A stretch of DNA of 64,000 nucleotides from an uncultured Geobacter sp. (GTDB lineage Bacteria > Desulfobacterota > Desulfuromonadia > Geobacterales > Pseudopelobacteraceae). The notes under the pieces are model-generated. The model was not told the DNA's origin and did no database searches. It was given only the letters and a program-made list of their open reading frames with translations. The first letter of the stretch is position 1; every line of letters starts with the position of its first letter. Positions 1 through 64,000 of the stretch are shown here, piece after piece. The stretch spans positions 7,249 through 71,248 of the forward strand of contig CAYWJJ010000014.1 of assembly GCA_964458105.1 (NCBI GenBank). The letters are read 5' to 3'. Made by a program: the position numbers and the translations under genes.

Positions 1-1
1 C

Positions 2-1645
2 CGGTCCGGCGTGATCACAATGGCGGTGGCCTCGCTTTTGGCGGGTTACGGTAATGCCGAAGCATTCGAGATTCCGACGGAGCACGAGGATTTCAAGGTC
101 AACTGGGACACCTCCATCAGGTACAACCTCGGTTACCGGGTCGGGAAAGCTGATTCGGCTATTATGGCAAATCCCGACCTTGATGACGGAGAGCGTAACT
201 TCAGGAACGGTATAGTAACAAGCCGGCTGGATCTGCTGTCTGAGCTGGATGTCTCCTACAAGAAGTCGTACGGCTTCCGCTTAAGCGGCGCCGGTTGGTA
301 TGACCCGGCTTATGCTGATGGTCTGTACAAAGATCAGGCCACTTCCAATGCCCGTGACTCGAACGGAAACGCTGAAGCCATCAATTCCTACACAAAACGC
401 TACTACCTCGGTCCAAGCGGTGAATTGCTGGACGCATTCGCATTTGGAAAGTTTGAAATTGCGGAAATCCCTGTCCAGGTCAAAGTGGGTCGCAACACCC
501 AGTTCTGGGGCGAAGGACTGGGGTTCAACGCGGCACTGAACGGTATTTCATACGCCCAGATGCCGATCGACGTCGCCAAGGCGTATGCTGTGCCGAACAC
601 TGGGGCGAAAGAGCTTTTCCGGCCGCTCAACAATATCAGCATTACCGCTCAACCGACCAGCACGCTGACAGTGATGGGGCAATATTTTCTGGAGTGGGAA
701 CCTAACCGCTATCCCGAAGCGGGGTCATACATGGCGCCCTACGACTATCTCTTTAATGGCGGCATCGGTTCCCAGCAGTTTCTGGCTTTCGGTTTGACCA
801 GGGGCAACGATATACGTCCCAAGGATGCCGGGGACTGGGGTGTTGGTCTGCGCTGGAGCCCCGAGGCACTGAACGGTACAACCTTCGGCGCCTACTATCG
901 AAATTTTTCCGACAAGATGCCCCAGGCGCATGCAGACATCGATACCGGCCAGTTGCGGTTCGCCTACGCCGACAATATCGATCTGTACGGTTTGAGCTAC
1001 TCCCAGCAGATTCTGGGCGTCAGCGTCGGGGCGGAACTTTCGTACCGCCGAAACATGCCGCTTCTGAACGTAGGCGCGGCAGTGACGACGGCAGGTCTTC
1101 CAAGGGGCGGGGACGTGGCGACCGCACGTGGCGACACCCTGCATGCGGTTTTGAACTTCCTGGGTCTGATCAACCGGACGCCGCTGTTTGATTCGGCCCA
1201 ATGGATCGTGGAATTCAACTGGGGCAATTATTTGAAAGTAACCAAGGATACGATAGACGCAAACAACCCTAACGGGACGTTCATGGGATATGGCAGTTAC
1301 ACAGATATCAACCGTGCCACGAAAGATTTCGTCTCGATTGACCTGAACTTCGCCCCGACCTGGTTCCAGGTGTTCCCCGGTGCGGATCTGAGCGTGCCAC
1401 TGTACTACGGCCGAGGTTTGCGCGGCAACAGTCCCACCAACATCATTCAGAAGGATGCCGGTTCCTGGAGTGCAGGATTGTCGATCGATTATCTTGCGCG
1501 GCATAAATTCGATCTGCTCTACGTCGATTATTTCGGCAAGAACAGAATCGATCAGGCAACCGGCGCGGTAGCTGTCAACAATGGCGATCCGGCCCTGCTC
1601 AAGGACCGCGGCACGATTTCATTCACCTACAGATATACATTCTAG
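2..1645 (+). CDS. DUF1302-family outer-membrane protein (5' end lies outside the window)
   Basis: ORF track 11..1645 begins at a GTG, but the frame stays open back to nt 2. The first residues (..AVASLLAGYGNAEA/FEIP) look like the end of a signal peptide. The N-terminal FKVNWDTSIRYNLGYRV and the C-terminal ..ISFTYRYTF (terminal aromatic residue, beta-barrel-like) are typical of DUF1302 proteins, which sit next to DUF1329. Confidence 0.75.
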   Translation, partial: RSGVITMAVASLLAGYGNAEAFEIPTEHEDFKVNWDTSIRYNLGYRVGKADSAIMANPDLDDGERNFRNGIVTSRLDLLSELDVSYKKSYGFRLSGAGWYDPAYADGLYKDQATSNARDSNGNAEAINSYTKRYYLGPSGELLDAFAFGKFEIAEIPVQVKVGRNTQFWGEGLGFNAALNGISYAQMPIDVAKAYAVPNTGAKELFRPLNNISITAQPTSTLTVMGQYFLEWEPNRYPEAGSYMAPYDYLFNGGIGSQQFLAFGLTRGNDIRPKDAGDWGVGLRWSPEALNGTTFGAYYRNFSDKMPQAHADIDTGQLRFAYADNIDLYGLSYSQQILGVSVGAELSYRRNMPLLNVGAAVTTAGLPRGGDVATARGDTLHAVLNFLGLINRTPLFDSAQWIVEFNWGNYLKVTKDTIDANNPNGTFMGYGSYTDINRATKDFVSIDLNFAPTWFQVFPGADLSVPLYYGRGLRGNSPTNIIQKDAGSWSAGLSIDYLARHKFDLLYVDYFGKNRIDQATGAVAVNNGDPALLKDRGTISFTYRYTF

Positions 1646-1660
1646 AAGGAGGTAAATTGT

Positions 1661-3013
1661 ATGATTTTTCGTAAAGGATTAGTAACAGCAACCCTGCTGC
1701 TGGGGTACGCGGGAGTCGCCTTCGGGGCGGTTTCCGCCGAAGAAGCCAAGAAGCTCGGTACGACACTCACTCCCATCGGCGCGGAGAAGGCCGGCAACAA
1801 GGATGGCAGCATTCCGGAATACAGCGGTGGCTTGACCTCCGCTCCGGCTGGTTTCAAAAAAGGTTCCGGGCTGCTTCCCGACCCGTTTGCCGCTGAAAAG
1901 CCGCAATTCGTCATCGACCAGAAGAGCATGGGCAAGTATGCCGACAAACTGACCGATGGGCAGAAAACGTTGCTGAAAAAATATCCCAGTTTCCGTATGG
2001 ATGTCTATAAAACCCATCGAACGGCGGCTTTTCCCAAGTTCGTGAACGACAACACGATCAAGCAGGCCACCACGAATAAGACCGCCAATAATGGTCTGAC
2101 GCTGGTTGGAGCTCATGCGTCCTACCCCTTTCCAATTCCGAAGGATGGTTTCGAGGCAATGTGGAACCATATCGTCCGCTATAACGGCAGCACTTCACTT
2201 CTCCATAATCCCAAATCCTGGGTGGTCAACGCTTCCGGCCGTCCGACCATGACCTACCAGTTGGACGAGTTGCTCGACTGGCCTTACTGGAATCCCAAAA
2301 ACGATAAGGCCGACCTGTTCTTCAGGCTCAGGGATATCGCTACCGGTCCCCCCCGCAACGTCGGCGAGATGCTTCTGGTGCTCGATCCGCTTGATATGTA
2401 CGGAAAAGGGCGACGCGCCTGGCAGTATCTTCCCGGCCAGAGGCGGACGAAACTAGCTCCCGACATCAATTACGATACGCCCAATACTCAGCTCAACGGC
2501 GCTACGGCCTATGATGAATGGTGCCTCTTTCTCGGTTCCATGGATCGTTTCGACTTCAAGCTGATTGGTAAGAAGGAAATGTACGTCCCCTACAACAACT
2601 ACAAATTAGTTTTTGGCTCCAAAGCCGAACATATGCTGACTCCGAAACATATCAATCCGGACACTGTACGCTGGGAACTGCACCGGGTCTGGGCTGTCGA
2701 AGCGACCCTCAAGCCGGGCAAACGGCACATCTACAGCAAGCGCGTCTTTTATCTGGATGAGGACAGCTGGACGGCACTCGCCAGTGATGAGTACGATGCG
2801 CGCGGCCAGCTGTACAGGAGCGCTTTCATGTACATGGTGCAGAATTATGATGCAAATACCCCTTATTCATTTACCCACGGCTTCTACGATTTCAATTCCA
2901 ATGTCTATACCCTGGACGTCAATATTGCCGAAACCGGCGGCGTCGTCTACAAACCGATTCGTCCGGACCGGGAGTGGGGCCCCGACGCACTGGCCGGAAG
3001 CGGCGTACGCTGA
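1661..3013 (+). CDS. DUF1329-family periplasmic protein (outer-membrane lipoprotein-sorting-like fold)
   Basis: 450-aa ORF with a signal peptide (MIFRKGLVTATLLLGYAGVAFGA) and an AGGAGG RBS just upstream. Motifs such as YPFPIP..G.E..WNH and its position after DUF1302 match the conserved DUF1302/DUF1329 pair. Confidence 0.8.
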   Translation: MIFRKGLVTATLLLGYAGVAFGAVSAEEAKKLGTTLTPIGAEKAGNKDGSIPEYSGGLTSAPAGFKKGSGLLPDPFAAEKPQFVIDQKSMGKYADKLTDGQKTLLKKYPSFRMDVYKTHRTAAFPKFVNDNTIKQATTNKTANNGLTLVGAHASYPFPIPKDGFEAMWNHIVRYNGSTSLLHNPKSWVVNASGRPTMTYQLDELLDWPYWNPKNDKADLFFRLRDIATGPPRNVGEMLLVLDPLDMYGKGRRAWQYLPGQRRTKLAPDINYDTPNTQLNGATAYDEWCLFLGSMDRFDFKLIGKKEMYVPYNNYKLVFGSKAEHMLTPKHINPDTVRWELHRVWAVEATLKPGKRHIYSKRVFYLDEDSWTALASDEYDARGQLYRSAFMYMVQNYDANTPYSFTHGFYDFNSNVYTLDVNIAETGGVVYKPIRPDREWGPDALAGSGVR

Positions 3014-3030
3014 TTGATTATTTGCTGAAC

Positions 3031-3064
3031 GATACCCCCGGCAGCACCGCTTCCGGGGGGTATC
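3031..3064 (+). terminator. GC-rich hairpin between the DUF1329 gene and the next gene (possible attenuator or weak terminator)
   Basis: gatacccccgg (3031-3041) pairs with ccggggggtatc (3053-3064). Only a weak T-tract (tttgt) follows. Confidence 0.3.
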
Positions 3065-3113
3065 ACCCAGTTTGTATCATCCGGGGCATGCGCCTCATTA
3101 TCCAGGAGAAGAT

Positions 3114-4217
3114 ATGATCCGCCGAATATTAACAGCTGTATGTACCACATGCTTACTTGCGTTTCCCTGTGCCGCAGCCACACCTGTTTTCCAGGATGTG
3201 CTCGACACCCCGGCGCTGGAAAGCCCACTGGCCATAAAAAACCTGCTGAACGGTGTCGCAGTGGCTGGTCAGAGGCTGATCAGTGTCGGCCAGCGCGGCC
3301 ATATTCTCTACTCTGACAATCAGGGGAAAAAATGGATCCAGGCCAGCGTACCGGTCAGCTCCGACCTGGTGGCGGTCTCTTTTCCGTCTCCCCAGAAAGG
3401 GTGGGCTGTAGGGCATGATGGAGTAGTGCTGCATAGTTCCAACGGCGGCTTTTCGTGGGTCAAGCAGTTCGATGGCCGCGCCGCAGCACAGGTCATGGCC
3501 AGTTATCACAAGGGGTGGAAGAACTGTTCAAGCTGTCATGATAAAATTGCGACCCCCAAATCAACACCTCAGGGAACGGAAGCCGGTCTGATGGCCGATC
3601 TCAAGAGTTTCACCGAACAAGGGGCGGACAAGCCATTTTTAGATGTCTGGTTCGAGAACGAAACCACCGGTTTCATTGTCGGCGCATACAATCTCATCTT
3701 CCGTACGGTTGACGGCGGCAAGAGTTGGGAACCGTGGTTCGACCGGACCGAGAACAGCAAACGCTACCACCTGTATGCGATCCGGCCCGTCGGCCAGGAT
3801 CTGTTCATCAGCGGCGAGCAAGGTCTCGTATTGAAGCTGGACCGCAAGACGGGGCGTTTTGCGGCCCTGAAAACACCCTACAACGGTTCGTTCTTCGGGA
3901 TAACGGGAAAAGCCGGGGTAGTGATCGCATTCGGATTGCGCGGCAATGTATTCCGGAGCATTAACGGAGGTTCTGTCTGGCAGAAGGTGGAAACCGGGGT
4001 CCAGGCAGGACTCTCCAGCGGGACCATAACAGAGGACGGAAAAATTGTGCTGGTCAGCCAGAACGGCGATGTGTTGGTGAGCGGGGACGATGGGGCCAGC
4101 TTCAAACCGCTCAAGATGGAACAGCCAATCTTCGCCACCTCAGTTGCCGCAGTCAATAAGGATACCCTGCTGATCGCCGGACTGCGAGGCGTTCTGGTAA
4201 AGTCTCTTAAACAATAA
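3114..4217 (+). CDS. Ycf48-like / BNR(Asp-box) beta-propeller protein (photosystem II stability/assembly factor-like)
   Basis: I prefer the ATG at 3114, which follows AGGAGA, over the ORF-track start at 3072. There is a signal peptide (MIRRILTAVCTTCLLAFPCAAA). Repeated S.D.G..W motifs (SDNQGKKW, SSNGGFSW, TVDGGKSW, SINGGSVW, SGDDGASF) occur at propeller spacing. Confidence 0.7.
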   Translation: MIRRILTAVCTTCLLAFPCAAATPVFQDVLDTPALESPLAIKNLLNGVAVAGQRLISVGQRGHILYSDNQGKKWIQASVPVSSDLVAVSFPSPQKGWAVGHDGVVLHSSNGGFSWVKQFDGRAAAQVMASYHKGWKNCSSCHDKIATPKSTPQGTEAGLMADLKSFTEQGADKPFLDVWFENETTGFIVGAYNLIFRTVDGGKSWEPWFDRTENSKRYHLYAIRPVGQDLFISGEQGLVLKLDRKTGRFAALKTPYNGSFFGITGKAGVVIAFGLRGNVFRSINGGSVWQKVETGVQAGLSSGTITEDGKIVLVSQNGDVLVSGDDGASFKPLKMEQPIFATSVAAVNKDTLLIAGLRGVLVKSLKQ

Positions 4218-4268
4218 ATCTGGTTTTTCACTTGGCTCAAGTGACCTTTTTCAAGCTGCAAAAGCATT

Positions 4269-4376
4269 CCCTCCCCCTTGGCGGGGGAGGGTTAGGGTGG
4301 GGGGGAAGTTGATATGGAATGCACAAAGTTGTTGCTTCACCCACCCCCCTAACCCCCTCCCGTCAAGGGAGGGGGG
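4269..4376. repeat. Inverted pair of GC-rich REP-like elements (hairpin CCCTCCCCC-loop-GGGGGAGGG plus TTAGGGTGGGGG)
   Basis: Unit A is 4269-4305 (ccctcccccttggcgggggagggttagggtggggggg). Unit B is 4339-4376 (cacccacccccctaaccccctcccgtcaagggagggggg), which is the near reverse complement. The same element type recurs at 15568-15674. Confidence 0.8.
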
Positions 4377-4447
4377 ACATGATTCTGATGCAACTTGAGT
4401 TTTGTAGATAACCAGAACAATAAATTACAGTTACGGAGAGCGTTCCC

Positions 4448-6925
4448 ATGGCCGTTGGAATGGACAAAATTGACGATATGCCGGTTGTGCAGGATTTGAA
4501 GGACTTTGACCAGTCATCCGGTAACATTCTGGAGCGTATGATCTTCAACAACCGGATAGCGGTGGTGATTGTCTGCGCAGCGGTGACGCTGGTGCTGGCC
4601 TACCAGACGACAAAAATCGTGTTCAACGCGAGTTTTGAGAAGATGATTCCCCAGAGTCAGCCGTACATCAAGAACTACCTCCAGAACAAGAGCGAATTGC
4701 GCGGCCTCGGTAACTCAATCAGGGTTGTGGTGGAAAACACCACGGGAGACATCTTCGATCCCGAGTACATTGAAGCCTTGAAACAGGTCAATGATGCCAT
4801 CTTCCTGACCCCCGGCATCGATCGTCCCTGGATGAAATCGATCTGGATGCCTGCCGTGCGCTGGGATGAGGTCACCGAGGAGGGGTTCAAGGGCGGGGCC
4901 GTCATGCCGGATACCTACGACGGTTCGCAGAAAAGCATCGATCAACTCAGGCAGAACATAGGCCGTTCCGGGGTGGTCGGAGATCTGGTGGCGGATAATT
5001 TCAAATCATCGGCGATCTTTTGTCCTCTGCTGGATATTGACCCGGCTACAGGAAAACCGATCGATTACAGTGCACTTTCCAAAAAACTTGAAGAAATCAG
5101 GGCAAAATACAGCAGTGCCTCAGGGGCCAACGGCAAGCAGAGCGGCAAGATCAAGATTCACATCGTCGGCTTTGCAAAGCTGGTTGGCGACCTTCTCGAC
5201 GGCTTGATGCAGGTCATGACCTATTTCCTTGTCGCAGCCCTGATCGCCGGGATCGTGATCTACATCTACACCCGCTGCATACGGAGTACCCTGTTGGTGA
5301 TCGCCTGTTCCATCGTGGCGGTGCTCTGGCAGCTCGGTTTTGTCTCCACGCTCGGCTTCGAGCTTGATCCATACTCGATCCTGGTACCGTTTCTGGTCTT
5401 TGCCATCGGCGTATCCCATGGCGTGCAGAAGATGAACGGTATCATGCAGGACGTGGGACGCGGCACCCACCGCCTGGTTGCCGCCCGTTACACCTTCCGG
5501 CGCCTGTTCCTGGCCGGCATGACGGCTCTGTTGGCCGATGCGGTCGGTTTTGCCGTACTGATGTTCATCGACATCCCGGTCATCAAGGACCTGGCGCTGA
5601 CCGCCAGCATCGGCGTTGCGGTTCTCATCTTTACCAATCTTTTGTTGTTGCCGGTGCTGCTCTCTTTTGTCGGCGTAAGTCTTAGCGCTGCTCAAAGGAG
5701 CCTGCAGGAAGATACCGAGGAGAGCAAAGGAAAGGGCATCGGGGCGATCTGGGGATTCCTCGACCGCTTTACCGAGCGGCGCTGGGCGCTGGGAGCTATT
5801 TCGGTTGCAGGAATCCTGGCTGTGGCCGGATTCATTATCAGCCTCAATCTGAAAATCGGCGATCTGGACCCCGGAGCACCCGAACTCAGGCCCAATTCCC
5901 GCTACAACCGGGATAATGCCTACATCACTGCCAACTATGCGCTTTCCAGCGACCAGTTCGCGGTGATTTTAAAGACCCCTCCCGATGGCAGCCAGAAGTA
6001 CGAAACGCTGATCGAGGCTGACCGTCTCGCCTGGGCGCTTCAGCAGATCCCAGGCGTGCAGACGACAGTTTCTCTGGTCGATTCGGTGCGCCAGATTACG
6101 GCCGGCTCCAATGAGGGGAGTCCCAAATGGCTGGCCCTTTCCCGCAATCAGGCGGTGTTGAACTACGGCGGCCATCAGTCGATGGTCAACAATCCCGATC
6201 TGTTTAATAACGACGGCACGGTCATGCCGATTATCGCCTACCTCTCCGATCACAAGGCTGCGACCCTGGAACGGGTGGTCAAGGTGGCATCCGATTTCTC
6301 CGAAAAACACAGTACGCCGGACCGTCAATTCCTGCTGGCAGCGGGAAGTGCGGGGATCGAGGCGGCTACCAACATCGTCGTCAGGGAGTCAAACCGCACC
6401 ATGCTCCTGTACGTCTACTCCGCTGTCATCCTGCTCTGCTTCATTACCTTCCGCAGCTGGCGCGCTGTGCTGGTGGCGGTTCTGCCGCTGGTCGTCACGT
6501 CGATCCTCTGTGAAGCGCTCATGGTGATGCTCGGTATCGGCGTGAAGGTGGCAACGCTGCCGGTCATCGCACTGGGGGTCGGCATCGGTGTCGATTACGC
6601 TCTTTATCTGCTGAGCGTTCAGCTGCACCAGCAGCGCAATGGTCTGCCACTTGGCGAGGCTTACAAACGGGCGGTCCAGTTCACCGGCAAGGTCGTCGGT
6701 CTGGTCGGTATCACGCTGGCAGCGGGTGTCGTCACCTGGGCGTTTTCGCCAATTAAATTCCAGGCCGACATGGGGATCCTGCTGACCTTCATGTTTGTCT
6801 GGAACATGATCGGGGCGCTCGTGCTGATTCCAGCTCTCTCCCACTTCCTGCTCAATAACGTAAAAGTCGGGGATACGGCAGCGGAGACAGAGAAAACCGG
6901 ATTATTGGAAAGTGAAGCGCTGTGA
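4448..6925 (+). CDS. RND-superfamily exporter (MMPL-like, two 6-TM bundles with two large periplasmic loops)
   Basis: 825-aa ORF with two hydrophobic blocks (about aa 250-420 and 660-800) separated by large soluble domains. It is the fourth member of the conserved DUF1302/DUF1329/BNR/RND module. Confidence 0.8.
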   Translation: MAVGMDKIDDMPVVQDLKDFDQSSGNILERMIFNNRIAVVIVCAAVTLVLAYQTTKIVFNASFEKMIPQSQPYIKNYLQNKSELRGLGNSIRVVVENTTGDIFDPEYIEALKQVNDAIFLTPGIDRPWMKSIWMPAVRWDEVTEEGFKGGAVMPDTYDGSQKSIDQLRQNIGRSGVVGDLVADNFKSSAIFCPLLDIDPATGKPIDYSALSKKLEEIRAKYSSASGANGKQSGKIKIHIVGFAKLVGDLLDGLMQVMTYFLVAALIAGIVIYIYTRCIRSTLLVIACSIVAVLWQLGFVSTLGFELDPYSILVPFLVFAIGVSHGVQKMNGIMQDVGRGTHRLVAARYTFRRLFLAGMTALLADAVGFAVLMFIDIPVIKDLALTASIGVAVLIFTNLLLLPVLLSFVGVSLSAAQRSLQEDTEESKGKGIGAIWGFLDRFTERRWALGAISVAGILAVAGFIISLNLKIGDLDPGAPELRPNSRYNRDNAYITANYALSSDQFAVILKTPPDGSQKYETLIEADRLAWALQQIPGVQTTVSLVDSVRQITAGSNEGSPKWLALSRNQAVLNYGGHQSMVNNPDLFNNDGTVMPIIAYLSDHKAATLERVVKVASDFSEKHSTPDRQFLLAAGSAGIEAATNIVVRESNRTMLLYVYSAVILLCFITFRSWRAVLVAVLPLVVTSILCEALMVMLGIGVKVATLPVIALGVGIGVDYALYLLSVQLHQQRNGLPLGEAYKRAVQFTGKVVGLVGITLAAGVVTWAFSPIKFQADMGILLTFMFVWNMIGALVLIPALSHFLLNNVKVGDTAAETEKTGLLESEAL

Positions 6926-6964
6926 GAGCAAGACAGTATTAATACAAATGAATGGAGGTAATAG

Positions 6965-8527
6965 ATGCTTAAAACGTTATGTCTATCAATAGCTTTACTT
7001 TTTCTGACAACCGGGATCGCGCCGGAGGCAATGGCCTTCTCCAGGGAGTCGCTGGTCTGGAAGAAATGCACCGGCTGCCATGAGCCGGCCAATGGCAAAA
7101 TCCCGCGCGTTGAAGAGGTGCGAACAACGCCGGAAGAATGGACTGTAATTGTTGATCGCATGTCCCGGCTTTACGGGATGGATCTGACGAAGAAGGAAAT
7201 GGACGTTCTTCTGAAGGAACTCTGCTCAACCCAGATTCTTACCCCCGCCGAACTGGACAAGGTTTCCTATCTCAACCTGATGAACAACCCGCAAACGCTT
7301 GAAAGTCCCGCCGGGGCCATCCAGGAGAAGCTGTTTACAACCTGTGTCCGCTGCCACAGCGCCGGAAAAATCAACTCTTACAGAATGAACGAACCCTCCT
7401 GGGCAAAAGTTCGTGACCTTCACCTGTATTTGTATCCGACGACCGTTTACCAGATGCGCGAGATGAAATGGGTTAATGGAGCCGATGCCGTGCTTGCCGA
7501 TCTGGCCAAAAGTCATTCCTACGGCCAGTCATGGAAGACACCGGCGGAAAAGCCGGCCGGCGCCTGGCTGATTCTCGGGTATGAGCCGGGCAAGGGCGAC
7601 TACCGTGGCCAGGCAACCATTACCTCCGGCAGCAATGACGAGTATACCGTCCAGGGAAGCATTACCTTTTCCGACGGGACCTCTGAAAATTTCCGCGGCG
7701 AGGCGACCCTGTACGGCGGGCACGCCCTGCGGACCCGGACTTCCCATAACGGGCTGAAGACCCTGGGCGCCTTCACCTTCGCGGAAGGCAGCATAAAAGG
7801 GGAACACCACTACCCGGCTCCCGATTTCAGAACATCGTCTAGCAGTTGGTATCCGGCCAATGGGAATCCGCAGTTGCTCAAGGTGTCGCCTGGTTTCATG
7901 CTGAAGGGCGAAGTGACAAAACTGGTCCTGGAAGGGATCAGGCTTCCCGATGCAGCGACCGGTGACATCCGCTTCTCAAGCGGTTCGGTGGAGGTGCAGT
8001 CGGTGCGTCGAATCAGCCCGGAGGCCCTGGAAGTGCTTGCGGTATCCCGGGAAGACGGGCTGCTGAAGGCGGAAGTCGGCATCAAGGGACTCAACGGGGT
8101 TCCAGTGGTTCTTGCAAAACAGATCGATTCAATTTCCATCACTCCGGAAATGGGCCGTGCCCGATTGGCCGGAGGAAAAGCGTTCCCGTCCGAAGGTGTC
8201 CAGTTTGACACAATTGCTTTTGCGCATGGCGGCAAGAGTTTGAAGCCTGAGGACGCCCTGCGGCTCGGACCGGTTCCGGCCACGTACAAGCTCACAGCTG
8301 AAGTCAAACGTCCTAATGATGATGATCTGCAATGGATGGGGATGATCCACGCCGGCGGCAAATATATTCCCTTTAGCGATTACGGCGCGGTTCCGACACG
8401 TGCCCAGCAGGTGGAATCAAGCGGATTGGCCAGGGTGGAGGCGACCTACAAGCGGGGCGAGCGCCAGTACAGCGCCAAAGCCAGAATGGTGGTAACCCTG
8501 CCTGACTTTATCCCGAGGATTAAATAG
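6965..8527 (+). CDS. qhpA: Quinohemoprotein amine dehydrogenase alpha subunit (di-haem c)
   Basis: Signal peptide present. Two CXXCH motifs (CTGCH, CVRCH). The N-terminal KKCTGCHE...RV.E.RTTPEEW...V.RM pattern and the ~520-aa length are typical of QhpA. It is followed by qhpD, qhpC and qhpB. Confidence 0.85.
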   Translation: MLKTLCLSIALLFLTTGIAPEAMAFSRESLVWKKCTGCHEPANGKIPRVEEVRTTPEEWTVIVDRMSRLYGMDLTKKEMDVLLKELCSTQILTPAELDKVSYLNLMNNPQTLESPAGAIQEKLFTTCVRCHSAGKINSYRMNEPSWAKVRDLHLYLYPTTVYQMREMKWVNGADAVLADLAKSHSYGQSWKTPAEKPAGAWLILGYEPGKGDYRGQATITSGSNDEYTVQGSITFSDGTSENFRGEATLYGGHALRTRTSHNGLKTLGAFTFAEGSIKGEHHYPAPDFRTSSSSWYPANGNPQLLKVSPGFMLKGEVTKLVLEGIRLPDAATGDIRFSSGSVEVQSVRRISPEALEVLAVSREDGLLKAEVGIKGLNGVPVVLAKQIDSISITPEMGRARLAGGKAFPSEGVQFDTIAFAHGGKSLKPEDALRLGPVPATYKLTAEVKRPNDDDLQWMGMIHAGGKYIPFSDYGAVPTRAQQVESSGLARVEATYKRGERQYSAKARMVVTLPDFIPRIK

Positions 8528-8529
8528 GC

Positions 8530-9921
8530 ATGCTCTGCGAATGGACCGATCATAAGCTGTTTGGTGTCAAGGACGGTGCAATTCTGTTCGGCGTCGACCA
8601 GGGCAGTCTGTTTCTGATCGACGAGCTGACCCGGGATGTGCTCTCCCGCTGGAATACCGGACCCACTCTGGATCTGGACGATGTCCCGAAGGATGACCGC
8701 GAGATTCTGGAAGGTTTGCGGGGTGCCCGTTTCCTGGCCCCTTCCGGTGCACGGCATCGATTCGAAGTGATTGATTTCGATATCGCATCGATTCCTCTGA
8801 CCACCATGGTGCTGGAGGTGGCTCAGGACTGCAACCTGGCCTGCACCTACTGTTATGCGGAAGGAGGTTCATACGGCAGGCCGGTCCGTCTGCTTGAACC
8901 CGAAACCGCACGGCAGGCGGTCAGAAAACTGGTTGACGATTCGGGAGACAAGGAAACCGTTACCCTGGTGATTTTTGGTGGAGAGCCGCTGCTCAATATG
9001 CCGGCGGTCACAGCCGCCGTGGAAGAAGCTCAGAGACTGTCCCGCGAGAGTGGAAAACGCGTTTTCGTCTCGCTGACGAGCAACGGCACCCTGCTGAATT
9101 CGGACATCATCGATTTTATCCACGCAAACCGGATTGCGGTAGCGGTCAGCCTGGACGGGCCTGCAGATCTGCACGATGCCAACCGGCCGGACGTGAACGG
9201 TTATGGAAGCTACACAACCATAGCCGGCAACCTGGAAGGGCTTCTGAAGGGCGCCACGGCGGCGGTCGCGGCGCGCGTGACCCTGACGCCCGATCAATGG
9301 CCGCGAATCGAAGAGGTGTTTTTCCATCTTCTTGAACTCGGTTTTCATGAGGTGGGAATCGCCCCGGTAAGCCCGGTGCGACGGGAGCTGCTGCCGGATG
9401 CCGAGCAGGAGGAAGCGCTTTTGCAGGGATTCTCGTCCCTGGCGCGATGTTTTCTCAAAGCCGCACAATCAAACCGTTTGCTGCCGTTTACCAACCTGAT
9501 CGACCTTCTGGCCCGGCTGCATCTGGGGCAGACCAAATCCGTTTCCTGCGGTGCGGGCTACGGATACCTGGCAGTTGATACGGAGGGAGGCTTTTACGTT
9601 TGCCATCGTCTGGTCGGAGATGAATCCTTCCGGGTCGGCAGTCTTGACGGCGGGGCCGATCCCGCAGAAATACGCCGGGCTTTGGACTCGGTCACCTGCG
9701 GCAAGCAGGAGATGTGCCGTGGTTGCTGGGCTAGAACCCTCTGTTCCGGCGGTTGCCACTACGAGAACCATCTCAGGGAAAATCTGCTGGGGCTTGCTCC
9801 GGGAGGCAGTTGTGACTTCATCCGCCGCTGGTTTCAACTGGGTATCGAGCTCTATGCGGAACTGAGGCGTTCCGGTGCGGATGAGTTTCTGCAGCGGCTG
9901 GGGAAACGGGTTAAATGCTGA
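8530..9921 (+). CDS. qhpD: Radical SAM/SPASM maturase for the QHNDH gamma subunit (thioether crosslinking)
   Basis: CNLACTYC (CxxxCxxC) radical-SAM motif. C-terminal Cys clusters (CGAGYGY...VCHR; CGKQEMCRGCWARTLCSGGCHYEN) indicate a SPASM domain. It starts 3 nt after the qhpA stop. Confidence 0.85.
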   Translation: MLCEWTDHKLFGVKDGAILFGVDQGSLFLIDELTRDVLSRWNTGPTLDLDDVPKDDREILEGLRGARFLAPSGARHRFEVIDFDIASIPLTTMVLEVAQDCNLACTYCYAEGGSYGRPVRLLEPETARQAVRKLVDDSGDKETVTLVIFGGEPLLNMPAVTAAVEEAQRLSRESGKRVFVSLTSNGTLLNSDIIDFIHANRIAVAVSLDGPADLHDANRPDVNGYGSYTTIAGNLEGLLKGATAAVAARVTLTPDQWPRIEEVFFHLLELGFHEVGIAPVSPVRRELLPDAEQEEALLQGFSSLARCFLKAAQSNRLLPFTNLIDLLARLHLGQTKSVSCGAGYGYLAVDTEGGFYVCHRLVGDESFRVGSLDGGADPAEIRRALDSVTCGKQEMCRGCWARTLCSGGCHYENHLRENLLGLAPGGSCDFIRRWFQLGIELYAELRRSGADEFLQRLGKRVKC

Positions 9922-9972
9922 TCTCATCATATTTAAACAGGCTGATTAATGCCAATGGAGGATCAAATCATT

Positions 9973-10302
9973 ATGGAAAAGAAAAAACGGATAGACGCTC
10001 TGAACGAAAAAGCCCGAGCCATTGAAGCGCTCGCAGATGGTGAGATGAAGTCGGTGGAGGCCCTGGAAGAAGGGGGCATGCTCAAGATGCCGGTGGGATG
10101 CACATCAATCTACGATACCGGATGGGAGACAAACCCCCGTGCAACCAACCCGGTCGGGAATTGCCAGCCCTCATCTCACGATTATCTCGGATGCGCAGGT
10201 GATTGCTGGTGGCCGGCACAAAACCCGGATGGAATGACCAACTATCTGGATCTCGAACTCACTTGCAGCAGTATTATCCGCGACTGGCGCGATATAAAGT
10301 AG
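9973..10302 (+). CDS. qhpC: QHNDH gamma subunit precursor (CTQ-bearing, triple thioether-crosslinked peptide)
   Basis: The ATG at 9973 lies 10 nt after GGAGGA; the ORF track starts at 9949. The core GC-TSIYDTGW-E ... C-QPSSH-D ... GC-AGD-CWWPAQNPD carries the hallmark CWWPAQ motif and all Cys/acidic partner spacings. Confidence 0.85.
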   Translation: MEKKKRIDALNEKARAIEALADGEMKSVEALEEGGMLKMPVGCTSIYDTGWETNPRATNPVGNCQPSSHDYLGCAGDCWWPAQNPDGMTNYLDLELTCSSIIRDWRDIK

Positions 10303-10393
10303 GTCAGCCGGAGAAGCTTCCCGTAGAAATATAAAGTGCATTCCCGTGCCGCTGCGCCGTCGGGAAATCATCTCTTTGAACAAGGAGTTATCA

Positions 10394-11401
10394 ATGACAA
10401 ATAGAATTTTATTTCTGGTGGGGTTCATGGCTCTTTGCCTTCTGTCCGGCACCGGACAGAGCGAGGCAAAAGAACTGATCTTCAATCTGGGGTATGGAAA
10501 AATCCAGGTTATTGACGTTGGCACCGATGAATTGCTCCCGGATATTGAGATCAAGGGGTGGGGGCGTGAAGCCTCGTTTTCCGCTGACAAGAAATTCATG
10601 TACGTAACGGCCAGCCGCCACCTGATTCACAAGATTGATATACAGCAGAATCGTGTGGTCAATACCATTGACATGCACTATGGCGGCTGGCAGCGATTCG
10701 TTTTCGGAATGGACCTGGCAGAAGACGGCAAGACGGCCTACGTCCACTTCTTCTCACGCAAGACCGACAGGGGCGAAGCCGTTGTAGGTCAACCGACGGT
10801 TGCACAGATCGATCTTGAGAGCGGGAAAATCCTGCGCAGCATGGAGGTCCCCTTCGGCGTATGTTACCTGACGTACGCGAAAAACAGTCAGACAATCTAT
10901 GCGGTCGGGCTGGACGTTTACCTGATAGACGTCTCCGGCAAAGAGATGAAAACAGCAGGCCTTTATCCGATGTTTGACAAAAAGATGAATATCCTGCCGC
11001 TCTTTAGCTATACAGCCGAAAATAACGGGGTGGCGCTACTGCCATACTGGATCGGTGAAGCTCCGGGGCTCTTAAGTATAAATACCAATACGGGCAAGAT
11101 TACCGAAACCCCGATAAAAAATCCGATGATGGTCTACGGTGCCCTATACTCGCCCGATATGAAAAAGGCCTACGCCAATATGGACGAACTGTACGTGATC
11201 GACCTGGCGACCCAAACCGTTACCAATACTGAAATCATTCCATCCGGCACAACATTCAGTGTCATGACAAGCGCCGACGGCAAAAAGATATATCTGCAGG
11301 GGGGACCGACCATCACGATTTACGATGCGGAATCGTTGAAGGTCGTAAAAACCCTTGAAATGTCGACGGACGGGATGCTGCTGCGCAGGTTGACCCTGTA
11401 A
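10394..11401 (+). CDS. qhpB: QHNDH beta subunit (7-bladed beta-propeller)
   Basis: ATG at 10394 follows AAGGAG. Signal peptide MTNRILFLVGFMALCLLSGTGQSEA. The ~335-aa beta-rich protein occupies the canonical position after qhpC. Confidence 0.75.
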   Translation: MTNRILFLVGFMALCLLSGTGQSEAKELIFNLGYGKIQVIDVGTDELLPDIEIKGWGREASFSADKKFMYVTASRHLIHKIDIQQNRVVNTIDMHYGGWQRFVFGMDLAEDGKTAYVHFFSRKTDRGEAVVGQPTVAQIDLESGKILRSMEVPFGVCYLTYAKNSQTIYAVGLDVYLIDVSGKEMKTAGLYPMFDKKMNILPLFSYTAENNGVALLPYWIGEAPGLLSINTNTGKITETPIKNPMMVYGALYSPDMKKAYANMDELYVIDLATQTVTNTEIIPSGTTFSVMTSADGKKIYLQGGPTITIYDAESLKVVKTLEMSTDGMLLRRLTL

Positions 11402-11412
11402 AGGGAGCGCTC

Positions 11413-12240
11413 GTGGATTACGGAATCCTCGTGAATGATGCCGGCCCGTTACCGGATGACCCGCGGGAGGTTTGCACGGCACCCTGGCGGACCGTTCTGC
11501 CACCCGGTCCACTGCGGGCGATCTATTTCGGGTCGGAGTTTTGTGCCGACCAGCTGCCCGATACAGCCAAAGTTGCGCTGCTCTGCGCACATGCCCGTGA
11601 CGCCGGGGTCGAAGCTGTGCTGCTGACCCCCATCGCCACTCCCCGGGGGCTCGCAAAAATCGAACAGTTGCTGTCCGGTATTTCCGCCGCCGGAGAGCTG
11701 CCGGCGGTTGTTTTTAACGACTGGGGGGTCGCGAATCTGCTGCGGGAATCTTTCCCTCACCTCCAGCGGCGGGCGGGACGACTGATGAATCGCGGTCTCC
11801 GCGACCCGCGGCTGATGGAAAAGATGACGGACTCCCAAAGCGTTCCGGGGGAGCGGGGAGAGCGGATGCGCTCGCTGCTTGCGCGTTTGGGAGTTGCGGC
11901 GCTTGAAACCGACTGCGACCTGCAAGGCGGTTTTCTCGGGGATGGAACGGAGGCGTTGCAGCGGGTACTGCATCTTCCGTACGCGTTCGCGGCAAGCGGC
12001 AGGAATTGCCTGATAAAGGCCGAAGGGGCGCAGACCATCGACCAATGCTTTACCAAAGGGCTGGACCTTCCCTGCAGTGGCGCATGCCGTGGCCAGTGGC
12101 ATCGGGTCGACCGGCCGGATACTTCTCTGCCGCTCTGGCGGGCCGGCAATACCATCTTTTTTGAAGTCCCCCGATTTCAGGCTTTAGTGCAGATTGGACA
12201 GGCGGATCGCATCGTCCTCCATCAAGGGCCGACACTGTGA
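11413..12240 (+). CDS. Peptidase-U32-family-like protein, UbiV-like (putative Fe-S subunit of an O2-independent hydroxylase)
   Basis: GTG start 5 nt after AAGGGAG. AIYFGSEFCADQLP resembles the UbiV VYLGE.VCS.R motif. There is a C-terminal Cys cluster NC..(x12)..C..(x8)..CSGAC. Its stop overlaps the next start (GTGA). Confidence 0.6.
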   Translation: MDYGILVNDAGPLPDDPREVCTAPWRTVLPPGPLRAIYFGSEFCADQLPDTAKVALLCAHARDAGVEAVLLTPIATPRGLAKIEQLLSGISAAGELPAVVFNDWGVANLLRESFPHLQRRAGRLMNRGLRDPRLMEKMTDSQSVPGERGERMRSLLARLGVAALETDCDLQGGFLGDGTEALQRVLHLPYAFAASGRNCLIKAEGAQTIDQCFTKGLDLPCSGACRGQWHRVDRPDTSLPLWRAGNTIFFEVPRFQALVQIGQADRIVLHQGPTL

Positions 12241-13196
12241 AAATACTGGCGCCGCTACGACATTCGGATGAGGTAGCTCCGTTGCTGGAAGCCGGAGCGG
12301 ATGAGTTCTTCTGCGGGCTGACGCCACCTGGCTGGGAGTCTCGCTTTGGAGCTGCCTGGGCAAACCGGCGTGCGCCCCAATCCGCAGGTGTGGTTGATTT
12401 GGCAGATTTTGAGCGGATCGTGGCCCTGTCTGAAGGACGTTCCGTCCATGTGGCGCTCAATGCGCCCTGTTACCCGCCCAGCGCAGTGGAGATGCTGGCG
12501 GCATTCGGTACTCTCCTGCTGGACAAGGGGGCATCGGGGCTGATCGTGGCTGACATGGATCTCCTGCTGGCGCTGGTCGAGGCCGGCCATGGGGCATCTC
12601 TCCATCTGTCGAGCCTGGCAACTTGCATCAACGCGGGGTCCGCGAAATTTTACCACGACCTGGGCATACGGAGGATCATTCTCCCCCGACATCTGACCCT
12701 GAGCGAAATAGAGAAAATATTGATCCCCGGGCTGGAGTTCGAAGCTTTTCTGCTGAACGATGGCTGCGTCTTCGAGGAAGGGCTCTGCGCCACGACCCAC
12801 GCCGCCGGCACATTCTGCAGCATGGATGGCCAGGGATCGCAGGGGGTTTCACCGGAGGCGGTGGAACGCTACGCCTTCTGGAAGTGGACACTCAACCATT
12901 GCGGATGCCGGACAGGCAACGGCTATCCGATGGGTCCCTGCGGGCTATGCGCGATACCTCGCCTGCTGGCGGCCGGCATCGTCAGTTTCAAGGTGGTGGG
13001 ACGGGAAGCGTCCCTGGCGCGTAAGGAAGCTTCGGTGCGGATAGCGGCCCGGTCGTTGCGCCTGGCGCAGGCGGGTGCCGGTCCGGAGGAGATCCGCCAG
13101 GCAGTCGTGGATCTGCGCGGTTGGCCCCAGATGTGCGAGGAACGGCATCTGTGCTACTACCCGGATCTGTGGCAGCGAAAGGAATCGGCATGTTGA
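12237..13196 (+). CDS. Peptidase-U32-family protein, UbiU-like (putative O2-independent hydroxylase subunit)
   Basis: The following resemble the U32 core as in UbiU, TrhP and RlhA: MKILAP....EVAPLLEAGADEFFCGL, VHVALN, GASGLIVADMDLL, LHLSSLA...N...FY..LG..RIILPRHLTLSEI, CVFEEGLC (Cx6C) followed by further Cys, and KVVGRE. Confidence 0.7.
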   Translation: MKILAPLRHSDEVAPLLEAGADEFFCGLTPPGWESRFGAAWANRRAPQSAGVVDLADFERIVALSEGRSVHVALNAPCYPPSAVEMLAAFGTLLLDKGASGLIVADMDLLLALVEAGHGASLHLSSLATCINAGSAKFYHDLGIRRIILPRHLTLSEIEKILIPGLEFEAFLLNDGCVFEEGLCATTHAAGTFCSMDGQGSQGVSPEAVERYAFWKWTLNHCGCRTGNGYPMGPCGLCAIPRLLAAGIVSFKVVGREASLARKEASVRIAARSLRLAQAGAGPEEIRQAVVDLRGWPQMCEERHLCYYPDLWQRKESAC

Positions 13197-14923
13197 CCGG
13201 ATTGGGGCTTTTCAGCCGGCATCTGCGAGGGAAAAGCGCCCTGATAGCAGCCCTGTTCCTGCTGGGACTGGCCGGCGCCGCTACTTCGCTGGCTTCTCCG
13301 CTGATCGGCAAGACCTTCATCGATTCGGTCGTCGGCAAGCACAACTTTGCCCTGGTGCCGCGCATTGCCCTGGCGCTTCTCGGGTTGGCGGTTGCCGATC
13401 TGATGCTTGGGGCATGTACGCGTCTGGTACACACAAAACTGTCGGCCGGGGTTCTGGTGGAGATCAGGGAACGGCTGTTCACCCAATGCCTGCATGCACC
13501 GCTGGCGGAGATGGAGCGCTTCCGCCAGGGCGATCTGCTGAGCCGCTTCGGCTCCGACATCCCGAAAATCCAGACGCTGCTGGTGGACGGTATCCTCGGA
13601 TTCTTCCAGAATTTCCTGTTCCTGATCGTCGCGGCCGCTATCCTTCTGCATCTGTCGGTGTCCCTGGCGCTCTGGAGTTTCCTCGGAATCCTGGTTGCGC
13701 TGGCGATTACGACGGCGTTCCGCGGACCGGTGGAACAGGGAACCCGCAAGGTTCGCGATGCGATGGTCGACCTGTCCCATTTCCTTACCGAGCGTCTTGG
13801 CGCCCTGCGCGCCGTGCGTCTCCATCAGGCGCAGAGCCGGGATCAGCAATCATTTTCCGCCTGCAATAACATCCTCGTTCGCCGGTTACTGAAATTCCAG
13901 ACCCTCGATTCAGCCGCTTCAGGATTCCCGGCCCTGGCGCTTAGTGCCGGTCTGGCCTGGATTTACCTGCTTGGTGGAAGGCTGATCGAGAGCGGCGCCA
14001 TAACCCTGGGAACGTTCGTGGCCTTTATGTTGTACCAGGGCAGACTGGTCAGCCCGGCCATGGGGATTCTGGGACTGGTGCGCAAACTCCAGGAAGCACA
14101 AGTCAGCCTGGAAAGGGTGGCCGAGCTGCTGGCAAACGAGGCGGCCGCCACAGTTGCGACAGTTGCGGGTGCGGCAGAGCCGGGCGAAATTGTTCTTGAG
14201 AATCTCGGTTTCGCCTATGACGGGTCCCCGGAGGTCCTGGATGGCGCCAGTTTGAAGGTTTCAGCGGGAGAACGCATAGCGGTTTTCGGGGCGTCCGGGG
14301 CCGGCAAGTCGACCCTGGTGCAGATGCTGTTCGGCCTGCGTTCACCGCACAGGGGACGGCTCTCGATTGGCCCCGCAATAAACGATTCTCAAGCGAGACT
14401 GGGCTATGCCGGCTGCGATCCTTTTCTGCTGCACGCGACGGTTGCCGAGAACCTGCGATACGGCAACCGGGAGGCCGGCGCTGAGCAGTTGCAGTACGCA
14501 GCCGGCATTGCGGAAGCCCATGGCTTTATTTGCGGGCTGCCGGACCGGTATGGCACTGTCATCGGCGGCCGGGGACTGGCGCTGTCCGACGGGCAACGGC
14601 AACGGATCGGGCTGGCCCGGCTGGTTCTGCGCAATCCGCAGATTCTGGTGCTGGACGAAGCCTTTTCGGCGCTTGATCCCGACACCGAGGCCAAGGTCCG
14701 ACGGAATCTGTTCAACCATTTTCCCGACCGGACATTTGTGGTCATCACCCACCGATTGCAGGCACTGGATGAGTTCGATCGCCTCTATCTGATGAAGGCG
14801 GGAGGTCTCCGCCAGGTTGATTGTCAGGAACTTCGGGCCGAGCTTGACGGTACGGCAGTGAGGCAGGCCGCCTCGAATCTGGTCATGCTCGATCATGCCC
14901 GTTCTCTCAGGCGTTCGGCATGA
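13190..14923 (+). CDS. qhpF: ABC exporter (fused TMD-NBD) of the qhp operon
   Basis: The internal ATG at 13190 overlaps the upstream stop (ATGTTGA); the ORF track starts at 13121. Six-TM N-terminal half. Walker [10 protein letters not shown], signature LSDGQRQR, Walker B ILVLDEA. Confidence 0.8.
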   Translation: MLTGLGLFSRHLRGKSALIAALFLLGLAGAATSLASPLIGKTFIDSVVGKHNFALVPRIALALLGLAVADLMLGACTRLVHTKLSAGVLVEIRERLFTQCLHAPLAEMERFRQGDLLSRFGSDIPKIQTLLVDGILGFFQNFLFLIVAAAILLHLSVSLALWSFLGILVALAITTAFRGPVEQGTRKVRDAMVDLSHFLTERLGALRAVRLHQAQSRDQQSFSACNNILVRRLLKFQTLDSAASGFPALALSAGLAWIYLLGGRLIESGAITLGTFVAFMLYQGRLVSPAMGILGLVRKLQEAQVSLERVAELLANEAAATVATVAGAAEPGEIVLENLGFAYDGSPEVLDGASLKVSAGERIAVFGASGAGKSTLVQMLFGLRSPHRGRLSIGPAINDSQARLGYAGCDPFLLHATVAENLRYGNREAGAEQLQYAAGIAEAHGFICGLPDRYGTVIGGRGLALSDGQRQRIGLARLVLRNPQILVLDEAFSALDPDTEAKVRRNLFNHFPDRTFVVITHRLQALDEFDRLYLMKAGGLRQVDCQELRAELDGTAVRQAASNLVMLDHARSLRRSA

Positions 14924-15555
14924 CAGATCAGGCCAAAGATCAGGCAAGGCTTCGTATCGGGATGATCGACACCGGCGTCAACCCCTGGCACTCGCATGTC
15001 GGGGGCGGCGTGACCGGCTGCCGCATCTATCTGGACGGCGACGGCAGGATTCGGGAAGACGACGATTTTCGCGATCTGGTCGGGCATGGCACCGCGGTGG
15101 CCGGAATTCTGCGCCAGCAGCTCCCCGAAGTGGAAATCTTTGTTGTCAGGGTGTTCGAACGGGACCTCAGCTCCTATCCATCCCTGGTGGCGCGGGCCAT
15201 GTTGCGGGCCGCGGCCGAGGGATGCTCGACCCTGAATCTGAGCCTGGGAATGCCCCCCGGTCCCGGCTCCGAACTCCTCAGCATGGCCTGCCGCGAAATC
15301 ATCGATGCCGGTTGCACCGTCGTCGCCGCGGGTCATCCCGGTAATGCCCGGCTGCTGCCGGCATCGATTCCCGGAGTGTTGGGGGTGCTGGCGGACGACC
15401 ATGTCCCGGTGGGGGAAATCCGTATCAATCATGGGCGCGGCTACCCCTATTCCGCTTCCGGGAGCCCGCGCGATCTGGCAGGTTTGAGAAGTTCGGATAA
15501 TCTGTGGGGGAACTCCTTTGCCTGCGCCAGGGTGGCCGCATATATTTTTTCCTGA
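14920..15555 (+). CDS. qhpE: Small subtilisin-like serine protease (QhpC leader peptidase)
   Basis: Asp/His/Ser triad motifs are IGMIDTGV, GHGTAVAG and GNSFACARVA. The ~211-aa size is typical of QhpE. There is an ATGA overlap with qhpF. Confidence 0.8.
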   Translation: MTDQAKDQARLRIGMIDTGVNPWHSHVGGGVTGCRIYLDGDGRIREDDDFRDLVGHGTAVAGILRQQLPEVEIFVVRVFERDLSSYPSLVARAMLRAAAEGCSTLNLSLGMPPGPGSELLSMACREIIDAGCTVVAAGHPGNARLLPASIPGVLGVLADDHVPVGEIRINHGRGYPYSASGSPRDLAGLRSSDNLWGNSFACARVAAYIFS

Positions 15556-15567
15556 TTCGTTCTAAGT

Positions 15568-15674
15568 CCCTTCTCCCAAAGGGAGAAGGTGGCCGAAGGC
15601 CGGATGAGGGGGCAACAGTGCCATATAAATCCAACTCTGCCCCTCACCCTAGCCCTCTCCCTCAGGGAGAGGGA
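15568..15674. repeat. Second inverted pair of GC-rich REP-like elements
   Basis: Unit A is 15568-15612 (cccttctcccaaagggagaagg + tggccgaaggccggatgaggggg). Unit B is 15640-15674 (cccctcaccctagccctctccctcagggagaggga). The architecture matches 4269-4376. Confidence 0.75.
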
Positions 15675-15740
15675 ACTGTTTTGTCGCCATTGCTAAAGAT
15701 TTGATTTACTCAAAAGATGAAGTGAAAAAGGAGAACAGTT

Positions 15741-17477
15741 ATGGACAAGATCGCACGGATTGACATGGGGGCAGCAGGCGGCCCGAAGGTTACAGTGGGC
15801 GACCTGGGTGCATATGCCGGGTTGGGCGGCAGGGCGATGACCTCGCTGGTGGTCGCCGCAGAGGTCCATCCACTGGCCCATGCGCTGGGCGCCGAGAACA
15901 AGCTGGTGATTGCCCCCGGCATGCTGAGCGGCACCACCGGTTCCATGACCGGGCGGCTGTCGGTTGGCTGCAAGAGCCCGCTGACCGGCACCATCAAGGA
16001 ATCCAATGCCGGCGGCCAGGCCGCTCAGGTGCTGGCCAGGCTCGGCTACGCCGCTCTCATCCTGGAAGGGAAGCCGCAAGGCGACGATCTGTACAAGATT
16101 TACATCAACAAGGACGGCATCCAGGTCATTGTTGATAACAGCCTGAAGCTGCTGGACAACTACCCGGTCATCGATAAGCTGCGCCGGGAGTATGGCGACA
16201 AGGCGGCCTACATGTCCATCGGTTCGGCCGGAGAGCGCAAGCTGCTGGCGGCCTCCATCGCCTGCACCGATCCCGAATTGCGCCCGACCCGGCACTGCGG
16301 ACGGGGCGGGGTGGGCGCCGTGATGGGCGCCAAGCGGGTCAAGGCGATCATCCTGGACGATGCCGGCATGAAGATGCGCCCTCCCAGAGATGCGGACGCC
16401 TACCGCGACGCCAACCGCAAGTTCGTTGAAGGGCTGCGAAAACACCCGGTCACCGGAGAAGGATTGCCGGCATACGGCACCAATGTCCTGACCAACGTAT
16501 TGAACGAAGCCGGCGGCTATCCGACCTACAACTTCAAAACTGGTCAGTTTGAGAACTGCTCCAGCATCAGCGGCGAAGCCCAGGCCGCGCTGGAAATCAA
16601 ACGGGGCGGGTCGGCCACCCACGGCTGCCATCGCGGCTGCGTCATACAGTGCTCCGGCATTTACAACGACAAGGATGGAAATTACGTAACCAAACAGCCC
16701 GAATACGAGACGGTCTGGTCGCACGGCGGTAACTGCGGAATCCACGACCTGGATACCGTCGCCCGTCTTGATTACATGGACGACAATATCGGCGTTGACA
16801 CCATCGAAATGGGGGTCACGATCGGTATCGCCATGGATGCGGGGCTGGCCGATTTCGGAGATGGGGAAGCGGCGATCAGGCTGGTTGACGAGGTGGGCAA
16901 GGGGACTCCCCTCGGGCGGGTTCTTGGCTGCGGTGCGGAGATAACCGGCAAGGTCTTCGGCGTAGAAAGGGTGCCGGTCGTCAAGGGTCAGGCCCTCTCG
17001 GCCTACGATCCCCGCGCGGTCCAGGGGATGGGGGTCACCTACGCCACTGGCACCATGGGGGCCGACCATACCTCCGGCTACGCGGTCGCCACCAACATCC
17101 TGAAGATCGGCGGCGATGTGGACCCGCTCAAGACCGAAGGACAGGTCGAGCTGTCGCGCAACCTGCAGATCGCCACGGCAGCCATCGACTCCACCGGGAT
17201 GTGCCTGTTTGTCGCCATGGCCTTGATGGATCAGCCGGAAACCTTCCAGGCCTTGTTCGACATGCTAGGCTCCTTCCACGGCAGCGCCATGACCGGCGAC
17301 GAGTTCATGGCTCTGGGCAAAAAGGTGCTCTCCGCCGAGCGGGACTTCAACACCCGGGCCGGCTTCACCAGGCATCACGACCGTCTGCCGCGCTTTTTCA
17401 ACTCCGAGCCGCTGGAACCGCATAATATTGCATTCATGGTGAAGGATGAGGATCTGGACGAGGTCTTCAACTGGTAA
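15741..17477 (+). CDS. aor: Aldehyde:ferredoxin oxidoreductase (tungstopterin AOR family)
   Basis: 578-aa ORF. The N-terminal ..GLGGRA..S..V......PL...N.LV.APG.L.GT......GR..V..KSPLTG...ESN.GG pattern and the full-length architecture are typical of AOR. AAGGAG RBS. Confidence 0.9.
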   Translation: MDKIARIDMGAAGGPKVTVGDLGAYAGLGGRAMTSLVVAAEVHPLAHALGAENKLVIAPGMLSGTTGSMTGRLSVGCKSPLTGTIKESNAGGQAAQVLARLGYAALILEGKPQGDDLYKIYINKDGIQVIVDNSLKLLDNYPVIDKLRREYGDKAAYMSIGSAGERKLLAASIACTDPELRPTRHCGRGGVGAVMGAKRVKAIILDDAGMKMRPPRDADAYRDANRKFVEGLRKHPVTGEGLPAYGTNVLTNVLNEAGGYPTYNFKTGQFENCSSISGEAQAALEIKRGGSATHGCHRGCVIQCSGIYNDKDGNYVTKQPEYETVWSHGGNCGIHDLDTVARLDYMDDNIGVDTIEMGVTIGIAMDAGLADFGDGEAAIRLVDEVGKGTPLGRVLGCGAEITGKVFGVERVPVVKGQALSAYDPRAVQGMGVTYATGTMGADHTSGYAVATNILKIGGDVDPLKTEGQVELSRNLQIATAAIDSTGMCLFVAMALMDQPETFQALFDMLGSFHGSAMTGDEFMALGKKVLSAERDFNTRAGFTRHHDRLPRFFNSEPLEPHNIAFMVKDEDLDEVFNW

Positions 17478-17502
17478 GGGATATCGCAGAAAGAAGAAGT
17501 GT

Positions 17503-17576
17503 GTCGGACCTGCACAATTGAGGAGTGGTCGTTATTTACCACTATTTGTAAAATGTGCAGGTCCGACATATTTTTG
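17503..17576 (+). terminator. Rho-independent terminator after aor
   Basis: A perfect 14-bp stem, gtcggacctgcaca (17503-17516) with tgtgcaggtccgac (17554-17567), is followed by atattttt. The large loop contains an inner gtgg...ccac hairpin. Confidence 0.8.
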
Positions 17577-17615
17577 GGTGTTCTGAATATAAATAAATAT
17601 TAAACATTATTCCGC

Positions 17616-17632
17616 ATGACACATTCTGTCAT
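17616..17632 (+). promoter_or_regulatory. Palindrome ATGACA-N5-TGTCAT abutting a TATAGT -10-like hexamer (candidate operator/promoter of the radical-SAM repair pair)
   Basis: Perfect 6-bp arms at 17616-17621 and 17627-17632, with tatagt at 17632-17637 about 18 nt before the ATG at 17655. No clear -35 element. Confidence 0.2.
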
Positions 17633-17654
17633 ATAGTTGTGCTATCATTCCCCC

Positions 17655-18941
17655 ATGACCACCCTCACCCTCGAACAGCGCCTGGAAATACTGGCCGACA
17701 GCGCCAAGTACGACGTCTCCTGCTCGTCCAGTGGCAGCAATCGCGCCGGTAAAGCGGGCGCTCTCGGCAGCACTGCATCCGGCGGTATCTGCCACACCTG
17801 GACCGCCGACGGCCGCTGCATTTCGCTGCTGAAAATCCTGCTGACCAATGCCTGCATCTACGACTGCGCCTACTGCCTCAACCGCCGTTCCAACGACATC
17901 CCCCGCGCGGCCATGACCCCGGACGAGGTTGTGGAGCTGACGATCAATTTCTACCACCGCAATTATATCGAGGGACTGTTCCTCAGCACCGGAGTTGTAC
18001 GTTCGGCCGATTACACGATGGAGCAGCTGATCGCAGTGGCGCGCCGGCTGCGGGAGGAGGAGCGTTTCAACGGCTATATTCACCTCAAGCTGGTGCCGGG
18101 CGCCGATCCGCTGCTGATCGCCCAGGCCGGCCGCTATGCCGACCGGGTCAGCATCAATATCGAACTGCCCAGCCGCCAGAGCCTGGCGCTGCTGGCGCCG
18201 GACAAGCCGCGCGAAGCGGTGATCGGACCCATGCGCCAGGTCAGCAGCCTGATCGTGGAATCAAAGGAGGCCCGCCAGCAGTCGCGTAAGGCGCCACGCT
18301 TTGCCCCGGCCGGTCAGAGCACCCAGTTGATCGTTGGAGCCACCCCGGAGAGCGACCGCGAGATCATCCTGCTGACGGAAGGGCTTTACAAGCGGCTGGA
18401 ATTGAAGCGGGTCTACTACTCGGCTTTTATCCCGGTGTCCAGCGATAATCGCCTGCCGGCGCTTCCCACTCCGCCGCTTTTGCGGGAACATCGCCTGTAT
18501 CAGGCTGACTGGTTGCTGCGCTTCTACGGTTTTGCCGCCCATGAATTGCTGGACGAGGGGCGCCCCAATCTGGATATGCGCTTTGACCCGAAGAGCGACT
18601 GGGCCCTGCGGCATCTGGAGCTGTTCCCGGTGGAGGTCAATCGGGCCGATTACGAGGTCCTGCTGCGGGTGCCGGGAGTTGGCGTACGTTCCGCCCAGCG
18701 CATCGTGCAGGCCCGGCGCGGCACACGCCTGGGTGAGGCCGAGTTGAAAAAGCTGGGGGTGGTGCTGAAACGTGCCAGATATTTCCTGACGGCGGGCGGA
18801 CGCTATCTGGGCGGCATCAGGCTGGACGGGCCGCGTCTGATCGAGCGGTTGCTGGCGCCGGTGAGGCGCCCGGCGCGACTGGACCAGTTGGAGCTGTTTG
18901 CATCTGTGCCGGATGTTTCGGCAGTGACGGGGGAGTTGTGA
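17655..18941 (+). CDS. Putative DNA modification/repair radical SAM protein (TIGR03916-like)
   Basis: MTTLTLEQRLEILADSAKYDVSC start. CIYDCAYC radical-SAM motif. The C-terminal LLRVPGVGVRSAQRIV is helix-hairpin-helix-like. It is paired with a DUF4130-like ORF. Confidence 0.8.
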   Translation: MTTLTLEQRLEILADSAKYDVSCSSSGSNRAGKAGALGSTASGGICHTWTADGRCISLLKILLTNACIYDCAYCLNRRSNDIPRAAMTPDEVVELTINFYHRNYIEGLFLSTGVVRSADYTMEQLIAVARRLREEERFNGYIHLKLVPGADPLLIAQAGRYADRVSINIELPSRQSLALLAPDKPREAVIGPMRQVSSLIVESKEARQQSRKAPRFAPAGQSTQLIVGATPESDREIILLTEGLYKRLELKRVYYSAFIPVSSDNRLPALPTPPLLREHRLYQADWLLRFYGFAAHELLDEGRPNLDMRFDPKSDWALRHLELFPVEVNRADYEVLLRVPGVGVRSAQRIVQARRGTRLGEAELKKLGVVLKRARYFLTAGGRYLGGIRLDGPRLIERLLAPVRRPARLDQLELFASVPDVSAVTGEL

Positions 18942-19702
18942 CGGTCTATCGCTTCGACGGCAGCTTTGAGGGGTTTATCTGTGCAGTTGTTGCCTGCCTG
19001 GAACAGGGGGAGGGACACCCGGAATTCGTGCGGGATCGTGATGATCATGTTGCGGGGCTCTTTGCCGGAGAAATCCGTGACGTGGCATCTGTACGGCAAA
19101 CGGCGTTGGAGTTCAGGAACAGGTTTGTTAAAACCGTGTCACAGCCGGCTTTTGCCACGGCGCGCTACGCTTTCCACAGTCAGAAGGAAGGTGTCGAGCA
19201 GTTGGTGTGGCGTTACCTGATACTGGGGCTGCAGGTGGGGCCGCGGCTGGCCGGGATGCTGGCGCTGGAACCGGTGCATTCGATCAACCGGATAGCGCGG
19301 CAGGTTTCGCATGAGGCGCACAAATTCAAGGGTTTCGTTCGGTTCAGCGAAGTTGCCGACGGGTTTCTGTATGCCCGGATTGAGCCGCAGGCCGATGTTC
19401 TGCCGCTGATCGCTCCCCATTTTGTCGGGCGGGTCGGCGATCGCCCCTGGATGATCCATGACCTCCGCCGCAGTCAGGCCGCGATTTTTGATCTGAAGTC
19501 ATGGCGGCTGGTTGGGGGTATCGTGCTGACCGCCGAGCCGGGCATGAGCGAGGCCGAACATGAGTATGCCGCCCTGTGGCAGCGCTATTTTCAGCGCCAC
19601 GCCATTACAGAGCGGCATAATCCCAATCTGCAGCAAAAACATGTTCCGCTGCGTTATCGCAAGCATCTGATGGAGTTCAATACCAAGTTCGATCCACTTT
19701 GA
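18938..19702 (+). CDS. DUF4130 / TIGR03915-like putative DNA-repair partner protein
   Basis: GTGA overlap with the radical SAM gene. The ~254-aa protein has ..KF.GF.RF.......Y..I.P...VLPL...HF..R ... W.I.D motifs typical of the conserved partner. Confidence 0.7.
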   Translation: MTVYRFDGSFEGFICAVVACLEQGEGHPEFVRDRDDHVAGLFAGEIRDVASVRQTALEFRNRFVKTVSQPAFATARYAFHSQKEGVEQLVWRYLILGLQVGPRLAGMLALEPVHSINRIARQVSHEAHKFKGFVRFSEVADGFLYARIEPQADVLPLIAPHFVGRVGDRPWMIHDLRRSQAAIFDLKSWRLVGGIVLTAEPGMSEAEHEYAALWQRYFQRHAITERHNPNLQQKHVPLRYRKHLMEFNTKFDPL

Positions 19703-19718
19703 TCAAAGTGAATGGTGA

Positions 19719-21380
19719 TTACAACCCGGTGATTTCCCGATCCTTCGGATATTCGACGACAATACCGAAGGTCAATTCCTGCTTCTCTCCCGGCTGGAGC
19801 GGGGTCTTCCAGGCCAGCGTGCCGTCGCTTTTGATCTGATCCGGTTTGATGGACGGGTCATCCAGCGAGACCTTGATCTCTTCATCACCGGCCAGTGGCA
19901 GTTGATCGCGCAGGGTTACCGTCAGCGCTTCCTTGCGCAGGTTGGTCAACTGTATGCGATAACGGTAGCTGACGCGGTTCTTGCCGAATATGCCGGCTTC
20001 CTTGTGCTGCTTCAGCTCCTCACGCTTGACCGTCACCTGGTCGTCGGTACCGAAGAACAGGTCGAACTTCTCCCCCATGGCGACCTTTTTCAGTTGGGAG
20101 CTGCCGGTATAGGTATTGCCGGCAAAAGTATTGACTTTGCCCGGCAGGAGCGGGTAGGAAGCCCGGTTGATGATCTCCGACTTGAGAAACACATGGGGTG
20201 AGAGTTTCGGAACCGCCATGAACTCGATGCTGACCGGCAGCTTTTCCATGGCCACTACGCTGCCGTGCTGGCTGCCGTCAGCAGGGATATCAAGCGGACG
20301 GGGGATCTGAAAGGCAACCGAGGATTGCTCGTCGCTGATCCGGGAGGTCTCAAAGGCTGCCGGTGCCTCTTCGGCCAGCGAGCCGTCAGCCCCGGCGCTT
20401 CCGTACATCTGCGCAGCCTTTGCCCTGGCCGGTGCGGGGGCGGCACCCACCATCATTCTCGGTGCCGGCATTGGCGGCTGCGGACGGAAAAAAGCCACGC
20501 GCCAGGGGTACAGCTCGGGGGGGGCGCCTCCGCTGGCGGGGCGGGCGGTGGAAAGTGTCAGATCGACATTGTTCCAATCCTCCCCGGTCTGCTGGCGCAC
20601 CATGGCCCGGAAGGTCAATTCGGCCGTTTTTGCATCAGGCGCCAGCCGCACATCATAGGCCGGCTCCCAACCGGCCCGGGGAGTGATTGAAGCAAGCTCA
20701 ATAGTCAAGCTCCCTTCGCGTGCCACATTCACCGCCACCTCGACACTTTTGACCTCTTTCCGGCCTGAACCGGCGGCTTCGTCCCGCTGACGGCGGAGGG
20801 CGTCGATTTTGTCCTTGACGCTCTTCTTTTCGAACTCGATTTCGCGGCTCTGTTCTTCGGCTTTAGTGACCCCCGCACCGATAAAACTGGAGGCGTCCGT
20901 CAGTTCGGCCGAGGTGGGGCGGCCGACGGCCAGCTCTTTGGAGATGCGCTCGCCCCAGGCTACACGGATCGATTCGAGAAAGGCTTTTTGTGAAGATATG
21001 CCCGCATTCTTCGCATCCAGCGAACCGGAACGCCTTTCCAGCCCGCTAATTTCCTCGTCAAGTTCCTTGACCCGTTTTTCGCCGCTCCGTTCCAGGAAAT
21101 TCCGTTTGATCTCCAAACCGGCTATCGTTGCATCGGCGGTCCCCTTGGCCTCAACACGCACCGAGTCATCCAGGATCAGCGTCGGAAGGGCTTCGAAGGC
21201 GATCAGGTAACTGCCCGGCTTGAGGTTTAGTGCGGCGCTGCGGGAGGTCATGGCGCGGTCGCTGTAGACCGTGACGGAGGTTATGCGTGAAGAGGCCTGT
21301 ATCCGCTTAAGGTTGGCGGATACGGCCAGGGTTGGGAGCAACAGGAGTGTCAGCAGGAAAACAAAACGCAGGATCTTCAT
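19719..21380 (-). CDS. DUF4140/DUF4139 (mucoidy-inhibitor MuiA-like, TIGR02231-like) secreted protein
   Basis: Signal peptide. N-terminal ..VTVYSDRA...R.A...L.PG...I.F..LP..I..DS.RV..G, a central coiled coil, and a C-terminal beta-rich domain. Confidence 0.7.
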   Translation of the reverse strand: MKILRFVFLLTLLLLPTLAVSANLKRIQASSRITSVTVYSDRAMTSRSAALNLKPGSYLIAFEALPTLILDDSVRVEAKGTADATIAGLEIKRNFLERSGEKRVKELDEEISGLERRSGSLDAKNAGISSQKAFLESIRVAWGERISKELAVGRPTSAELTDASSFIGAGVTKAEEQSREIEFEKKSVKDKIDALRRQRDEAAGSGRKEVKSVEVAVNVAREGSLTIELASITPRAGWEPAYDVRLAPDAKTAELTFRAMVRQQTGEDWNNVDLTLSTARPASGGAPPELYPWRVAFFRPQPPMPAPRMMVGAAPAPARAKAAQMYGSAGADGSLAEEAPAAFETSRISDEQSSVAFQIPRPLDIPADGSQHGSVVAMEKLPVSIEFMAVPKLSPHVFLKSEIINRASYPLLPGKVNTFAGNTYTGSSQLKKVAMGEKFDLFFGTDDQVTVKREELKQHKEAGIFGKNRVSYRYRIQLTNLRKEALTVTLRDQLPLAGDEEIKVSLDDPSIKPDQIKSDGTLAWKTPLQPGEKQELTFGIVVEYPKDREITGL

Positions 21381-21410
21381 GGCGGAGCTCCTTATGGATT
21401 GATATTTATG

Positions 21411-22025
21411 CTATCTGCTTCCTTTTGAGGGTGGGCGAGTACTGTCGCCTGTTTTTCTGCCGGCGGCGGGACGCCCGCTCTTCGGCGGCCGGCCGGCTAC
21501 TGCCGGTCGCTCGCTTCTGACGGAATCTTTAGCCTCGGTTGGTCGTCCCGGCCTTGCCGATTCTTTAGCCGCGGCCGGTCGTCCGAATCGCACGGCCTCT
21601 TTTGCTGCGGAAGAGCGTCCGGTTTTGGCGTGCTCCTTGGCAACGTCAGGCCGGCTGCTCTTTTTGGCGCTTCCGGCTCCAGCCGGACGTTCGTTCCTGA
21701 CAGCATCCTTAGCCGCTGCCGGACGTGGGCCGCCGGTCGGTTTTCGCCTGACGCCGGCGGTCTTTGGGGGGCGGTCCTTCTGCGGTTTGGCAATGCTGAC
21801 AACTATGCAGCGGTCAATCAGATAGGTGCCGTCCAGGGTCTCGACCACCTCTTCAAGGTTGACTTCCGAGAGCATTCTGACATAGCCGCAGCGTTTGAAT
21901 TCGCCCGTATCCTGGTCAACGATCAGGTGTACCGACGTGACCGGCCCCATCAATGAAAAAAGTTTGCGCAGGTCCTCTTCGGTGGCCTGTTCTGAAATGT
22001 GTCCGACGTATAGCTCTTTGGCCAT
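21411..22025 (-). CDS. RRM-domain RNA-binding protein with a long basic repeat tail
   Basis: The N-terminal ~85 aa contain RNP-like motifs (LYVGHIS; CGYVRM). The C-terminal ~120 aa are Arg/Pro/Ala/Lys-rich repeats. Confidence 0.8.
   Translation of the reverse strand: MAKELYVGHISEQATEEDLRKLFSLMGPVTSVHLIVDQDTGEFKRCGYVRMLSEVNLEEVVETLDGTYLIDRCIVVSIAKPQKDRPPKTAGVRRKPTGGPRPAAAKDAVRNERPAGAGSAKKSSRPDVAKEHAKTGRSSAAKEAVRFGRPAAAKESARPGRPTEAKDSVRSERPAVAGRPPKSGRPAAGRKTGDSTRPPSKGSR
21414..21725 (-). repeat. About 8.7 tandem 36-nt (12-codon) repeats encoding RPxxAKxxxRxG units
   Basis: Contiguous units: RPAAAKDAVRNE / RPAGAGSAKKSS / RPDVAKEHAKTG / RSSAAKEAVRFG / RPAAAKESARPG / RPTEAKDSVRSE / RPAVAGRPPKSG / RPAAGRKTGDST / RPPSKGSR. 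Confidence 0.8.
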
Positions 22026-22042
22026 AATGACTTCCTTTGTTG

Positions 22043-22807
22043 TTATTTCGGTTTGCGATTAATCGCGAATGGTCCCCAGGTTTGGTCGATCGACATCAGT
22101 TCCAGGGTGTTGACGTTGACATGCGGCGGCTGGCTGACGATCCAGCGGACGGTTTCGGCGATGTCATCCGCGGTCAATGGATCGGTTCCCTGGTAAACGC
22201 CGGCGGCCTGTTCGTCATTGCCTTTGAAGCGAACAGTTGAAAACTCGGTCTCGGCCATGCCCGGCTGGATGCAGCTTACCCGCACCCGAGTCCCGAGCAG
22301 GTCGGCCCTCAGATTGCGCGAAAACTGGGTGACGAAGGCCTTGGTGCCGCCGTAGACATTGCCGCCCGGATAGGGCCAGGCTCCGGCGGTTGAGCTGATG
22401 TTGACTATATGGCCGCGATTGCGGGCCACCATGCCCGGCAGTACGAAACGGGTGCAGTACATCAGTCCCTTGATGTTGGTGTCGACCATTGTGTCCCAGT
22501 CGTCCAGATCCGCCTGGTGGGCCGGTTCCAGCCCCAGTGCCAGGCCGGCGTTGTTGATCAGCAGATCAACGGCACGGAAGCGCTCCGGCAGGGACTCCAC
22601 GGCGCCCTGTACCGCCTCGCGATCCCGCACATCCAGCGGTATGAGGTGTACCTCCGCTGCTGTGCCAAATTCTTCCTGCAGTTTCAGCAGCGGATCGATG
22701 CGGCGGGCGGTCAGAATCAGGCGGTTTCCGTTTGTAGCAAAGATGCGGGCGCAGGCAGCGCCGAAGCCGGCCGACGCGCCGGTGATGAATATGGTTTTGC
22801 TGTCCAT
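22043..22807 (-). CDS. ydfG: NADP-dependent 3-hydroxy acid dehydrogenase-like SDR (YdfG family)
   Basis: I prefer the start at MDSKTIFITGASAGFG (22807). The motifs LINNAGLALG.EPAH, NISSTAG.WPY.GGNVYG.TKAF and VN.NTLE.M closely resemble E. coli YdfG. Confidence 0.85.
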   Translation of the reverse strand: MDSKTIFITGASAGFGAACARIFATNGNRLILTARRIDPLLKLQEEFGTAAEVHLIPLDVRDREAVQGAVESLPERFRAVDLLINNAGLALGLEPAHQADLDDWDTMVDTNIKGLMYCTRFVLPGMVARNRGHIVNISSTAGAWPYPGGNVYGGTKAFVTQFSRNLRADLLGTRVRVSCIQPGMAETEFSTVRFKGNDEQAAGVYQGTDPLTADDIAETVRWIVSQPPHVNVNTLELMSIDQTWGPFAINRKPK

Positions 22808-22863
22808 GCTGTTCCCTCCCTGTTGTCGACCAGACTGAAGCTTGATAGCTTCCATGTCCGGAA

Positions 22864-23742
22864 TTATAATAGCCGGTTTATCTCCGACATTATCTGATCC
22901 AGTTCAATTCCCCGCAGTGCGCAGAGGTCAAGCAGCTCTTCCGGCAGTGGTGCGCAGACCTTCAGCGGTCCGGCCTCCGGCCTGACCAGAACGGTGCGGA
23001 ATGAATGCAGAGCAAAGCCCGGCAGGTCGGGCAAGTCACCGCCGCCATAACGTTTGTCTGCAATAACCGGGTGCCCGATCATCGAGAGATGGCGGCGGAT
23101 CTGGTGCATGCGGCCGCTGATCGGCGTGACCGCCAGTAATGCGCAGGCATCACCCCGCAGAATGGTCCGGAAGCCGGTTTCGGATTCCTTGTCATCCAGG
23201 GGTTCGCTAATCGTGCCGCTGTTTTCCGGCTGCCCTGCCGCCAGCGCCAGATAAAGCTTGTCCAGGCCGCTTTCCTTTACCTGGCGGCCATAGATCCCAG
23301 CCGAACTGGAACTCTTGGCCATGATCACCGTTCCGGATGTTCCACGGTCCAGGCGGTTGACCGGATAGAGCTTGCAGGGCGTGTTCCGGCCGGTCATGTA
23401 GGACTGCCCGAAATCGACCAGGTTTCCCTCCATTTCGGCGGTGCGGTGCATCGGCAATCCGGAAGGTTTATTGACGATCACAATCTGATCATCCTCGTAG
23501 AGTATGTCCAGTTCCGGTCTGGCGGCTGAGATGAGTCCGGTTGTGGTGCCACTTTCCTTGAGGGTTACGGAGTCGTGGAGGGCAAGCAGCGTATCGTGGC
23601 TCGTGACGGCACCGTTCAGCCTGGCGGCACCGCTTTTGATAAGTTTGCGGGCATAGCCGGGGGGCGCGGCCGGCATCACTGTTCGCAGAAAGCTTTCCAG
23701 CCGCCGGCAATGATCCTGGTGGGTAATGTCAAAGGTCAGCAT
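22864..23742 (-). CDS. RluA-family pseudouridine synthase with an N-terminal S4-like domain
   Basis: Motifs VNKPSGLPMH, NRLDRGTSGTVIMAK and HQIRRHL..IGHPV..D..YG. Confidence 0.85.
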   Translation of the reverse strand: MLTFDITHQDHCRRLESFLRTVMPAAPPGYARKLIKSGAARLNGAVTSHDTLLALHDSVTLKESGTTTGLISAARPELDILYEDDQIVIVNKPSGLPMHRTAEMEGNLVDFGQSYMTGRNTPCKLYPVNRLDRGTSGTVIMAKSSSSAGIYGRQVKESGLDKLYLALAAGQPENSGTISEPLDDKESETGFRTILRGDACALLAVTPISGRMHQIRRHLSMIGHPVIADKRYGGGDLPDLPGFALHSFRTVLVRPEAGPLKVCAPLPEELLDLCALRGIELDQIMSEINRLL

Positions 23743-23761
23743 AAGTTCTTGGGGGGAATGT

Positions 23762-23959
23762 TCAGGCGAGCGATATTCCGCGATCTCGCATCAGGTTTAC
23801 GAGCGAACGGTCGAAACTCATTTCGCCGGCTGGAGTGAACATGCAGCCGGTAGCCTCGTCACGCTCGCGGTGATAGGCGACACACTGGCAGCAGTTGCCC
23901 CGGCGGGAGCAGGATGATTGGGTGCATTTGCAGTCTTTACCGGTTCTTGTACATGACAT
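23762..23959 (-). CDS. Small Cys-rich protein (DUF6485-like)
   Basis: 65 aa with AGGAG 7 nt before the ATG. The pattern C.C....C.R.G.CC.CV.YHR.R.....C.F resembles a conserved small Cys-rich family; that family assignment is from memory. Confidence 0.55.
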   Translation of the reverse strand: MSCTRTGKDCKCTQSSCSRRGNCCQCVAYHRERDEATGCMFTPAGEMSFDRSLVNLMRDRGISLA

Positions 23960-24033
23960 TGCAAGTCTCCTGGGGTGGTTAGGCCGGTATCCGGCGAGCG
24001 TCTTGTCGGAGCATGATAATGGAGCCGCCCGGG

Positions 24034-24963
24034 TTATACCACTATCCGGTCGTCCTTGTAGCCGGCGTTTACCTCCAGCGCTTCGTTCATCGAACGGATG
24101 GCAACTTCCAGCTGGCTGTCATCGGGCTCGCGGGTGGTCAGGCGCTGCAGGCTGAGTCCGGGAGCGATTACCATCTTTACCAGCGGATGATTTTCGTTCG
24201 CTGCGCTCCATTTCAAAAACTCGTAGGAGATGCCGGCGATCATCGGCAGCAGGAAGATGCGCGAGCCGGCCTTGAGATAGAACGGCCAGAGTTTCGGTAT
24301 CAGCGAGAATACGGCGATACTGACCAGCATGACGATCAGCAGGAAACTGGTGCCGCAGCGCGGGTGCAGGCGGCTGTAGCGGCGAACGTTTTCAATCGTC
24401 ATTTCTTCGCCGGCTTCGAAGGCGAAAATCGATTTGTGCTCGGCGCCGTGATATTGAAAGACCCGCTGGATATCGCTCATGCGCGATATAGCCCAGATGT
24501 AGGCCAGAAACACGATTACCCGGATGACGCCGTCCACCAGGTTGAAGATTATGTTGTTGTCGCCGATGACCGGGGTCATCAGTTTGGTCAGGTAGAGCGG
24601 GAACAGGAAAAACAGGCAGATACCGAAGCCGAAGGCGACCGTCATGGTGCCGGCCATGGCCCACGAGGAAAGCTCTCCGCCACCCTCCTTGACCCCTTCC
24701 TTGTCCTTTTCTTCTTCGGTCATCGCTTCGTTGGCCGAGAAATTGAGGGCCTTGATGCCGATGATCAGCGATGTGAACAGCGCCACCGCGCCGCGAATGA
24801 TCGGGAGTTTGACGATTGGAAAGCGTTCGGAGAGCGGTATGGCCAGCTCTTTTTTGACGACTATCTCTCCGTCGGGGCGGCGAACCGCAATGGCAATCGC
24901 GCGCGGGGCCCGCATCATGACCCCTTCGATGACCGCCTGGCCGCCAACGTGTATCTTATCCAT
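24034..24963 (-). CDS. DUF1385 (YqhQ-like) membrane protein
   Basis: I prefer the start at MDKIHVGGQAVIEGVMMR (24963). The motif GAEHK is present. This family is typically found near rpmE/prfA. Confidence 0.8.
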   Translation of the reverse strand: MDKIHVGGQAVIEGVMMRAPRAIAIAVRRPDGEIVVKKELAIPLSERFPIVKLPIIRGAVALFTSLIIGIKALNFSANEAMTEEEKDKEGVKEGGGELSSWAMAGTMTVAFGFGICLFFLFPLYLTKLMTPVIGDNNIIFNLVDGVIRVIVFLAYIWAISRMSDIQRVFQYHGAEHKSIFAFEAGEEMTIENVRRYSRLHPRCGTSFLLIVMLVSIAVFSLIPKLWPFYLKAGSRIFLLPMIAGISYEFLKWSAANENHPLVKMVIAPGLSLQRLTTREPDDSQLEVAIRSMNEALEVNAGYKDDRIVV

Positions 24964-25025
24964 GGATTCCTTTCGTGGGGACAACACGTATGGTTGCCCT
25001 TATGGACGGCTACACGGAGCCGCCC

Positions 25026-25721
25026 CTACACCAGATTCTTGTAAAACTCGCGCACTTCCTGAGTCTGTCCGCAGCAGAACTTTCCTTCCGGACAGGGACC
25101 GCCGACGCAGCCCGGGCCGGCTTCGCGGAAGATGACCGGAGCCACCTGCCTGACCAGCCGCAGCATCTCAATGCTCATCTGGCGGATTTCCCACTGGGCC
25201 CTCTGGCAGCAGCGCAATGCGAAGAAATGCAGCAGTTCGCGGGCATTCATGGTCATGATGATTTTTGTCTCGGTTGCGTTGGGCAGTATGTAGCGCGCAT
25301 CCTCAGCCGGTATTCCCATCTCGACCAATTGGGCGTAGGCTTTGTGTACGGTTTCGGACATGAACGCAAAAATCTGGCGCGCTTCCGGGTTTTCGGCGAT
25401 GGTGTCCGGCATGATCGAGGTGAACTCATCCTTGTGAGACACGTAGCGCTGCGATTGCTGCGAGAATGATGCGATCCGGTGGCGTACCAGCTGATGCGTG
25501 GTCACCCGCGATATGCCCTCGATACCGAAGGTAAATGAGGCATGTTCCAGTACCGAGTGGTGTCCCAGCGACATGATCTTGTCCAGAAACGCCTCAATGT
25601 CGGAAGCTGCCAGTTTTTCACGCAGATCATTGATGGAAGTCGGCGAATAGCATAGCCGGGCAGCCAGAGCCACGGTGCTTTCGGGATTGGGGGTGTGTTC
25701 GATAAGTGTGACGTTGTTCAT
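25026..25721 (-). CDS. thyX: FAD-dependent thymidylate synthase
   Basis: I prefer the start at MNNVTLIEH (25721). ThyX signature QLVRHRIASFSQQSQRY (RHR..S....S.R). Confidence 0.85.
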   Translation of the reverse strand: MNNVTLIEHTPNPESTVALAARLCYSPTSINDLREKLAASDIEAFLDKIMSLGHHSVLEHASFTFGIEGISRVTTHQLVRHRIASFSQQSQRYVSHKDEFTSIMPDTIAENPEARQIFAFMSETVHKAYAQLVEMGIPAEDARYILPNATETKIIMTMNARELLHFFALRCCQRAQWEIRQMSIEMLRLVRQVAPVIFREAGPGCVGGPCPEGKFCCGQTQEVREFYKNLV

Positions 25722-25805
25722 AGTGCCCTGGCGCGAGCCATGTTCAGGGAGTACACAGTAATGTTCTGAATCTGGTACGCTTTGAATTGGAGAATGTGAT
25801 GATGC

Positions 25806-25838
25806 AAAAAAAGGGGATTTGCCTTGAGACAAACCCCC
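25806..25838 (-). terminator. Rho-independent terminator after rpmE
   Basis: The minus strand reads ggggggtttg-tctcaagg-caaatcccc followed by ttttttt (one bulged base in the stem). Confidence 0.6.
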
Positions 25839-25862
25839 CTAGTGTGTCTGCGCAACGGCTTG

Positions 25863-26063
25863 TCAGACCTGGCCGTAACGTCTTTTGAAGCGCTCAACAC
25901 GGCCGGCGGTGTCAATCAGTTTCTGCTTGCCGGTGTAGAATGGATGGCAGGCCGAGCAGATCTCGGTATTGATCTCTTTTTTCGTGGATCGTGTCAGAAA
26001 TGTGTTTCCGCAGATGCAGCTAACGGTTACCTCGGAATACAGTGGGTGAATGCCTTCTTTCAT
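25863..26063 (-). CDS. rpmE: 50S ribosomal protein L31 (Cys-containing, Zn-ribbon type)
   Basis: MKEGIHP.Y.....C.CGN.F.......[24 protein letters not shown]. Confidence 0.95.
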
Positions 26064-26167
26064 CTCTTCCTCCTTCAGTCTTGCTTTAAAGCGTTAAATT
26101 GATTCGATATGAGCAGTAACATGCAATCGTAGCGATTTGGGCGAATTTTTGCAACCATTTTATTTAA

Positions 26168-27415
<1,248 letters not shown>

Positions 27416-27708
27416 CTGTTCTCCTGCGTGAAGTCGTTAACGATATTAGATCGCAATGTGATCCTGATTAGTACTTTAGGTATAATTCTCGAAAAGAGCC
27501 TTTAAGGGGTATATAGGGGAGTATGCCGGAAATGTCCTATTCTCTGAGTGTATATTTGGATTATTACCGAGGTTAGTTAATGCAGCATGTTGAGAAATGT
27601 ATAAGGGATTTCTACTCGAATACCGGAATATCTACTTGAGGTTTGGTAAAGTTACATTTTGTCTCTTGGGCTTGTCAATAAAAAACAGCACGAGTTACCG
27701 TTAAAAAT
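27416..27708 (-). promoter_or_regulatory. Long AT-rich rho promoter/leader region
   Basis: This 293-bp non-coding gap upstream of rho is much more AT-rich than the flanking genes. No ORF or recognisable RNA gene is present. Confidence 0.3.
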
Positions 27709-28500
27709 TCAATTTACCGTCATCTTGTCCGACTGAAGCGCCAACAAGTCGTTGATTACGATCCCGGCCATGGTCAGCCCGAATATTGACGGCAGATAGG
27801 AAATACTGCCCAGAATTACGCGGCGATGCTCACAGCGAAAGGTTTGTTCTTCACGGTTGGGGCAGATGCATTCCGTGCCGCAGTGACTGGCGACCGGATT
27901 GAGCTCGCGGTGTTCTTCGGTGGAATATACGACCTGCACGCCGGAGGTTATTCCGTTTTTGCGGAGTATTTTGCGCATGCTGCGGGCCATGCGGCAGTTG
28001 CGGGTGGCCGAGATGTCGTCGACCCGGATCTTGGTCGGATCGAGCTTGTTGGCGGCACCCATGCTGGAAATAACCGGGATGCCCTGCTTAAGGCAAAGCA
28101 TGATCAAGGCCGTCTTGGCGGTGAAATGGTCGATGGCGTCCAGCACGTAGTCCGGTCGAATGCCGAGCAGCTCCCCGGCATTGTCCCTGGAGAAGAAGGC
28201 CTTGACCGGGCTGATTTCGGCGTCGGGATTGATGTCCTTCAGGCGCGCAGCCATGACCTCGACCTTGGGCTGGCCGACTGTGCTGGAGAGGGCGTGGATC
28301 TGGCGGTTGACGTTGGTCAGGCAGATATCGTCGAAATCGACCAGGGTGATATGGCCGATGCCGGCCCGGCCCAGCGCTTCGGCGGCATAACTGCCGACCC
28401 CGCCGATACCGCAGATCATGACATGTTTTTCAGCCAGGCTGGTCAACCTGTCGGTGCCGATCAGGAGTTCGGTACGGGAAAGACGGTGTAATGGTTTCAT
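27709..28500 (-). CDS. tcdA: tRNA threonylcarbamoyladenosine dehydratase (ThiF/E1-like)
   Basis: RTELLIG......L....V...G.GGVGS.AAEAL.R.GIG..TLVDFD..C.TN.NRQ.HA. Confidence 0.85.
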   Translation of the reverse strand: MKPLHRLSRTELLIGTDRLTSLAEKHVMICGIGGVGSYAAEALGRAGIGHITLVDFDDICLTNVNRQIHALSSTVGQPKVEVMAARLKDINPDAEISPVKAFFSRDNAGELLGIRPDYVLDAIDHFTAKTALIMLCLKQGIPVISSMGAANKLDPTKIRVDDISATRNCRMARSMRKILRKNGITSGVQVVYSTEEHRELNPVASHCGTECICPNREEQTFRCEHRRVILGSISYLPSIFGLTMAGIVINDLLALQSDKMTVN

Positions 28501-29495
28501 AATAGCAGTTCTCCTGCAACCCGGATGATTTCATCAACCGGGATAGTTTGGATGGACAGGTCATTCGAATCCGGTCGACTGTAGTTGATCCTGCTGCCGG
28601 ATGTGATTACTCTGTTGCAGGCGGTCGGAACAATGCAGTCCGGTGGTGTAGCCCCAAACAGTGTAATGGATGGTACGTTCATGGCCCAGGCTATGTGGGT
28701 AGGTCCGGTGTCTCCACCGATAACGAGATCGGCCTTGCCGATCAATGCCTTGAGCTGGTTCAGGGTAAGTTTCGGAAGCACCGTGGCATTGGCGGCCAGG
28801 GTGGCGATCTGTTCCGCAGAGGCACGTTCGCGCTCGTTGCCGTGGCAGACCAGCACCTGCGCATCCAACCGCCGCGCCACTTCGGCCATCAGCGGGGCGG
28901 GGTAATCCTTGTAGGCGATGCTTGTCCCCGCAACCATTATGACATTTCTGGTTTCTCCGGAAAAGAACCCGCTGACCGTTTCCAGGTCTTGCGGCGCATA
29001 AAACAAAAAAGGGGCGTGTCCGGTCAGCTCCGATTCCGCCGGGGAAAAACCGAGTGCAAAGCCTGCCAGTGATGCGAATCGCCGCACTCCCACAACTTCG
29101 GCCGGCACCCGGCAACGCTTTCCATAAAATAACGATGCCAACGATTCCTTGGCCGTGGACCAATCAAATCCGACCCGCGGCCCGCCGAGTTTCCAGGCGA
29201 TAACAGCCGCCTTCAACATGCCATGCATATCGATAACGAGATCAAAATCTCCCGAATGTGACAGTTTCGAAAGTTCGCTGGACAGCCTGGCAGCAGCGAA
29301 ATCGCGTTTCAGGCCTTTCAGGTCGAGCTTCACAACGGCGCTGATATCCGGATTGTGGTCCAGAATATCGGCAAACCTGCTATCGGCCACCCAGGTGATG
29401 GCTGCGGCGGGGAAACGCTTCCGGATCAACTGCAACGAGGCCATGGCGAAGATGATATCTCCCAGCGAGGAGAGCCTGACAATGGCGATATTCAC
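28497..29495 (-). CDS. Glycosyltransferase family 9 (LPS heptosyltransferase-like)
   Basis: I prefer the GTG at 29495, which follows GAGGGAG and lies just after the upstream stop at 29509-29511. N-terminal NIAIVRLSSLGDIIFA; C-terminal GGDTGPTHIA. Confidence 0.75.
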   Translation of the reverse strand: MNIAIVRLSSLGDIIFAMASLQLIRKRFPAAAITWVADSRFADILDHNPDISAVVKLDLKGLKRDFAAARLSSELSKLSHSGDFDLVIDMHGMLKAAVIAWKLGGPRVGFDWSTAKESLASLFYGKRCRVPAEVVGVRRFASLAGFALGFSPAESELTGHAPFLFYAPQDLETVSGFFSGETRNVIMVAGTSIAYKDYPAPLMAEVARRLDAQVLVCHGNERERASAEQIATLAANATVLPKLTLNQLKALIGKADLVIGGDTGPTHIAWAMNVPSITLFGATPPDCIVPTACNRVITSGSRINYSRPDSNDLSIQTIPVDEIIRVAGELLL

Positions 29496-29508
29496 GGCAA
29501 ATGCTCCC

Positions 29509-30552
29509 TCATGGGTTGAGAAGCTGTTCAATGCCTTGTGCCAGCGCTGCGGGGGAGATGCTGGCGCGACACTCGGCATCACGCTCGCAGGAGGTCTGAA
29601 AGCAGCGCGTGCAGGCCAGCGGCGACTGGACGATCACATGCCGCTCGCCGCGAGGCCCGCTGGCGCTACCATCGCTTGAGCGGTAGAACGATACTGTTGG
29701 AGTGCCCACCGTCGCTGCCAAGTGCACCGGGCCGGTATCACCGCCGACGACCAGGTCAACCTGTTTCAGCAGTGCCGTGAATCCTTTGAGCGGCAGGCGC
29801 TCGCAGACAATGGCGCGGTTTCCGATCCGGGAGGCGATGTCCCGAGCCATGCTTCTCTCCCCGTCATTTCCCCATGACAGCAGAATGGTGGCGTCCGGGT
29901 ATCTGGCCGTTACCCAGGCACCTAGCGCACCCCAGCCTTCAGGAGACCAGAACTTGGTCTGCCAGGTTGTGCCGCAATGAAAAAGGATCTTCCGGCCAGG
30001 TTCCAGTCCTGCGAGAAAGCTCGCGGCCGCCGCATTTTCTGCGCTGCCGGTGAATATGTCGGAGAAAAGCCGCAGGTCGTGATAATCCAGACAGAACGGC
30101 AGGCTCACGACACTCAGATACCTCGGGAGGGCATGGTCATCGGCAGGCAGGAAGGGCGCCTTGATCGTAGTGAACAGGGCGTTGAGTGACTCCTGCAGCA
30201 GTTGTTTCGGCAGCCCGATCCGCTTTTGCGCGCCGCTCAACATATCAACGACCCCACTTTTGAGGTTGCCTTGAATATCGAATGCGATGTCATACTTGCA
30301 GCTGCGCAGTTCCCGCACCAGACCGGTGACCTCCTGCCTGGTACGCGTGGAAAATGGAGACTTCTTCCAGCGTCTGGTGCTCAGCACATGCAGGTTGCGG
30401 AGCAGCGGATTGCCTTCCAGAACCTCTCTGAAAGTCTCTTCCACGACCCATCCGATCTCGATTCCCGGTGCAGCCTGGTGCAGGTAGTCCAGCACGGGCA
30501 GGGCGTGGATGATGTCACCCAGTGAAGAGGTTTTTATGATCAGGACGCGCAT
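29509..30552 (-). CDS. waaC: LPS heptosyltransferase I-like glycosyltransferase family 9
   Basis: MRVLIIKTSSLGDIIHALPVLDYL......IEIGWVVEE.F......NP......V...RRWKK..FS parallels E. coli RfaC. C-terminal GGDTGPVHLAA. Confidence 0.75.
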   Translation of the reverse strand: MRVLIIKTSSLGDIIHALPVLDYLHQAAPGIEIGWVVEETFREVLEGNPLLRNLHVLSTRRWKKSPFSTRTRQEVTGLVRELRSCKYDIAFDIQGNLKSGVVDMLSGAQKRIGLPKQLLQESLNALFTTIKAPFLPADDHALPRYLSVVSLPFCLDYHDLRLFSDIFTGSAENAAAASFLAGLEPGRKILFHCGTTWQTKFWSPEGWGALGAWVTARYPDATILLSWGNDGERSMARDIASRIGNRAIVCERLPLKGFTALLKQVDLVVGGDTGPVHLAATVGTPTVSFYRSSDGSASGPRGERHVIVQSPLACTRCFQTSCERDAECRASISPAALAQGIEQLLNP

Positions 30553-30650
30553 GAAATTCCACAGCTTTCAGTTTGCGGTTTTGATATGGAATTAATATCC
30601 GAGAGAGAAGCTATCGGCAGTGCAAAGAAAGTTGCTGCAGAAAGTAACGC
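30512..30650. repeat. Direct repeat copy 1 (waaC 5' end plus ~100 bp upstream)
   Basis: Aligns by eye at roughly 80% identity with 34955-35094. A shared core is tttttatgatcagga.gcgcat ... gatatggaattaata.cc.agagagaagctatcggcag.gcaaa. Confidence 0.75.
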
Positions 30651-30727
30651 TTTAACTGACTCCCTGGAGCAGAATGTCTCTGGCTAAATTGCTTTCCGGA
30701 AACCCGCATCCGCGGTTATCAACAACT

Positions 30728-31612
30728 TCATTCGTCAGCAACTGCACGTTCTTCCGCAATCATCTTCTGCAACCCCTCAGCCAGAGAGATGCGGGGGGCC
30801 CATCCCAGTGACCCGAGCAGTGCGATGTCCGTGTCCGAGGTCATGCTTTCATGCCTTCGGTAGGGAATTGCATTGAAAACCAGACGGCTCGTAGAGCGGC
30901 ACAACCGGTGTACCAATTCGACGAACTCCTTGATGGAAACGGCGCAGCCCGAACCGAGGCCAAACTCCACAAAACCCTGCGGGAGCTCGGTCTGTCGTTC
31001 CAGCAGGGTCAGATAGGCCTCCACCGCATCGTCGATATGGATAAAGTCACGCTTTTGCTCTCCGGCGGTCAGCGGTATCTCCGGCACGTTCCGCAGGCAC
31101 TGTCTGACGATGTGGGTCGTGAAATTGGAGACGTCGCCACCCGCCCCGTATATATGCTCCAGCCGAATGTTGGCAAAGCGGAGCCCATCTGACTCCGCGA
31201 CCATCCGCCCCCATTCGGCGAAGTGCCGTTTAGTGAGCGCATACGGGTTCAGACGCGGATCGAGGACCGTGTCGGTGTTGAAAAACGCAGTCGTTTTGAA
31301 TCGGGCAGCGGCATCGAGCAGGCGCAGCGGGAATCCGGTGTTCGCCTCGAAGATGGTGGGGAGGGATTCCCCTTTTCTGCCGTAACAGGTGGCGATATGC
31401 ATGACGGCATCGATACGGCCCTGCTTTTGAAAAGGAAGCGCCACGTCGCCCGCATCGAGATCGTACCATGATATGTCATCCGCGATCGCGCCGAGCCGGG
31501 TTAGTGAGGAATCAGCCCTTTTGTAGGCTGCCACATCATAGCCTTTTTCCAGAAGGCGCCTGGCCAGATGGCTGCCCAGAAATCCTGTGGCACCGGTCAG
31601 GAGGACTTTCAC
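30728..31612 (-). CDS. NAD-dependent sugar epimerase/reductase (CDP-paratose/abequose synthase-like SDR)
   Basis: [16 protein letters not shown] Rossmann motif and a YALTK catalytic motif. It is translationally coupled downstream of rfbH in a ddh-type cassette. Confidence 0.7.
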
Positions 31613-32952
31613 CTGCTGCTCACCGCAATGATTGTTTCAGCCATGTATGCCGCCATCGCCTCGGTCATTCCGGGATAGACCCCGACCCAGAAGGTATCGC
31701 GCATGATGCGCTCGGTGGAGGCCAGGTCGCCGATCACCCGGTATCCGGTTCCGGTTTTGCGCATTTCGTCGAAGCAGGGGTGTTTGATCAGGTTGCCGGC
31801 AAACAGCATGCGCGTCTGGATCCCTTTCGCCTCCAGTCCGGCGACGATCCGGTCACGGGTCAATCCCGCTCCTTCCCGGATGGTGAGCAGGAAGCCGAAC
31901 CAGGACGGGTCGGAATTGTCTGTCGCCTCGGGCAGTATGAATCGCTCCTGCATTCCTTCCAGGCCGTCCCTCAGCAGCTTCCAGTTCCGTTTGCGCGCCT
32001 CGATGAAGCCGGGCAACTTCTCCAGTTGGGCGCAGCCGATGGCGGCCTGCATATCGGTCACTTTCAGGTTGTATCCGAAGTGGGAATATACGTACTTGTG
32101 ATCATAGCCGAACGGAAGTTCGCCGAACTGCTGGCCGAAGCGGTTATTGCAGGTGTTGTCCCGTCCGGATGGGCACCAGCAGTCTCGCCCCCAGTCCCTG
32201 AACGATTCCACCAGCCGCTTGAGTTGGGTGTCGTCGGTATAGACTGCGCCCCCCTCGCCCATGGTCATATGATGCGGGGGATAGAAACTGGAGGTGCCGA
32301 TGTGACCGATTGTGCCGGTGTAATGCCAGGTGCCGTTATGGAGGTAACGCGAGCCCAGGGCGTCGCAGTTGTCTTCGATCAGCCAGAGATGGTTACTATC
32401 GCAGAAAGCCCGGACAGCGGACAGGTCGAATGGATTGCCCAGGGTATGGGCCACCATGACGGCCCTGGTGCGCGAGGAGAGGGCTGCTTCCAGTTGGGTC
32501 ACATCGAGGTTGTAGGTCGGCAGGGAGACATCGACAAAGACCGGCACGGCGCCGTACTGAATGATGGGGGCCACCGTGGTCGGAAATCCGGCCGCGACCG
32601 TGATGACCTCGTCGCCCGGCCTGATCCTGCGCTCAGCGAGCTTGGGCGAGGTTAGGGCCATGAAGGCCAGCAGGTTGGCCGAGGAGCCGGAGTTGGTCAG
32701 GGAACAGTGCTGAACGCCCAGGAACTCGGCGAAATCGTGTTCGAAACGCTCGGCGTATCTACCGGTGGTCAGCCAAAAATCGAGCGAAGCATCGATCAGG
32801 TTGGTAATCTCGGCGGCATCGAAGACACGGCCGGCATAGGGAATCCGGTCGCCAGGCGTAAAATCCTTCTTTTCGGCATGGGCATGCCGGTAGTATTCAA
32901 CGGCAGCCTGGATGGCCTGTTGCCGCAGTATTTTTTCTCGTTCGTCACTCAC
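31609..32952 (-). CDS. rfbH: CDP-6-deoxy-L-threo-D-glycero-4-hexulose 3-dehydrase (E1; DegT/DnrJ/EryC1 family, RfbH-type)
   Basis: 447 aa. The N-terminal ..F.PG...[10 protein letters not shown]...L.D..LDFWLT.GR....FE..FA.FLG and ..SGSSANLLA are characteristic of RfbH/DdhC. Confidence 0.85.
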
Positions 32953-34043
32953 GATGCTGCTCCTGTGGCAAGTGTTGCCTCTGTTTCATAGCGTTCGATC
33001 TGCTCAAGGCTGATCGTGCGGACGTCGTCGCCGGAATTGTAGACCGAAACCCACTCGACGATCGCTGAAAGGGCCGAAGACAGGTTCCATACCGGTTTCC
33101 ATCCCAGGCGCATGTGCGCCTTGGAACAGTCCAGCTTGAGATAATGGGCCTCGTGGGGGTGATCACCGGCATCGATCCCGTAGGTTGCGCCTCTGCCCCA
33201 CTGGTTGCAAAGCTGCTGGACGATCCATTCGACCGGTCTGGCATCCTCCTCCGCCGGGCCGAAGTTCCAGCCCTCGGCGTACTCGGCACCAGCCTCATAC
33301 AGGCGGCGGGCAAGCGTCAGGTAGCCTGAAAGAGGCTCCAGGACGTGCTGCCAGGGACGGATGGCATGGGGATTGCGGATATGGACTTTTTTCCCGGCTA
33401 GCAGGGCAGTAATACAATCGGGGATCAGCCGGTCGGTCGCCCAGTCGCCGCCGCCGATGACATTTCCGGCCCGGGCCGAGGCAAGCCCGACGCCGTGCTC
33501 CGGGTAACTGGCCGGATTGAAGAAGGATGAGCGATAGGCGGAGGTAATCAGTTCGGAGCAGGCCTTGCTGTTGGAGTAGGGGTCGAAGCCGCCCATCGGC
33601 TCGTTCTCGCGGTAACCCCAGATCCACTCGCGGTTCTCGTAGCATTTGTCCGTTGTCACATTGACCACGGCCTTCACCGAACTGCAGCCGCGGACCGCCT
33701 CGAACAGGTGAACGGTGCCCATGACGTTGGTGGCGTAGGTCTCGACCGGAATTTTATAAGAGTCCCGCACAAGCGGCTGGGCCGCCATGTGGATCACTAT
33801 ATCCGGCTTGACTTCGTTCATGGTGCGCGCCAGGCGCTCCGCATCCCGTACATCCGCGATGCGTGAATCCACAAGCTCACCCACGCGGGCGAGCTCAAAC
33901 AGGCTCGGATTGGTGGGCGGGGCGAGGGCGTAGCCGGTCACCCGGGCACCCAGACGAGTCAGGCAGAGGCAGAGCCAGGAACCCTTGAAGCCGGTGTGGC
34001 CGGTGAGAAATACCTTTTTGCCGTTCCAGAAGTTCATTTCCAC
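32949..34043 (-). CDS. rfbG: CDP-glucose 4,6-dehydratase
   Basis: [31 protein letters not shown], and the ~360-aa length. Confidence 0.85.
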
Positions 34044-34810
34044 ACCTTCCAGGGGGCTTTGCCGGACTTCCAGAGCTCCTCCAGGTGGTTTTTGTCGCGC
34101 AGGGTGTCCATCGGCTGCCAGAAGCTGGCGTGTTTATAGGCCACCAAATCCCCGTCCTGGGCCAGTCTTTCAAGGGGGGCCTGTTCCAGTACCGTGCTGT
34201 CGCCGTCGATATAGTCGAACACTTCGGGCTGCATAACGAAAAAGCCGGCATTGATCCAGTTGCCGTCACCTTTCGGTTTTTCCAGGAAGCCCTGCACACG
34301 GTTGTCGCTGCCCATGTTGAGAGCGCCGAAGCGCCCGCTGGGCTGGGTGGACGTGACCGTGGCCAAGCGGCCGTGCTGCTTGTGGTAGGCAACCAGCTCC
34401 GAAATGTTTACATCGGAGACGCCGTCGCCGTATGTCAGCAAAAACGGCTGGTCCTCGAGATAGGGACGGATACGCTTGACCCGACCGCCGGTCATGGTGT
34501 CCAGGCCCGTATTTACCAGTGTGACAGTCCAGGGTTCGGCCGAGTGGTGGTGGATCATGCGTTCGTTTGCATTGCGAAAATCAAAGGTGACATCGGCCTC
34601 ATGCAGAAAATAATGGGCGAAGTACTCCTTGATGTAGTAGCCCTTGTAGCCCAGGCAGATGATGAAGTCATTGAATCCGTAGTGGGAATAGGTCTTCATG
34701 ATGTGCCACAGGATCGGTTGCTCGCCGATTTCGATCATGGGCTTGGGCTTCAGGTGGGATTCTTCGCTGATGCGGGTGCCGAATCCTCCGGCAAGTATGA
34801 CTACTTTCAT
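34034..34810 (-). CDS. rfbF: Glucose-1-phosphate cytidylyltransferase
   Basis: I prefer the start at [33 protein letters not shown] (34810). C-terminal W..MDT.RDK..LE.LW..G.APWK.W. Confidence 0.85.
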
Positions 34811-34871
34811 GTTAATTTCTCCTGCATGCATCATCGTTTGAAAACACAAATATTGGTAAAGTTATACAGCA

Positions 34872-34914
34872 CAAGTTTACAACATAACTGAAAAAAAACA
34901 TTTTCTCAATGCAG
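34872..34914 (-). pseudogene. Remnant resembling the 3' end of the GT2 gene at 36441-37382
   Basis: caagtttacaacataactgaaaaaaaacattttctcaatgcag aligns with caagtttataacaaaaccgaaaaaatccattttctcaatctat (36436-36478). The latter encodes the intact ..LRKWIFSVLL* terminus. Confidence 0.4.
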
Positions 34915-34952
34915 GCCTTAATGCAGGTAGAACAGAACCTGGTAGGGAGCGG

Positions 34953-34995
34953 GTTATGTCGCCTAGGGCAGATTTTTTATGATCAGGATGCGCAT
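34953..34995 (-). pseudogene. Degenerate 5' remnant of a GT9 heptosyltransferase gene
   Basis: The minus strand reads ATG CGC ATC CTG ATC ATA AAA AAT CTG CCC TAG (MRILIIKNLP*). Compare MRVLIIKTSSLGD in waaC. Confidence 0.6.
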
Positions 34996-35094
34996 TAAAG
35001 ATCACACCTTTCGTTAAGCGGTGTGGATATGGAATTAATACCCCAGAGAGAAGCTATCGGCAGAGCAAAAAGATTACTGCCGAAAGAAACGGTC
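34955..35094. repeat. Direct repeat copy 2 (GT9 5' remnant plus waaC-upstream-like sequence)
   Basis: See 30512-30650. This copy overlaps the last ~30 codons of the DUF4143 ATPase ORF. Confidence 0.75.
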
Positions 35095-36269
35095 TCGCTG
35101 CCCCCGTAGAGCACAATACCTCTGATGAAGTTACTTCCTGCAGCCTCGGCAAAGGATTGCAATCCATGAAAATCCTTACCGGAAACGCTTTTAGAAGTTT
35201 TGACTTCAATGCCCACAACCCGACCGGAAGTATCTTCAAGAACAATATCAACTTCCTGTCCGGCTTGAGTACGGTAATGCAGTATCATTGGCTTGATATT
35301 GCTCCACGAGACCTGCTTCTTCAACTCCATAATAACGAAACTTTCCACAAGAGCGCCGGATAAGGGCGAATTTTCGAGTCTGGAAACATCTACAGCCAGA
35401 AGGCTCGCCAGAAGTCCGGTGTCATTAAGTACCAGTTTTGATGTTTTAACGAGCCGTTTGCCAAGATTTGACGACCAGGCAGGTAGGTGGCTGATCAAAA
35501 AAGTTGTCTCAAATAGCGCCATATATCGTTTCAGGGTGCTTTGTGGGAGACCGGTTGTTCTGGATAGTTCTGAATAATTAAGCAGCGAGGGTGATCTGGT
35601 TGCAAGTATGGAAAGTAGCCTGGGCATTGCATTTAGGCCATCGATATTTGCAATGTCACGCACATCACGTTGAAGAATGGTGGTGATATAAGATCCAAAC
35701 CAGGCTCTGCGCCTGGTTTGGGAGGCTCGCGCAGATACTTCCGGATACCCGCCTCTGACAGCTCTTTCCAGCAAAGTCATGGCATTGTCAGATGAATTAA
35801 AGACTGTCGGCAATGGTTCTTCAGAAAAAACAGTGTCAATAAAATCTTCTGTTACCCCGCAAAACTCTCCTTGTGAAAATGGCCACAAGGTGAAAATTTC
35901 CATTCTTCCGGCCAGTGATTCCGAAAGGCGTGGGAGCAACAGCACATTTGCCGATCCGGTAAGCAGAAATTTTCCGGGTCGGCGGTCAAGGTCAACAGCT
36001 GCCTTGATAGCCATAAAAAGCTCCGGAGCGCGTTGAATCTCGTCAATGATTGCCGGTCCGCCGAGACCGGAAATAAAGCCGTCCGGATCGTGCTTTGCCG
36101 CCGCAAGTGAAGTTGCATCATCAAGCGTGACATAACGTGCCGGATAAGACTTGGCAGTCAAGGTTTTGGCAAGGGTACTCTTACCGGTCTGTCTCGCCCC
36201 GTTCAGCATTACAACAGGAGTGTCGGAGAGTGCATCAACAATCTCGGGTGTCAAATTTCTTTTAAGCAT
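34995..36269 (-). CDS. AAA+ ATPase with DUF4143 domain
   Basis: Walker A GARQTGKST, Walker B-like AIIDEIQ, and a C-terminal ..GIEVK......GKDF.GL..F... block. The gene is AT-rich relative to its neighbours. Confidence 0.8.
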   Translation of the reverse strand: MLKRNLTPEIVDALSDTPVVMLNGARQTGKSTLAKTLTAKSYPARYVTLDDATSLAAAKHDPDGFISGLGGPAIIDEIQRAPELFMAIKAAVDLDRRPGKFLLTGSANVLLLPRLSESLAGRMEIFTLWPFSQGEFCGVTEDFIDTVFSEEPLPTVFNSSDNAMTLLERAVRGGYPEVSARASQTRRRAWFGSYITTILQRDVRDIANIDGLNAMPRLLSILATRSPSLLNYSELSRTTGLPQSTLKRYMALFETTFLISHLPAWSSNLGKRLVKTSKLVLNDTGLLASLLAVDVSRLENSPLSGALVESFVIMELKKQVSWSNIKPMILHYRTQAGQEVDIVLEDTSGRVVGIEVKTSKSVSGKDFHGLQSFAEAAGSNFIRGIVLYGGSETVSFGSNLFALPIASLWGINSISTPLNERCDL

Positions 36270-36338
36270 GGTGGGATATTAACCAGTTGGTGGTTGAAAA
36301 TCAACCATTAAATGTTGGAGAGATGTTTTGTGCTGCAG

Positions 36339-36407
36339 TCAGTAGAGCGCTGGCCTGGCGTGGCTGATGTCGCCTGGGGATGATGTCTTGATGATCAGGA
36401 CTTGCAT
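36339..36407 (-). pseudogene. 22-codon 5' remnant of a GT9 heptosyltransferase gene
   Basis: The minus strand encodes MQVLIIKTSSPGDISHARPALY*. Compare the waaC N-terminus MRVLIIKTSSLGDIIHALPVLDYL. Confidence 0.7.
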
Positions 36408-36440
36408 TGAGTTTTGACGTTAAGTTCTCGAAATGCAAGT

Positions 36441-37382
36441 TTATAACAAAACCGAAAAAATCCATTTTCTCAATCTATAGCCCAGCGAAGCATACATCAA
36501 GTAGCATAAGCCGATATTGTATTTGTTGTCAGTGTACTTTTCGGTAAAAGCATGCAATGGAATCCGTGCCGCTTCTTTACACTCATTATGCCACTCTCTG
36601 GAAAACATCAGTTTAATGGCTTTATGTGATAAATATTCTTCTGCAAACCAGAGTTTTGCCTGTCTATAGCAACCAAGCAGATACGGGCGAACCGCACTCA
36701 CACTGATTGAAGTGACATGGGCTCTAAAAAACGAGAGAGACTCATTAACATAGCCAATTTTTTCATACTGTATGGCTGTTAATAAAAAAATCAGCAGATC
36801 CGGCCCGGCGCCATGCCGTTCGAAATCGGTGATAGTCGGAGACGCCAATTTCGAATTGAGATTGCTACGAAGGTCTTTGGTGCGAAATAGTGCACATCCC
36901 GGAGAACATGGAACATCACCACCGCAAAGAGATTCGACGATAAATCGTCTGCTGCTGTAGACCCCTGATTGAGATAAACAGTTGTAGACTGTTTTTGCAT
37001 TAGCTTTTGTATTGCCTGCCAACGTTTTTGTGAAAACAAAGCCGACCCTTGCGTCACGTAATAACGGGATGGTTTTATTTAAGAATTCTGGTTCAATGGT
37101 GTCATCAGAAAAAATAATTTTACTGAATTCGCCTTGCGCCAACTCGGCACAACGTTGCCAGTTGCGCACCGGTCCCATGTTTTCCGGGTTTCGGTGAATT
37201 CTGACACGGGGGTCCTGTTTTGCAAACCGCTGGCAAACTTCCCATGTGCCGTCTGTACTGGCATTGTCGACCACCACCACTTCAATGTCCGTGAATGTCT
37301 GTTCCAGGGCCGAGCGAATAGCGTCCCCGACCATCAATTCACGGTTGAACACCGGTATCAGAATGCTTACGAGTGGTTGCAT
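36441..37382 (-). CDS. Glycosyltransferase family 2
   Basis: VSILIPVFN.......AI.S.L.QTF.DIEVVVVDNASTDGT; a DD motif is present. Confidence 0.8.
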   Translation of the reverse strand: MQPLVSILIPVFNRELMVGDAIRSALEQTFTDIEVVVVDNASTDGTWEVCQRFAKQDPRVRIHRNPENMGPVRNWQRCAELAQGEFSKIIFSDDTIEPEFLNKTIPLLRDARVGFVFTKTLAGNTKANAKTVYNCLSQSGVYSSRRFIVESLCGGDVPCSPGCALFRTKDLRSNLNSKLASPTITDFERHGAGPDLLIFLLTAIQYEKIGYVNESLSFFRAHVTSISVSAVRPYLLGCYRQAKLWFAEEYLSHKAIKLMFSREWHNECKEAARIPLHAFTEKYTDNKYNIGLCYLMYASLGYRLRKWIFSVLL

Positions 37383-37385
37383 ACG

Positions 37386-38309
37386 TTACGGCTGTCCGCT
37401 GCCCATATATGGCAGCTTGCCTCTTCCCCTTTTCCTGGTAATCATCTTCAACAGATTTCCGGATTTCTTTATGATGCGGCTCAATTGATACTCAATGAAA
37501 ACAGATCTGGCAAAGTATTTTCTGCGAAATTCCATTTCATCACGACTGAAAGCCACATCGGAGTGGGTGGAACTCAATCCGTCCACATCGTTATAGATTG
37601 CAATCAGCATGGGAATATATACAAAACGGAACCGTCCGCTGTGGTAACAGCGCACATTCAAATGATAATCCGCCACTATGGCATAACGGAGATCATACTC
37701 GAATGTATCGAACACGGAACGGGGGTAGAAGGTTGCCTGGTGCGGCAGATTCTTTCTGATTAACTTCCGAGCGCCGAATCTGCCTCCTGTAATCCTGTTC
37801 TTCTTATATGAATAAACATCTCCATGGTATATCTCATCAGGCTTCTTAAGCCATTTTGCAACCATCCCCAGGCAATTGAGCAGCACGTCGTCACTTCCCA
37901 GAAAATAAATCCAGTCTCCCGAAGCAAAGGATGCACCTTTGTTCATGGCATCATAAACGCCCTTGTCCGGTTCAGAGATCCAGAAATGGATTTGAGAATC
38001 ATACTGCCTGATGATATCCAGGGTACCGTCGTTAGAATCACCATCGATGATGATGAGCTCAACATTAGGGTACTGTTGGTCTATCACGCTTCTTATGGCT
38101 TCCTGTAATGTGGCGGCGCCGTTTCGGACCGGTATGATGACCGAAATCAAGGGACTGCCGGGTTGTGCCGAATTAACGCTACCCTTTGCCAGCAATCCAC
38201 CGCTCAAGCCTGATATGCTGCGTCGTTTCCTGGTTGGGAGTTTGGGCCCGCCACCCTGATCTGACGCAGAAGAGTCCGTTCTGGCCGTATCCAAAGTTGC
38301 CTCAAGCAT
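37386..38309 (-). CDS. Glycosyltransferase family 2 (the N-terminal ~55 aa are low complexity, so the true start may be an internal TTG)
   Basis: ISVIIPVRNGA..L.EAI.SV..Q.YPNVELIIIDG.S.DGT.DI; GSDD motif. Confidence 0.75.
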   Translation of the reverse strand: MLEATLDTARTDSSASDQGGGPKLPTRKRRSISGLSGGLLAKGSVNSAQPGSPLISVIIPVRNGAATLQEAIRSVIDQQYPNVELIIIDGDSNDGTLDIIRQYDSQIHFWISEPDKGVYDAMNKGASFASGDWIYFLGSDDVLLNCLGMVAKWLKKPDEIYHGDVYSYKKNRITGGRFGARKLIRKNLPHQATFYPRSVFDTFEYDLRYAIVADYHLNVRCYHSGRFRFVYIPMLIAIYNDVDGLSSTHSDVAFSRDEMEFRRKYFARSVFIEYQLSRIIKKSGNLLKMITRKRGRGKLPYMGSGQP

Positions 38310-39402
38310 TGCTGCAATACCTCTTGAGTTCCGAGAGCACCTCTTCAGGTGTTAATTGCTCCAGGCATTCCATCTTTCCCCGCGTGGAAATGGAGCATGT
38401 CTCACGGTTGCAGGGAACGCAGGGCCAATCCTTTTGAACAACGGTCACGTTCCCCGAGCGCTGCAGCCCCTTATTGGCAGAAAAAGGAGAAGGTTCCGGG
38501 CAACCGTTGGGCCAGGGTCCCCAGTAGCGGGTCAGGCTGGGACCGAACAGCGCCACTGTCGGTGTCTCAAGGGCGGCGGCCATATGCGTGACAACGGTAT
38601 CGATGCCCACGAAGGCAGCACTGCCCCTGATGACTCCAGCCAACTGACCAAGGGTGCATGGCTCCTTGAATGTGAGTACATCATGCGGGGCTGTTGCCAG
38701 AATTTCCTGAAGATACGATCCGTCAGCCGGGTCCGGGGTCGTTGTGAAGAACGCTTTGCAATCGGTCTGCTCCTGGATCAGGCTGGCCAGAACGCCCCAC
38801 TTTTCCGCCGGCCAGTACTTGCAGCTGTTCCGGCTGTAGGGGTGCAGGACCACATATTTTTCTGCCGGTATGATCGTGCTGGCGAATGACAGGTCCTTGT
38901 CGTCATAACCCATCGCCACCCGTGGGGCTGGGGCGATTCCCAGGGGTTCCAGCAGCGACAGGATATTGGCGACCACATGCACGCGGTCATCACAAAAGCG
39001 GTGTGCGGAAAGGAGGGCCTTTTTCCACCAGGCATCTTTTCTGTCGTAGATCAATCCGATGGAGGCTTTGCCGGCCATCGCCGCCGCAAGGAGCGTCCTG
39101 TCGGACGGGTAGGCGGCAATCGACAGGTCATACCTGCGGAAAAGAGAGATCAATACTGATGCGTTGCTCTCTTTTTGTGGAACAGTGATGATATTTCTGA
39201 CAAGAGAGTTATGGGCCAGTACCCCCTCGGTTCCTTCGAAGACAAGATAATCGATTATTGCACCCGGCAAGGACTGTTTGATCGAAGCTGCCAGCGGTGT
39301 CGTTACCAGTACATCGCCGATAAACCTGAAACAGACGATCAGGATCGACTGTGTTCTGCCTATTTGCAAGGTTTTGCTAGTAATAGCGCAACCTCCCGTC
39401 AA
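38302..39402 (-). CDS. Glycosyltransferase family 9 (heptosyltransferase-like)
   Basis: ILIVCFRFIGDVLVTTPL; C-terminal GIDTVVTHMAAA. An alternative TTG start at 39369 would avoid overlap with the upstream gene. Confidence 0.75.
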   Translation of the reverse strand: MTGGCAITSKTLQIGRTQSILIVCFRFIGDVLVTTPLAASIKQSLPGAIIDYLVFEGTEGVLAHNSLVRNIITVPQKESNASVLISLFRRYDLSIAAYPSDRTLLAAAMAGKASIGLIYDRKDAWWKKALLSAHRFCDDRVHVVANILSLLEPLGIAPAPRVAMGYDDKDLSFASTIIPAEKYVVLHPYSRNSCKYWPAEKWGVLASLIQEQTDCKAFFTTTPDPADGSYLQEILATAPHDVLTFKEPCTLGQLAGVIRGSAAFVGIDTVVTHMAAALETPTVALFGPSLTRYWGPWPNGCPEPSPFSANKGLQRSGNVTVVQKDWPCVPCNRETCSISTRGKMECLEQLTPEEVLSELKRYCSNA

Positions 39403-40195
39403 TCCATTTTTCTACCAGGGTGTGCCGGTGCAGCAATCTTTCTCCCGAACTATGAAGCCAGTTGACCATTTTAACCTTGTTGCGTCTCAGAGCCCGTTGC
39501 CACCAGGAAAGACGCCATTTCTTGTTGAAGTAGGCCTTGTTCTCCAAGGCATAGGGGTTGGCCTTATATACTGTGCTTAAGGAATTCTGAGTGATTGATC
39601 CAAAGTGGTGCATAAATGAGTTGCCTACTGTAGCAATGTTATAATTTGCAAGTTTTGCTCTCAGGAAAAAATCAGAATCTTCGTATTGACCTATACGGAA
39701 ATTCTCATCAAAGTAACCGATGTCCTTGAAAACCTTGTGATGCACCATGAAACAGATGCCGTGGGCTATGCCACGCCGGATTGTGTTATGCATACATGAA
39801 ACATATTCACTTGCATATGGTTCAATGTCATAGTTGTAGTCACCCTCTCTTATTGCCGGGCAAATTATGTCAAGATCCCATAGTGTAGCCGCTTTAAGCA
39901 GGCCGTCGAGCCAAAGTGGAGAGACGATTACGTCGTTGTTGAGAACGACTATCCATTCAGCTTCAGAAGCGGCTTTTACCCCTTGATTCCATGCCCCGGC
40001 ACATCCACGGTTCTCGTTGTTGCTGATAACTGTTATATCGTTTCTGGAGGCCAGGTACTCAGCAGTGCTGTCCGAGGAAGCATTGTCTATCACGATAATC
40101 TTGATTTGGCCCTCTGTGTATCTAGCAAGACTTTCAAGACAAAGCTTTGTGAAGTGTACTTGATTATAAAGAGGTATGATGATGGCTATCGTCAT
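39377..40195 (-). CDS. Glycosyltransferase family 2
   Basis: MTIAIIIPLYNQ...T..CL.SL......QIKIIVIDNASSDSTAEYL; NND motif. Confidence 0.8.
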   Translation of the reverse strand: MTIAIIIPLYNQVHFTKLCLESLARYTEGQIKIIVIDNASSDSTAEYLASRNDITVISNNENRGCAGAWNQGVKAASEAEWIVVLNNDVIVSPLWLDGLLKAATLWDLDIICPAIREGDYNYDIEPYASEYVSCMHNTIRRGIAHGICFMVHHKVFKDIGYFDENFRIGQYEDSDFFLRAKLANYNIATVGNSFMHHFGSITQNSLSTVYKANPYALENKAYFNKKWRLSWWQRALRRNKVKMVNWLHSSGERLLHRHTLVEKWIDGRLRYY

Positions 40196-40268
40196 TTGTG
40201 GTCACTGCCTTGATAAAAGATCACGCTGCTCTTGCTACGGGTGAGCAATGGTTCGGGTATTACACCCA

Positions 40269-41126
40269 TCATGTATTGGGGCGTCCCTGGCCTGTTTGCG
40301 GAGTATTTTCCGATAGCTCCCAGAGTTTCGCATATTTCATAAATGTACTGAATGAATGGAGACTCGCATAAATAAAGCCGGGAATACCATCCCTGAATCC
40401 ACCTTTGAACAGGTAGAGCCGTACAAAAGCATGCACAGGATTTAGTACCAATCCCTTCCATCCCGTTTTTTTGCCGGCCTTGAATTTTTCTCCGGCTTGC
40501 AGGCCAGAATCAAAATCGAGCTTGTACAGCCTTTGATGTAGAGTCTCTCCTGTAAAATGTAGCAGAGGGGATTTGAAGCTGTAAATATGGCCTTTATCCA
40601 GTAAAAGAGTGTCGAATCCTTTACCGGGATCCTCATTATAACGGCCGGCTCCTTTTTTTAGAAAACGGCGGGTGTAGTTGGGGTATGAGCTTCGAATCCA
40701 CCGCCCAAAGAAAAAATTCTTTCGTGGGATTTCTCCTCCGACAAAACTGTGCGAACTGTCGGTGTTTATAAGATGAAGTATTTCATCTCGGAGTTCATCG
40801 GTAACTCGTTCGTCTGCATCGAGAAAAAGCAGCCAGTCTGAATTAGCCAGATCTAGCCCGATGTTACGTTGTGTGCCTACCATTCCCGGCCACTGTTTTT
40901 GGATCACCTGGGAGGTGTACTTCAAGGAAATCGATACGGTTTGGTCATCACTGTATGAATCAATAACAATTATCTCATCTGCCCATTTAACGCACTCCAG
41001 GCAGTCGGCGATATTACTCTCTTCATTCTTTGTTATTATTACAACAGAGATGGTTTTGTTCACATTAGTCCTCGGCAAAACGATGCGGGGATTTGATAGC
41101 AGTAAAGTTGTCTGTGTGGACGACAA
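40269..41126 (-). CDS. Glycosyltransferase family 2 (KdtX/WaaE-like core glycosyltransferase)
   Basis: ISVVIITKNEE.NI..CLE.VKWADEIIVIDS.S.D.T and DADE motifs. Confidence 0.8.
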   Translation of the reverse strand: MSSTQTTLLLSNPRIVLPRTNVNKTISVVIITKNEESNIADCLECVKWADEIIVIDSYSDDQTVSISLKYTSQVIQKQWPGMVGTQRNIGLDLANSDWLLFLDADERVTDELRDEILHLINTDSSHSFVGGEIPRKNFFFGRWIRSSYPNYTRRFLKKGAGRYNEDPGKGFDTLLLDKGHIYSFKSPLLHFTGETLHQRLYKLDFDSGLQAGEKFKAGKKTGWKGLVLNPVHAFVRLYLFKGGFRDGIPGFIYASLHSFSTFMKYAKLWELSENTPQTGQGRPNT

Positions 41127-41129
41127 TTG

Positions 41130-42158
41130 TCACGAATTATTCCCGCGTGTTATTAGATCCGGTGTGTTTTCCACAAACCAGCGATAGACATCCCGCAGAC
41201 CTTCTTCCAGATTGATTCGATGCTTCCAGCCCAGGCTGTGCAGACGGGAAGAATCGGCCAGCTTTCGTGGGGTTCCGTCGGGTTTTGAAGTGTCGAAATC
41301 AAGCTTCCCTTCGAAACCGACAACTTCTTTGACCATCCCGGCCAGTTCGGCAATGCTGACCTCCTGTCCGGAGCCCACATTAATCAGGGCCGGTGCCGGG
41401 ACGTAGGATAAAAGCGAGGAGTAGACCTCTTCGGACTGGTTGATCAGGTAGAGACATGCATCGGCCATATCGTCAACGTGCATGAATTCGCGCAGGGGAG
41501 CACCGCTGCCCCAGACAGTCACCATTGAGGCGCCGGATTGCTTGGCTTCGTGAAACTTGCGAATCAGGGCCGGCAGGACATGGGAGTTTGTCAGGTCGAA
41601 ATTGTCGTTGGGGCCATAGAGGTTGTTGGGCATGGCGGAAAGGAATCTGGTGCCGTACTGCTCATTATAGGAGCGGCACTGTGCTATGCCGGCAATCTTG
41701 GCAATGGCGTAGGCATCGTTGGTCGGTTCCAGCGCTCCGGTCAGCAGATATTCCTCTTTTATGGGCTGTGGCGATAATTTGGGATAGATGCAGGTGCTGC
41801 CAAGAAAAAGCAGTCGTTTTACTCCGCTGGTATAGGCGCTGTGTATGACGTTGGTCTGGATCATCAGGTTGTCGTAGATAAACTCGCCTTTGCGGGTGCT
41901 GTTGGCGATAATCCCGCCGACACGTGCCGCGGCCAGAAAAACATAGTCAGGGCGTTCGTTGTAGAAAAACTCGGCGACGGCGGTCTGGTTACGCAGATCC
42001 AGTTCAGCCGAACTGCGCAAAATCAGGTTGTCATACCCCTCGGACCGCAGACTGCGGACAATGGCGGAGCCGACCATCCCGCCATGACCGGCAACATAGA
42101 TGCGGGCGTCAGAAGGAATAATATGAGAATTGCTTGGTAACCGGTGATGAATGGGCAT
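41130..42158 (-). CDS. fcl: GDP-L-fucose synthase (GDP-4-keto-6-deoxymannose 3,5-epimerase/4-reductase)
   Basis: I prefer the start at 42158 (MPIHH..), which avoids overlap with the upstream gene. Motifs IYVAGH.GMVGSAI.R, A.VGGI.AN, FLGS.CIYPK, YA.AKIAG and NLYGP.DNF. Confidence 0.85.
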   Translation of the reverse strand: MPIHHRLPSNSHIIPSDARIYVAGHGGMVGSAIVRSLRSEGYDNLILRSSAELDLRNQTAVAEFFYNERPDYVFLAAARVGGIIANSTRKGEFIYDNLMIQTNVIHSAYTSGVKRLLFLGSTCIYPKLSPQPIKEEYLLTGALEPTNDAYAIAKIAGIAQCRSYNEQYGTRFLSAMPNNLYGPNDNFDLTNSHVLPALIRKFHEAKQSGASMVTVWGSGAPLREFMHVDDMADACLYLINQSEEVYSSLLSYVPAPALINVGSGQEVSIAELAGMVKEVVGFEGKLDFDTSKPDGTPRKLADSSRLHSLGWKHRINLEEGLRDVYRWFVENTPDLITRGNNS

Positions 42159-42204
42159 AGCTTTAAGTCCTGGAAGATGGAGTGGTGCTGTGTAATTACA
42201 TGTT

Positions 42205-43161
42205 CTATTTTTCGGCGGCAATCATGATCCGGACAACGTCCTTCATGCTGGTCCTGGCCTGCCAACCCAGCTCTGTTAACGCTTTCCGTGGGTTGCCTCT
42301 GCTGATCATGATTTCGGAGGGACGCAGTAAAGAGGGGTCGGTATAAACATGATCTTGCCAGGCAAGGCCCAGTTGGGAAAACGTCTCGATCACGAAACTT
42401 TCCAACGTGTTGGTTTCGCCGGTGGCTATCACGTAATCGGATGGGGTTTCCTGCTGAAGCATACGCCACATGGCATCCACATATTCTGAAGCAAGACCCC
42501 AGTCGCGGGCAATGGAGATGTTGCCCAGTTGCAGTTTTTCAGGACTTCCAGCGGCAATGCGGCAGGCTGATGAAATTATCTTGCGGGTGACAAAACGCTC
42601 CGGGCGGAGAGGGGATTCGTGGTTGAAGAGAATTCCGGTACATGCGAACAGATTGTAGGCTTCCCGGTAGTTGGCAACTTCCCAGTGTGCTGCCGATTTT
42701 GCCACGGCGTAGGGGCTGCGGGGGCGAAACGGCGTGTTTTCATCCGCTGGGGCGCCGCCGGTGTCTCCAAAGCATTCGCTGGAACCAGCGCTGTATAACC
42801 TGATAGGGCGCTTCAGAAAGCGGATGGACTCCAGCAGATTCAAGGTGCCGAGGGTAACGCTTTCCAGTGTTTCTACCGGTTGGTCGAACGAAAGTCCGAC
42901 CGAGCTTTGGCCCGCCAGGTTGTATATCTCGTCCGGCTGAACCTTGGAGAGCGTTTGCAGTACGCTACGGAAGTCATTCAATGCCATTGAGAGCAGTGTC
43001 ACCTGCTGGCGGATTCCCAACTTCTCAAGGTTATAAAATGTGGCCATCTGGGCATCACGGGCAGTGCCAAACACCTGGTATCCGTTGTCCAGAAGCAGTC
43101 TGGCCAGATAGGCGCCATCCTGGCCTGAGATTCCACTTATGAGAGCTTTTTTGTTGCTCAT
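42205..43161 (-). CDS. GDP-mannose 4,6-dehydratase, short (~320 aa) type paralogue
   Basis: KKALISGISGQDGAYLA.LLL..GY.V.G, SPYAVAK and [10 protein letters not shown]...FVTRK. Confidence 0.8.
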   Translation of the reverse strand: MSNKKALISGISGQDGAYLARLLLDNGYQVFGTARDAQMATFYNLEKLGIRQQVTLLSMALNDFRSVLQTLSKVQPDEIYNLAGQSSVGLSFDQPVETLESVTLGTLNLLESIRFLKRPIRLYSAGSSECFGDTGGAPADENTPFRPRSPYAVAKSAAHWEVANYREAYNLFACTGILFNHESPLRPERFVTRKIISSACRIAAGSPEKLQLGNISIARDWGLASEYVDAMWRMLQQETPSDYVIATGETNTLESFVIETFSQLGLAWQDHVYTDPSLLRPSEIMISRGNPRKALTELGWQARTSMKDVVRIMIAAEK

Positions 43162-43162
43162 C

Positions 43163-44281
43163 CTAATTCTCTATTGCAACCGGCAATTCGTAGCCATGTT
43201 TTTTGAGGAGTGCGTGGCGCTGGGCAATCAGTAAATCCTGGGCCACCATTTCGGCACACATCTCCTGAACCGTGATTTCGGGGGTCCATCCCAACTTGGC
43301 TTTGGCCTTGGCGGGGTCGCCCAGCAGGGTGTCAACTTCGGCAGGCCTGAAATAACGCGGATCAACCCGTACGATGATGTCCCCGGGCTTAAGGGCCGGT
43401 GCCTTGTCGCCCTGAATTTGTTCGACAATGGCCCGTTCGTCTACTCCCTGGCCTTCAAAGCGCAGGCTGATTCCCAGTTCCGCAGCCGACCAGAGGATGA
43501 ACCGGCGAACTGAATACTGCAGGCCGGTGGCAATTACAAAGTCTTCAGCCTGCTGTTGCTGCAACATCATCCACTGCATTCTGACGTAGTCCTTGGCATG
43601 TCCCCAGTCGCGCAGCGAGTCCATGTTGCCCATGAACAGACATTGTTCAAGGCCCTGTGCGATGTTGGCAAGGCCGCGGGTGATCTTGCGGGTGACGAAC
43701 GTTTCGCCTCGGCGCGGGGACTCATGGTTGAAAAGGATGCCGTTACAGGCGTAGATGCCGTAGGCCTCCCGATAGTTTACTGTTATCCAGTAGGCGTAGA
43801 GCTTGGCAACTGCATAGGGGGAACGGGGGTAGAAAGGAGTGCTCTCCTTCTGAGGGGTCTCCTGCACCAGGCCGTAAAGTTCGGAACTGGAGGCCTGGTA
43901 GAAACGGGTTTTTTTCTCCAGTCCCAGCAGGCGAATCGCCTCCAGCAATCGCAAGGTCCCCAAACCATCTGCATCCGCAGTGTATTCAGGCGCTTCAAAG
44001 CTGACAGCTACATGGGATTGGGCACCCAGATTATAGATTTCATCCGGCTGTACCTGCTGCACGATGCGGGTGAGGTTGGAGGCGTCGGTCAGGTCGCCGT
44101 AGTGCAGGATGAAATGCTGGTTTTCAACGTGTGGGTCCTGATAGATATGATCAACCCGTTGGGTGTTGAGAGACGATGCGCGCCGTTTAATCCCGTGGAC
44201 CTCATAACCTTTTGACAACAGTAACTCCGCCAGGTAGGAACCGTCCTGTCCGGTGATGCCGGTGATGAGTGCTTTTTTCAT
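43163..44281 (-). CDS. gmd: GDP-mannose 4,6-dehydratase (long, E. coli Gmd-like type)
   Basis: [93 protein letters not shown]. Confidence 0.9.
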
Positions 44282-44366
44282 GATTCAGCTCCTGTGTTTA
44301 TTGAATTGTAATGATAAATAAAAATAACGAAACGTAACAACAATTTAAGTAGCTGCGGAACATCTT

Positions 44367-45377
44367 TCAGCAGTGGTAGTATTCCTTATACCAGCTCACA
44401 AAGTTCCTGATTCCATCTTCTATGGAAGTGGCCGGACGGAAACCGACATCATTCATCAGGTCATCAACATCGGCATAGGTGGCCGGCACATCACCGGCCT
44501 GGAGGGGCAGCAGGTTCTTGGTGGCCTGCCTGCCGAGGCACCGTTCCAGCACTTCTATGAAACGCATCAGTTCCACGGGCTGATTGTTTCCGATGTTGTA
44601 GATTTTATAAGGGGCATAGCTGGTGCCCGGGTCAGGTTCCGCACCGCTCCAGCTTGGGTCGGACTGCGGAGTGCTGCCGATAACCCGCACCACACCTTCG
44701 ACAATATCGTCCACGTAGGTAAAATCCCGCAGCATCTTGCCATGGTTGAAAACATCAATGGGGCGCCCCTCCAGGATCGCTTTTGTGAACAGGAACAGGG
44801 CCATGTCAGGGCGGCCCCATGGTCCGTAAACGGTAAAAAAGCGCAAACCGGTGGTGGGGATTCCGTAAAGGCTGGAATAGGTATGGGCCATCAGTTCGTT
44901 GGCCTTTTTAGTGGCGGCGTACAGTGACACCGGGTGGTCCACGTTGTGATGAATCGAGAACGGCATGGCGGTGTTGGCGCCGTATACCGAGCTGGATGAA
45001 GCGTATACCAGGTGCTTTACGCCATGATGCCGGCATCCCTCAAGGATGTTGATGAAGCCGCAGATGTTGCTGTCTATGTAGGCGTAGGGATTTGTCAGCG
45101 AATAGCGCACCCCGGCCTGGGCCGCCAGATTGACGACGGTATCGAATTTGCCGGATTCGAAGAGCTGATGCAGCGGTTCCCGCTCTTCAAGCCCCATCTT
45201 TATGAAACTGAAGTTGGGCAGTTGTTCCAGTTGTGCGAGACGGTCCTGCTTCAGGCGTACGTCATAATAGTCGTTCAGGTTGTCGAGTCCGAAAACCCGG
45301 TTGCCGTCCGCAATCAGTCGCTTGCTGAGATGAAAACCTATAAAACCTGCTGCACCGGTAACCAGTATGTGTTTCAT
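44367..45377 (-). CDS. NAD-dependent nucleotide-sugar 4-epimerase (UDP-glucuronate 4-epimerase-like)
   Basis: [15 protein letters not shown]...[31 protein letters not shown]. Confidence 0.85.
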
Positions 45378-46462
45378 GGTTTGAACCTTCCTGGGACATT
45401 TGTTTGGCCGTTATCAGTTATTGAAGCCATAAGCCTGATGCTTGAATCCACCACATCGTCAGCCGTGACCGCCGTCATGCATTCATGATTGGTTGGGCAG
45501 ACCCGCAGTTTGCAGGGCGCGCAGGGCACATCCCTGCGGATGATGACCGCTTTGTCTGTGTACGGCGATGTAGTGGCGTGGTCGGTGGAGCCGAATATTG
45601 CCGCCAGGGGCACGCCGAAAGCCGCCGCGATGTGCATTGGCCCTGAGTCGTTGGTGACAAAGAAATTGCAGCGTTTGATCAGTGCCATCAATTCGCGTAC
45701 AGAGGTTTTGCCGGCCAGGTTGACTCCGTCGCCGGTAAGCCGATTCTCTATGTCAGCCGCTATTTCGGTTTCCGAAGGGCCGCCAAAAATGATTATCTTG
45801 GCTGAGCATTCCGCTGCCAGTCGACTGGCCACTTCAGCAAAACGCTCAGGGTACCAGCGCTTGGCCGAGCCAAATGCAGCGCCCGGGTTGATGCCGATCA
45901 GAAAGTCATCGGCTGATATTCCGTGAGCCGCAAGCCTTCCCGCGGCTTTCGAATCTTCTTCCAGCGTGGTGAAAAGACTCGGCTTTTCAAGCTTTCCCGA
46001 AATACCGAAGTGACGCACAAGATCCAGGTAATAGCCGACTTCGTGGATAACGGCAGTTCCCTTGGCAGGCAGGTAGCGTCCGGTCAGCATGAAACCTCGC
46101 CCGTCACTGTTCTTGCCAAGTCTGGCAGGAATGCCGGCCAGCCATGGCACCAGCGCCGAGTCAAATGAGTTGGGCAAAATAATGGCCAAATCAAAGGACT
46201 CTTTTCGCAGTTCCTGCGACAGCCTGAATCGGCCCAATATCCCCTTGTGTCTGCCTTTGCGGTCGAACGTGATAACTCTGTCAACCCACTCGTGGTGAGA
46301 AAAAAATTCTCCAACCATCTGGTTGGCCAGCACGGTGATCTCCGCCTGCGGGAAGTGCTGTCGTATCAGGCCTATGGCAGGAGTGGTCATGACCGCGTCG
46401 CCAACCCAGTTAACCGCCCGGATCAGGATGCGATGGATAGCGGCGCCTTTTTTAGCGGTCAT
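45374..46462 (-). CDS. waaF: LPS heptosyltransferase II-like glycosyltransferase family 9
   Basis: I prefer the ATG at 46462; the ORF track begins one codon earlier at a [34 protein letters not shown] and C..C....CP motifs. Confidence 0.8.
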
Positions 46463-46465
46463 CAA

Positions 46466-46633
46466 TCACTGTATCCTGACCGCCTCATCCTTCAGCATGA
46501 TTGGAATGCCGTTTCTGACCGGATAGAGCAGGCCGCATGGGATGCAGAGCAGAGAATTTCTGTCACTGTCGGGGACAAGGTTCCCTTTGCAGACAGGGCA
46601 GGCTAGTTTGTCGATGAATTCATCCGAAATCAT
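46466..46633 (-). CDS. Trm112/YcaR-family small zinc-ribbon protein (55 aa, below the ORF-track cutoff)
   Basis: My own translation of the minus strand gives MISDEFIDKLACPVCKGNLVPDSDRNSLLCIPCGLLYPVRNGIPIMLKDEAVRIQ*. It sits between lpxK and waaF, and ycaR-type genes commonly follow lpxK. Confidence 0.75.
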   Translation of the reverse strand: MISDEFIDKLACPVCKGNLVPDSDRNSLLCIPCGLLYPVRNGIPIMLKDEAVRIQ

Positions 46634-46676
46634 GGTGTTGGATCCAGTGGTAATTAAATACGATATAATGACACAA

Positions 46677-47768
46677 TCAGGCAGGTTTTTGAAGCAAATT
46701 GCGCAGGGAGTTCAATAGGGCGGAAGGTTCATCGATCACAAGCTCCAGGCGGGCCAGCAGAATTCTGCTTTTTTTATCGTAGGTGAGTCCCTTCAGTTTG
46801 ACCCCGTCTTTTTCAGTGGTTATTGCCACTTCGGCACCAGATTGACGCATGGCGTCCAGAATTCCGGAAACCTCGTTGTCAGAATAGGTTGTATGGTCCG
46901 GAAAACGAATGGTCTGTACCAGGTCGAAACCGAGAGTCCGCAACTCATCAAAAAAAACTGATGGTTCGGCAATGCCGGCAAAGGCCAGAGCTTTGGTTGG
47001 AGTTGAACCGGGCAGGGGCATTGGCTTGCCTCCGGAAAGCGGCAACAGGTCAACAATGCGGTGACGGGCATTGCAGGCGGTTGTTCCGCTTGCCAAGGCA
47101 ATATTTGGGCCGCCCTCCGGACAGCGGGTATGGATGATCAGGTCGGCCCGCTCCCTGGCACTGACCGGCTCCCGCAACAGTCCAGATGGCAACGTCCAGC
47201 CGTTGCCGTATGGGTGAGAGTGGTCCAGAAGCAGGATGTTCAGGTCGCGCCCCAACCTCAAATGCTGGAAGCCGTCGTCGAGCAGGAACACATCCGGAGC
47301 AAGCTGTTGCATGGCCAGCAGTCCGGCGGCATAGCGGTCCGTGCCGATCACGACCATCAAGCCCGGTATCGTTGATGCCAGCAAATACGGCTCGTCGCCG
47401 CACTCCCTGGGCTTCAGCATAACGGTGGCTCCATCGCTGACGACAATACTTTGTCCTTCCAGTGAGCCGCCGTAACCGCGTGAGAGAACAACCACGCGAT
47501 ATCCCTGCTGCAAGAGCCAGCGGGCGATGTAGGCTGTGACCGGGGTTTTGCCGGTTCCGCCGACGGTGATGTTGCCGATCGAAATCACCGGGCGGGGCAG
47601 CCGTTTTGACTTCAGTCTACCTGTTTTGTAAAAAAGGGCCCGTAGTCGCTGGACAAAGGAGTACAGCAGTGAAAACGGCGCCAGAATCAGTATCAGCAGC
47701 CGGTCGCCGGGCTCTGTGCGTCTGCCGTTGGCAAGGTCGCGCCAATATGTGGAAAACGAGTCTGTCAT
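46677..47768 (-). CDS. lpxK: Tetraacyldisaccharide 4'-kinase
   Basis: PVISIGNITVGGTGKTP.........L...G..V.VLSRGYGG. Confidence 0.9.
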   Translation of the reverse strand: MTDSFSTYWRDLANGRRTEPGDRLLILILAPFSLLYSFVQRLRALFYKTGRLKSKRLPRPVISIGNITVGGTGKTPVTAYIARWLLQQGYRVVVLSRGYGGSLEGQSIVVSDGATVMLKPRECGDEPYLLASTIPGLMVVIGTDRYAAGLLAMQQLAPDVFLLDDGFQHLRLGRDLNILLLDHSHPYGNGWTLPSGLLREPVSARERADLIIHTRCPEGGPNIALASGTTACNARHRIVDLLPLSGGKPMPLPGSTPTKALAFAGIAEPSVFFDELRTLGFDLVQTIRFPDHTTYSDNEVSGILDAMRQSGAEVAITTEKDGVKLKGLTYDKKSRILLARLELVIDEPSALLNSLRNLLQKPA

Positions 47769-49048
47769 AAATAACCGGCAATTATTTCCATGTGCCTTTT
47801 TGTAGCGCCGCCATTGTCTGCCATCATCTTCAGGCCGTTTTGTCCAAGCAGCAGCCTCCTGGCATTATCGGCGATCAAATCCCGACAGGCGTCGGCCAAC
47901 TCTTGAGGTGATTCAAGCTGAATACCGGCTCCATACTGCAGCACCAATTCCGCAATTTCCCTGAAATTGTTCATGTGCGGCCCGAACAGGCAGGCCAAAC
48001 CCAGTGAAGCCGGTTCCAGCAGGTTGTGGCCGCCGGTCGGCACCAGGCTGCCGCCGACAAATGCAATATCCGAGAGTGCGTACAGGTTCATCATTTCGCC
48101 AACCGTGTCAACCAGCAGAATTCCGCCTTTGGGGAGCAGCTCACCGTCTTTCAAAGCCGTCCGTCTCCGGAATGTGATGTCGGTCCGCTCCAACAGGGCG
48201 GCCACTTCCGAGCTTCGTTCCGGGTGGCGCGGCACCAGCACCAGTAGCAGATTGCTGTCGCTATCCAACAGTTTCCGGTAAGCGCTGATGACATGCTGCT
48301 CTTCACCGGCATGGGTGCTGGCTGCGGTGATGACCGTCGAATTTTCCGGGATTGCGTATTGACTACGCAGTTTTCTTTTTTCATCGTCACCGATTTGACG
48401 GAACGGTATGTCATATTTGAGATTGCCGGTGGTTGCAACCTTGTCAGCGGGTGCTCCGATGGCGGTGATGCGCTGAGTGTCGCTGTCCGTTTGCATGCAG
48501 AGTTGCGAGAATAGTTCCAGGGCATTGCGGAAGAACCATTTGAAGCGCAGATAGCCGTTGAAGGAGCGGTCGGATATCCTGCCGTTGGCTAAAATTACCG
48601 GTATTCCGCGCCGGCGGGCCTCGCGGGTGAAGTTGGGCCAGATTTCGGTTTCCATGATGATCACCACTGCCGGACGGACCAGATTGAGGGTGCGGCGTAC
48701 CGCCGGAAGGAAGTCAAAGGGGAAGTAGATGCAGAGGTCGATCTCGGGAAAGCTGGAAGCGATGCCGCGACCGGTTTCGGTTGTGTTGGAAACCAGGATG
48801 GCGTGGCCGGGATAGCGGCTGCGAAGAGCTTTAAGAAGCGGGCGGGCAGCAATCGACTCGCCCACCGAAACGGCATGCAGCCAGATGACCGGGCGGCTGG
48901 CGATTTTTATCACTGTATCTTTGGATATGGAGCCGAAGCGTTCGCCCAGGGCCGGTGGGCGCCCGCGACTGATGGAACGATAGAGGTGGTAGATCATTAC
49001 CGGGATAAGCAGAAAAACCGAGATTATGTTGTAGCAGAAGTAGAACAT
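47765..49048 (-). CDS. waaA: 3-deoxy-D-manno-octulosonic acid (Kdo) transferase
   Basis: IWLHAVSVGE; C-terminal GGSL...GGHN.LEPA; ~425 aa. Confidence 0.9.
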   Translation of the reverse strand: MFYFCYNIISVFLLIPVMIYHLYRSISRGRPPALGERFGSISKDTVIKIASRPVIWLHAVSVGESIAARPLLKALRSRYPGHAILVSNTTETGRGIASSFPEIDLCIYFPFDFLPAVRRTLNLVRPAVVIIMETEIWPNFTREARRRGIPVILANGRISDRSFNGYLRFKWFFRNALELFSQLCMQTDSDTQRITAIGAPADKVATTGNLKYDIPFRQIGDDEKRKLRSQYAIPENSTVITAASTHAGEEQHVISAYRKLLDSDSNLLLVLVPRHPERSSEVAALLERTDITFRRRTALKDGELLPKGGILLVDTVGEMMNLYALSDIAFVGGSLVPTGGHNLLEPASLGLACLFGPHMNNFREIAELVLQYGAGIQLESPQELADACRDLIADNARRLLLGQNGLKMMADNGGATKRHMEIIAGYL

Positions 49049-49050
49049 GA

Positions 49051-49743
49051 TTAATCCGGAACCGCAGGTGAATTCTCTTCTTTGTCAAGCCGCATGACGG
49101 CGGACAGCAGCAGACCGGTCAGGTAGACCATGCCGAACGCCCAGAGATTGTCACTCAAAAAATGGCCACCCTGCGCGATCCGGGCGATGCTCATCAATAC
49201 ACCGAAAACGATGCCGCCAACCAGCCAGCCAATCGCCACTCGCGGACGGCGGCGGCGATAGATGAAAAACGGAGCGATCATGAAGAATGCTGCCGAAGCA
49301 TGGCCGGATGGAAACGAACGTCCCTGGCCGCTGATACCTTTCTGCCATGGCTGCAGAAACTGCTTTTTGCCGTCAAACTGGACGATGTCACGGGGGCGGG
49401 GGCGTCCCCAGCCTCCCTTGAAGGCCGTATTGACCAAAAGCCCGGGGCCCAGTATCAGAAACAGCGTCAGAAACACACCGCCCTTTTTCCATTGGCGCCA
49501 GGCCGGAATTCTGAAAGACAATGCTGCAGCGCAAAGCCCGCCGGCAGCAAGCAGAATGGCGGGAAACCTGTCCAAACGGTAGAGCAGTTTCCAGGGGAAC
49601 TGTTCTCCCACCGGCCAGCCACCTGCGATGTAAAACTGCGAGGATATGGCCAGATCGGCTCCCGATACTGCGATCAAGGCCGTGGCCAGTATTAGCACGG
49701 TTAAGAGAATGGACGCCTCTAGCCATGGATTACACCGCATCAA
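49051..49743 (-). CDS. PAP2-family membrane phosphatase (lipid A phosphatase LpxE/LpxF-like)
   Basis: The three PAP2 motifs are KGGWGRPRP, FPSGHAS and ARIAQGGHFLSD. The protein is multi-TM. Confidence 0.8.
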   Translation of the reverse strand: MMRCNPWLEASILLTVLILATALIAVSGADLAISSQFYIAGGWPVGEQFPWKLLYRLDRFPAILLAAGGLCAAALSFRIPAWRQWKKGGVFLTLFLILGPGLLVNTAFKGGWGRPRPRDIVQFDGKKQFLQPWQKGISGQGRSFPSGHASAAFFMIAPFFIYRRRRPRVAIGWLVGGIVFGVLMSIARIAQGGHFLSDNLWAFGMVYLTGLLLSAVMRLDKEENSPAVPD

Positions 49744-49774
49744 TAATCTCTCCGGAAAGTTGTAACCTTATGGT

Positions 49775-51526
49775 TCATGGTTCGTTGGCAATTGCATTTG
49801 CTTCCTGGTCTGAAAACTGGAGCGAATGCAGTCTGCTGTAGAGGGCGTTGTTTGCCAGCAGATCGTCATGCGTGCCCTGCTCGACAATGCTGCCACTTTC
49901 AAGAACTACAATCTTGTCGGCGTGCAGGACCGTTGACAAGCGGTGGGCGATGACAAAGGTCGTGCGGTTGATCATCAGGTTGTCAAGCGCCTGCTGGACC
50001 ATTTTTTCACTCTCGGTGTCCAGGGCGCTGGTGGCTTCGTCCAGAATCAGAATCGGCGCGTTTTTAAGCAGCGCCCGGGCGATGCAGATTCGCTGGCGTT
50101 GCCCGCCGGAAAGCCGTACACCCCGGTCGCCGATGCTGGTGTCGTATCCTTCCGGCAGTTGCATGATAAAATCATGGGCGTAGGCGGCCTTGGCTGCTTC
50201 AATCACCTCTTCCAATGTCGCGTCCGATTTCCCGTAGCGGATATTATTGGCGATGCTCTCGTGGAACAGGGTTGTCTCCTGATCGACCAAGGCAATCTGG
50301 GCAACCAGGGATTCGAGAGAAATGTCACGAAGATCGTGACCGTCAATCAATATCGCACCTTCGGTTACGTCATAGAAGCGGGGCAGCAGGGACACCAGCG
50401 TCGACTTGCCTCCACCGGACGGACCCACCAGCGCAATCATCTGATTGGTCGTGGCCGTCAGAGAAATATGCTGAAGTATCGGCTCATTTCCATAACTGAA
50501 GTATACGTTGCGAAATTCAACAACGCCGCATGAACGATCGATAGTGATTGCTCCGGGTTTGTCAGTGATGTTTCTGGGCTCGTCAAGGAGTTCAAAAACC
50601 CGCTCCGCTGCTCCGGCGGAACGTTGAAGCGTGCTGTATGATCCTTGGAGTTTATTGACAGGCCGGGAAAGCGATACCATCGCTCCGATAAATGCAATTA
50701 ATTCCAAAGCGGTCATGCGTCCGGACATGACTTGACTGCCACCGAAGTATACCACCCCGGCAATGCCGAAGGAGATGATTGCCTCCGAAACCGGCGTCGC
50801 CAGCGACTCATACTTGATGTATTTCCGCATCTGCTGGAAATATTCGAAATTGGCGGCCCGGAAGCGGTCTATCGCCCGGCCCTCCAGCCCGAACGCCTTG
50901 ATTACCTTCACTCCGGAGAAGGTTTCCTGGAGAATGGCCGTAATGCCTCCCATGACATTCAGGCTGCGGCCCGAGGCCCTTTTGATCTTTTTGCCGATAA
51001 GCTTTGCGGGATAGGCTGTGGCCGGGATAGCGACAAATGAGAGCAGGGCCAGCTGCCAGTTAAGAAAAAAGAGATACCACAGCAGCGCCATGACAGATAT
51101 GAGATCGCGAAAAAGTCCCGTGACGATGTTGGCGATACCTTCCTGCATGGAACCGATGTCATTGGCCATTCGCGACATCAACTCACCTGCCGCGTTGCGG
51201 TTGTAAAAGGCCATGTCGAGCCGGATATTGCTGGCATACATGTCGTTGCGGATGTCCTGGATGGCCTTTTGACCGGCCAGCTTGATGCTTGTGTCGTAGG
51301 TGAAACGGGCAGTTCCCCGGATTGCGAACAGCAGGATGATTCCAGGCGGGATCAGCAGGAAGACGCCGCTGTTTTTGACGGTCAGGATCTTTTCAAGGAC
51401 ATTTTTGGTCAGGGCGATTATGCCGGCATCCATGCCGCCCACAACAGCCGAGCAAAGCGCCGATACTACCAACAATTTCCAGTAGGGTTTGATATATCCG
51501 AGAGTGCGTTTCAGTATTGGAGACAT
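49775..51526 (-). CDS. msbA: Lipid A export ABC transporter (fused permease/ATPase)
   Basis: I prefer the start at MSPILKRTLGYIKPYWK (51526), which gives a TAATG junction with lpxB. Walker A GPSGGGKST, signature LSGGQRQR, Walker B ILILDEATSALD. Confidence 0.85.
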   Translation of the reverse strand: MSPILKRTLGYIKPYWKLLVVSALCSAVVGGMDAGIIALTKNVLEKILTVKNSGVFLLIPPGIILLFAIRGTARFTYDTSIKLAGQKAIQDIRNDMYASNIRLDMAFYNRNAAGELMSRMANDIGSMQEGIANIVTGLFRDLISVMALLWYLFFLNWQLALLSFVAIPATAYPAKLIGKKIKRASGRSLNVMGGITAILQETFSGVKVIKAFGLEGRAIDRFRAANFEYFQQMRKYIKYESLATPVSEAIISFGIAGVVYFGGSQVMSGRMTALELIAFIGAMVSLSRPVNKLQGSYSTLQRSAGAAERVFELLDEPRNITDKPGAITIDRSCGVVEFRNVYFSYGNEPILQHISLTATTNQMIALVGPSGGGKSTLVSLLPRFYDVTEGAILIDGHDLRDISLESLVAQIALVDQETTLFHESIANNIRYGKSDATLEEVIEAAKAAYAHDFIMQLPEGYDTSIGDRGVRLSGGQRQRICIARALLKNAPILILDEATSALDTESEKMVQQALDNLMINRTTFVIAHRLSTVLHADKIVVLESGSIVEQGTHDDLLANNALYSRLHSLQFSDQEANAIANEP

Positions 51527-52671
51527 TATTGTTCCATCAATGTGAGAGTTAGTTTGGCCACGTTTTTTGATGCACCGCCACAACCCAGTTTGGAACGGAT
51601 TTCCGCCAATTTTCGCCTGATTGCTCCGTCGTAAGCGGCATCGGTCAGGATTGCGCCTATCTCGGCAGAAACGTTCTCCATGTCGGCTTCGTCCTGGATC
51701 AGTTCCCTGACCACGGTTTCGCCGGCCACTATGTTGCAAAGGCCGATGTTGGGTACTTTTACCAGTCGTTTGGCCAATTGGTAGGTCAGCGGCGAGAGCT
51801 TGTAGATGATTACCATCGGGGTACCGACCAGCGCGATTTCCAGCGTAACGGTTCCGGATACTGAGATAACGGCGTCGCAGGCCCGGATCAGGTCATGAAT
51901 CCGGTCGCGGGTTATCAGCACATTCAGGCCGGCCGCGGCAAGTTGCGGATGGATTGCATCGGCGTCCAGGGTGGAAGCCAGCGGCAGGACAAACTGAATG
52001 CCGGGAAAGCGCTGTTTCAGCTGAACCGCCGAGGCGACAATTACCGGCAGCAGCCGCTCGATTTCATTTCTGCGACTGCCCGGAAAGAGCCCGACAATCT
52101 TGCCGGCCGGGTTGAGACCAAAACTGGCGGCGGCTTCAACCCGGTCCATCCTGACACTGACCATATCCGTCATGGGGTGCCCCACAAAAGAGACCGGAAC
52201 ACCGGCTCGTTCGTAGAAGGGGGCTTCAAACGGCAGGATCACAGCCATATGATCAACCAGCCGCGCGATCTTTCTGACACGCCCCTGACGCCAGGCCCAG
52301 ATCTGCGGGCTGATGTAGTAAAGCACTTTTACACCGGCTTTTCTGGCTATTTTGGCCAGTCGCAGATTAAATCCCGGATAGTCGATCAGGATCAGCAGGT
52401 TGGGAGGCTGATTAAGCAGAATCCTTTTGAGTTTCAGGAAAGCAGCGGAGATGACATCGAAGTGTTTCAGAACTTCCACCAGGCCGACCACGGCCATATC
52501 GGACGAGTCTACCACTGTTTCGACACCGGCTTCGCGCATGCGAGCGCCGCCGATGCCGAAGAAGTGCAGGTGCGGGTCCAACTTGAGAGCTTCACGGGCG
52601 AGATCGGCGCCGTAGATGTCGCCGGAGGCCTCGCCGGCGACAATCATGATACGCCGGGAGAGATTATCCAA
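51526..52671 (-). CDS. lpxB: Lipid-A-disaccharide synthase
   Basis: IMIVAGEASGDIYGA motif. I prefer the TTG at 52671, which follows AAGAGG; the alternative is the ATG at 52647. The ORF-track start at 52890 would overlap gnnB extensively. Confidence 0.85.
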   Translation of the reverse strand: MDNLSRRIMIVAGEASGDIYGADLAREALKLDPHLHFFGIGGARMREAGVETVVDSSDMAVVGLVEVLKHFDVISAAFLKLKRILLNQPPNLLILIDYPGFNLRLAKIARKAGVKVLYYISPQIWAWRQGRVRKIARLVDHMAVILPFEAPFYERAGVPVSFVGHPMTDMVSVRMDRVEAAASFGLNPAGKIVGLFPGSRRNEIERLLPVIVASAVQLKQRFPGIQFVLPLASTLDADAIHPQLAAAGLNVLITRDRIHDLIRACDAVISVSGTVTLEIALVGTPMVIIYKLSPLTYQLAKRLVKVPNIGLCNIVAGETVVRELIQDEADMENVSAEIGAILTDAAYDGAIRRKLAEIRSKLGCGGASKNVAKLTLTLMEQ

Positions 52672-53758
52672 CCAGAGCCTCTTTGACGGTTTGAGCCACC
52701 AGACGTACCGATTCCTCCGGCATTTCCGGATAGACCGGCAGAGACATGCAGCGGCTGGAAACATCCTCCGCCACCGGCAGGCTGACTCCGGCGTATTTAT
52801 CTGCAAAGACATCCTGTTTGTGGAGCGGGATCGGGTAGTAGACAGCGGAAGAGATCTGTTTTTCGGACAATCCGGCCATGACGGCGTCACGCTTGTCGGT
52901 CAGCAGTGTGTACTGGTGGTAGACATGAACACCCTTGCCATCTTCAAACGGCACCGCTGCAACATCCTTAAGCAGCTCCGAGTAAAGATGCGCAACCCTG
53001 CGGCGGCCGGTGTTGAATTGGTCAATCCGCTTCAGTTTGACGCGCAGGATGGCGGCCTGGATGTCGTCCAGTCGGCTGTTGAAGCCGATCACGCTGTGGT
53101 GGTAGCGCACCCGGCTGCCGTGGTTGCGCAGTACCTTGACCTGCTCGGCCAGTTCGGCCGTGGCGCAGGTGACCAGCCCGCCGTCGCCGTAACAACCCAG
53201 GTTCTTGCTGGGGAAAAAGCTGAAGCAGCCCAGTGAGCCTAGCGTGCCGGTCATCTTGCCGTTGACGGCCGCGCCGAAAGATTGGGCACAGTCCTCGATC
53301 AGCAGAAGATTGTGTTTTTCACAGATTGCCATGATCGGAGCCATGTCGGCCGGTTGGCCGAAGAGATGCACCGGAATGACCGCTTTGGTGCGTGGAGTAA
53401 TTGCGGCTTCGATCAATTCCGGATCAATGTTGAATGTAAGCGGATCAATGTCCACGAAAACCGGTGTTGCCCCGGCATAACAGATCGCCTCGGCAGTGGC
53501 GATGAATGTAAAGGGTGACGTGATGACTTCATCGCCCGGGGCGATGCCGGCAGCCAGGATTGCCAGGTGCAGTGCGTCGGTGCCCGATGCGCAGGATACG
53601 GAGTAGGGTGCGCCCAGATAGGTGGCGGTTTCCTGCTCAAAGGAGGTTACGTTCGGCCCCAGGATGAACTGGGTGCTTTCAATGGCATCCAGGACCGCCT
53701 TGTCGATTTCGCCTTTCATGGCGTGGTATTGTGATTTCAAATCCACCATCGGTATCAT
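52664..53758 (-). CDS. gnnB: DegT/DnrJ/EryC1-family aminotransferase (UDP-3-keto-GlcNAc transaminase, GnnB-like)
   Basis: MIPMVDLK.QY........A.......FILGP.V..FE........S.GTDAL.LA. It sits between lpxA and lpxB together with a Gfo/Idh/MocA oxidoreductase. Confidence 0.7.
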   Translation of the reverse strand: MIPMVDLKSQYHAMKGEIDKAVLDAIESTQFILGPNVTSFEQETATYLGAPYSVSCASGTDALHLAILAAGIAPGDEVITSPFTFIATAEAICYAGATPVFVDIDPLTFNIDPELIEAAITPRTKAVIPVHLFGQPADMAPIMAICEKHNLLLIEDCAQSFGAAVNGKMTGTLGSLGCFSFFPSKNLGCYGDGGLVTCATAELAEQVKVLRNHGSRVRYHHSVIGFNSRLDDIQAAILRVKLKRIDQFNTGRRRVAHLYSELLKDVAAVPFEDGKGVHVYHQYTLLTDKRDAVMAGLSEKQISSAVYYPIPLHKQDVFADKYAGVSLPVAEDVSSRCMSLPVYPEMPEESVRLVAQTVKEALVG

Positions 53759-54699
53759 GACGGTCTCCTGTCCAGACTGGTATTGATCTTGAGCGCCGTT
53801 TCCAGCGCCATTCTTCCGTCGTGGCCGCTGACCTGGGGCGGTTTGCCGTCACGAATGGCAGAGATAAAGGACTCTATCTCGCTCCGCAGGGCATCGGCCT
53901 CGCCCAGCTCGCGCTCGTCAACCTTGACGTTTGGTACCCCGGGAAACAGCTCGCCGCTGCCCTTTTTGGCAACCAGCACCTTGCGGTTCTGAAAATCCAG
54001 TGTGATGTAGGCGTCGCGCTGGAAGATGCGCATCTTTCGTTCACTTTTCAGGCTGATTCGGCTGGCGGTTACATTGGCAACGCAACCGTTCTCGAAGAGG
54101 ATCCTGGCGTTGGCGATGTCTTCCTCGCCGGTGAAAACCGGAGCGCCGATGGCGTCTACTCTTTCCACCGGAGACTTGACGATGTGCTGGATGATTTCGA
54201 TGTCATGGATCATCAAGTCGAGCACCACGTTGACATCGGTGCCGCGCGGTTTAAAAGGGGCGATGCGCACCGACTCGATGAAAAGCGGTTCATGCAGAAT
54301 GCCTTCCAGGGCCACCAGCACCGGGTTGAAACGTTCCAGATGGCCAACCTGAAAAACCGCACCGTTTTTCTCAGCCAATGCTATCAGCTCATCGGCCTCC
54401 TCTATCGTGACGGTGATCGGCTTTTCGATCAGGACATGAACGCCGGCTGCCAGGAAGTCTTTGGCGACAGTGTGATGATATTGGGTCGGGACTACAACGC
54501 TGACAGCATCGACCTGCCCGATCAGCTCACGGTGGTCGCTGTAAGCCCGTGTGCCAAGTTTCCCGGCAATTTCCGCGGCCCGTTTCGGATCGTTATCTAC
54601 CACGCCAACCAGGTCCACATCCTGGATCGAGGCATATTTCTGGGCATGGAAGTTTCCCAGATAGCCTACTCCGATGACCGCAGTACGCAGGGCGCTCAT
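53755..54699 (-). CDS. gnnA: Gfo/Idh/MocA-family oxidoreductase (UDP-GlcNAc 3-dehydrogenase, GnnA-like)
   Basis: LRTAVIGVGYLG..HA.KY and VLIEKP motifs. It overlaps lpxA upstream and gnnB downstream by 4 nt each. Confidence 0.7.
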   Translation of the reverse strand: MSALRTAVIGVGYLGNFHAQKYASIQDVDLVGVVDNDPKRAAEIAGKLGTRAYSDHRELIGQVDAVSVVVPTQYHHTVAKDFLAAGVHVLIEKPITVTIEEADELIALAEKNGAVFQVGHLERFNPVLVALEGILHEPLFIESVRIAPFKPRGTDVNVVLDLMIHDIEIIQHIVKSPVERVDAIGAPVFTGEEDIANARILFENGCVANVTASRISLKSERKMRIFQRDAYITLDFQNRKVLVAKKGSGELFPGVPNVKVDERELGEADALRSEIESFISAIRDGKPPQVSGHDGRMALETALKINTSLDRRPS

Positions 54700-55478
54700 C
54701 CTCGACAGATTCCGCGTTTGGAATTTTCGATGAAGTTCAGCAGGTAGTCGATTTCAGGGCAGTTGGTTATTTCGCTTCTGATGCGGGATATGGCGTCAGG
54801 CAGTTTCAGATCAGCCATGAAAAGTGTTTTGTAGGCTTTTTTCAGGTTGCTGATCGTGTCTTCCGAAAATCCGCGCCGTTTCAAACCGATCAGGTTCAGG
54901 CCGCGCAGTTTGGCATCACGTTTGCCGGGGGTGGCGATGGTATAGGGCAGGATATCCAGTCCGACCATTGTGCCTCCGCCGATCATGGCGTAGGCACCGA
55001 TCGTGGAAAACTGGTGCACCGCTACCAGGCCGCCCAGGATAACATTGTCTTCAACTGTTACATGCCCGGCCAGTGTGGCGACATTGGCCATTACAATGCC
55101 GTTGCCGATGCGGCAGTCGTGCGCCACATGGGAATAGGCCATGAAAAGGTTGCCGCTGCCGACGACCGTTTCAGCGTGACCGGTAACCGTGCCGCGATGG
55201 ATCGTGGCAAATTCGCGGATCATGTTGTTGTTGCCGATTCGGGTCCAGCACTCTTCTCCGCGGTATTTCAGATCCTGCGGAGGTGCGCCGACCGATGCCT
55301 GATGGGAAATCTGATTGTTTTCTCCGATTTCGGTCCAGTCGCCGATTACTGTGTGCGGACCGATCGTAGTGCCTTTTCCGACCGTGACATGCTTGCCGAT
55401 AATCGCGTACGGACCGACTTCAACGTCACTTGCCAGTGTTGCGCTACCGTCGATAATTGCGGTTGGGTGTATGCTCAT
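54696..55478 (-). CDS. lpxA: Acyl-ACP--UDP-GlcNAc(3N) acyltransferase
   Basis: I prefer the start at MSIHPTAIID (55478). Hexapeptide repeats throughout. C-terminal GLN..GL.RRGFS. Confidence 0.9.
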   Translation of the reverse strand: MSIHPTAIIDGSATLASDVEVGPYAIIGKHVTVGKGTTIGPHTVIGDWTEIGENNQISHQASVGAPPQDLKYRGEECWTRIGNNNMIREFATIHRGTVTGHAETVVGSGNLFMAYSHVAHDCRIGNGIVMANVATLAGHVTVEDNVILGGLVAVHQFSTIGAYAMIGGGTMVGLDILPYTIATPGKRDAKLRGLNLIGLKRRGFSEDTISNLKKAYKTLFMADLKLPDAISRIRSEITNCPEIDYLLNFIENSKRGICRG

Positions 55479-55531
55479 TGTATGTACTCCGTAACTGTTT
55501 GCTGAACCAGCTTTACATCTTATGCCGGATT

Positions 55532-55975
55532 CTAGGTGGCCGAATCGGCAAAGGTCGCCTTCAGAGCAGCTTCGGTAACCAGTGTCTCGCCGACATAGGC
55601 CTTGCCGTTCACACCCCAAATGCCGCGCCGGTTCATAGTGGTTTCTATCTCTATCCGGAGCTGGTCGCCGGGAAAAACCGGTTTGCGGAACTTGGCGCCA
55701 TCAATGGACATGAAGTAGCTGACTTTTTTCTTGGTTGTGTCATCCGAGGCCTGGTAGGCCATGATCCCGGCTACCTGGGCCATGGCTTCAATAATCAGGA
55801 CGCCCGGCATGACCGGGTGTCCTGGAAAATGACCCTGGAAGAAGGGTTCGTTGATGGTTACGTTCTTGATTCCCACACATCGTTTTCCATGCTCAAGTTC
55901 CACAATCCGATCCACCATCAGAAACGGATAGCGGTGCGGAAGAATTTTCATGATATCGTTGACGTCCATCAGCAT
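55532..55975 (-). CDS. fabZ: 3-hydroxyacyl-ACP dehydratase
   Basis: LPHRYPFLMVDR......G......KNVT.NEPFFQGHFPG.PVMPGVLIIEAMAQ. Confidence 0.9.
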   Translation of the reverse strand: MLMDVNDIMKILPHRYPFLMVDRIVELEHGKRCVGIKNVTINEPFFQGHFPGHPVMPGVLIIEAMAQVAGIMAYQASDDTTKKKVSYFMSIDGAKFRKPVFPGDQLRIEIETTMNRRGIWGVNGKAYVGETLVTEAALKATFADSAT

Positions 55976-55994
55976 TAGTAGTTTCCTCCTGTTT

Positions 55995-57029
55995 TCATTT
56001 CAACTTTGATTCAAGCTCGGCAATGCGTTTTTCCAAGGCATTGACGTGTTTTTTCAGTTCCGGCAGACGGGGAACAACGGCCATGGCCCGCAGCCATTCC
56101 TTGTGAGGCATGGCCGGAGTGCCGCTGTAACCGGCATTGGCCGCAAGCGAGCCGGGTACGCCGGACTGAGCGCCCACCATGACATTGTCACCGATCGAGA
56201 GATGTCCGGCAACCCCGACCTGGCCCGCCAGCGTAACGTGATTGCCGATCTTGGTGCTGCCGGAGATGCCGACCTGCGACACGATCATGCAGTCTTCACC
56301 AATCTGGCAATTGTGGGCGACCTGCACCAGGTTGTCCAGCTTGGTGCCGCGCTTGATCAGGGTCACCTCCAGTGCGGCTCGATCGATGCAGCTGTTGGCG
56401 CCGATCTCCACATCATCTTCCAATACGACAATGCCGATCTGCGGGATGCGGTAGTAGGAGCGTCCGTCCGGAGCGTAGCCGAAACCATCCGATCCGATCA
56501 CCGCACCGGGTTGAATGATGCAGCGGTTGCCGATGCGGCAACGCTCGCGAATGGTAGTATTGGCGTGGATCAGGCAGTCATCGCCGATCACGGACCCGTC
56601 ATAAATCACTGCACCGGAATGGATTACGGTCCGGCTGCCAATCGATACGTTGTTGCCGATACATGCACCGGGATAAATGGATATATCGCCTCCCAGAGTG
56701 GTCTGTGCGCCGATGCTCGCTCCCGGCATTACACCCAGCGTCGGGTGTTGTTGCGTGTAAAAAAGCGTCAGCAGTTTGGCAAAGCCAAGGTAGGGATTAG
56801 CCACCTCGATCACATTGCGGCCGTAGCGCTCGCCGCCGGGAGCCATCAGTACTGCGCCTGCGCCTGTTTCTGCGACCTTGGCGGCATACTTGGGGTTGGC
56901 CAGAAAGGTGATCTTGTCCGGACCGGCATTTTCCAGAGGTGCCAGGCCGTTAACAGCAAGATCTTGATCACCCTGCACGGTTCCGCCCAGATAGGCTGCC
57001 AGCTCTTTGAGTGTTCTGTTGGGTAGCAT
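55995..57029 (-). CDS. lpxD: UDP-3-O-acylglucosamine N-acyltransferase
   Basis: N-terminal LKELA..LGG, long hexapeptide-repeat region, C-terminal coiled tail. Confidence 0.9.
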
Positions 57030-57032
57030 CGC

Positions 57033-57548
57033 TTATTTCTTTCTGTTCGCGTTAAACAGCTTAAGAACTTCTTCGGTCAGATCGGACTTGTCGTCAACAA
57101 ACAGCATGCTTTCGTTCTTGACAAATATGAAGGTATAGCCGTTCTTGCGGCCATATTCCTGGATAACCTTTTCCATGCCCTCAAGAATCTTGCGGGTAAA
57201 TTCTTCGTCCTTACCCTGCAGCTCGTCCTGGGCATCCTTGGTAAAACGCTGAAAATCTTTCAGTTTGTTCTGGTAGTCCTTTTCCTTGGAAGCGCGGGCC
57301 GATTCGGAAAGGAGCATGCCCTGCTTTTCCAGTTCATCCTTCAGTTTTTTGAGATCATCCTGCTTGACATTGATCTCGTCCTGATACTTCTTGACTTTGG
57401 CGGCCAGTTGCTCTTTGGCTTCCTTGCCCGCCTCTGAACCGTTCAGGGCGCGCTGCATGTCGATATAGCCCAGTTTGAGATCTGCTGCAAATACGGACGT
57501 AGCGGCCAAGCAAACAGCTACAATACCAACCAGTACCAATTTTTTCAT
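57033..57548 (-). CDS. skp: OmpH/Skp periplasmic chaperone
   Basis: Signal peptide followed by a Lys/Glu-rich coiled coil. It sits between bamA and lpxD. Confidence 0.85.
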   Translation of the reverse strand: MKKLVLVGIVAVCLAATSVFAADLKLGYIDMQRALNGSEAGKEAKEQLAAKVKKYQDEINVKQDDLKKLKDELEKQGMLLSESARASKEKDYQNKLKDFQRFTKDAQDELQGKDEEFTRKILEGMEKVIQEYGRKNGYTFIFVKNESMLFVDDKSDLTEEVLKLFNANRKK

Positions 57549-57615
57549 GTTGCATTCTCCTTTAGATTGTTGCGCAGTCTAGCCCTTAAATGGGGTAATT
57601 AGGTTGATTATGTCG

Positions 57616-59937
57616 CTAAAAAAGGCTGCCGATTGAAAATTCAAATCTGCCGCTACTGCTGTCGATGTCGCCTCGCGGATTGAGAGGGATTCCGTATTCA
57701 AGCCTTAAAGGACCGATCGGAGACGCCCAGCGGATGCCGCCACCGTAGCTCATCAGCATTGTGTCAAACATTTTGTTCTTGTCGCTGAATGCATTTCCAT
57801 AATCGAAAAACACAACCCCTTTTACACCCACATCCTGCAAAAGCGGGAAGGTGAATTCCGTGTTGCCGAAGAACTGTGTGTCGCCACCCAGATACACTCG
57901 ATCATTACCCTGGTTTCCATTGAAATCCCTTGGGAGTTGCACTTTTGTAGGTGATACCGTACGAGCCTTGTAGCCGCGCAGCGAGAATATACCGCCCAGG
58001 TAGAACTTTTCATCAATCGGAATCGGTTGGCCGACTTCCTGAATGTATCCCAGATTGAGTTTTGCAGAGAAAATCAATTTTTTGTAGACGGGGTGGAACC
58101 AGGTATTGTCGGCAGTATAGCGGGCATACTTGTTGTTACCGCCCAGGCCGGCATATTCCACCGTCAATGAATTTATAAAGCCGGTGGTCGGATCAAGCCG
58201 ATAGTCGGTGTTGTTATGGGTAATGCTGCCCAGGATCGAACTGGTTGTGGTGGTGCCGATCGGGTAGTTGTCCGGATCCTGATCATGCAGGTTCTTATAT
58301 GCAACGATTGGATTGTAAATGTCCTTTATTTCATATTTGTACATGAAGAAGGTTCCGACAAAGTCGTTGATTGGATAACCGGCCTTGATGTCGCCCCCCA
58401 TCAGACGTCGGCTGTAATCCAGGTAATCACGCTCAGATCGATAGATATCTCCGCCCAGAGTCCATTTGGTGTCCAGGAAATGAGGATCGGTGAGTCCGAG
58501 GGAATATGTCTGCGACTTTCCGCCGATAGAAGCGGATAAATTGGCCTTCAGGCCAAGACCAAAAAAGTTGGCCTGTTGGACCGAACCCTGGCCGATAATA
58601 CCATCCAGTGAACTGTAGCCGCCGCCGATGCTGAAAGTACCGGTCGGTTTTTCCTTCACGTCGATATTTACATTGAGCTTGTTGCTGGCGCTTCCCTTGG
58701 CTGTGGCGAGGTTTGCTTCCTCGAAGTATCCCAGATTCATAAGATTCTGTTTGCTTCTCTTCATGCCTGTGGAGCTGTACAGTTCGTTTTCAGTTACGCG
58801 CAACTCACGACGGATGACCTTGTCACGGGTTTTGGGGTTGCCGGCAATCGATATTCGTTCAATAGTTACAAGTTCGCCCTTTTCCATGTCGAAAAAGATG
58901 TCAACGGTCTTTTTGTCGTTGTCGGGACGGGTCATCGGATTGACATTGGCAAAGGCGTAACCTTTGTCGCCATATATGTCGGTCAATGTAAAAATGTCGG
59001 TACGCAGCGTCGCACGATTGAAAACCTGCCCCGGTTCGCTCTTCACTTTTTTGCGCAGTTCTGCCGCCGGTTCTAGTAGCTCACCTTTGAATCCGATTTC
59101 TCCGATACGATACTGATCACCTTCCGTGATGCCGATGGAAACCTCAAGCGCCGTTTTGGCATCGTTCAATTTGACCACCGGTTCACCAACCTTGACATTG
59201 ATATAACCGTTATTAAGGTAATAGTCGGTTATCAGCAGGGCGTCGTTTTTCAGTACTTCTTCCTTGTAAGTGCCGGCGCCGGTCAGCCAGGACATGAACC
59301 ATGACTCCTTGGTCTCCATGACGCCTCGCAGCTTGCGGTTGGAAAAAGCCTTGCTGCCGTCAAAACGGATGTCCCGGATCAGAATCTTTTTCCCCTCAGC
59401 AATTTTGAAGGTGACGGAAAGATCGGTGGGAGAGTTTTTGTCAACCTTTGTCTGTATGTCGGCAAGATAGAAACCGTCATCACCATACAGTTTTTTGATT
59501 TTGGCAACACTTTTGGCAAGATCCTTGGCCGAATAAATCGTATTCTGCCGGAACTCAAGCGCTTCCTTCAACTTTTCGGTGGTAAGCTCCTTGTTCCCCT
59601 CAAACTTGATATCCCGAACGATCGGTTTTTCAAGCACGGTGTATACAAGAACCGCACCCTTATCGGACTGTTCCAGCACAGCCTGAACATCCTGGAAATA
59701 GCCCAGTTTGTATATTGAGCGGATGTCGGCATCGGTCTTGTCCCCAAAAAGGGTGTCGCCTGCGCGAACCTTCAGCACGTTCAGGATGGCTGCTGATTCT
59801 ATGCGCCGGTTACCCTGTATCTGAACATCGACAATCTTCTCGCCATCGGCCCTGGCGGTAGTTACGCCAAAGGCGGCAACAAGAGAAATTGCTGTTACAA
59901 TGTTTTGAAAATTGGGCACGCTTCCCCCGAAAATCAT
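57616..59937 (-). CDS. bamA: Outer membrane protein assembly factor BamA
   Basis: 773 aa with POTRA repeats (..I.V.GN.R....I) and a C-terminal barrel ending ..[10 protein letters not shown]. Confidence 0.9.
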
Positions 59938-60614
59938 GTAGTTTTGTCCAACTTTCCATCAGTTAATCTAATTGTCGAACCCATGGCCAATGCCAGCCGT
60001 TCGTTGTGTGTCACAATTACCAGCGTCAGGCCCTTTCGGACCTGCAAATCAGCCAACATGGCATGGATGCCGTCACTGGTCTTCATGTCCAGGTTGCCGG
60101 TTGGCTCATCCGCCAGAAGGATATCCGGTTCAAGCGCAAGCGCCCTTGCTATGGCAACCCGCTGCTGCTCGCCACCGGACAGCTCGCCCGGCCGGTGTGT
60201 CATGCGCTGTCCCAGCCCCACGTCTTCCAGCAGGCCCCTGGCAATTTGCAAAGCCTTATCCCGTTTCACCCTGGCGATGAGTGCCGGCATCATGACATTC
60301 TCAAGCGCGGTGAACTCCGGAAGCAGGTGATGAAACTGGAAAACAAAGCCGATGCTTCTGTTGCGGAATGCTGCCAGTTCCCGATCATTCTTTTTGAAAA
60401 CATCTTCTCCGCGAAAAAGAACGGTTCCGGAAGTTGGGCGATCCAGCGCTCCCAGGAGATGCATCAAAGTACTTTTACCGGCGCCGGACGCACCAACCAG
60501 AGCGGTGGTCGTGCCGGCTTCCAATTCAAGATCGATTCCGCGCAGCACCTCAACGCGGTTGGAGCCGCTTGCATAAGTTTTGCAAAGACCGCGCACTTCG
60601 AGAATATTACTCAT
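59934..60614 (-). CDS. lolD: Lipoprotein-releasing system ATP-binding protein
   Basis: Walker [10 protein letters not shown], signature [15 protein letters not shown], Walker [13 protein letters not shown]. Confidence 0.9.
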
Positions 60615-61869
60615 ATCTGAGTGCCTCGGCAGGCAACATGCGCGAAGCCTGCCATGCCGGATATAGTGTCGCCAAAAACGAGATCAGCACGGCGGTCACG
60701 GAAATCAGAATCACATCGGACTGTACAACCAGGGAAGGGAAATGATCCAGGTAATAAATGTCCTTGCTGAAAAAATTCTGGCCGGTGGCCTTTTGGATCG
60801 CGTTAACGATCGGTTCCAGATTCAATGCGACCAGCAAACCGGAAGCAACGCCAATAGCGGTTCCGATGATTCCGATAATCAAGCCCTCAAGCACGAATAT
60901 CTTCATGATGCTGGTTCCGGTAGCCCCCATGGACTTGAGGATTGCAATATCCCGGGTTTTTTCCATCACAACCATAAAGAGAGTCGAGGCGATACCAAAA
61001 GCCGCCACAAGTACAATCAGGGTCAGAATGATGAACATGACGATCTTTTCGGTTTTGAGCGCAAACAGGATGTTCTTGTTCATCTGCATCCAGTCGCGGG
61101 CATAAAAACCTGTACCCATCTCGCGGTTGATGGTTCGGGAAAGTTCTCCGGTGTTGTAGACATCCTTGACTTTGAGTTGAATGCCGGTAACCGTGTCGCC
61201 CAGATCAAAAAATCTCTGGGCCTGGCCCAGGCTGACGTAGGCCAGGGTTGAATCGTACTCGAACATTCCGGTGTTGAAGATTCCGACCACCTTGAAGGAC
61301 TTCATTCTCGGCATCATGCCGAGCGGTGTAATGTTGCCCATTGGTGAAATAACGTTGACCCTGTCTCCCAGGAACAGGTTGAGGTGTTTGGCCAGTTCTT
61401 TTCCCAACAGCAAGCCTGGTGTCATGTCGGCACCTTCGCCCATACTGGGATCGAGACGATCTATACTCCCTTCAACCACCGTTTTGCTGAGGCGGGTCAC
61501 CTGGCGGTCTGTGGCAACGTCGATTCCCCTCAGCACCACTCCGGATACATTTTTGCCGGAAGATAGCATAACCTGGTTATAAATAAAAGGTGTAGCGGCT
61601 TCTACTCCCTTGAAGCCCTTCAGCTTGTCCATGACCGGGTGGTAGTTCTCCATCGGGGAGCCGCTGCGGATCACAACTATGTGGGCATTGGTGCCGAGGA
61701 TCTTTTCTTTCAGATCGTCTTCAAAGCCGGTCATGACCGCCAAAACAACTATCAATGCCATGACTCCCAGCGTCACGCCTGCCGTGGATATAAAAGTGAT
61801 GATGGAAATGAACGTCGACTTGCGCTTGGCCTTAAGATAGCGCAATCCAATAATAAGCTCGAATGGCAT
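60607..61869 (-). CDS. lolC: Lipoprotein-releasing system permease (LolC/LolE family)
   Basis: [12 protein letters not shown]...R...FIS.I..IS..GV..GV. There is a MacB-like periplasmic domain and a C-terminal FtsX-type 3-TM bundle. Confidence 0.85.
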
Positions 61870-61872
61870 TCT

Positions 61873-63351
61873 TTATTTTGCTTCCTTGCGGAGTTGCGGA
61901 AACAGGATGACATCGCGGATCGAGGGCGAATCCGTCAGCAGCATTACCAGCCTGTCAATTCCTATTCCTTCGCCGGCAGTCGGGGGGAGGCCGTATTCCA
62001 GGGCCCGGACATAGTCTTCGTCCATGTAGTGGGCTTCTTCATCTCCCTTGTCCTTTTCAGCAACCTGGGCCAGGAAACGCTCCTTCTGATCAATCGGATC
62101 ATTCAGCTCTGAAAACGCATTGGCAATTTCGCGACCGGCGATGATCAGTTCAAAGCGATCGACAATCTCCGGATTAGCATCGTTCTTGCGCGACAGGGGT
62201 GAAACTTCGGTCGGGTAGGCTGTAATAAAGGTCGGCTGAATCAGCTTGTGCTCGGCAACCTCCTCGAAAATCTCCATCATCAGCTTGCCGTAACCGATTC
62301 CATCGGGAAGGTCGAGGCCGATGCTGCGGGCGTAGGCCAGGGCCAGGTCGCGGTCATCCAGCTGTTTCGCCTCGATATCCCCATATTCCAAAATGGCGTC
62401 GCGGACAGTCAGGCGCTTCCAGGGGCGCTGGAAGCTGATATCAAGACCTTGATTGCTGAAATCGAGAGTGCCGAGCACCTGCTGGGCAATGTGGCAAAAC
62501 AGCTCCTCGGTAAGGTCCATCAAGTCCTCGTAAGTAGCATAGGCTTGATAGAATTCCATCATGGTAAACTCCGGATTATGGCGTACGGAGATACCCTCGT
62601 TGCGGAAATTGCGGTTGATCTCGAAGACCCGCTCCAGGCCGCCTACTACAAGCCGTTTCAGGTAGAGTTCAGGCGCGATGCGCAGATACAGTTCCATATC
62701 AAGAGCATTGTGGTGGGTGACGAAAGGTCGTGCCGTTGCGCCGCCGGGGATCTGGTGCATCATCGGGGTTTCAACTTCCAGGAAATCGCGATTGACCATA
62801 AACTCCCGAATCAGATTGACGATGCGGGAGCGCTTGATAAAAATCTCGCGTGCCTCCGGGTTGACAATCAGGTCCACATAGCGCTGGCGATAGCGGGTTT
62901 CCACATCAGTCAGCCCATGGAATTTCTCGGGCAGCGGGAGCAGTGACTTGACCAGCAACCGGATGGAACGGGCGTGCAGGGACAATTCTCCAGTCTTGGT
63001 GCGAAACGGGTATCCTTCCGCCCCGACAATGTCGCCGATGTCGAATGATTCGAATGCGGTAAATGCTTCTTCGCCAATCTCGTCCTTCTTGACATACAGC
63101 TGAATCCGGCCCTTGCGATCCTGCAGTTGAATGAAGGCCGCTTTGCCGAATGAGCGGCGGGCCAGGATACGGCCGGCCACAACGAACATTTCATCAGAAG
63201 CTTCGATCAGTTCCTTGTCGCCGTAGGCAGCTGAAATGTCCGCCGAGGTATGCTGCGGCTTGAAGTCGTTGGGATAGGGATTGATACCCGCTTCCCAAAG
63301 TGCATCGACTTTGCGGCGCCGTTGAAGTAGTAGTTCGCTGAGTTCTTCCAT
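61873..63351 (-). CDS. lysS: Lysine--tRNA ligase (class II)
   Basis: RR.K...L...G.NPYPN.F, GR....R..GKA.F..LQD..GRIQ.Y, FRNEG.S.RHNPEFT..E.Y and GGLG.GIDRL.M-type motifs. Confidence 0.95.
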
Positions 63352-63470
63352 GGTGTCGGTTTAACCTTTCACTACAAAAAATGGTGCGATGAAACAACGG
63401 ATAAAAGTATCTCCAAGACCCCGGTACGTCAAGAAAAAAAGGGGGCGCTATGCTGATCCCTGACAATCCA

Positions 63471-64000
63471 TCAGATCGCTGAAATTCTCTTGATAGCGTT
63501 GTTTACCCTGTCGACAACATACAGGCTTGTCCCGTCAGTGGTTATGCCGACAGGGGTGTCAAACCGGGCATTGATACCTATTGCGTCAAAAGAATTAGGA
63601 GAGGTGGTGCTGATGCCGCCGGCTATGGTCGTGACGGCTCCAGTTGTCTTATCAATTTTGCGAATGGCGTTCCAGTATTGTGGATTGGGCAAGCTCGCAT
63701 CGTTATAGTCGGTTAAGTAAAGATAAGTACCGTCTGTGGTGATCCCGTTGGGGTGATAGAAGGTAGCCGTAACGCCGGTCGCGGTATCTGCCGTTCCGTG
63801 TGTGCCGGGTACGCCGGCCAGGGTGGAAACGGTCCCGCTTGAAATTTCAATTTTTCTGATGGTGCGGTTGTTGAAATCGGTTACGTACAGATTGGTCCTG
63901 TCGGTGGTAATGCGCACTGGTACATTGAAGCGGGCAGCGCCTTGGATGCCTTCTGCAGAACCGGGCAAGCCGGGAGACCCGGCCAGGGTTGTAACAGCTT
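63471..64000 (-). CDS. NHL/beta-propeller repeat protein, C-terminal part (5' end beyond the window)
   Basis: The frame stays open to nt 64000 (..AVTTLAGSPGLPGSAEG..). There are repeated ~55-aa units of the form G.V.T.AG...G..D......F..P.GITTDG..LY..D..N..IRKI. Confidence 0.7.
   Translation of the reverse strand, partial: AVTTLAGSPGLPGSAEGIQGAARFNVPVRITTDRTNLYVTDFNNRTIRKIEISSGTVSTLAGVPGTHGTADTATGVTATFYHPNGITTDGTYLYLTDYNDASLPNPQYWNAIRKIDKTTGAVTTIAGGISTTSPNSFDAIGINARFDTPVGITTDGTSLYVVDRVNNAIKRISAI

What the first reader, a model, noticed from the sequence alone, without database searches (positions are those of the whole stretch)
11413..13196. Two U32 (UbiV-like/UbiU-like) ORFs occupy the QhpG slot of the qhp operon: candidate O2-independent CTQ-forming peptidyl-tryptophan hydroxylase
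Established knowledge: in the characterised qhp operon (Paracoccus denitrificans qhpADCBEFGR), the cysteine tryptophylquinone cofactor requires QhpG. QhpG is an FAD- and O2-dependent monooxygenase that dihydroxylates the Trp of QhpC.

Seen here: qhpA, D, C, B, F and E are all present, but no flavoprotein monooxygenase-like ORF lies between 6965 and 15555 or elsewhere in the window.

Two tightly coupled ORFs sit exactly between qhpB and qhpF:
- GTG 11413 lies 5 nt after AAGGGAG.
- There is a GTGA overlap at 12237-12240.
- There is an ATGTTGA overlap with qhpF at 13190-13196.

The second ORF shows the U32 core (GADEFFCGL, GASGLIVADMDLL, RRIILPRHLTLSEI, Cx6C = CVFEEGLC plus further Cys, KVVGRE), like UbiU. 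The first ORF has AIYFGSEFCADQLP plus a C-terminal Cys cluster ending CSGAC, like UbiV.

U32 members UbiU/UbiV, TrhP and RlhA are known Fe-S enzymes that hydroxylate aromatic rings without O2.

Inference: this heterodimer replaces QhpG so that an anaerobe can build CTQ. If so, it would extend U32 hydroxylases to a protein (RiPP-like) substrate. I am not aware of this having been described.
Basis: partly seen in the sequence, partly recalled or inferred. Interest (0 to 1): 0.85.

Follow-up and report, generated by a model that had tools for sequence, protein, structure and literature searches.

The report
Candidate oxygen-independent CTQ cofactor hydroxylase
Two iron-sulfur-type "U32" genes sit inside a bacterial amine-dehydrogenase operon, in the place of the oxygen-requiring enzyme that normally builds its tryptophan-quinone cofactor; this holds in every comparable locus examined, including strict anaerobes, so they probably make the cofactor without oxygen.

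Summary
The window carries qhpA-D-C-B, two translationally coupled ORFs (11413-12240 and 12237-13196), then qhpF-E.

- **ORF6** is a clear U32 protein: PF01136 E=6e-26, and hhalign to E. coli UbiU gives 98.6%.
- **ORF5** has no Pfam or NCBIfam hit, but three lines place it as a divergent U32/UbiV-like protein:
  - profile-profile match to the U32b family (92.9%, E=4e-7);
  - best Foldseek hit to the U32 structure 5d88;
  - its four family-invariant Cys align with Cys39/180/193/197 of UbiV.
- **Fusion:** a natural fusion of the two proteins exists.
- **Linkage:** in 157 related loci (2.07 Mb), all 110 that cover the qhpB-qhpF interval carry both genes. This includes a deeply divergent Desulfobacterales clade and one locus with rearranged gene order.
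- **QhpG:** no QhpG homologue occurs in the window or in any of these loci. In contrast, 25 of 26 canonical plasmid-borne operons have QhpG next to qhpA, and none has the pair.
- **QhpC:** all CTQ and crosslink residues are conserved.
- **Hosts** include the obligate anaerobes Geobacter argillaceus and Desulfobacula phenolica.
- **Literature and libraries:** no paper or curated family describes this.

The hydroxylase function is inferred, not shown.

The parts
6965..8527 (+). qhpA, the dihaem alpha subunit of quinohemoprotein amine dehydrogenase
   Evidence: PF09098, PF14930 and PF09100 hits. TIGR03908 scores 264.5 bits, just under its cut-off of 274. About 28% identical to canonical QhpA.
8530..9921 (+). 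qhpD, the radical SAM/SPASM thioether-forming maturase
   Evidence: TIGR03906 E=8e-96; PF04055.
9949..10302 (+). qhpC, the gamma subunit and CTQ precursor. The CTQ Cys is C82 and the CTQ Trp is W88. Crosslink pairs are C51/E60, C72/D78 and C86/D94.
   Evidence: NF037958 scores 112 bits against a cut-off of 50. All CTQ and crosslink residues are invariant against canonical QhpC.
10346..11401 (+). qhpB, the beta-propeller subunit. Public gene calls start at about 10394.
   Evidence: TIGR03907 E=5e-25; gene calls.
11413..12240 (+). U32a (ORF5): a divergent U32/UbiV-like protein with four family-invariant Cys (C44, C199, C221, C225). Proposed small subunit of the hydroxylase.
   Evidence: No Pfam or NCBIfam hit. 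AF2 pLDDT 83.5 with a TIM-like alternation of strands and helices, and top Foldseek hit 5d88 (U32), E=1.9e-4. hhalign to a U32b profile gives 92.9%, E=3.8e-7. The four Cys align with UbiV C39/C180/C193/C197.
12237..13196 (+). U32b (ORF6): a UbiU-like U32 protein with E169, C177-x6-C184, C194 and C235, plus further invariant Cys. Proposed catalytic subunit.
   Evidence: PF01136 E=6.3e-26. hhalign to E. coli UbiU gives 98.6%, E=5e-16. Invariant residues. Below the UbiU and TrhP equivalog cut-offs.
13190..14923 (+). qhpF, the ABC exporter for the processed gamma subunit
   Evidence: PF00664 plus PF00005. Conserved position in all loci.
14920..15555 (+). qhpE, the subtilisin-like leader peptidase
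   Evidence: NF049966 QhpE E=2e-34; PF00082.
15653..15673 (+). terminator-like hairpin after qhpE (weak evidence)
   Evidence: 9-bp stem with 7 GC pairs and a T-rich tail. The overall count of such sites is not above chance.
15741..17477 (+). aldehyde:ferredoxin oxidoreductase (AOR), the likely next step (aldehyde to acid) in anaerobes
   Evidence: PF02730 plus PF01314. It recurs downstream of, or inside, many U32-type qhp loci.

Best explanation
U32a (ORF5) and U32b (ORF6) form a cytoplasmic two-subunit iron-sulfur enzyme of the UbiV/UbiU type. It is an integral maturation factor of a large clade of qhp operons.

Proposed pathway:
1. QhpD installs the three Cys-to-Asp/Glu thioethers in QhpC.
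2. The pair hydroxylates the CTQ-precursor tryptophan (W88 of the window QhpC) at C6 and C7 without O2. By analogy with UbiUV, TrhP and RlhA, the O atoms most likely come from prephenate. The two [4Fe-4S] clusters carry away the electrons.
3. QhpE removes the leader peptide and QhpF exports the subunit.
4. The quinone and the Cys-Trp link are completed in the periplasm.

The pair thus does the job of the FAD/O2-dependent QhpG, which this clade lacks.

Shown: the gene anatomy, family relationships, Cys motifs, strict linkage to qhp, absence of QhpG nearby, and conservation of the CTQ residues.

Inferred: heterodimer formation, cluster binding, the substrate, the chemistry and the O donor.
For: - **Linkage:** 77 of 77 GTDB species hits for U32a lie in qhpADCB-U32a-U32b-FE synteny. 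Of 157 genome and metagenome loci, 110 of 110 that contain both qhpB and qhpF have both genes. All 24 loci with core qhp genes but no U32 hit are cut by a contig end.
- **Divergent clade:** a second clade (QhpA about 34%, U32a 26-31%, U32b 38-41% identity) keeps the pair, including the gene order D-U32a-U32b-F-E-A-C-B in L158 and the isolate Desulfobacula phenolica.
- **Co-divergence:** U32b is as conserved as QhpC (mean 64% against 66% identity to the window). Its divergence tracks that of QhpD (Spearman 0.79).
- **QhpG:** there are no QhpG hits in the window or in 2.07 Mb of such loci. In canonical operons, 25 of 26 plasmid records have QhpG next to qhpA. No plasmid record matches U32a, and the five fetched qhp loci among these plasmid records (four canonical QhpG-type plus Novosphingobium L083) lack both U32 genes.
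- **QhpC:** all CTQ and crosslink residues are kept.
- **Family:** U32b hits PF01136 and matches UbiU at 98.6%. It has the equivalents of RlhA E161/C169/C176, which are essential in RlhA (PMC5727448). The four invariant Cys of U32a align with UbiV C39/C180/C193/C197. U32a is homologous to U32b by profile and matches the U32 structure 5d88 best.
- **Physical coupling:** the start and stop codons overlap, and a natural U32a-U32b fusion exists (P0325).
- **Precedent:** UbiU and UbiV each bind a [4Fe-4S] cluster, form a complex, and perform three O2-independent ring hydroxylations with prephenate as O donor (PMC10470549, PMC10990095).
- **Anaerobic context:** a tungsten-type AOR replaces the NAD-dependent aldehyde dehydrogenase of canonical operons.
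Against: - There is no biochemical or genetic evidence.
- U32a fails Pfam PF01136 and all NCBIfam models. Shallow profile comparisons to UbiV were not significant. The best direct comparison to UbiV gave E=0.0027 at 11% probability.
- U32b is far below the UbiU and TrhP equivalog cut-offs, so its function cannot be transferred by orthology.
- No in vitro hydroxylase activity has been reconstituted for any U32 protein (PMC10990095).
- QhpG absence was tested only within +/-10 kb (64 kb for the window), not in whole genomes.
- Many hosts are Beta- and Gammaproteobacteria that may be aerobic.
- QHNDH is reported to work anaerobically in Aromatoleum aromaticum (title of Schmitt et al. 2019, cited in PMC11231019). 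I could not inspect its operons, and its genome did not appear among the U32a hits.
Confidence: 0.65

Rival explanations
1. The pair is a genuine, clade-specific qhp maturation factor, but with a different task. Possibilities include another modification of QhpC (this clade's QhpC has an extra conserved C-terminal Cys), a scaffold or chaperone role for QhpD (QhpG also has such a role), or an electron relay. In this reading the Trp is oxygenated by something else.
For: The strict linkage proves involvement in qhp, not the chemistry. U32b carries six to eight invariant Cys beyond the UbiU four. U32-type QhpC has an extra Cys. QhpG is known to stimulate QhpD crosslinking by binding QhpCD (PMC7876137).
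Against: No other candidate oxygenase is conserved in these operons. The one function that canonical operons encode and this clade lacks is QhpG. The only well-supported U32 activities are aromatic ring hydroxylations (PMC10990095, PMC5727448).
Confidence: 0.2
2. The two ORFs are peptidases, following the historical U32 'collagenase' annotation. They would process or degrade QhpC or other Qhp proteins.
For: Source annotations read 'collagenase-like PrtC family protease' or 'U32 family peptidase'. PrtC and HP0169 were reported to be collagenolytic (PMC5727448).
Against: The dedicated leader peptidase QhpE is present in every locus. No catalytic mechanism for U32 proteolysis is known. The conserved features are Cys cluster ligands, as in the UbiU, UbiV and RlhA hydroxylation factors. 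A protease would not explain the loss of QhpG.
Confidence: 0.05
3. QhpG (or another O2-dependent hydroxylase) is encoded elsewhere in these genomes. The pair would then be an accessory that only improves maturation at low O2, for example by protecting or repairing clusters of QhpD.
For: Whole genomes could not be searched. Many hosts are probably facultative.
Against: In canonical systems QhpG is adjacent to qhpA in 25 of 26 cases. Obligate anaerobes such as Desulfobacula phenolica and Geobacter argillaceus carry full operons with the pair, and an O2-dependent step would be useless there.
Confidence: 0.07

Closest known systems
UbiU-UbiV (E. coli YhbU/YhbV), the O2-independent ubiquinone ring hydroxylase
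   Same: - Two adjacent genes encode a larger U32 protein and a smaller one of about 280-290 aa.
- U32b matches UbiU at 98.6% by hhalign, with C177/C184 on UbiU C169/C176.
- The four Cys of U32a align with UbiV C39/180/193/197.
- One complex makes several hydroxylations on one aromatic ring.
- Both are cytoplasmic and occur in anaerobes and facultative bacteria.
   Different: - The gene order is small-then-large here; it is ubiU then ubiV in E. coli.
- U32a is not recognised by PF01136 or any NCBIfam model. U32b scores 58 bits against the UbiU cut-off of 440.
- There is no UbiT-like SCP2 partner.
- The context is a RiPP-like protein maturation operon, so the substrate would be a peptidyl tryptophan and not a prenylphenol.
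- U32b has many extra invariant Cys.
TrhP (YegQ) and RlhA (YdcP), U32 factors for O2-independent RNA hydroxylation
   Same: - The U32 motif with the essential Glu and Cx6C is present (E169, C177, C184; PMC5727448).
- They hydroxylate an aromatic (hetero)ring in a macromolecule.
- They depend on prephenate and Fe-S clusters.
   Different: - They are single polypeptides with their own C-terminal domains (DUF3656 in RlhA).
- U32b scores 45 bits against the TrhP cut-off of 534.
- Their substrate is RNA, not protein.
QhpG, the FAD-dependent peptidyl-tryptophan 6,7-dihydroxylase of canonical qhp operons
   Same: - It has the same place in the pathway and the same operon membership.
- It acts in the cytoplasm on crosslinked QhpC before export (PMC7876137).
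- It is mutually exclusive with the pair in all loci examined.
   Different: It is an unrelated fold and cofactor (a flavoprotein monooxygenase), it requires O2, and it is a single subunit.
LodB/GoxB flavoproteins and MauG, other tryptophylquinone-forming enzymes
   Same: They are dedicated enzymes, encoded next to the precursor, that oxygenate a peptidyl Trp to make CTQ or TTQ (PMC11951088).
   Different: All use O2 or H2O2. They are flavin or dihaem enzymes and show no sequence or fold relation to U32.
U32 peptidase Mk0906 (PDB 5d88) and the PrtC-type 'collagenases'
   Same: 5d88 is the best Foldseek hit for U32a (E=1.9e-4) and the lowest-rmsd hit among the listed matches for U32b. U32b belongs to the same Pfam family.
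   Different: TM-scores are only 0.4-0.5. There is no operon relation. Proteolysis is unlikely here because QhpE is present.

Membership tests
Peptidase_U32 (PF01136): ORF6/U32b | Match to the Pfam model above the gathering score | tested here: met
   91.5 bits against a cut-off of 22.4, E=6.3e-26, residues 95-281.
Peptidase_U32 (PF01136): ORF6/U32b | Conserved Glu and Cx6C of the U32 motif (RlhA E161, C169, C176; UbiU C169, C176) | tested here: met
   E169, C177 and C184 are invariant in 20 homologues. C177 and C184 align with UbiU C169 and C176. Essentiality in RlhA is from PMC5727448.
Peptidase_U32 (PF01136): ORF6/U32b | Third and fourth cluster Cys (UbiU C193, C232) | tested here: inconclusive
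   C194 and C235 are invariant. They lie within an indel, or one column away, from UbiU C193 and C232 in the MAFFT alignment. That UbiU C193 and C232 are the third and fourth cluster ligands is from my recollection of Pelosi et al. 2019, a paper not held in the library. One search confirms only that E. coli UbiU has Cys at 169, 176, 193 and 232.
UbiU equivalog (NF047963) and TrhP equivalog (NF011996): ORF6 | Score above NCBI's curated cut-off | tested here: not met
   58.1 bits against 440 for UbiU, and 44.9 bits against 534 for TrhP. ORF6 belongs to a separate U32 subfamily.
Peptidase_U32 (PF01136): ORF5/U32a | Match to the Pfam model | tested here: not met
   No Pfam or NCBIfam family at E<=0.1. 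Second-tier homologues are also negative, apart from one at E=0.14.
U32 superfamily (remote): ORF5/U32a | Profile-profile homology to U32 proteins | tested here: met
   An expanded U32a profile (139 sequences) against a diverse U32b profile gives 92.9% probability and E=3.8e-7 over 76 columns. Shallow profiles failed.
U32 superfamily (remote): ORF5/U32a | U32-like TIM-barrel fold | tested here: met
   The AF2 model has pLDDT 83.5 and pTM 0.86. The only Foldseek PDB hit with E<1e-3 is 5d88 (U32 peptidase Mk0906), at probability 1.0 and TM 0.45-0.50. The TM-score is modest.
UbiV-like subunit: ORF5/U32a | Four Cys at the positions of UbiV C39, C180, C193 and C197, the [4Fe-4S] ligands | tested here: met
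   C44, C199, C221 and C225 are 98-100% conserved in 139 family members and align column for column with the UbiV cysteines. Their identity as ligands in UbiV is from Pelosi et al. 2019 (my recollection). The general statement is in PMC10470549.
UbiU-UbiV-type complex | The two proteins form a heteromer, and each binds a [4Fe-4S] cluster | not testable with these tools
   The evidence is indirect only: overlapping start and stop codons, co-occurrence in 110 of 110 loci, and a natural fusion, P0325.
QhpG (flavoprotein monooxygenase) | Homology to QhpG or an FAD-binding fold | tested here: not met
   Neither ORF resembles QhpG. tblastn with four QhpG proteins gives no hit in the window or in the 157 loci.
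qhp (QHNDH) operon | Presence of qhpA, B, C, D, E and F, with the CTQ Trp and Cys and three Cys-Asp/Glu crosslink pairs in QhpC | tested here: met
   Searches give the best hits to QH_alpha, quino_hemo_SAM, QH_gamma, QH_beta and QhpE. A, D, B and E score below the equivalog cut-offs, so this is a divergent clade. The QhpC residues are invariant.

The most novel reading that the evidence does not exclude
U32a/U32b is the first U32 hydroxylase with a protein (RiPP-like) substrate. It would also be the first O2-independent route to a tryptophylquinone cofactor. The proposal is a two-subunit Fe-S enzyme that uses an organic O donor (prephenate) to dihydroxylate a peptidyl tryptophan, which lets obligate anaerobes (Geobacter, Desulfobacula) run a quinoprotein amine dehydrogenase.

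Related U32a-like/U32b-like pairs, and a fused form outside qhp operons, hint at a wider family of such two-component hydroxylases with other substrates.
Probability: 0.6. Interest if true: 0.85.

Novelty: new variant of a known kind. Interest (0 to 1): 0.8.

Why it matters
All known routes to protein-derived quinone cofactors (TPQ, LTQ, TTQ, CTQ) use O2 or H2O2. The 2025 review of protein-derived cofactors (PMC11951088) lists only QhpG for CTQ in QHNDH. Yet complete qhp operons exist in strict anaerobes.

If the pair is the missing hydroxylase, three things follow:
- It explains how anaerobes make a quinoprotein.
- It extends U32 and prephenate-dependent hydroxylation from lipids and RNA to proteins.
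- It gives the U32 field a tractable single-turnover substrate, a small crosslinked peptide with a +32 Da read-out. No U32 activity has yet been reconstituted in vitro (PMC10990095).

It also defines an unannotated protein family: U32a has no Pfam or NCBIfam model, although hundreds of homologues exist. Finally, it refines the annotation of amine catabolism in Geobacter, Desulfobacterales and many denitrifier MAGs.

Tried and rejected
1. Direct sequence routes for ORF5 gave nothing: Pfam and NCBIfam, a PDB profile search, and hhalign of the 20-sequence family against the ORF6 family or UbiV. Only deeper, more diverse profiles connected it.
2. phmmer of ORF6 against PDB sequences found nothing. 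Foldseek of the ORF6 model returned generic TIM barrels, with 5d88 only eighth, so fold search alone does not discriminate.
3. NCBIfam and Pfam on second-tier ORF5 homologues showed no UbiV or other family.
4. The Schmitt et al. 2019 paper on anaerobic QHNDH in Aromatoleum and the Pelosi et al. 2019 UbiUV paper are not held in the library. The Aromatoleum operon type therefore remains unknown.
5. The QhpG-like gene of Azoarcus sp. KH32C is not in a qhp context and is uninformative.
6. The metagenome scan kept only the 80 QhpC relatives closest to the window. It therefore sampled U32-type operons, not an unbiased mixture. The canonical comparison set had to come from plasmids.
7. Contexts of second-tier U32a-like proteins were mostly on contigs too short to interpret.
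8. The promoter and terminator scan was not above chance overall.
9. I considered and rejected the idea that the pair is a chance neighbour or a mobile insertion. It co-diverges with QhpD and is present in 110 of 110 loci.
Full report
**Observation**

The window encodes, on the + strand:
- qhpA (6965-8527)
- qhpD (8530-9921)
- qhpC (9949-10302)
- qhpB (10346-11401)
- ORF5 (11413-12240, 275 aa)
- ORF6 (12237-13196, 319 aa)
- qhpF (13190-14923)
- qhpE (14920-15555)

This is shown. The quoted peptide motifs are present.

Both N-termini are conserved among homologues, so the overlapping starts are real. Public gene calls begin ORF6 15 codons too late.

The Qhp assignments rest on Pfam and NCBIfam. 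QhpC passes its equivalog cut-off. A, D, B and E fall below theirs, and QhpA is only about 28% identical to plasmid-borne canonical QhpA. This is therefore a deeply divergent qhp clade.

**What the two ORFs are**

ORF6 (here U32b) is a U32 protein:
- It hits PF01136 at E=6e-26.
- Its family profile matches E. coli UbiU with 98.6% probability.
- E169, C177 and C184 are invariant. They correspond to RlhA E161/C169/C176 and UbiU C169/C176 (PMC5727448).
- It scores far below the UbiU and TrhP equivalog cut-offs, so it belongs to its own subfamily.
- It has six to eight additional invariant cysteines.

ORF5 (here U32a) has no hit in Pfam, NCBIfam or PDB sequences. Shallow profile comparisons also failed. 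Three independent remote lines nevertheless tie it to U32/UbiV:
- The AlphaFold model (pLDDT 83.5) has the U32 structure 5d88 as its only Foldseek hit below E=1e-3.
- A 139-sequence profile matches a diverse U32b profile at 92.9% probability, E=3.8e-7.
- The four cysteines that are 98-100% conserved in the extended family (C44, C199, C221, C225) align exactly with UbiV C39, C180, C193 and C197.

UbiU and UbiV each bind a [4Fe-4S] cluster through four conserved Cys and form a complex (PMC10470549).

A 705-aa natural fusion of a U32a-like and a U32b-like domain exists (P0325). Together with the overlapping codons, this argues that the two proteins work together.

**Linkage to qhp**

- A scan of one genome per GTDB species with the U32a family returned 77 loci. 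All show qhpA-D-C-B-U32a-U32b-F-E wherever the contig allows. Hosts are Geobacter, Desulfuromonadales, Anaeromyxobacter, Deferrisomatales, many Beta- and Gammaproteobacterial MAGs, Gemmatimonadota and Armatimonadota.
- A metagenome scan with a QhpC alignment gave 80 further loci.
- Of the 157 loci (2.07 Mb), 110 contain both qhpB and qhpF, and all 110 have both U32 genes. The 24 loci with core qhp genes but no U32 hit are all truncated at the relevant side.
- A second, much more divergent clade (QhpA about 34%, U32a 26-31%, U32b 38-41% identity) also keeps the pair. This includes a locus with the order D-U32a-U32b-F-E-A-C-B (L158).
- Homologues of that clade come from Desulfobacterales, including the isolate Desulfobacula phenolica. 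Its operon is qhpA-D-porin-C-B-cytochrome-U32a-U32b-F-E-AOR.
- U32b is as conserved as QhpC, and its divergence tracks that of QhpD (Spearman 0.79).

The pair is therefore an ancient, vertically co-inherited part of these operons.

**QhpG**

- I took four QhpG proteins from canonical operons on plasmids of Pseudomonas nitroreducens, Paracoccus pantotrophus, Cupriavidus basilensis and Leisingera.
- They detect one another at E of about 1e-27 or better. They give no hit in the window (best E=6.2) or in any U32-type locus.
- Pfam scans of the window ORFs submitted show no flavoprotein monooxygenase.
- Conversely, 25 of the 26 plasmid records with QhpA have QhpG next to it. No plasmid has a U32a homologue, and the five fetched qhp loci among these plasmid records (four canonical QhpG-type plus Novosphingobium L083) lack both U32 genes.
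- The one exception, Novosphingobium sp. RL4, has an unassignable 343-aa ORF between qhpB and qhpF.

Within the data reachable here, the pair and QhpG are mutually exclusive.

**Is a Trp hydroxylase still needed?**

Yes. QhpC from both U32-type clades keeps the CTQ Cys and Trp (C82 and W88 in the window) and all three crosslink pairs (C51/E60, C72/D78, C86/D94). The residue roles are from PMC7876137 and PMC11951088.

**Mechanism proposed**

Neither U32 protein shows an obvious N-terminal signal peptide (my reading of the sequences; not tested with a predictor). This suggests both are cytoplasmic, like QhpG, which acts on crosslinked QhpC in a QhpCDG complex before export (PMC7876137).

The best-supported U32 functions are O2-independent hydroxylations of aromatic rings. 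UbiUV performs three of them on one ring, with prephenate as the O donor, and depends on Fe-S clusters (PMC10990095, PMC10470549, PMC5727448).

The simplest reading is that U32a/U32b dihydroxylates the QhpC tryptophan without O2.

The context fits anaerobic amine catabolism. A tungsten-type aldehyde:ferredoxin oxidoreductase follows qhpE here and in many relatives. Canonical operons instead carry NAD-dependent aldehyde dehydrogenases.

These steps are inferred: heteromer formation, cluster binding, substrate, regiochemistry and O donor.

**Limits**

- There is no experiment behind any step.
- QhpG absence was tested only in neighbourhoods, not whole genomes.
- The metagenome sample was biased towards the window's clade.
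- Many carriers may be aerobic or facultative, so the system may serve the whole O2 range, as UbiUV can (PMC10470549).
- The operon type of Aromatoleum aromaticum, which makes QHNDH anaerobically, could not be checked.

**Novelty**

Full-text searches found no paper that combines any of these term sets:
- QHNDH or tryptophylquinone with U32 or UbiU
- CTQ with prephenate
- further qhp gene names

The QhpG paper and a 2025 review name only QhpG. NCBIfam release 20 has no model for either protein.

I rate this a new variant of a known kind: a U32 O2-independent hydroxylase with a new substrate class, and an alternative CTQ pathway. My confidence is about 0.65 in the specific function and well above 0.9 that the pair is a dedicated qhp maturation component.

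Noticed in passing
window 15741-17477: An aldehyde:ferredoxin oxidoreductase (AFOR_N plus AFOR_C) follows qhpE here. It recurs after, or inside, many U32-type qhp loci, and sits between qhpF and qhpE in Deferrisomatales. Canonical QhpG-type operons carry NAD-dependent aldehyde dehydrogenases instead.
   Followed up: partly
L168 10001-12118: A natural 705-aa fusion (P0325) of a U32a-like N-terminal half and a U32b-like C-terminal half lies on a 6.45 Mb high-GC contig with no qhp genes. Its neighbours are a secreted beta-propeller (6783-8039) and unknown secreted proteins, possibly another protein-modification system.
   Followed up: partly
L169 2781-4709; L170 998-3388: U32a-like/U32b-like pairs also occur outside recognisable qhp context. 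One is in GCA_002196785.1 next to transposases. Another U32a-like gene directly follows an aldehyde dehydrogenase. The contigs are too short to interpret.
   Followed up: partly
L083 16538-17569 (Novosphingobium sp. RL4 plasmid): This canonical-type qhp operon has no QhpG tblastn hit within 12 kb. Instead, an unassignable ORF of about 343 aa (no Pfam hit) lies between qhpB and qhpF, which may be a third kind of occupant of this slot.
   Followed up: partly
window 12237-13196 (U32b residues C26, C130, C224, C235/C238, C300, C306, C319): U32b has six to eight invariant cysteines beyond the four UbiU-type ligands, including a C-terminal CxxxxxC...C group. This suggests an extra metal or cluster site. 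The loop at residues 176-232 is modelled with pLDDT below 50.
   Followed up: no
window 9949-10302 (QhpC C-terminus, 'TCSS'): QhpC of U32-type operons carries an extra conserved Cys near the C-terminus (TCSS, QCPN or QCQA) and a 2-3 residue insertion after the first crosslink. Canonical QhpC has neither.
   Followed up: no
window 12237-12281: Public gene calls for this protein (P0121, L165-L167) start 15 codons downstream (304 aa). However, the MK[IL]LAPL N-terminus from the GTG at 12237 is conserved and aligns with the UbiU N-terminus.
   Followed up: yes
L172 3741-16292 (Desulfobacula phenolica): The Desulfobacterales version of the operon adds a Phenol_MetA_deg-type outer-membrane channel between qhpD and qhpC. 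It also adds a NapC/NirT-like cytochrome before U32a, and AOR plus a ThiS-like gene after qhpE.
   Followed up: no
window 11-6925: Upstream of qhpA lies a DUF1302 / DUF1329 / BNR-repeat / MMPL (RND-like) four-gene cluster on the same strand. It may be an uptake or export system related to the amine substrate, or it may be unrelated.
   Followed up: no
window 17637-19702: A radical SAM protein (434 aa) and a DUF4130 protein are translationally coupled downstream of AOR. This pairing looks like a putative DNA-modification or repair pair and is not part of qhp.
   Followed up: no
L028, L031, L037, L040, L060, L071, L104, L118, L130, L148: Several MAG or metagenome loci show split or partial tblastn hits for qhp and U32 genes, which suggests frameshifts. 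These are probably long-read assembly errors rather than pseudogenes. L071 is the most degraded.
   Followed up: no
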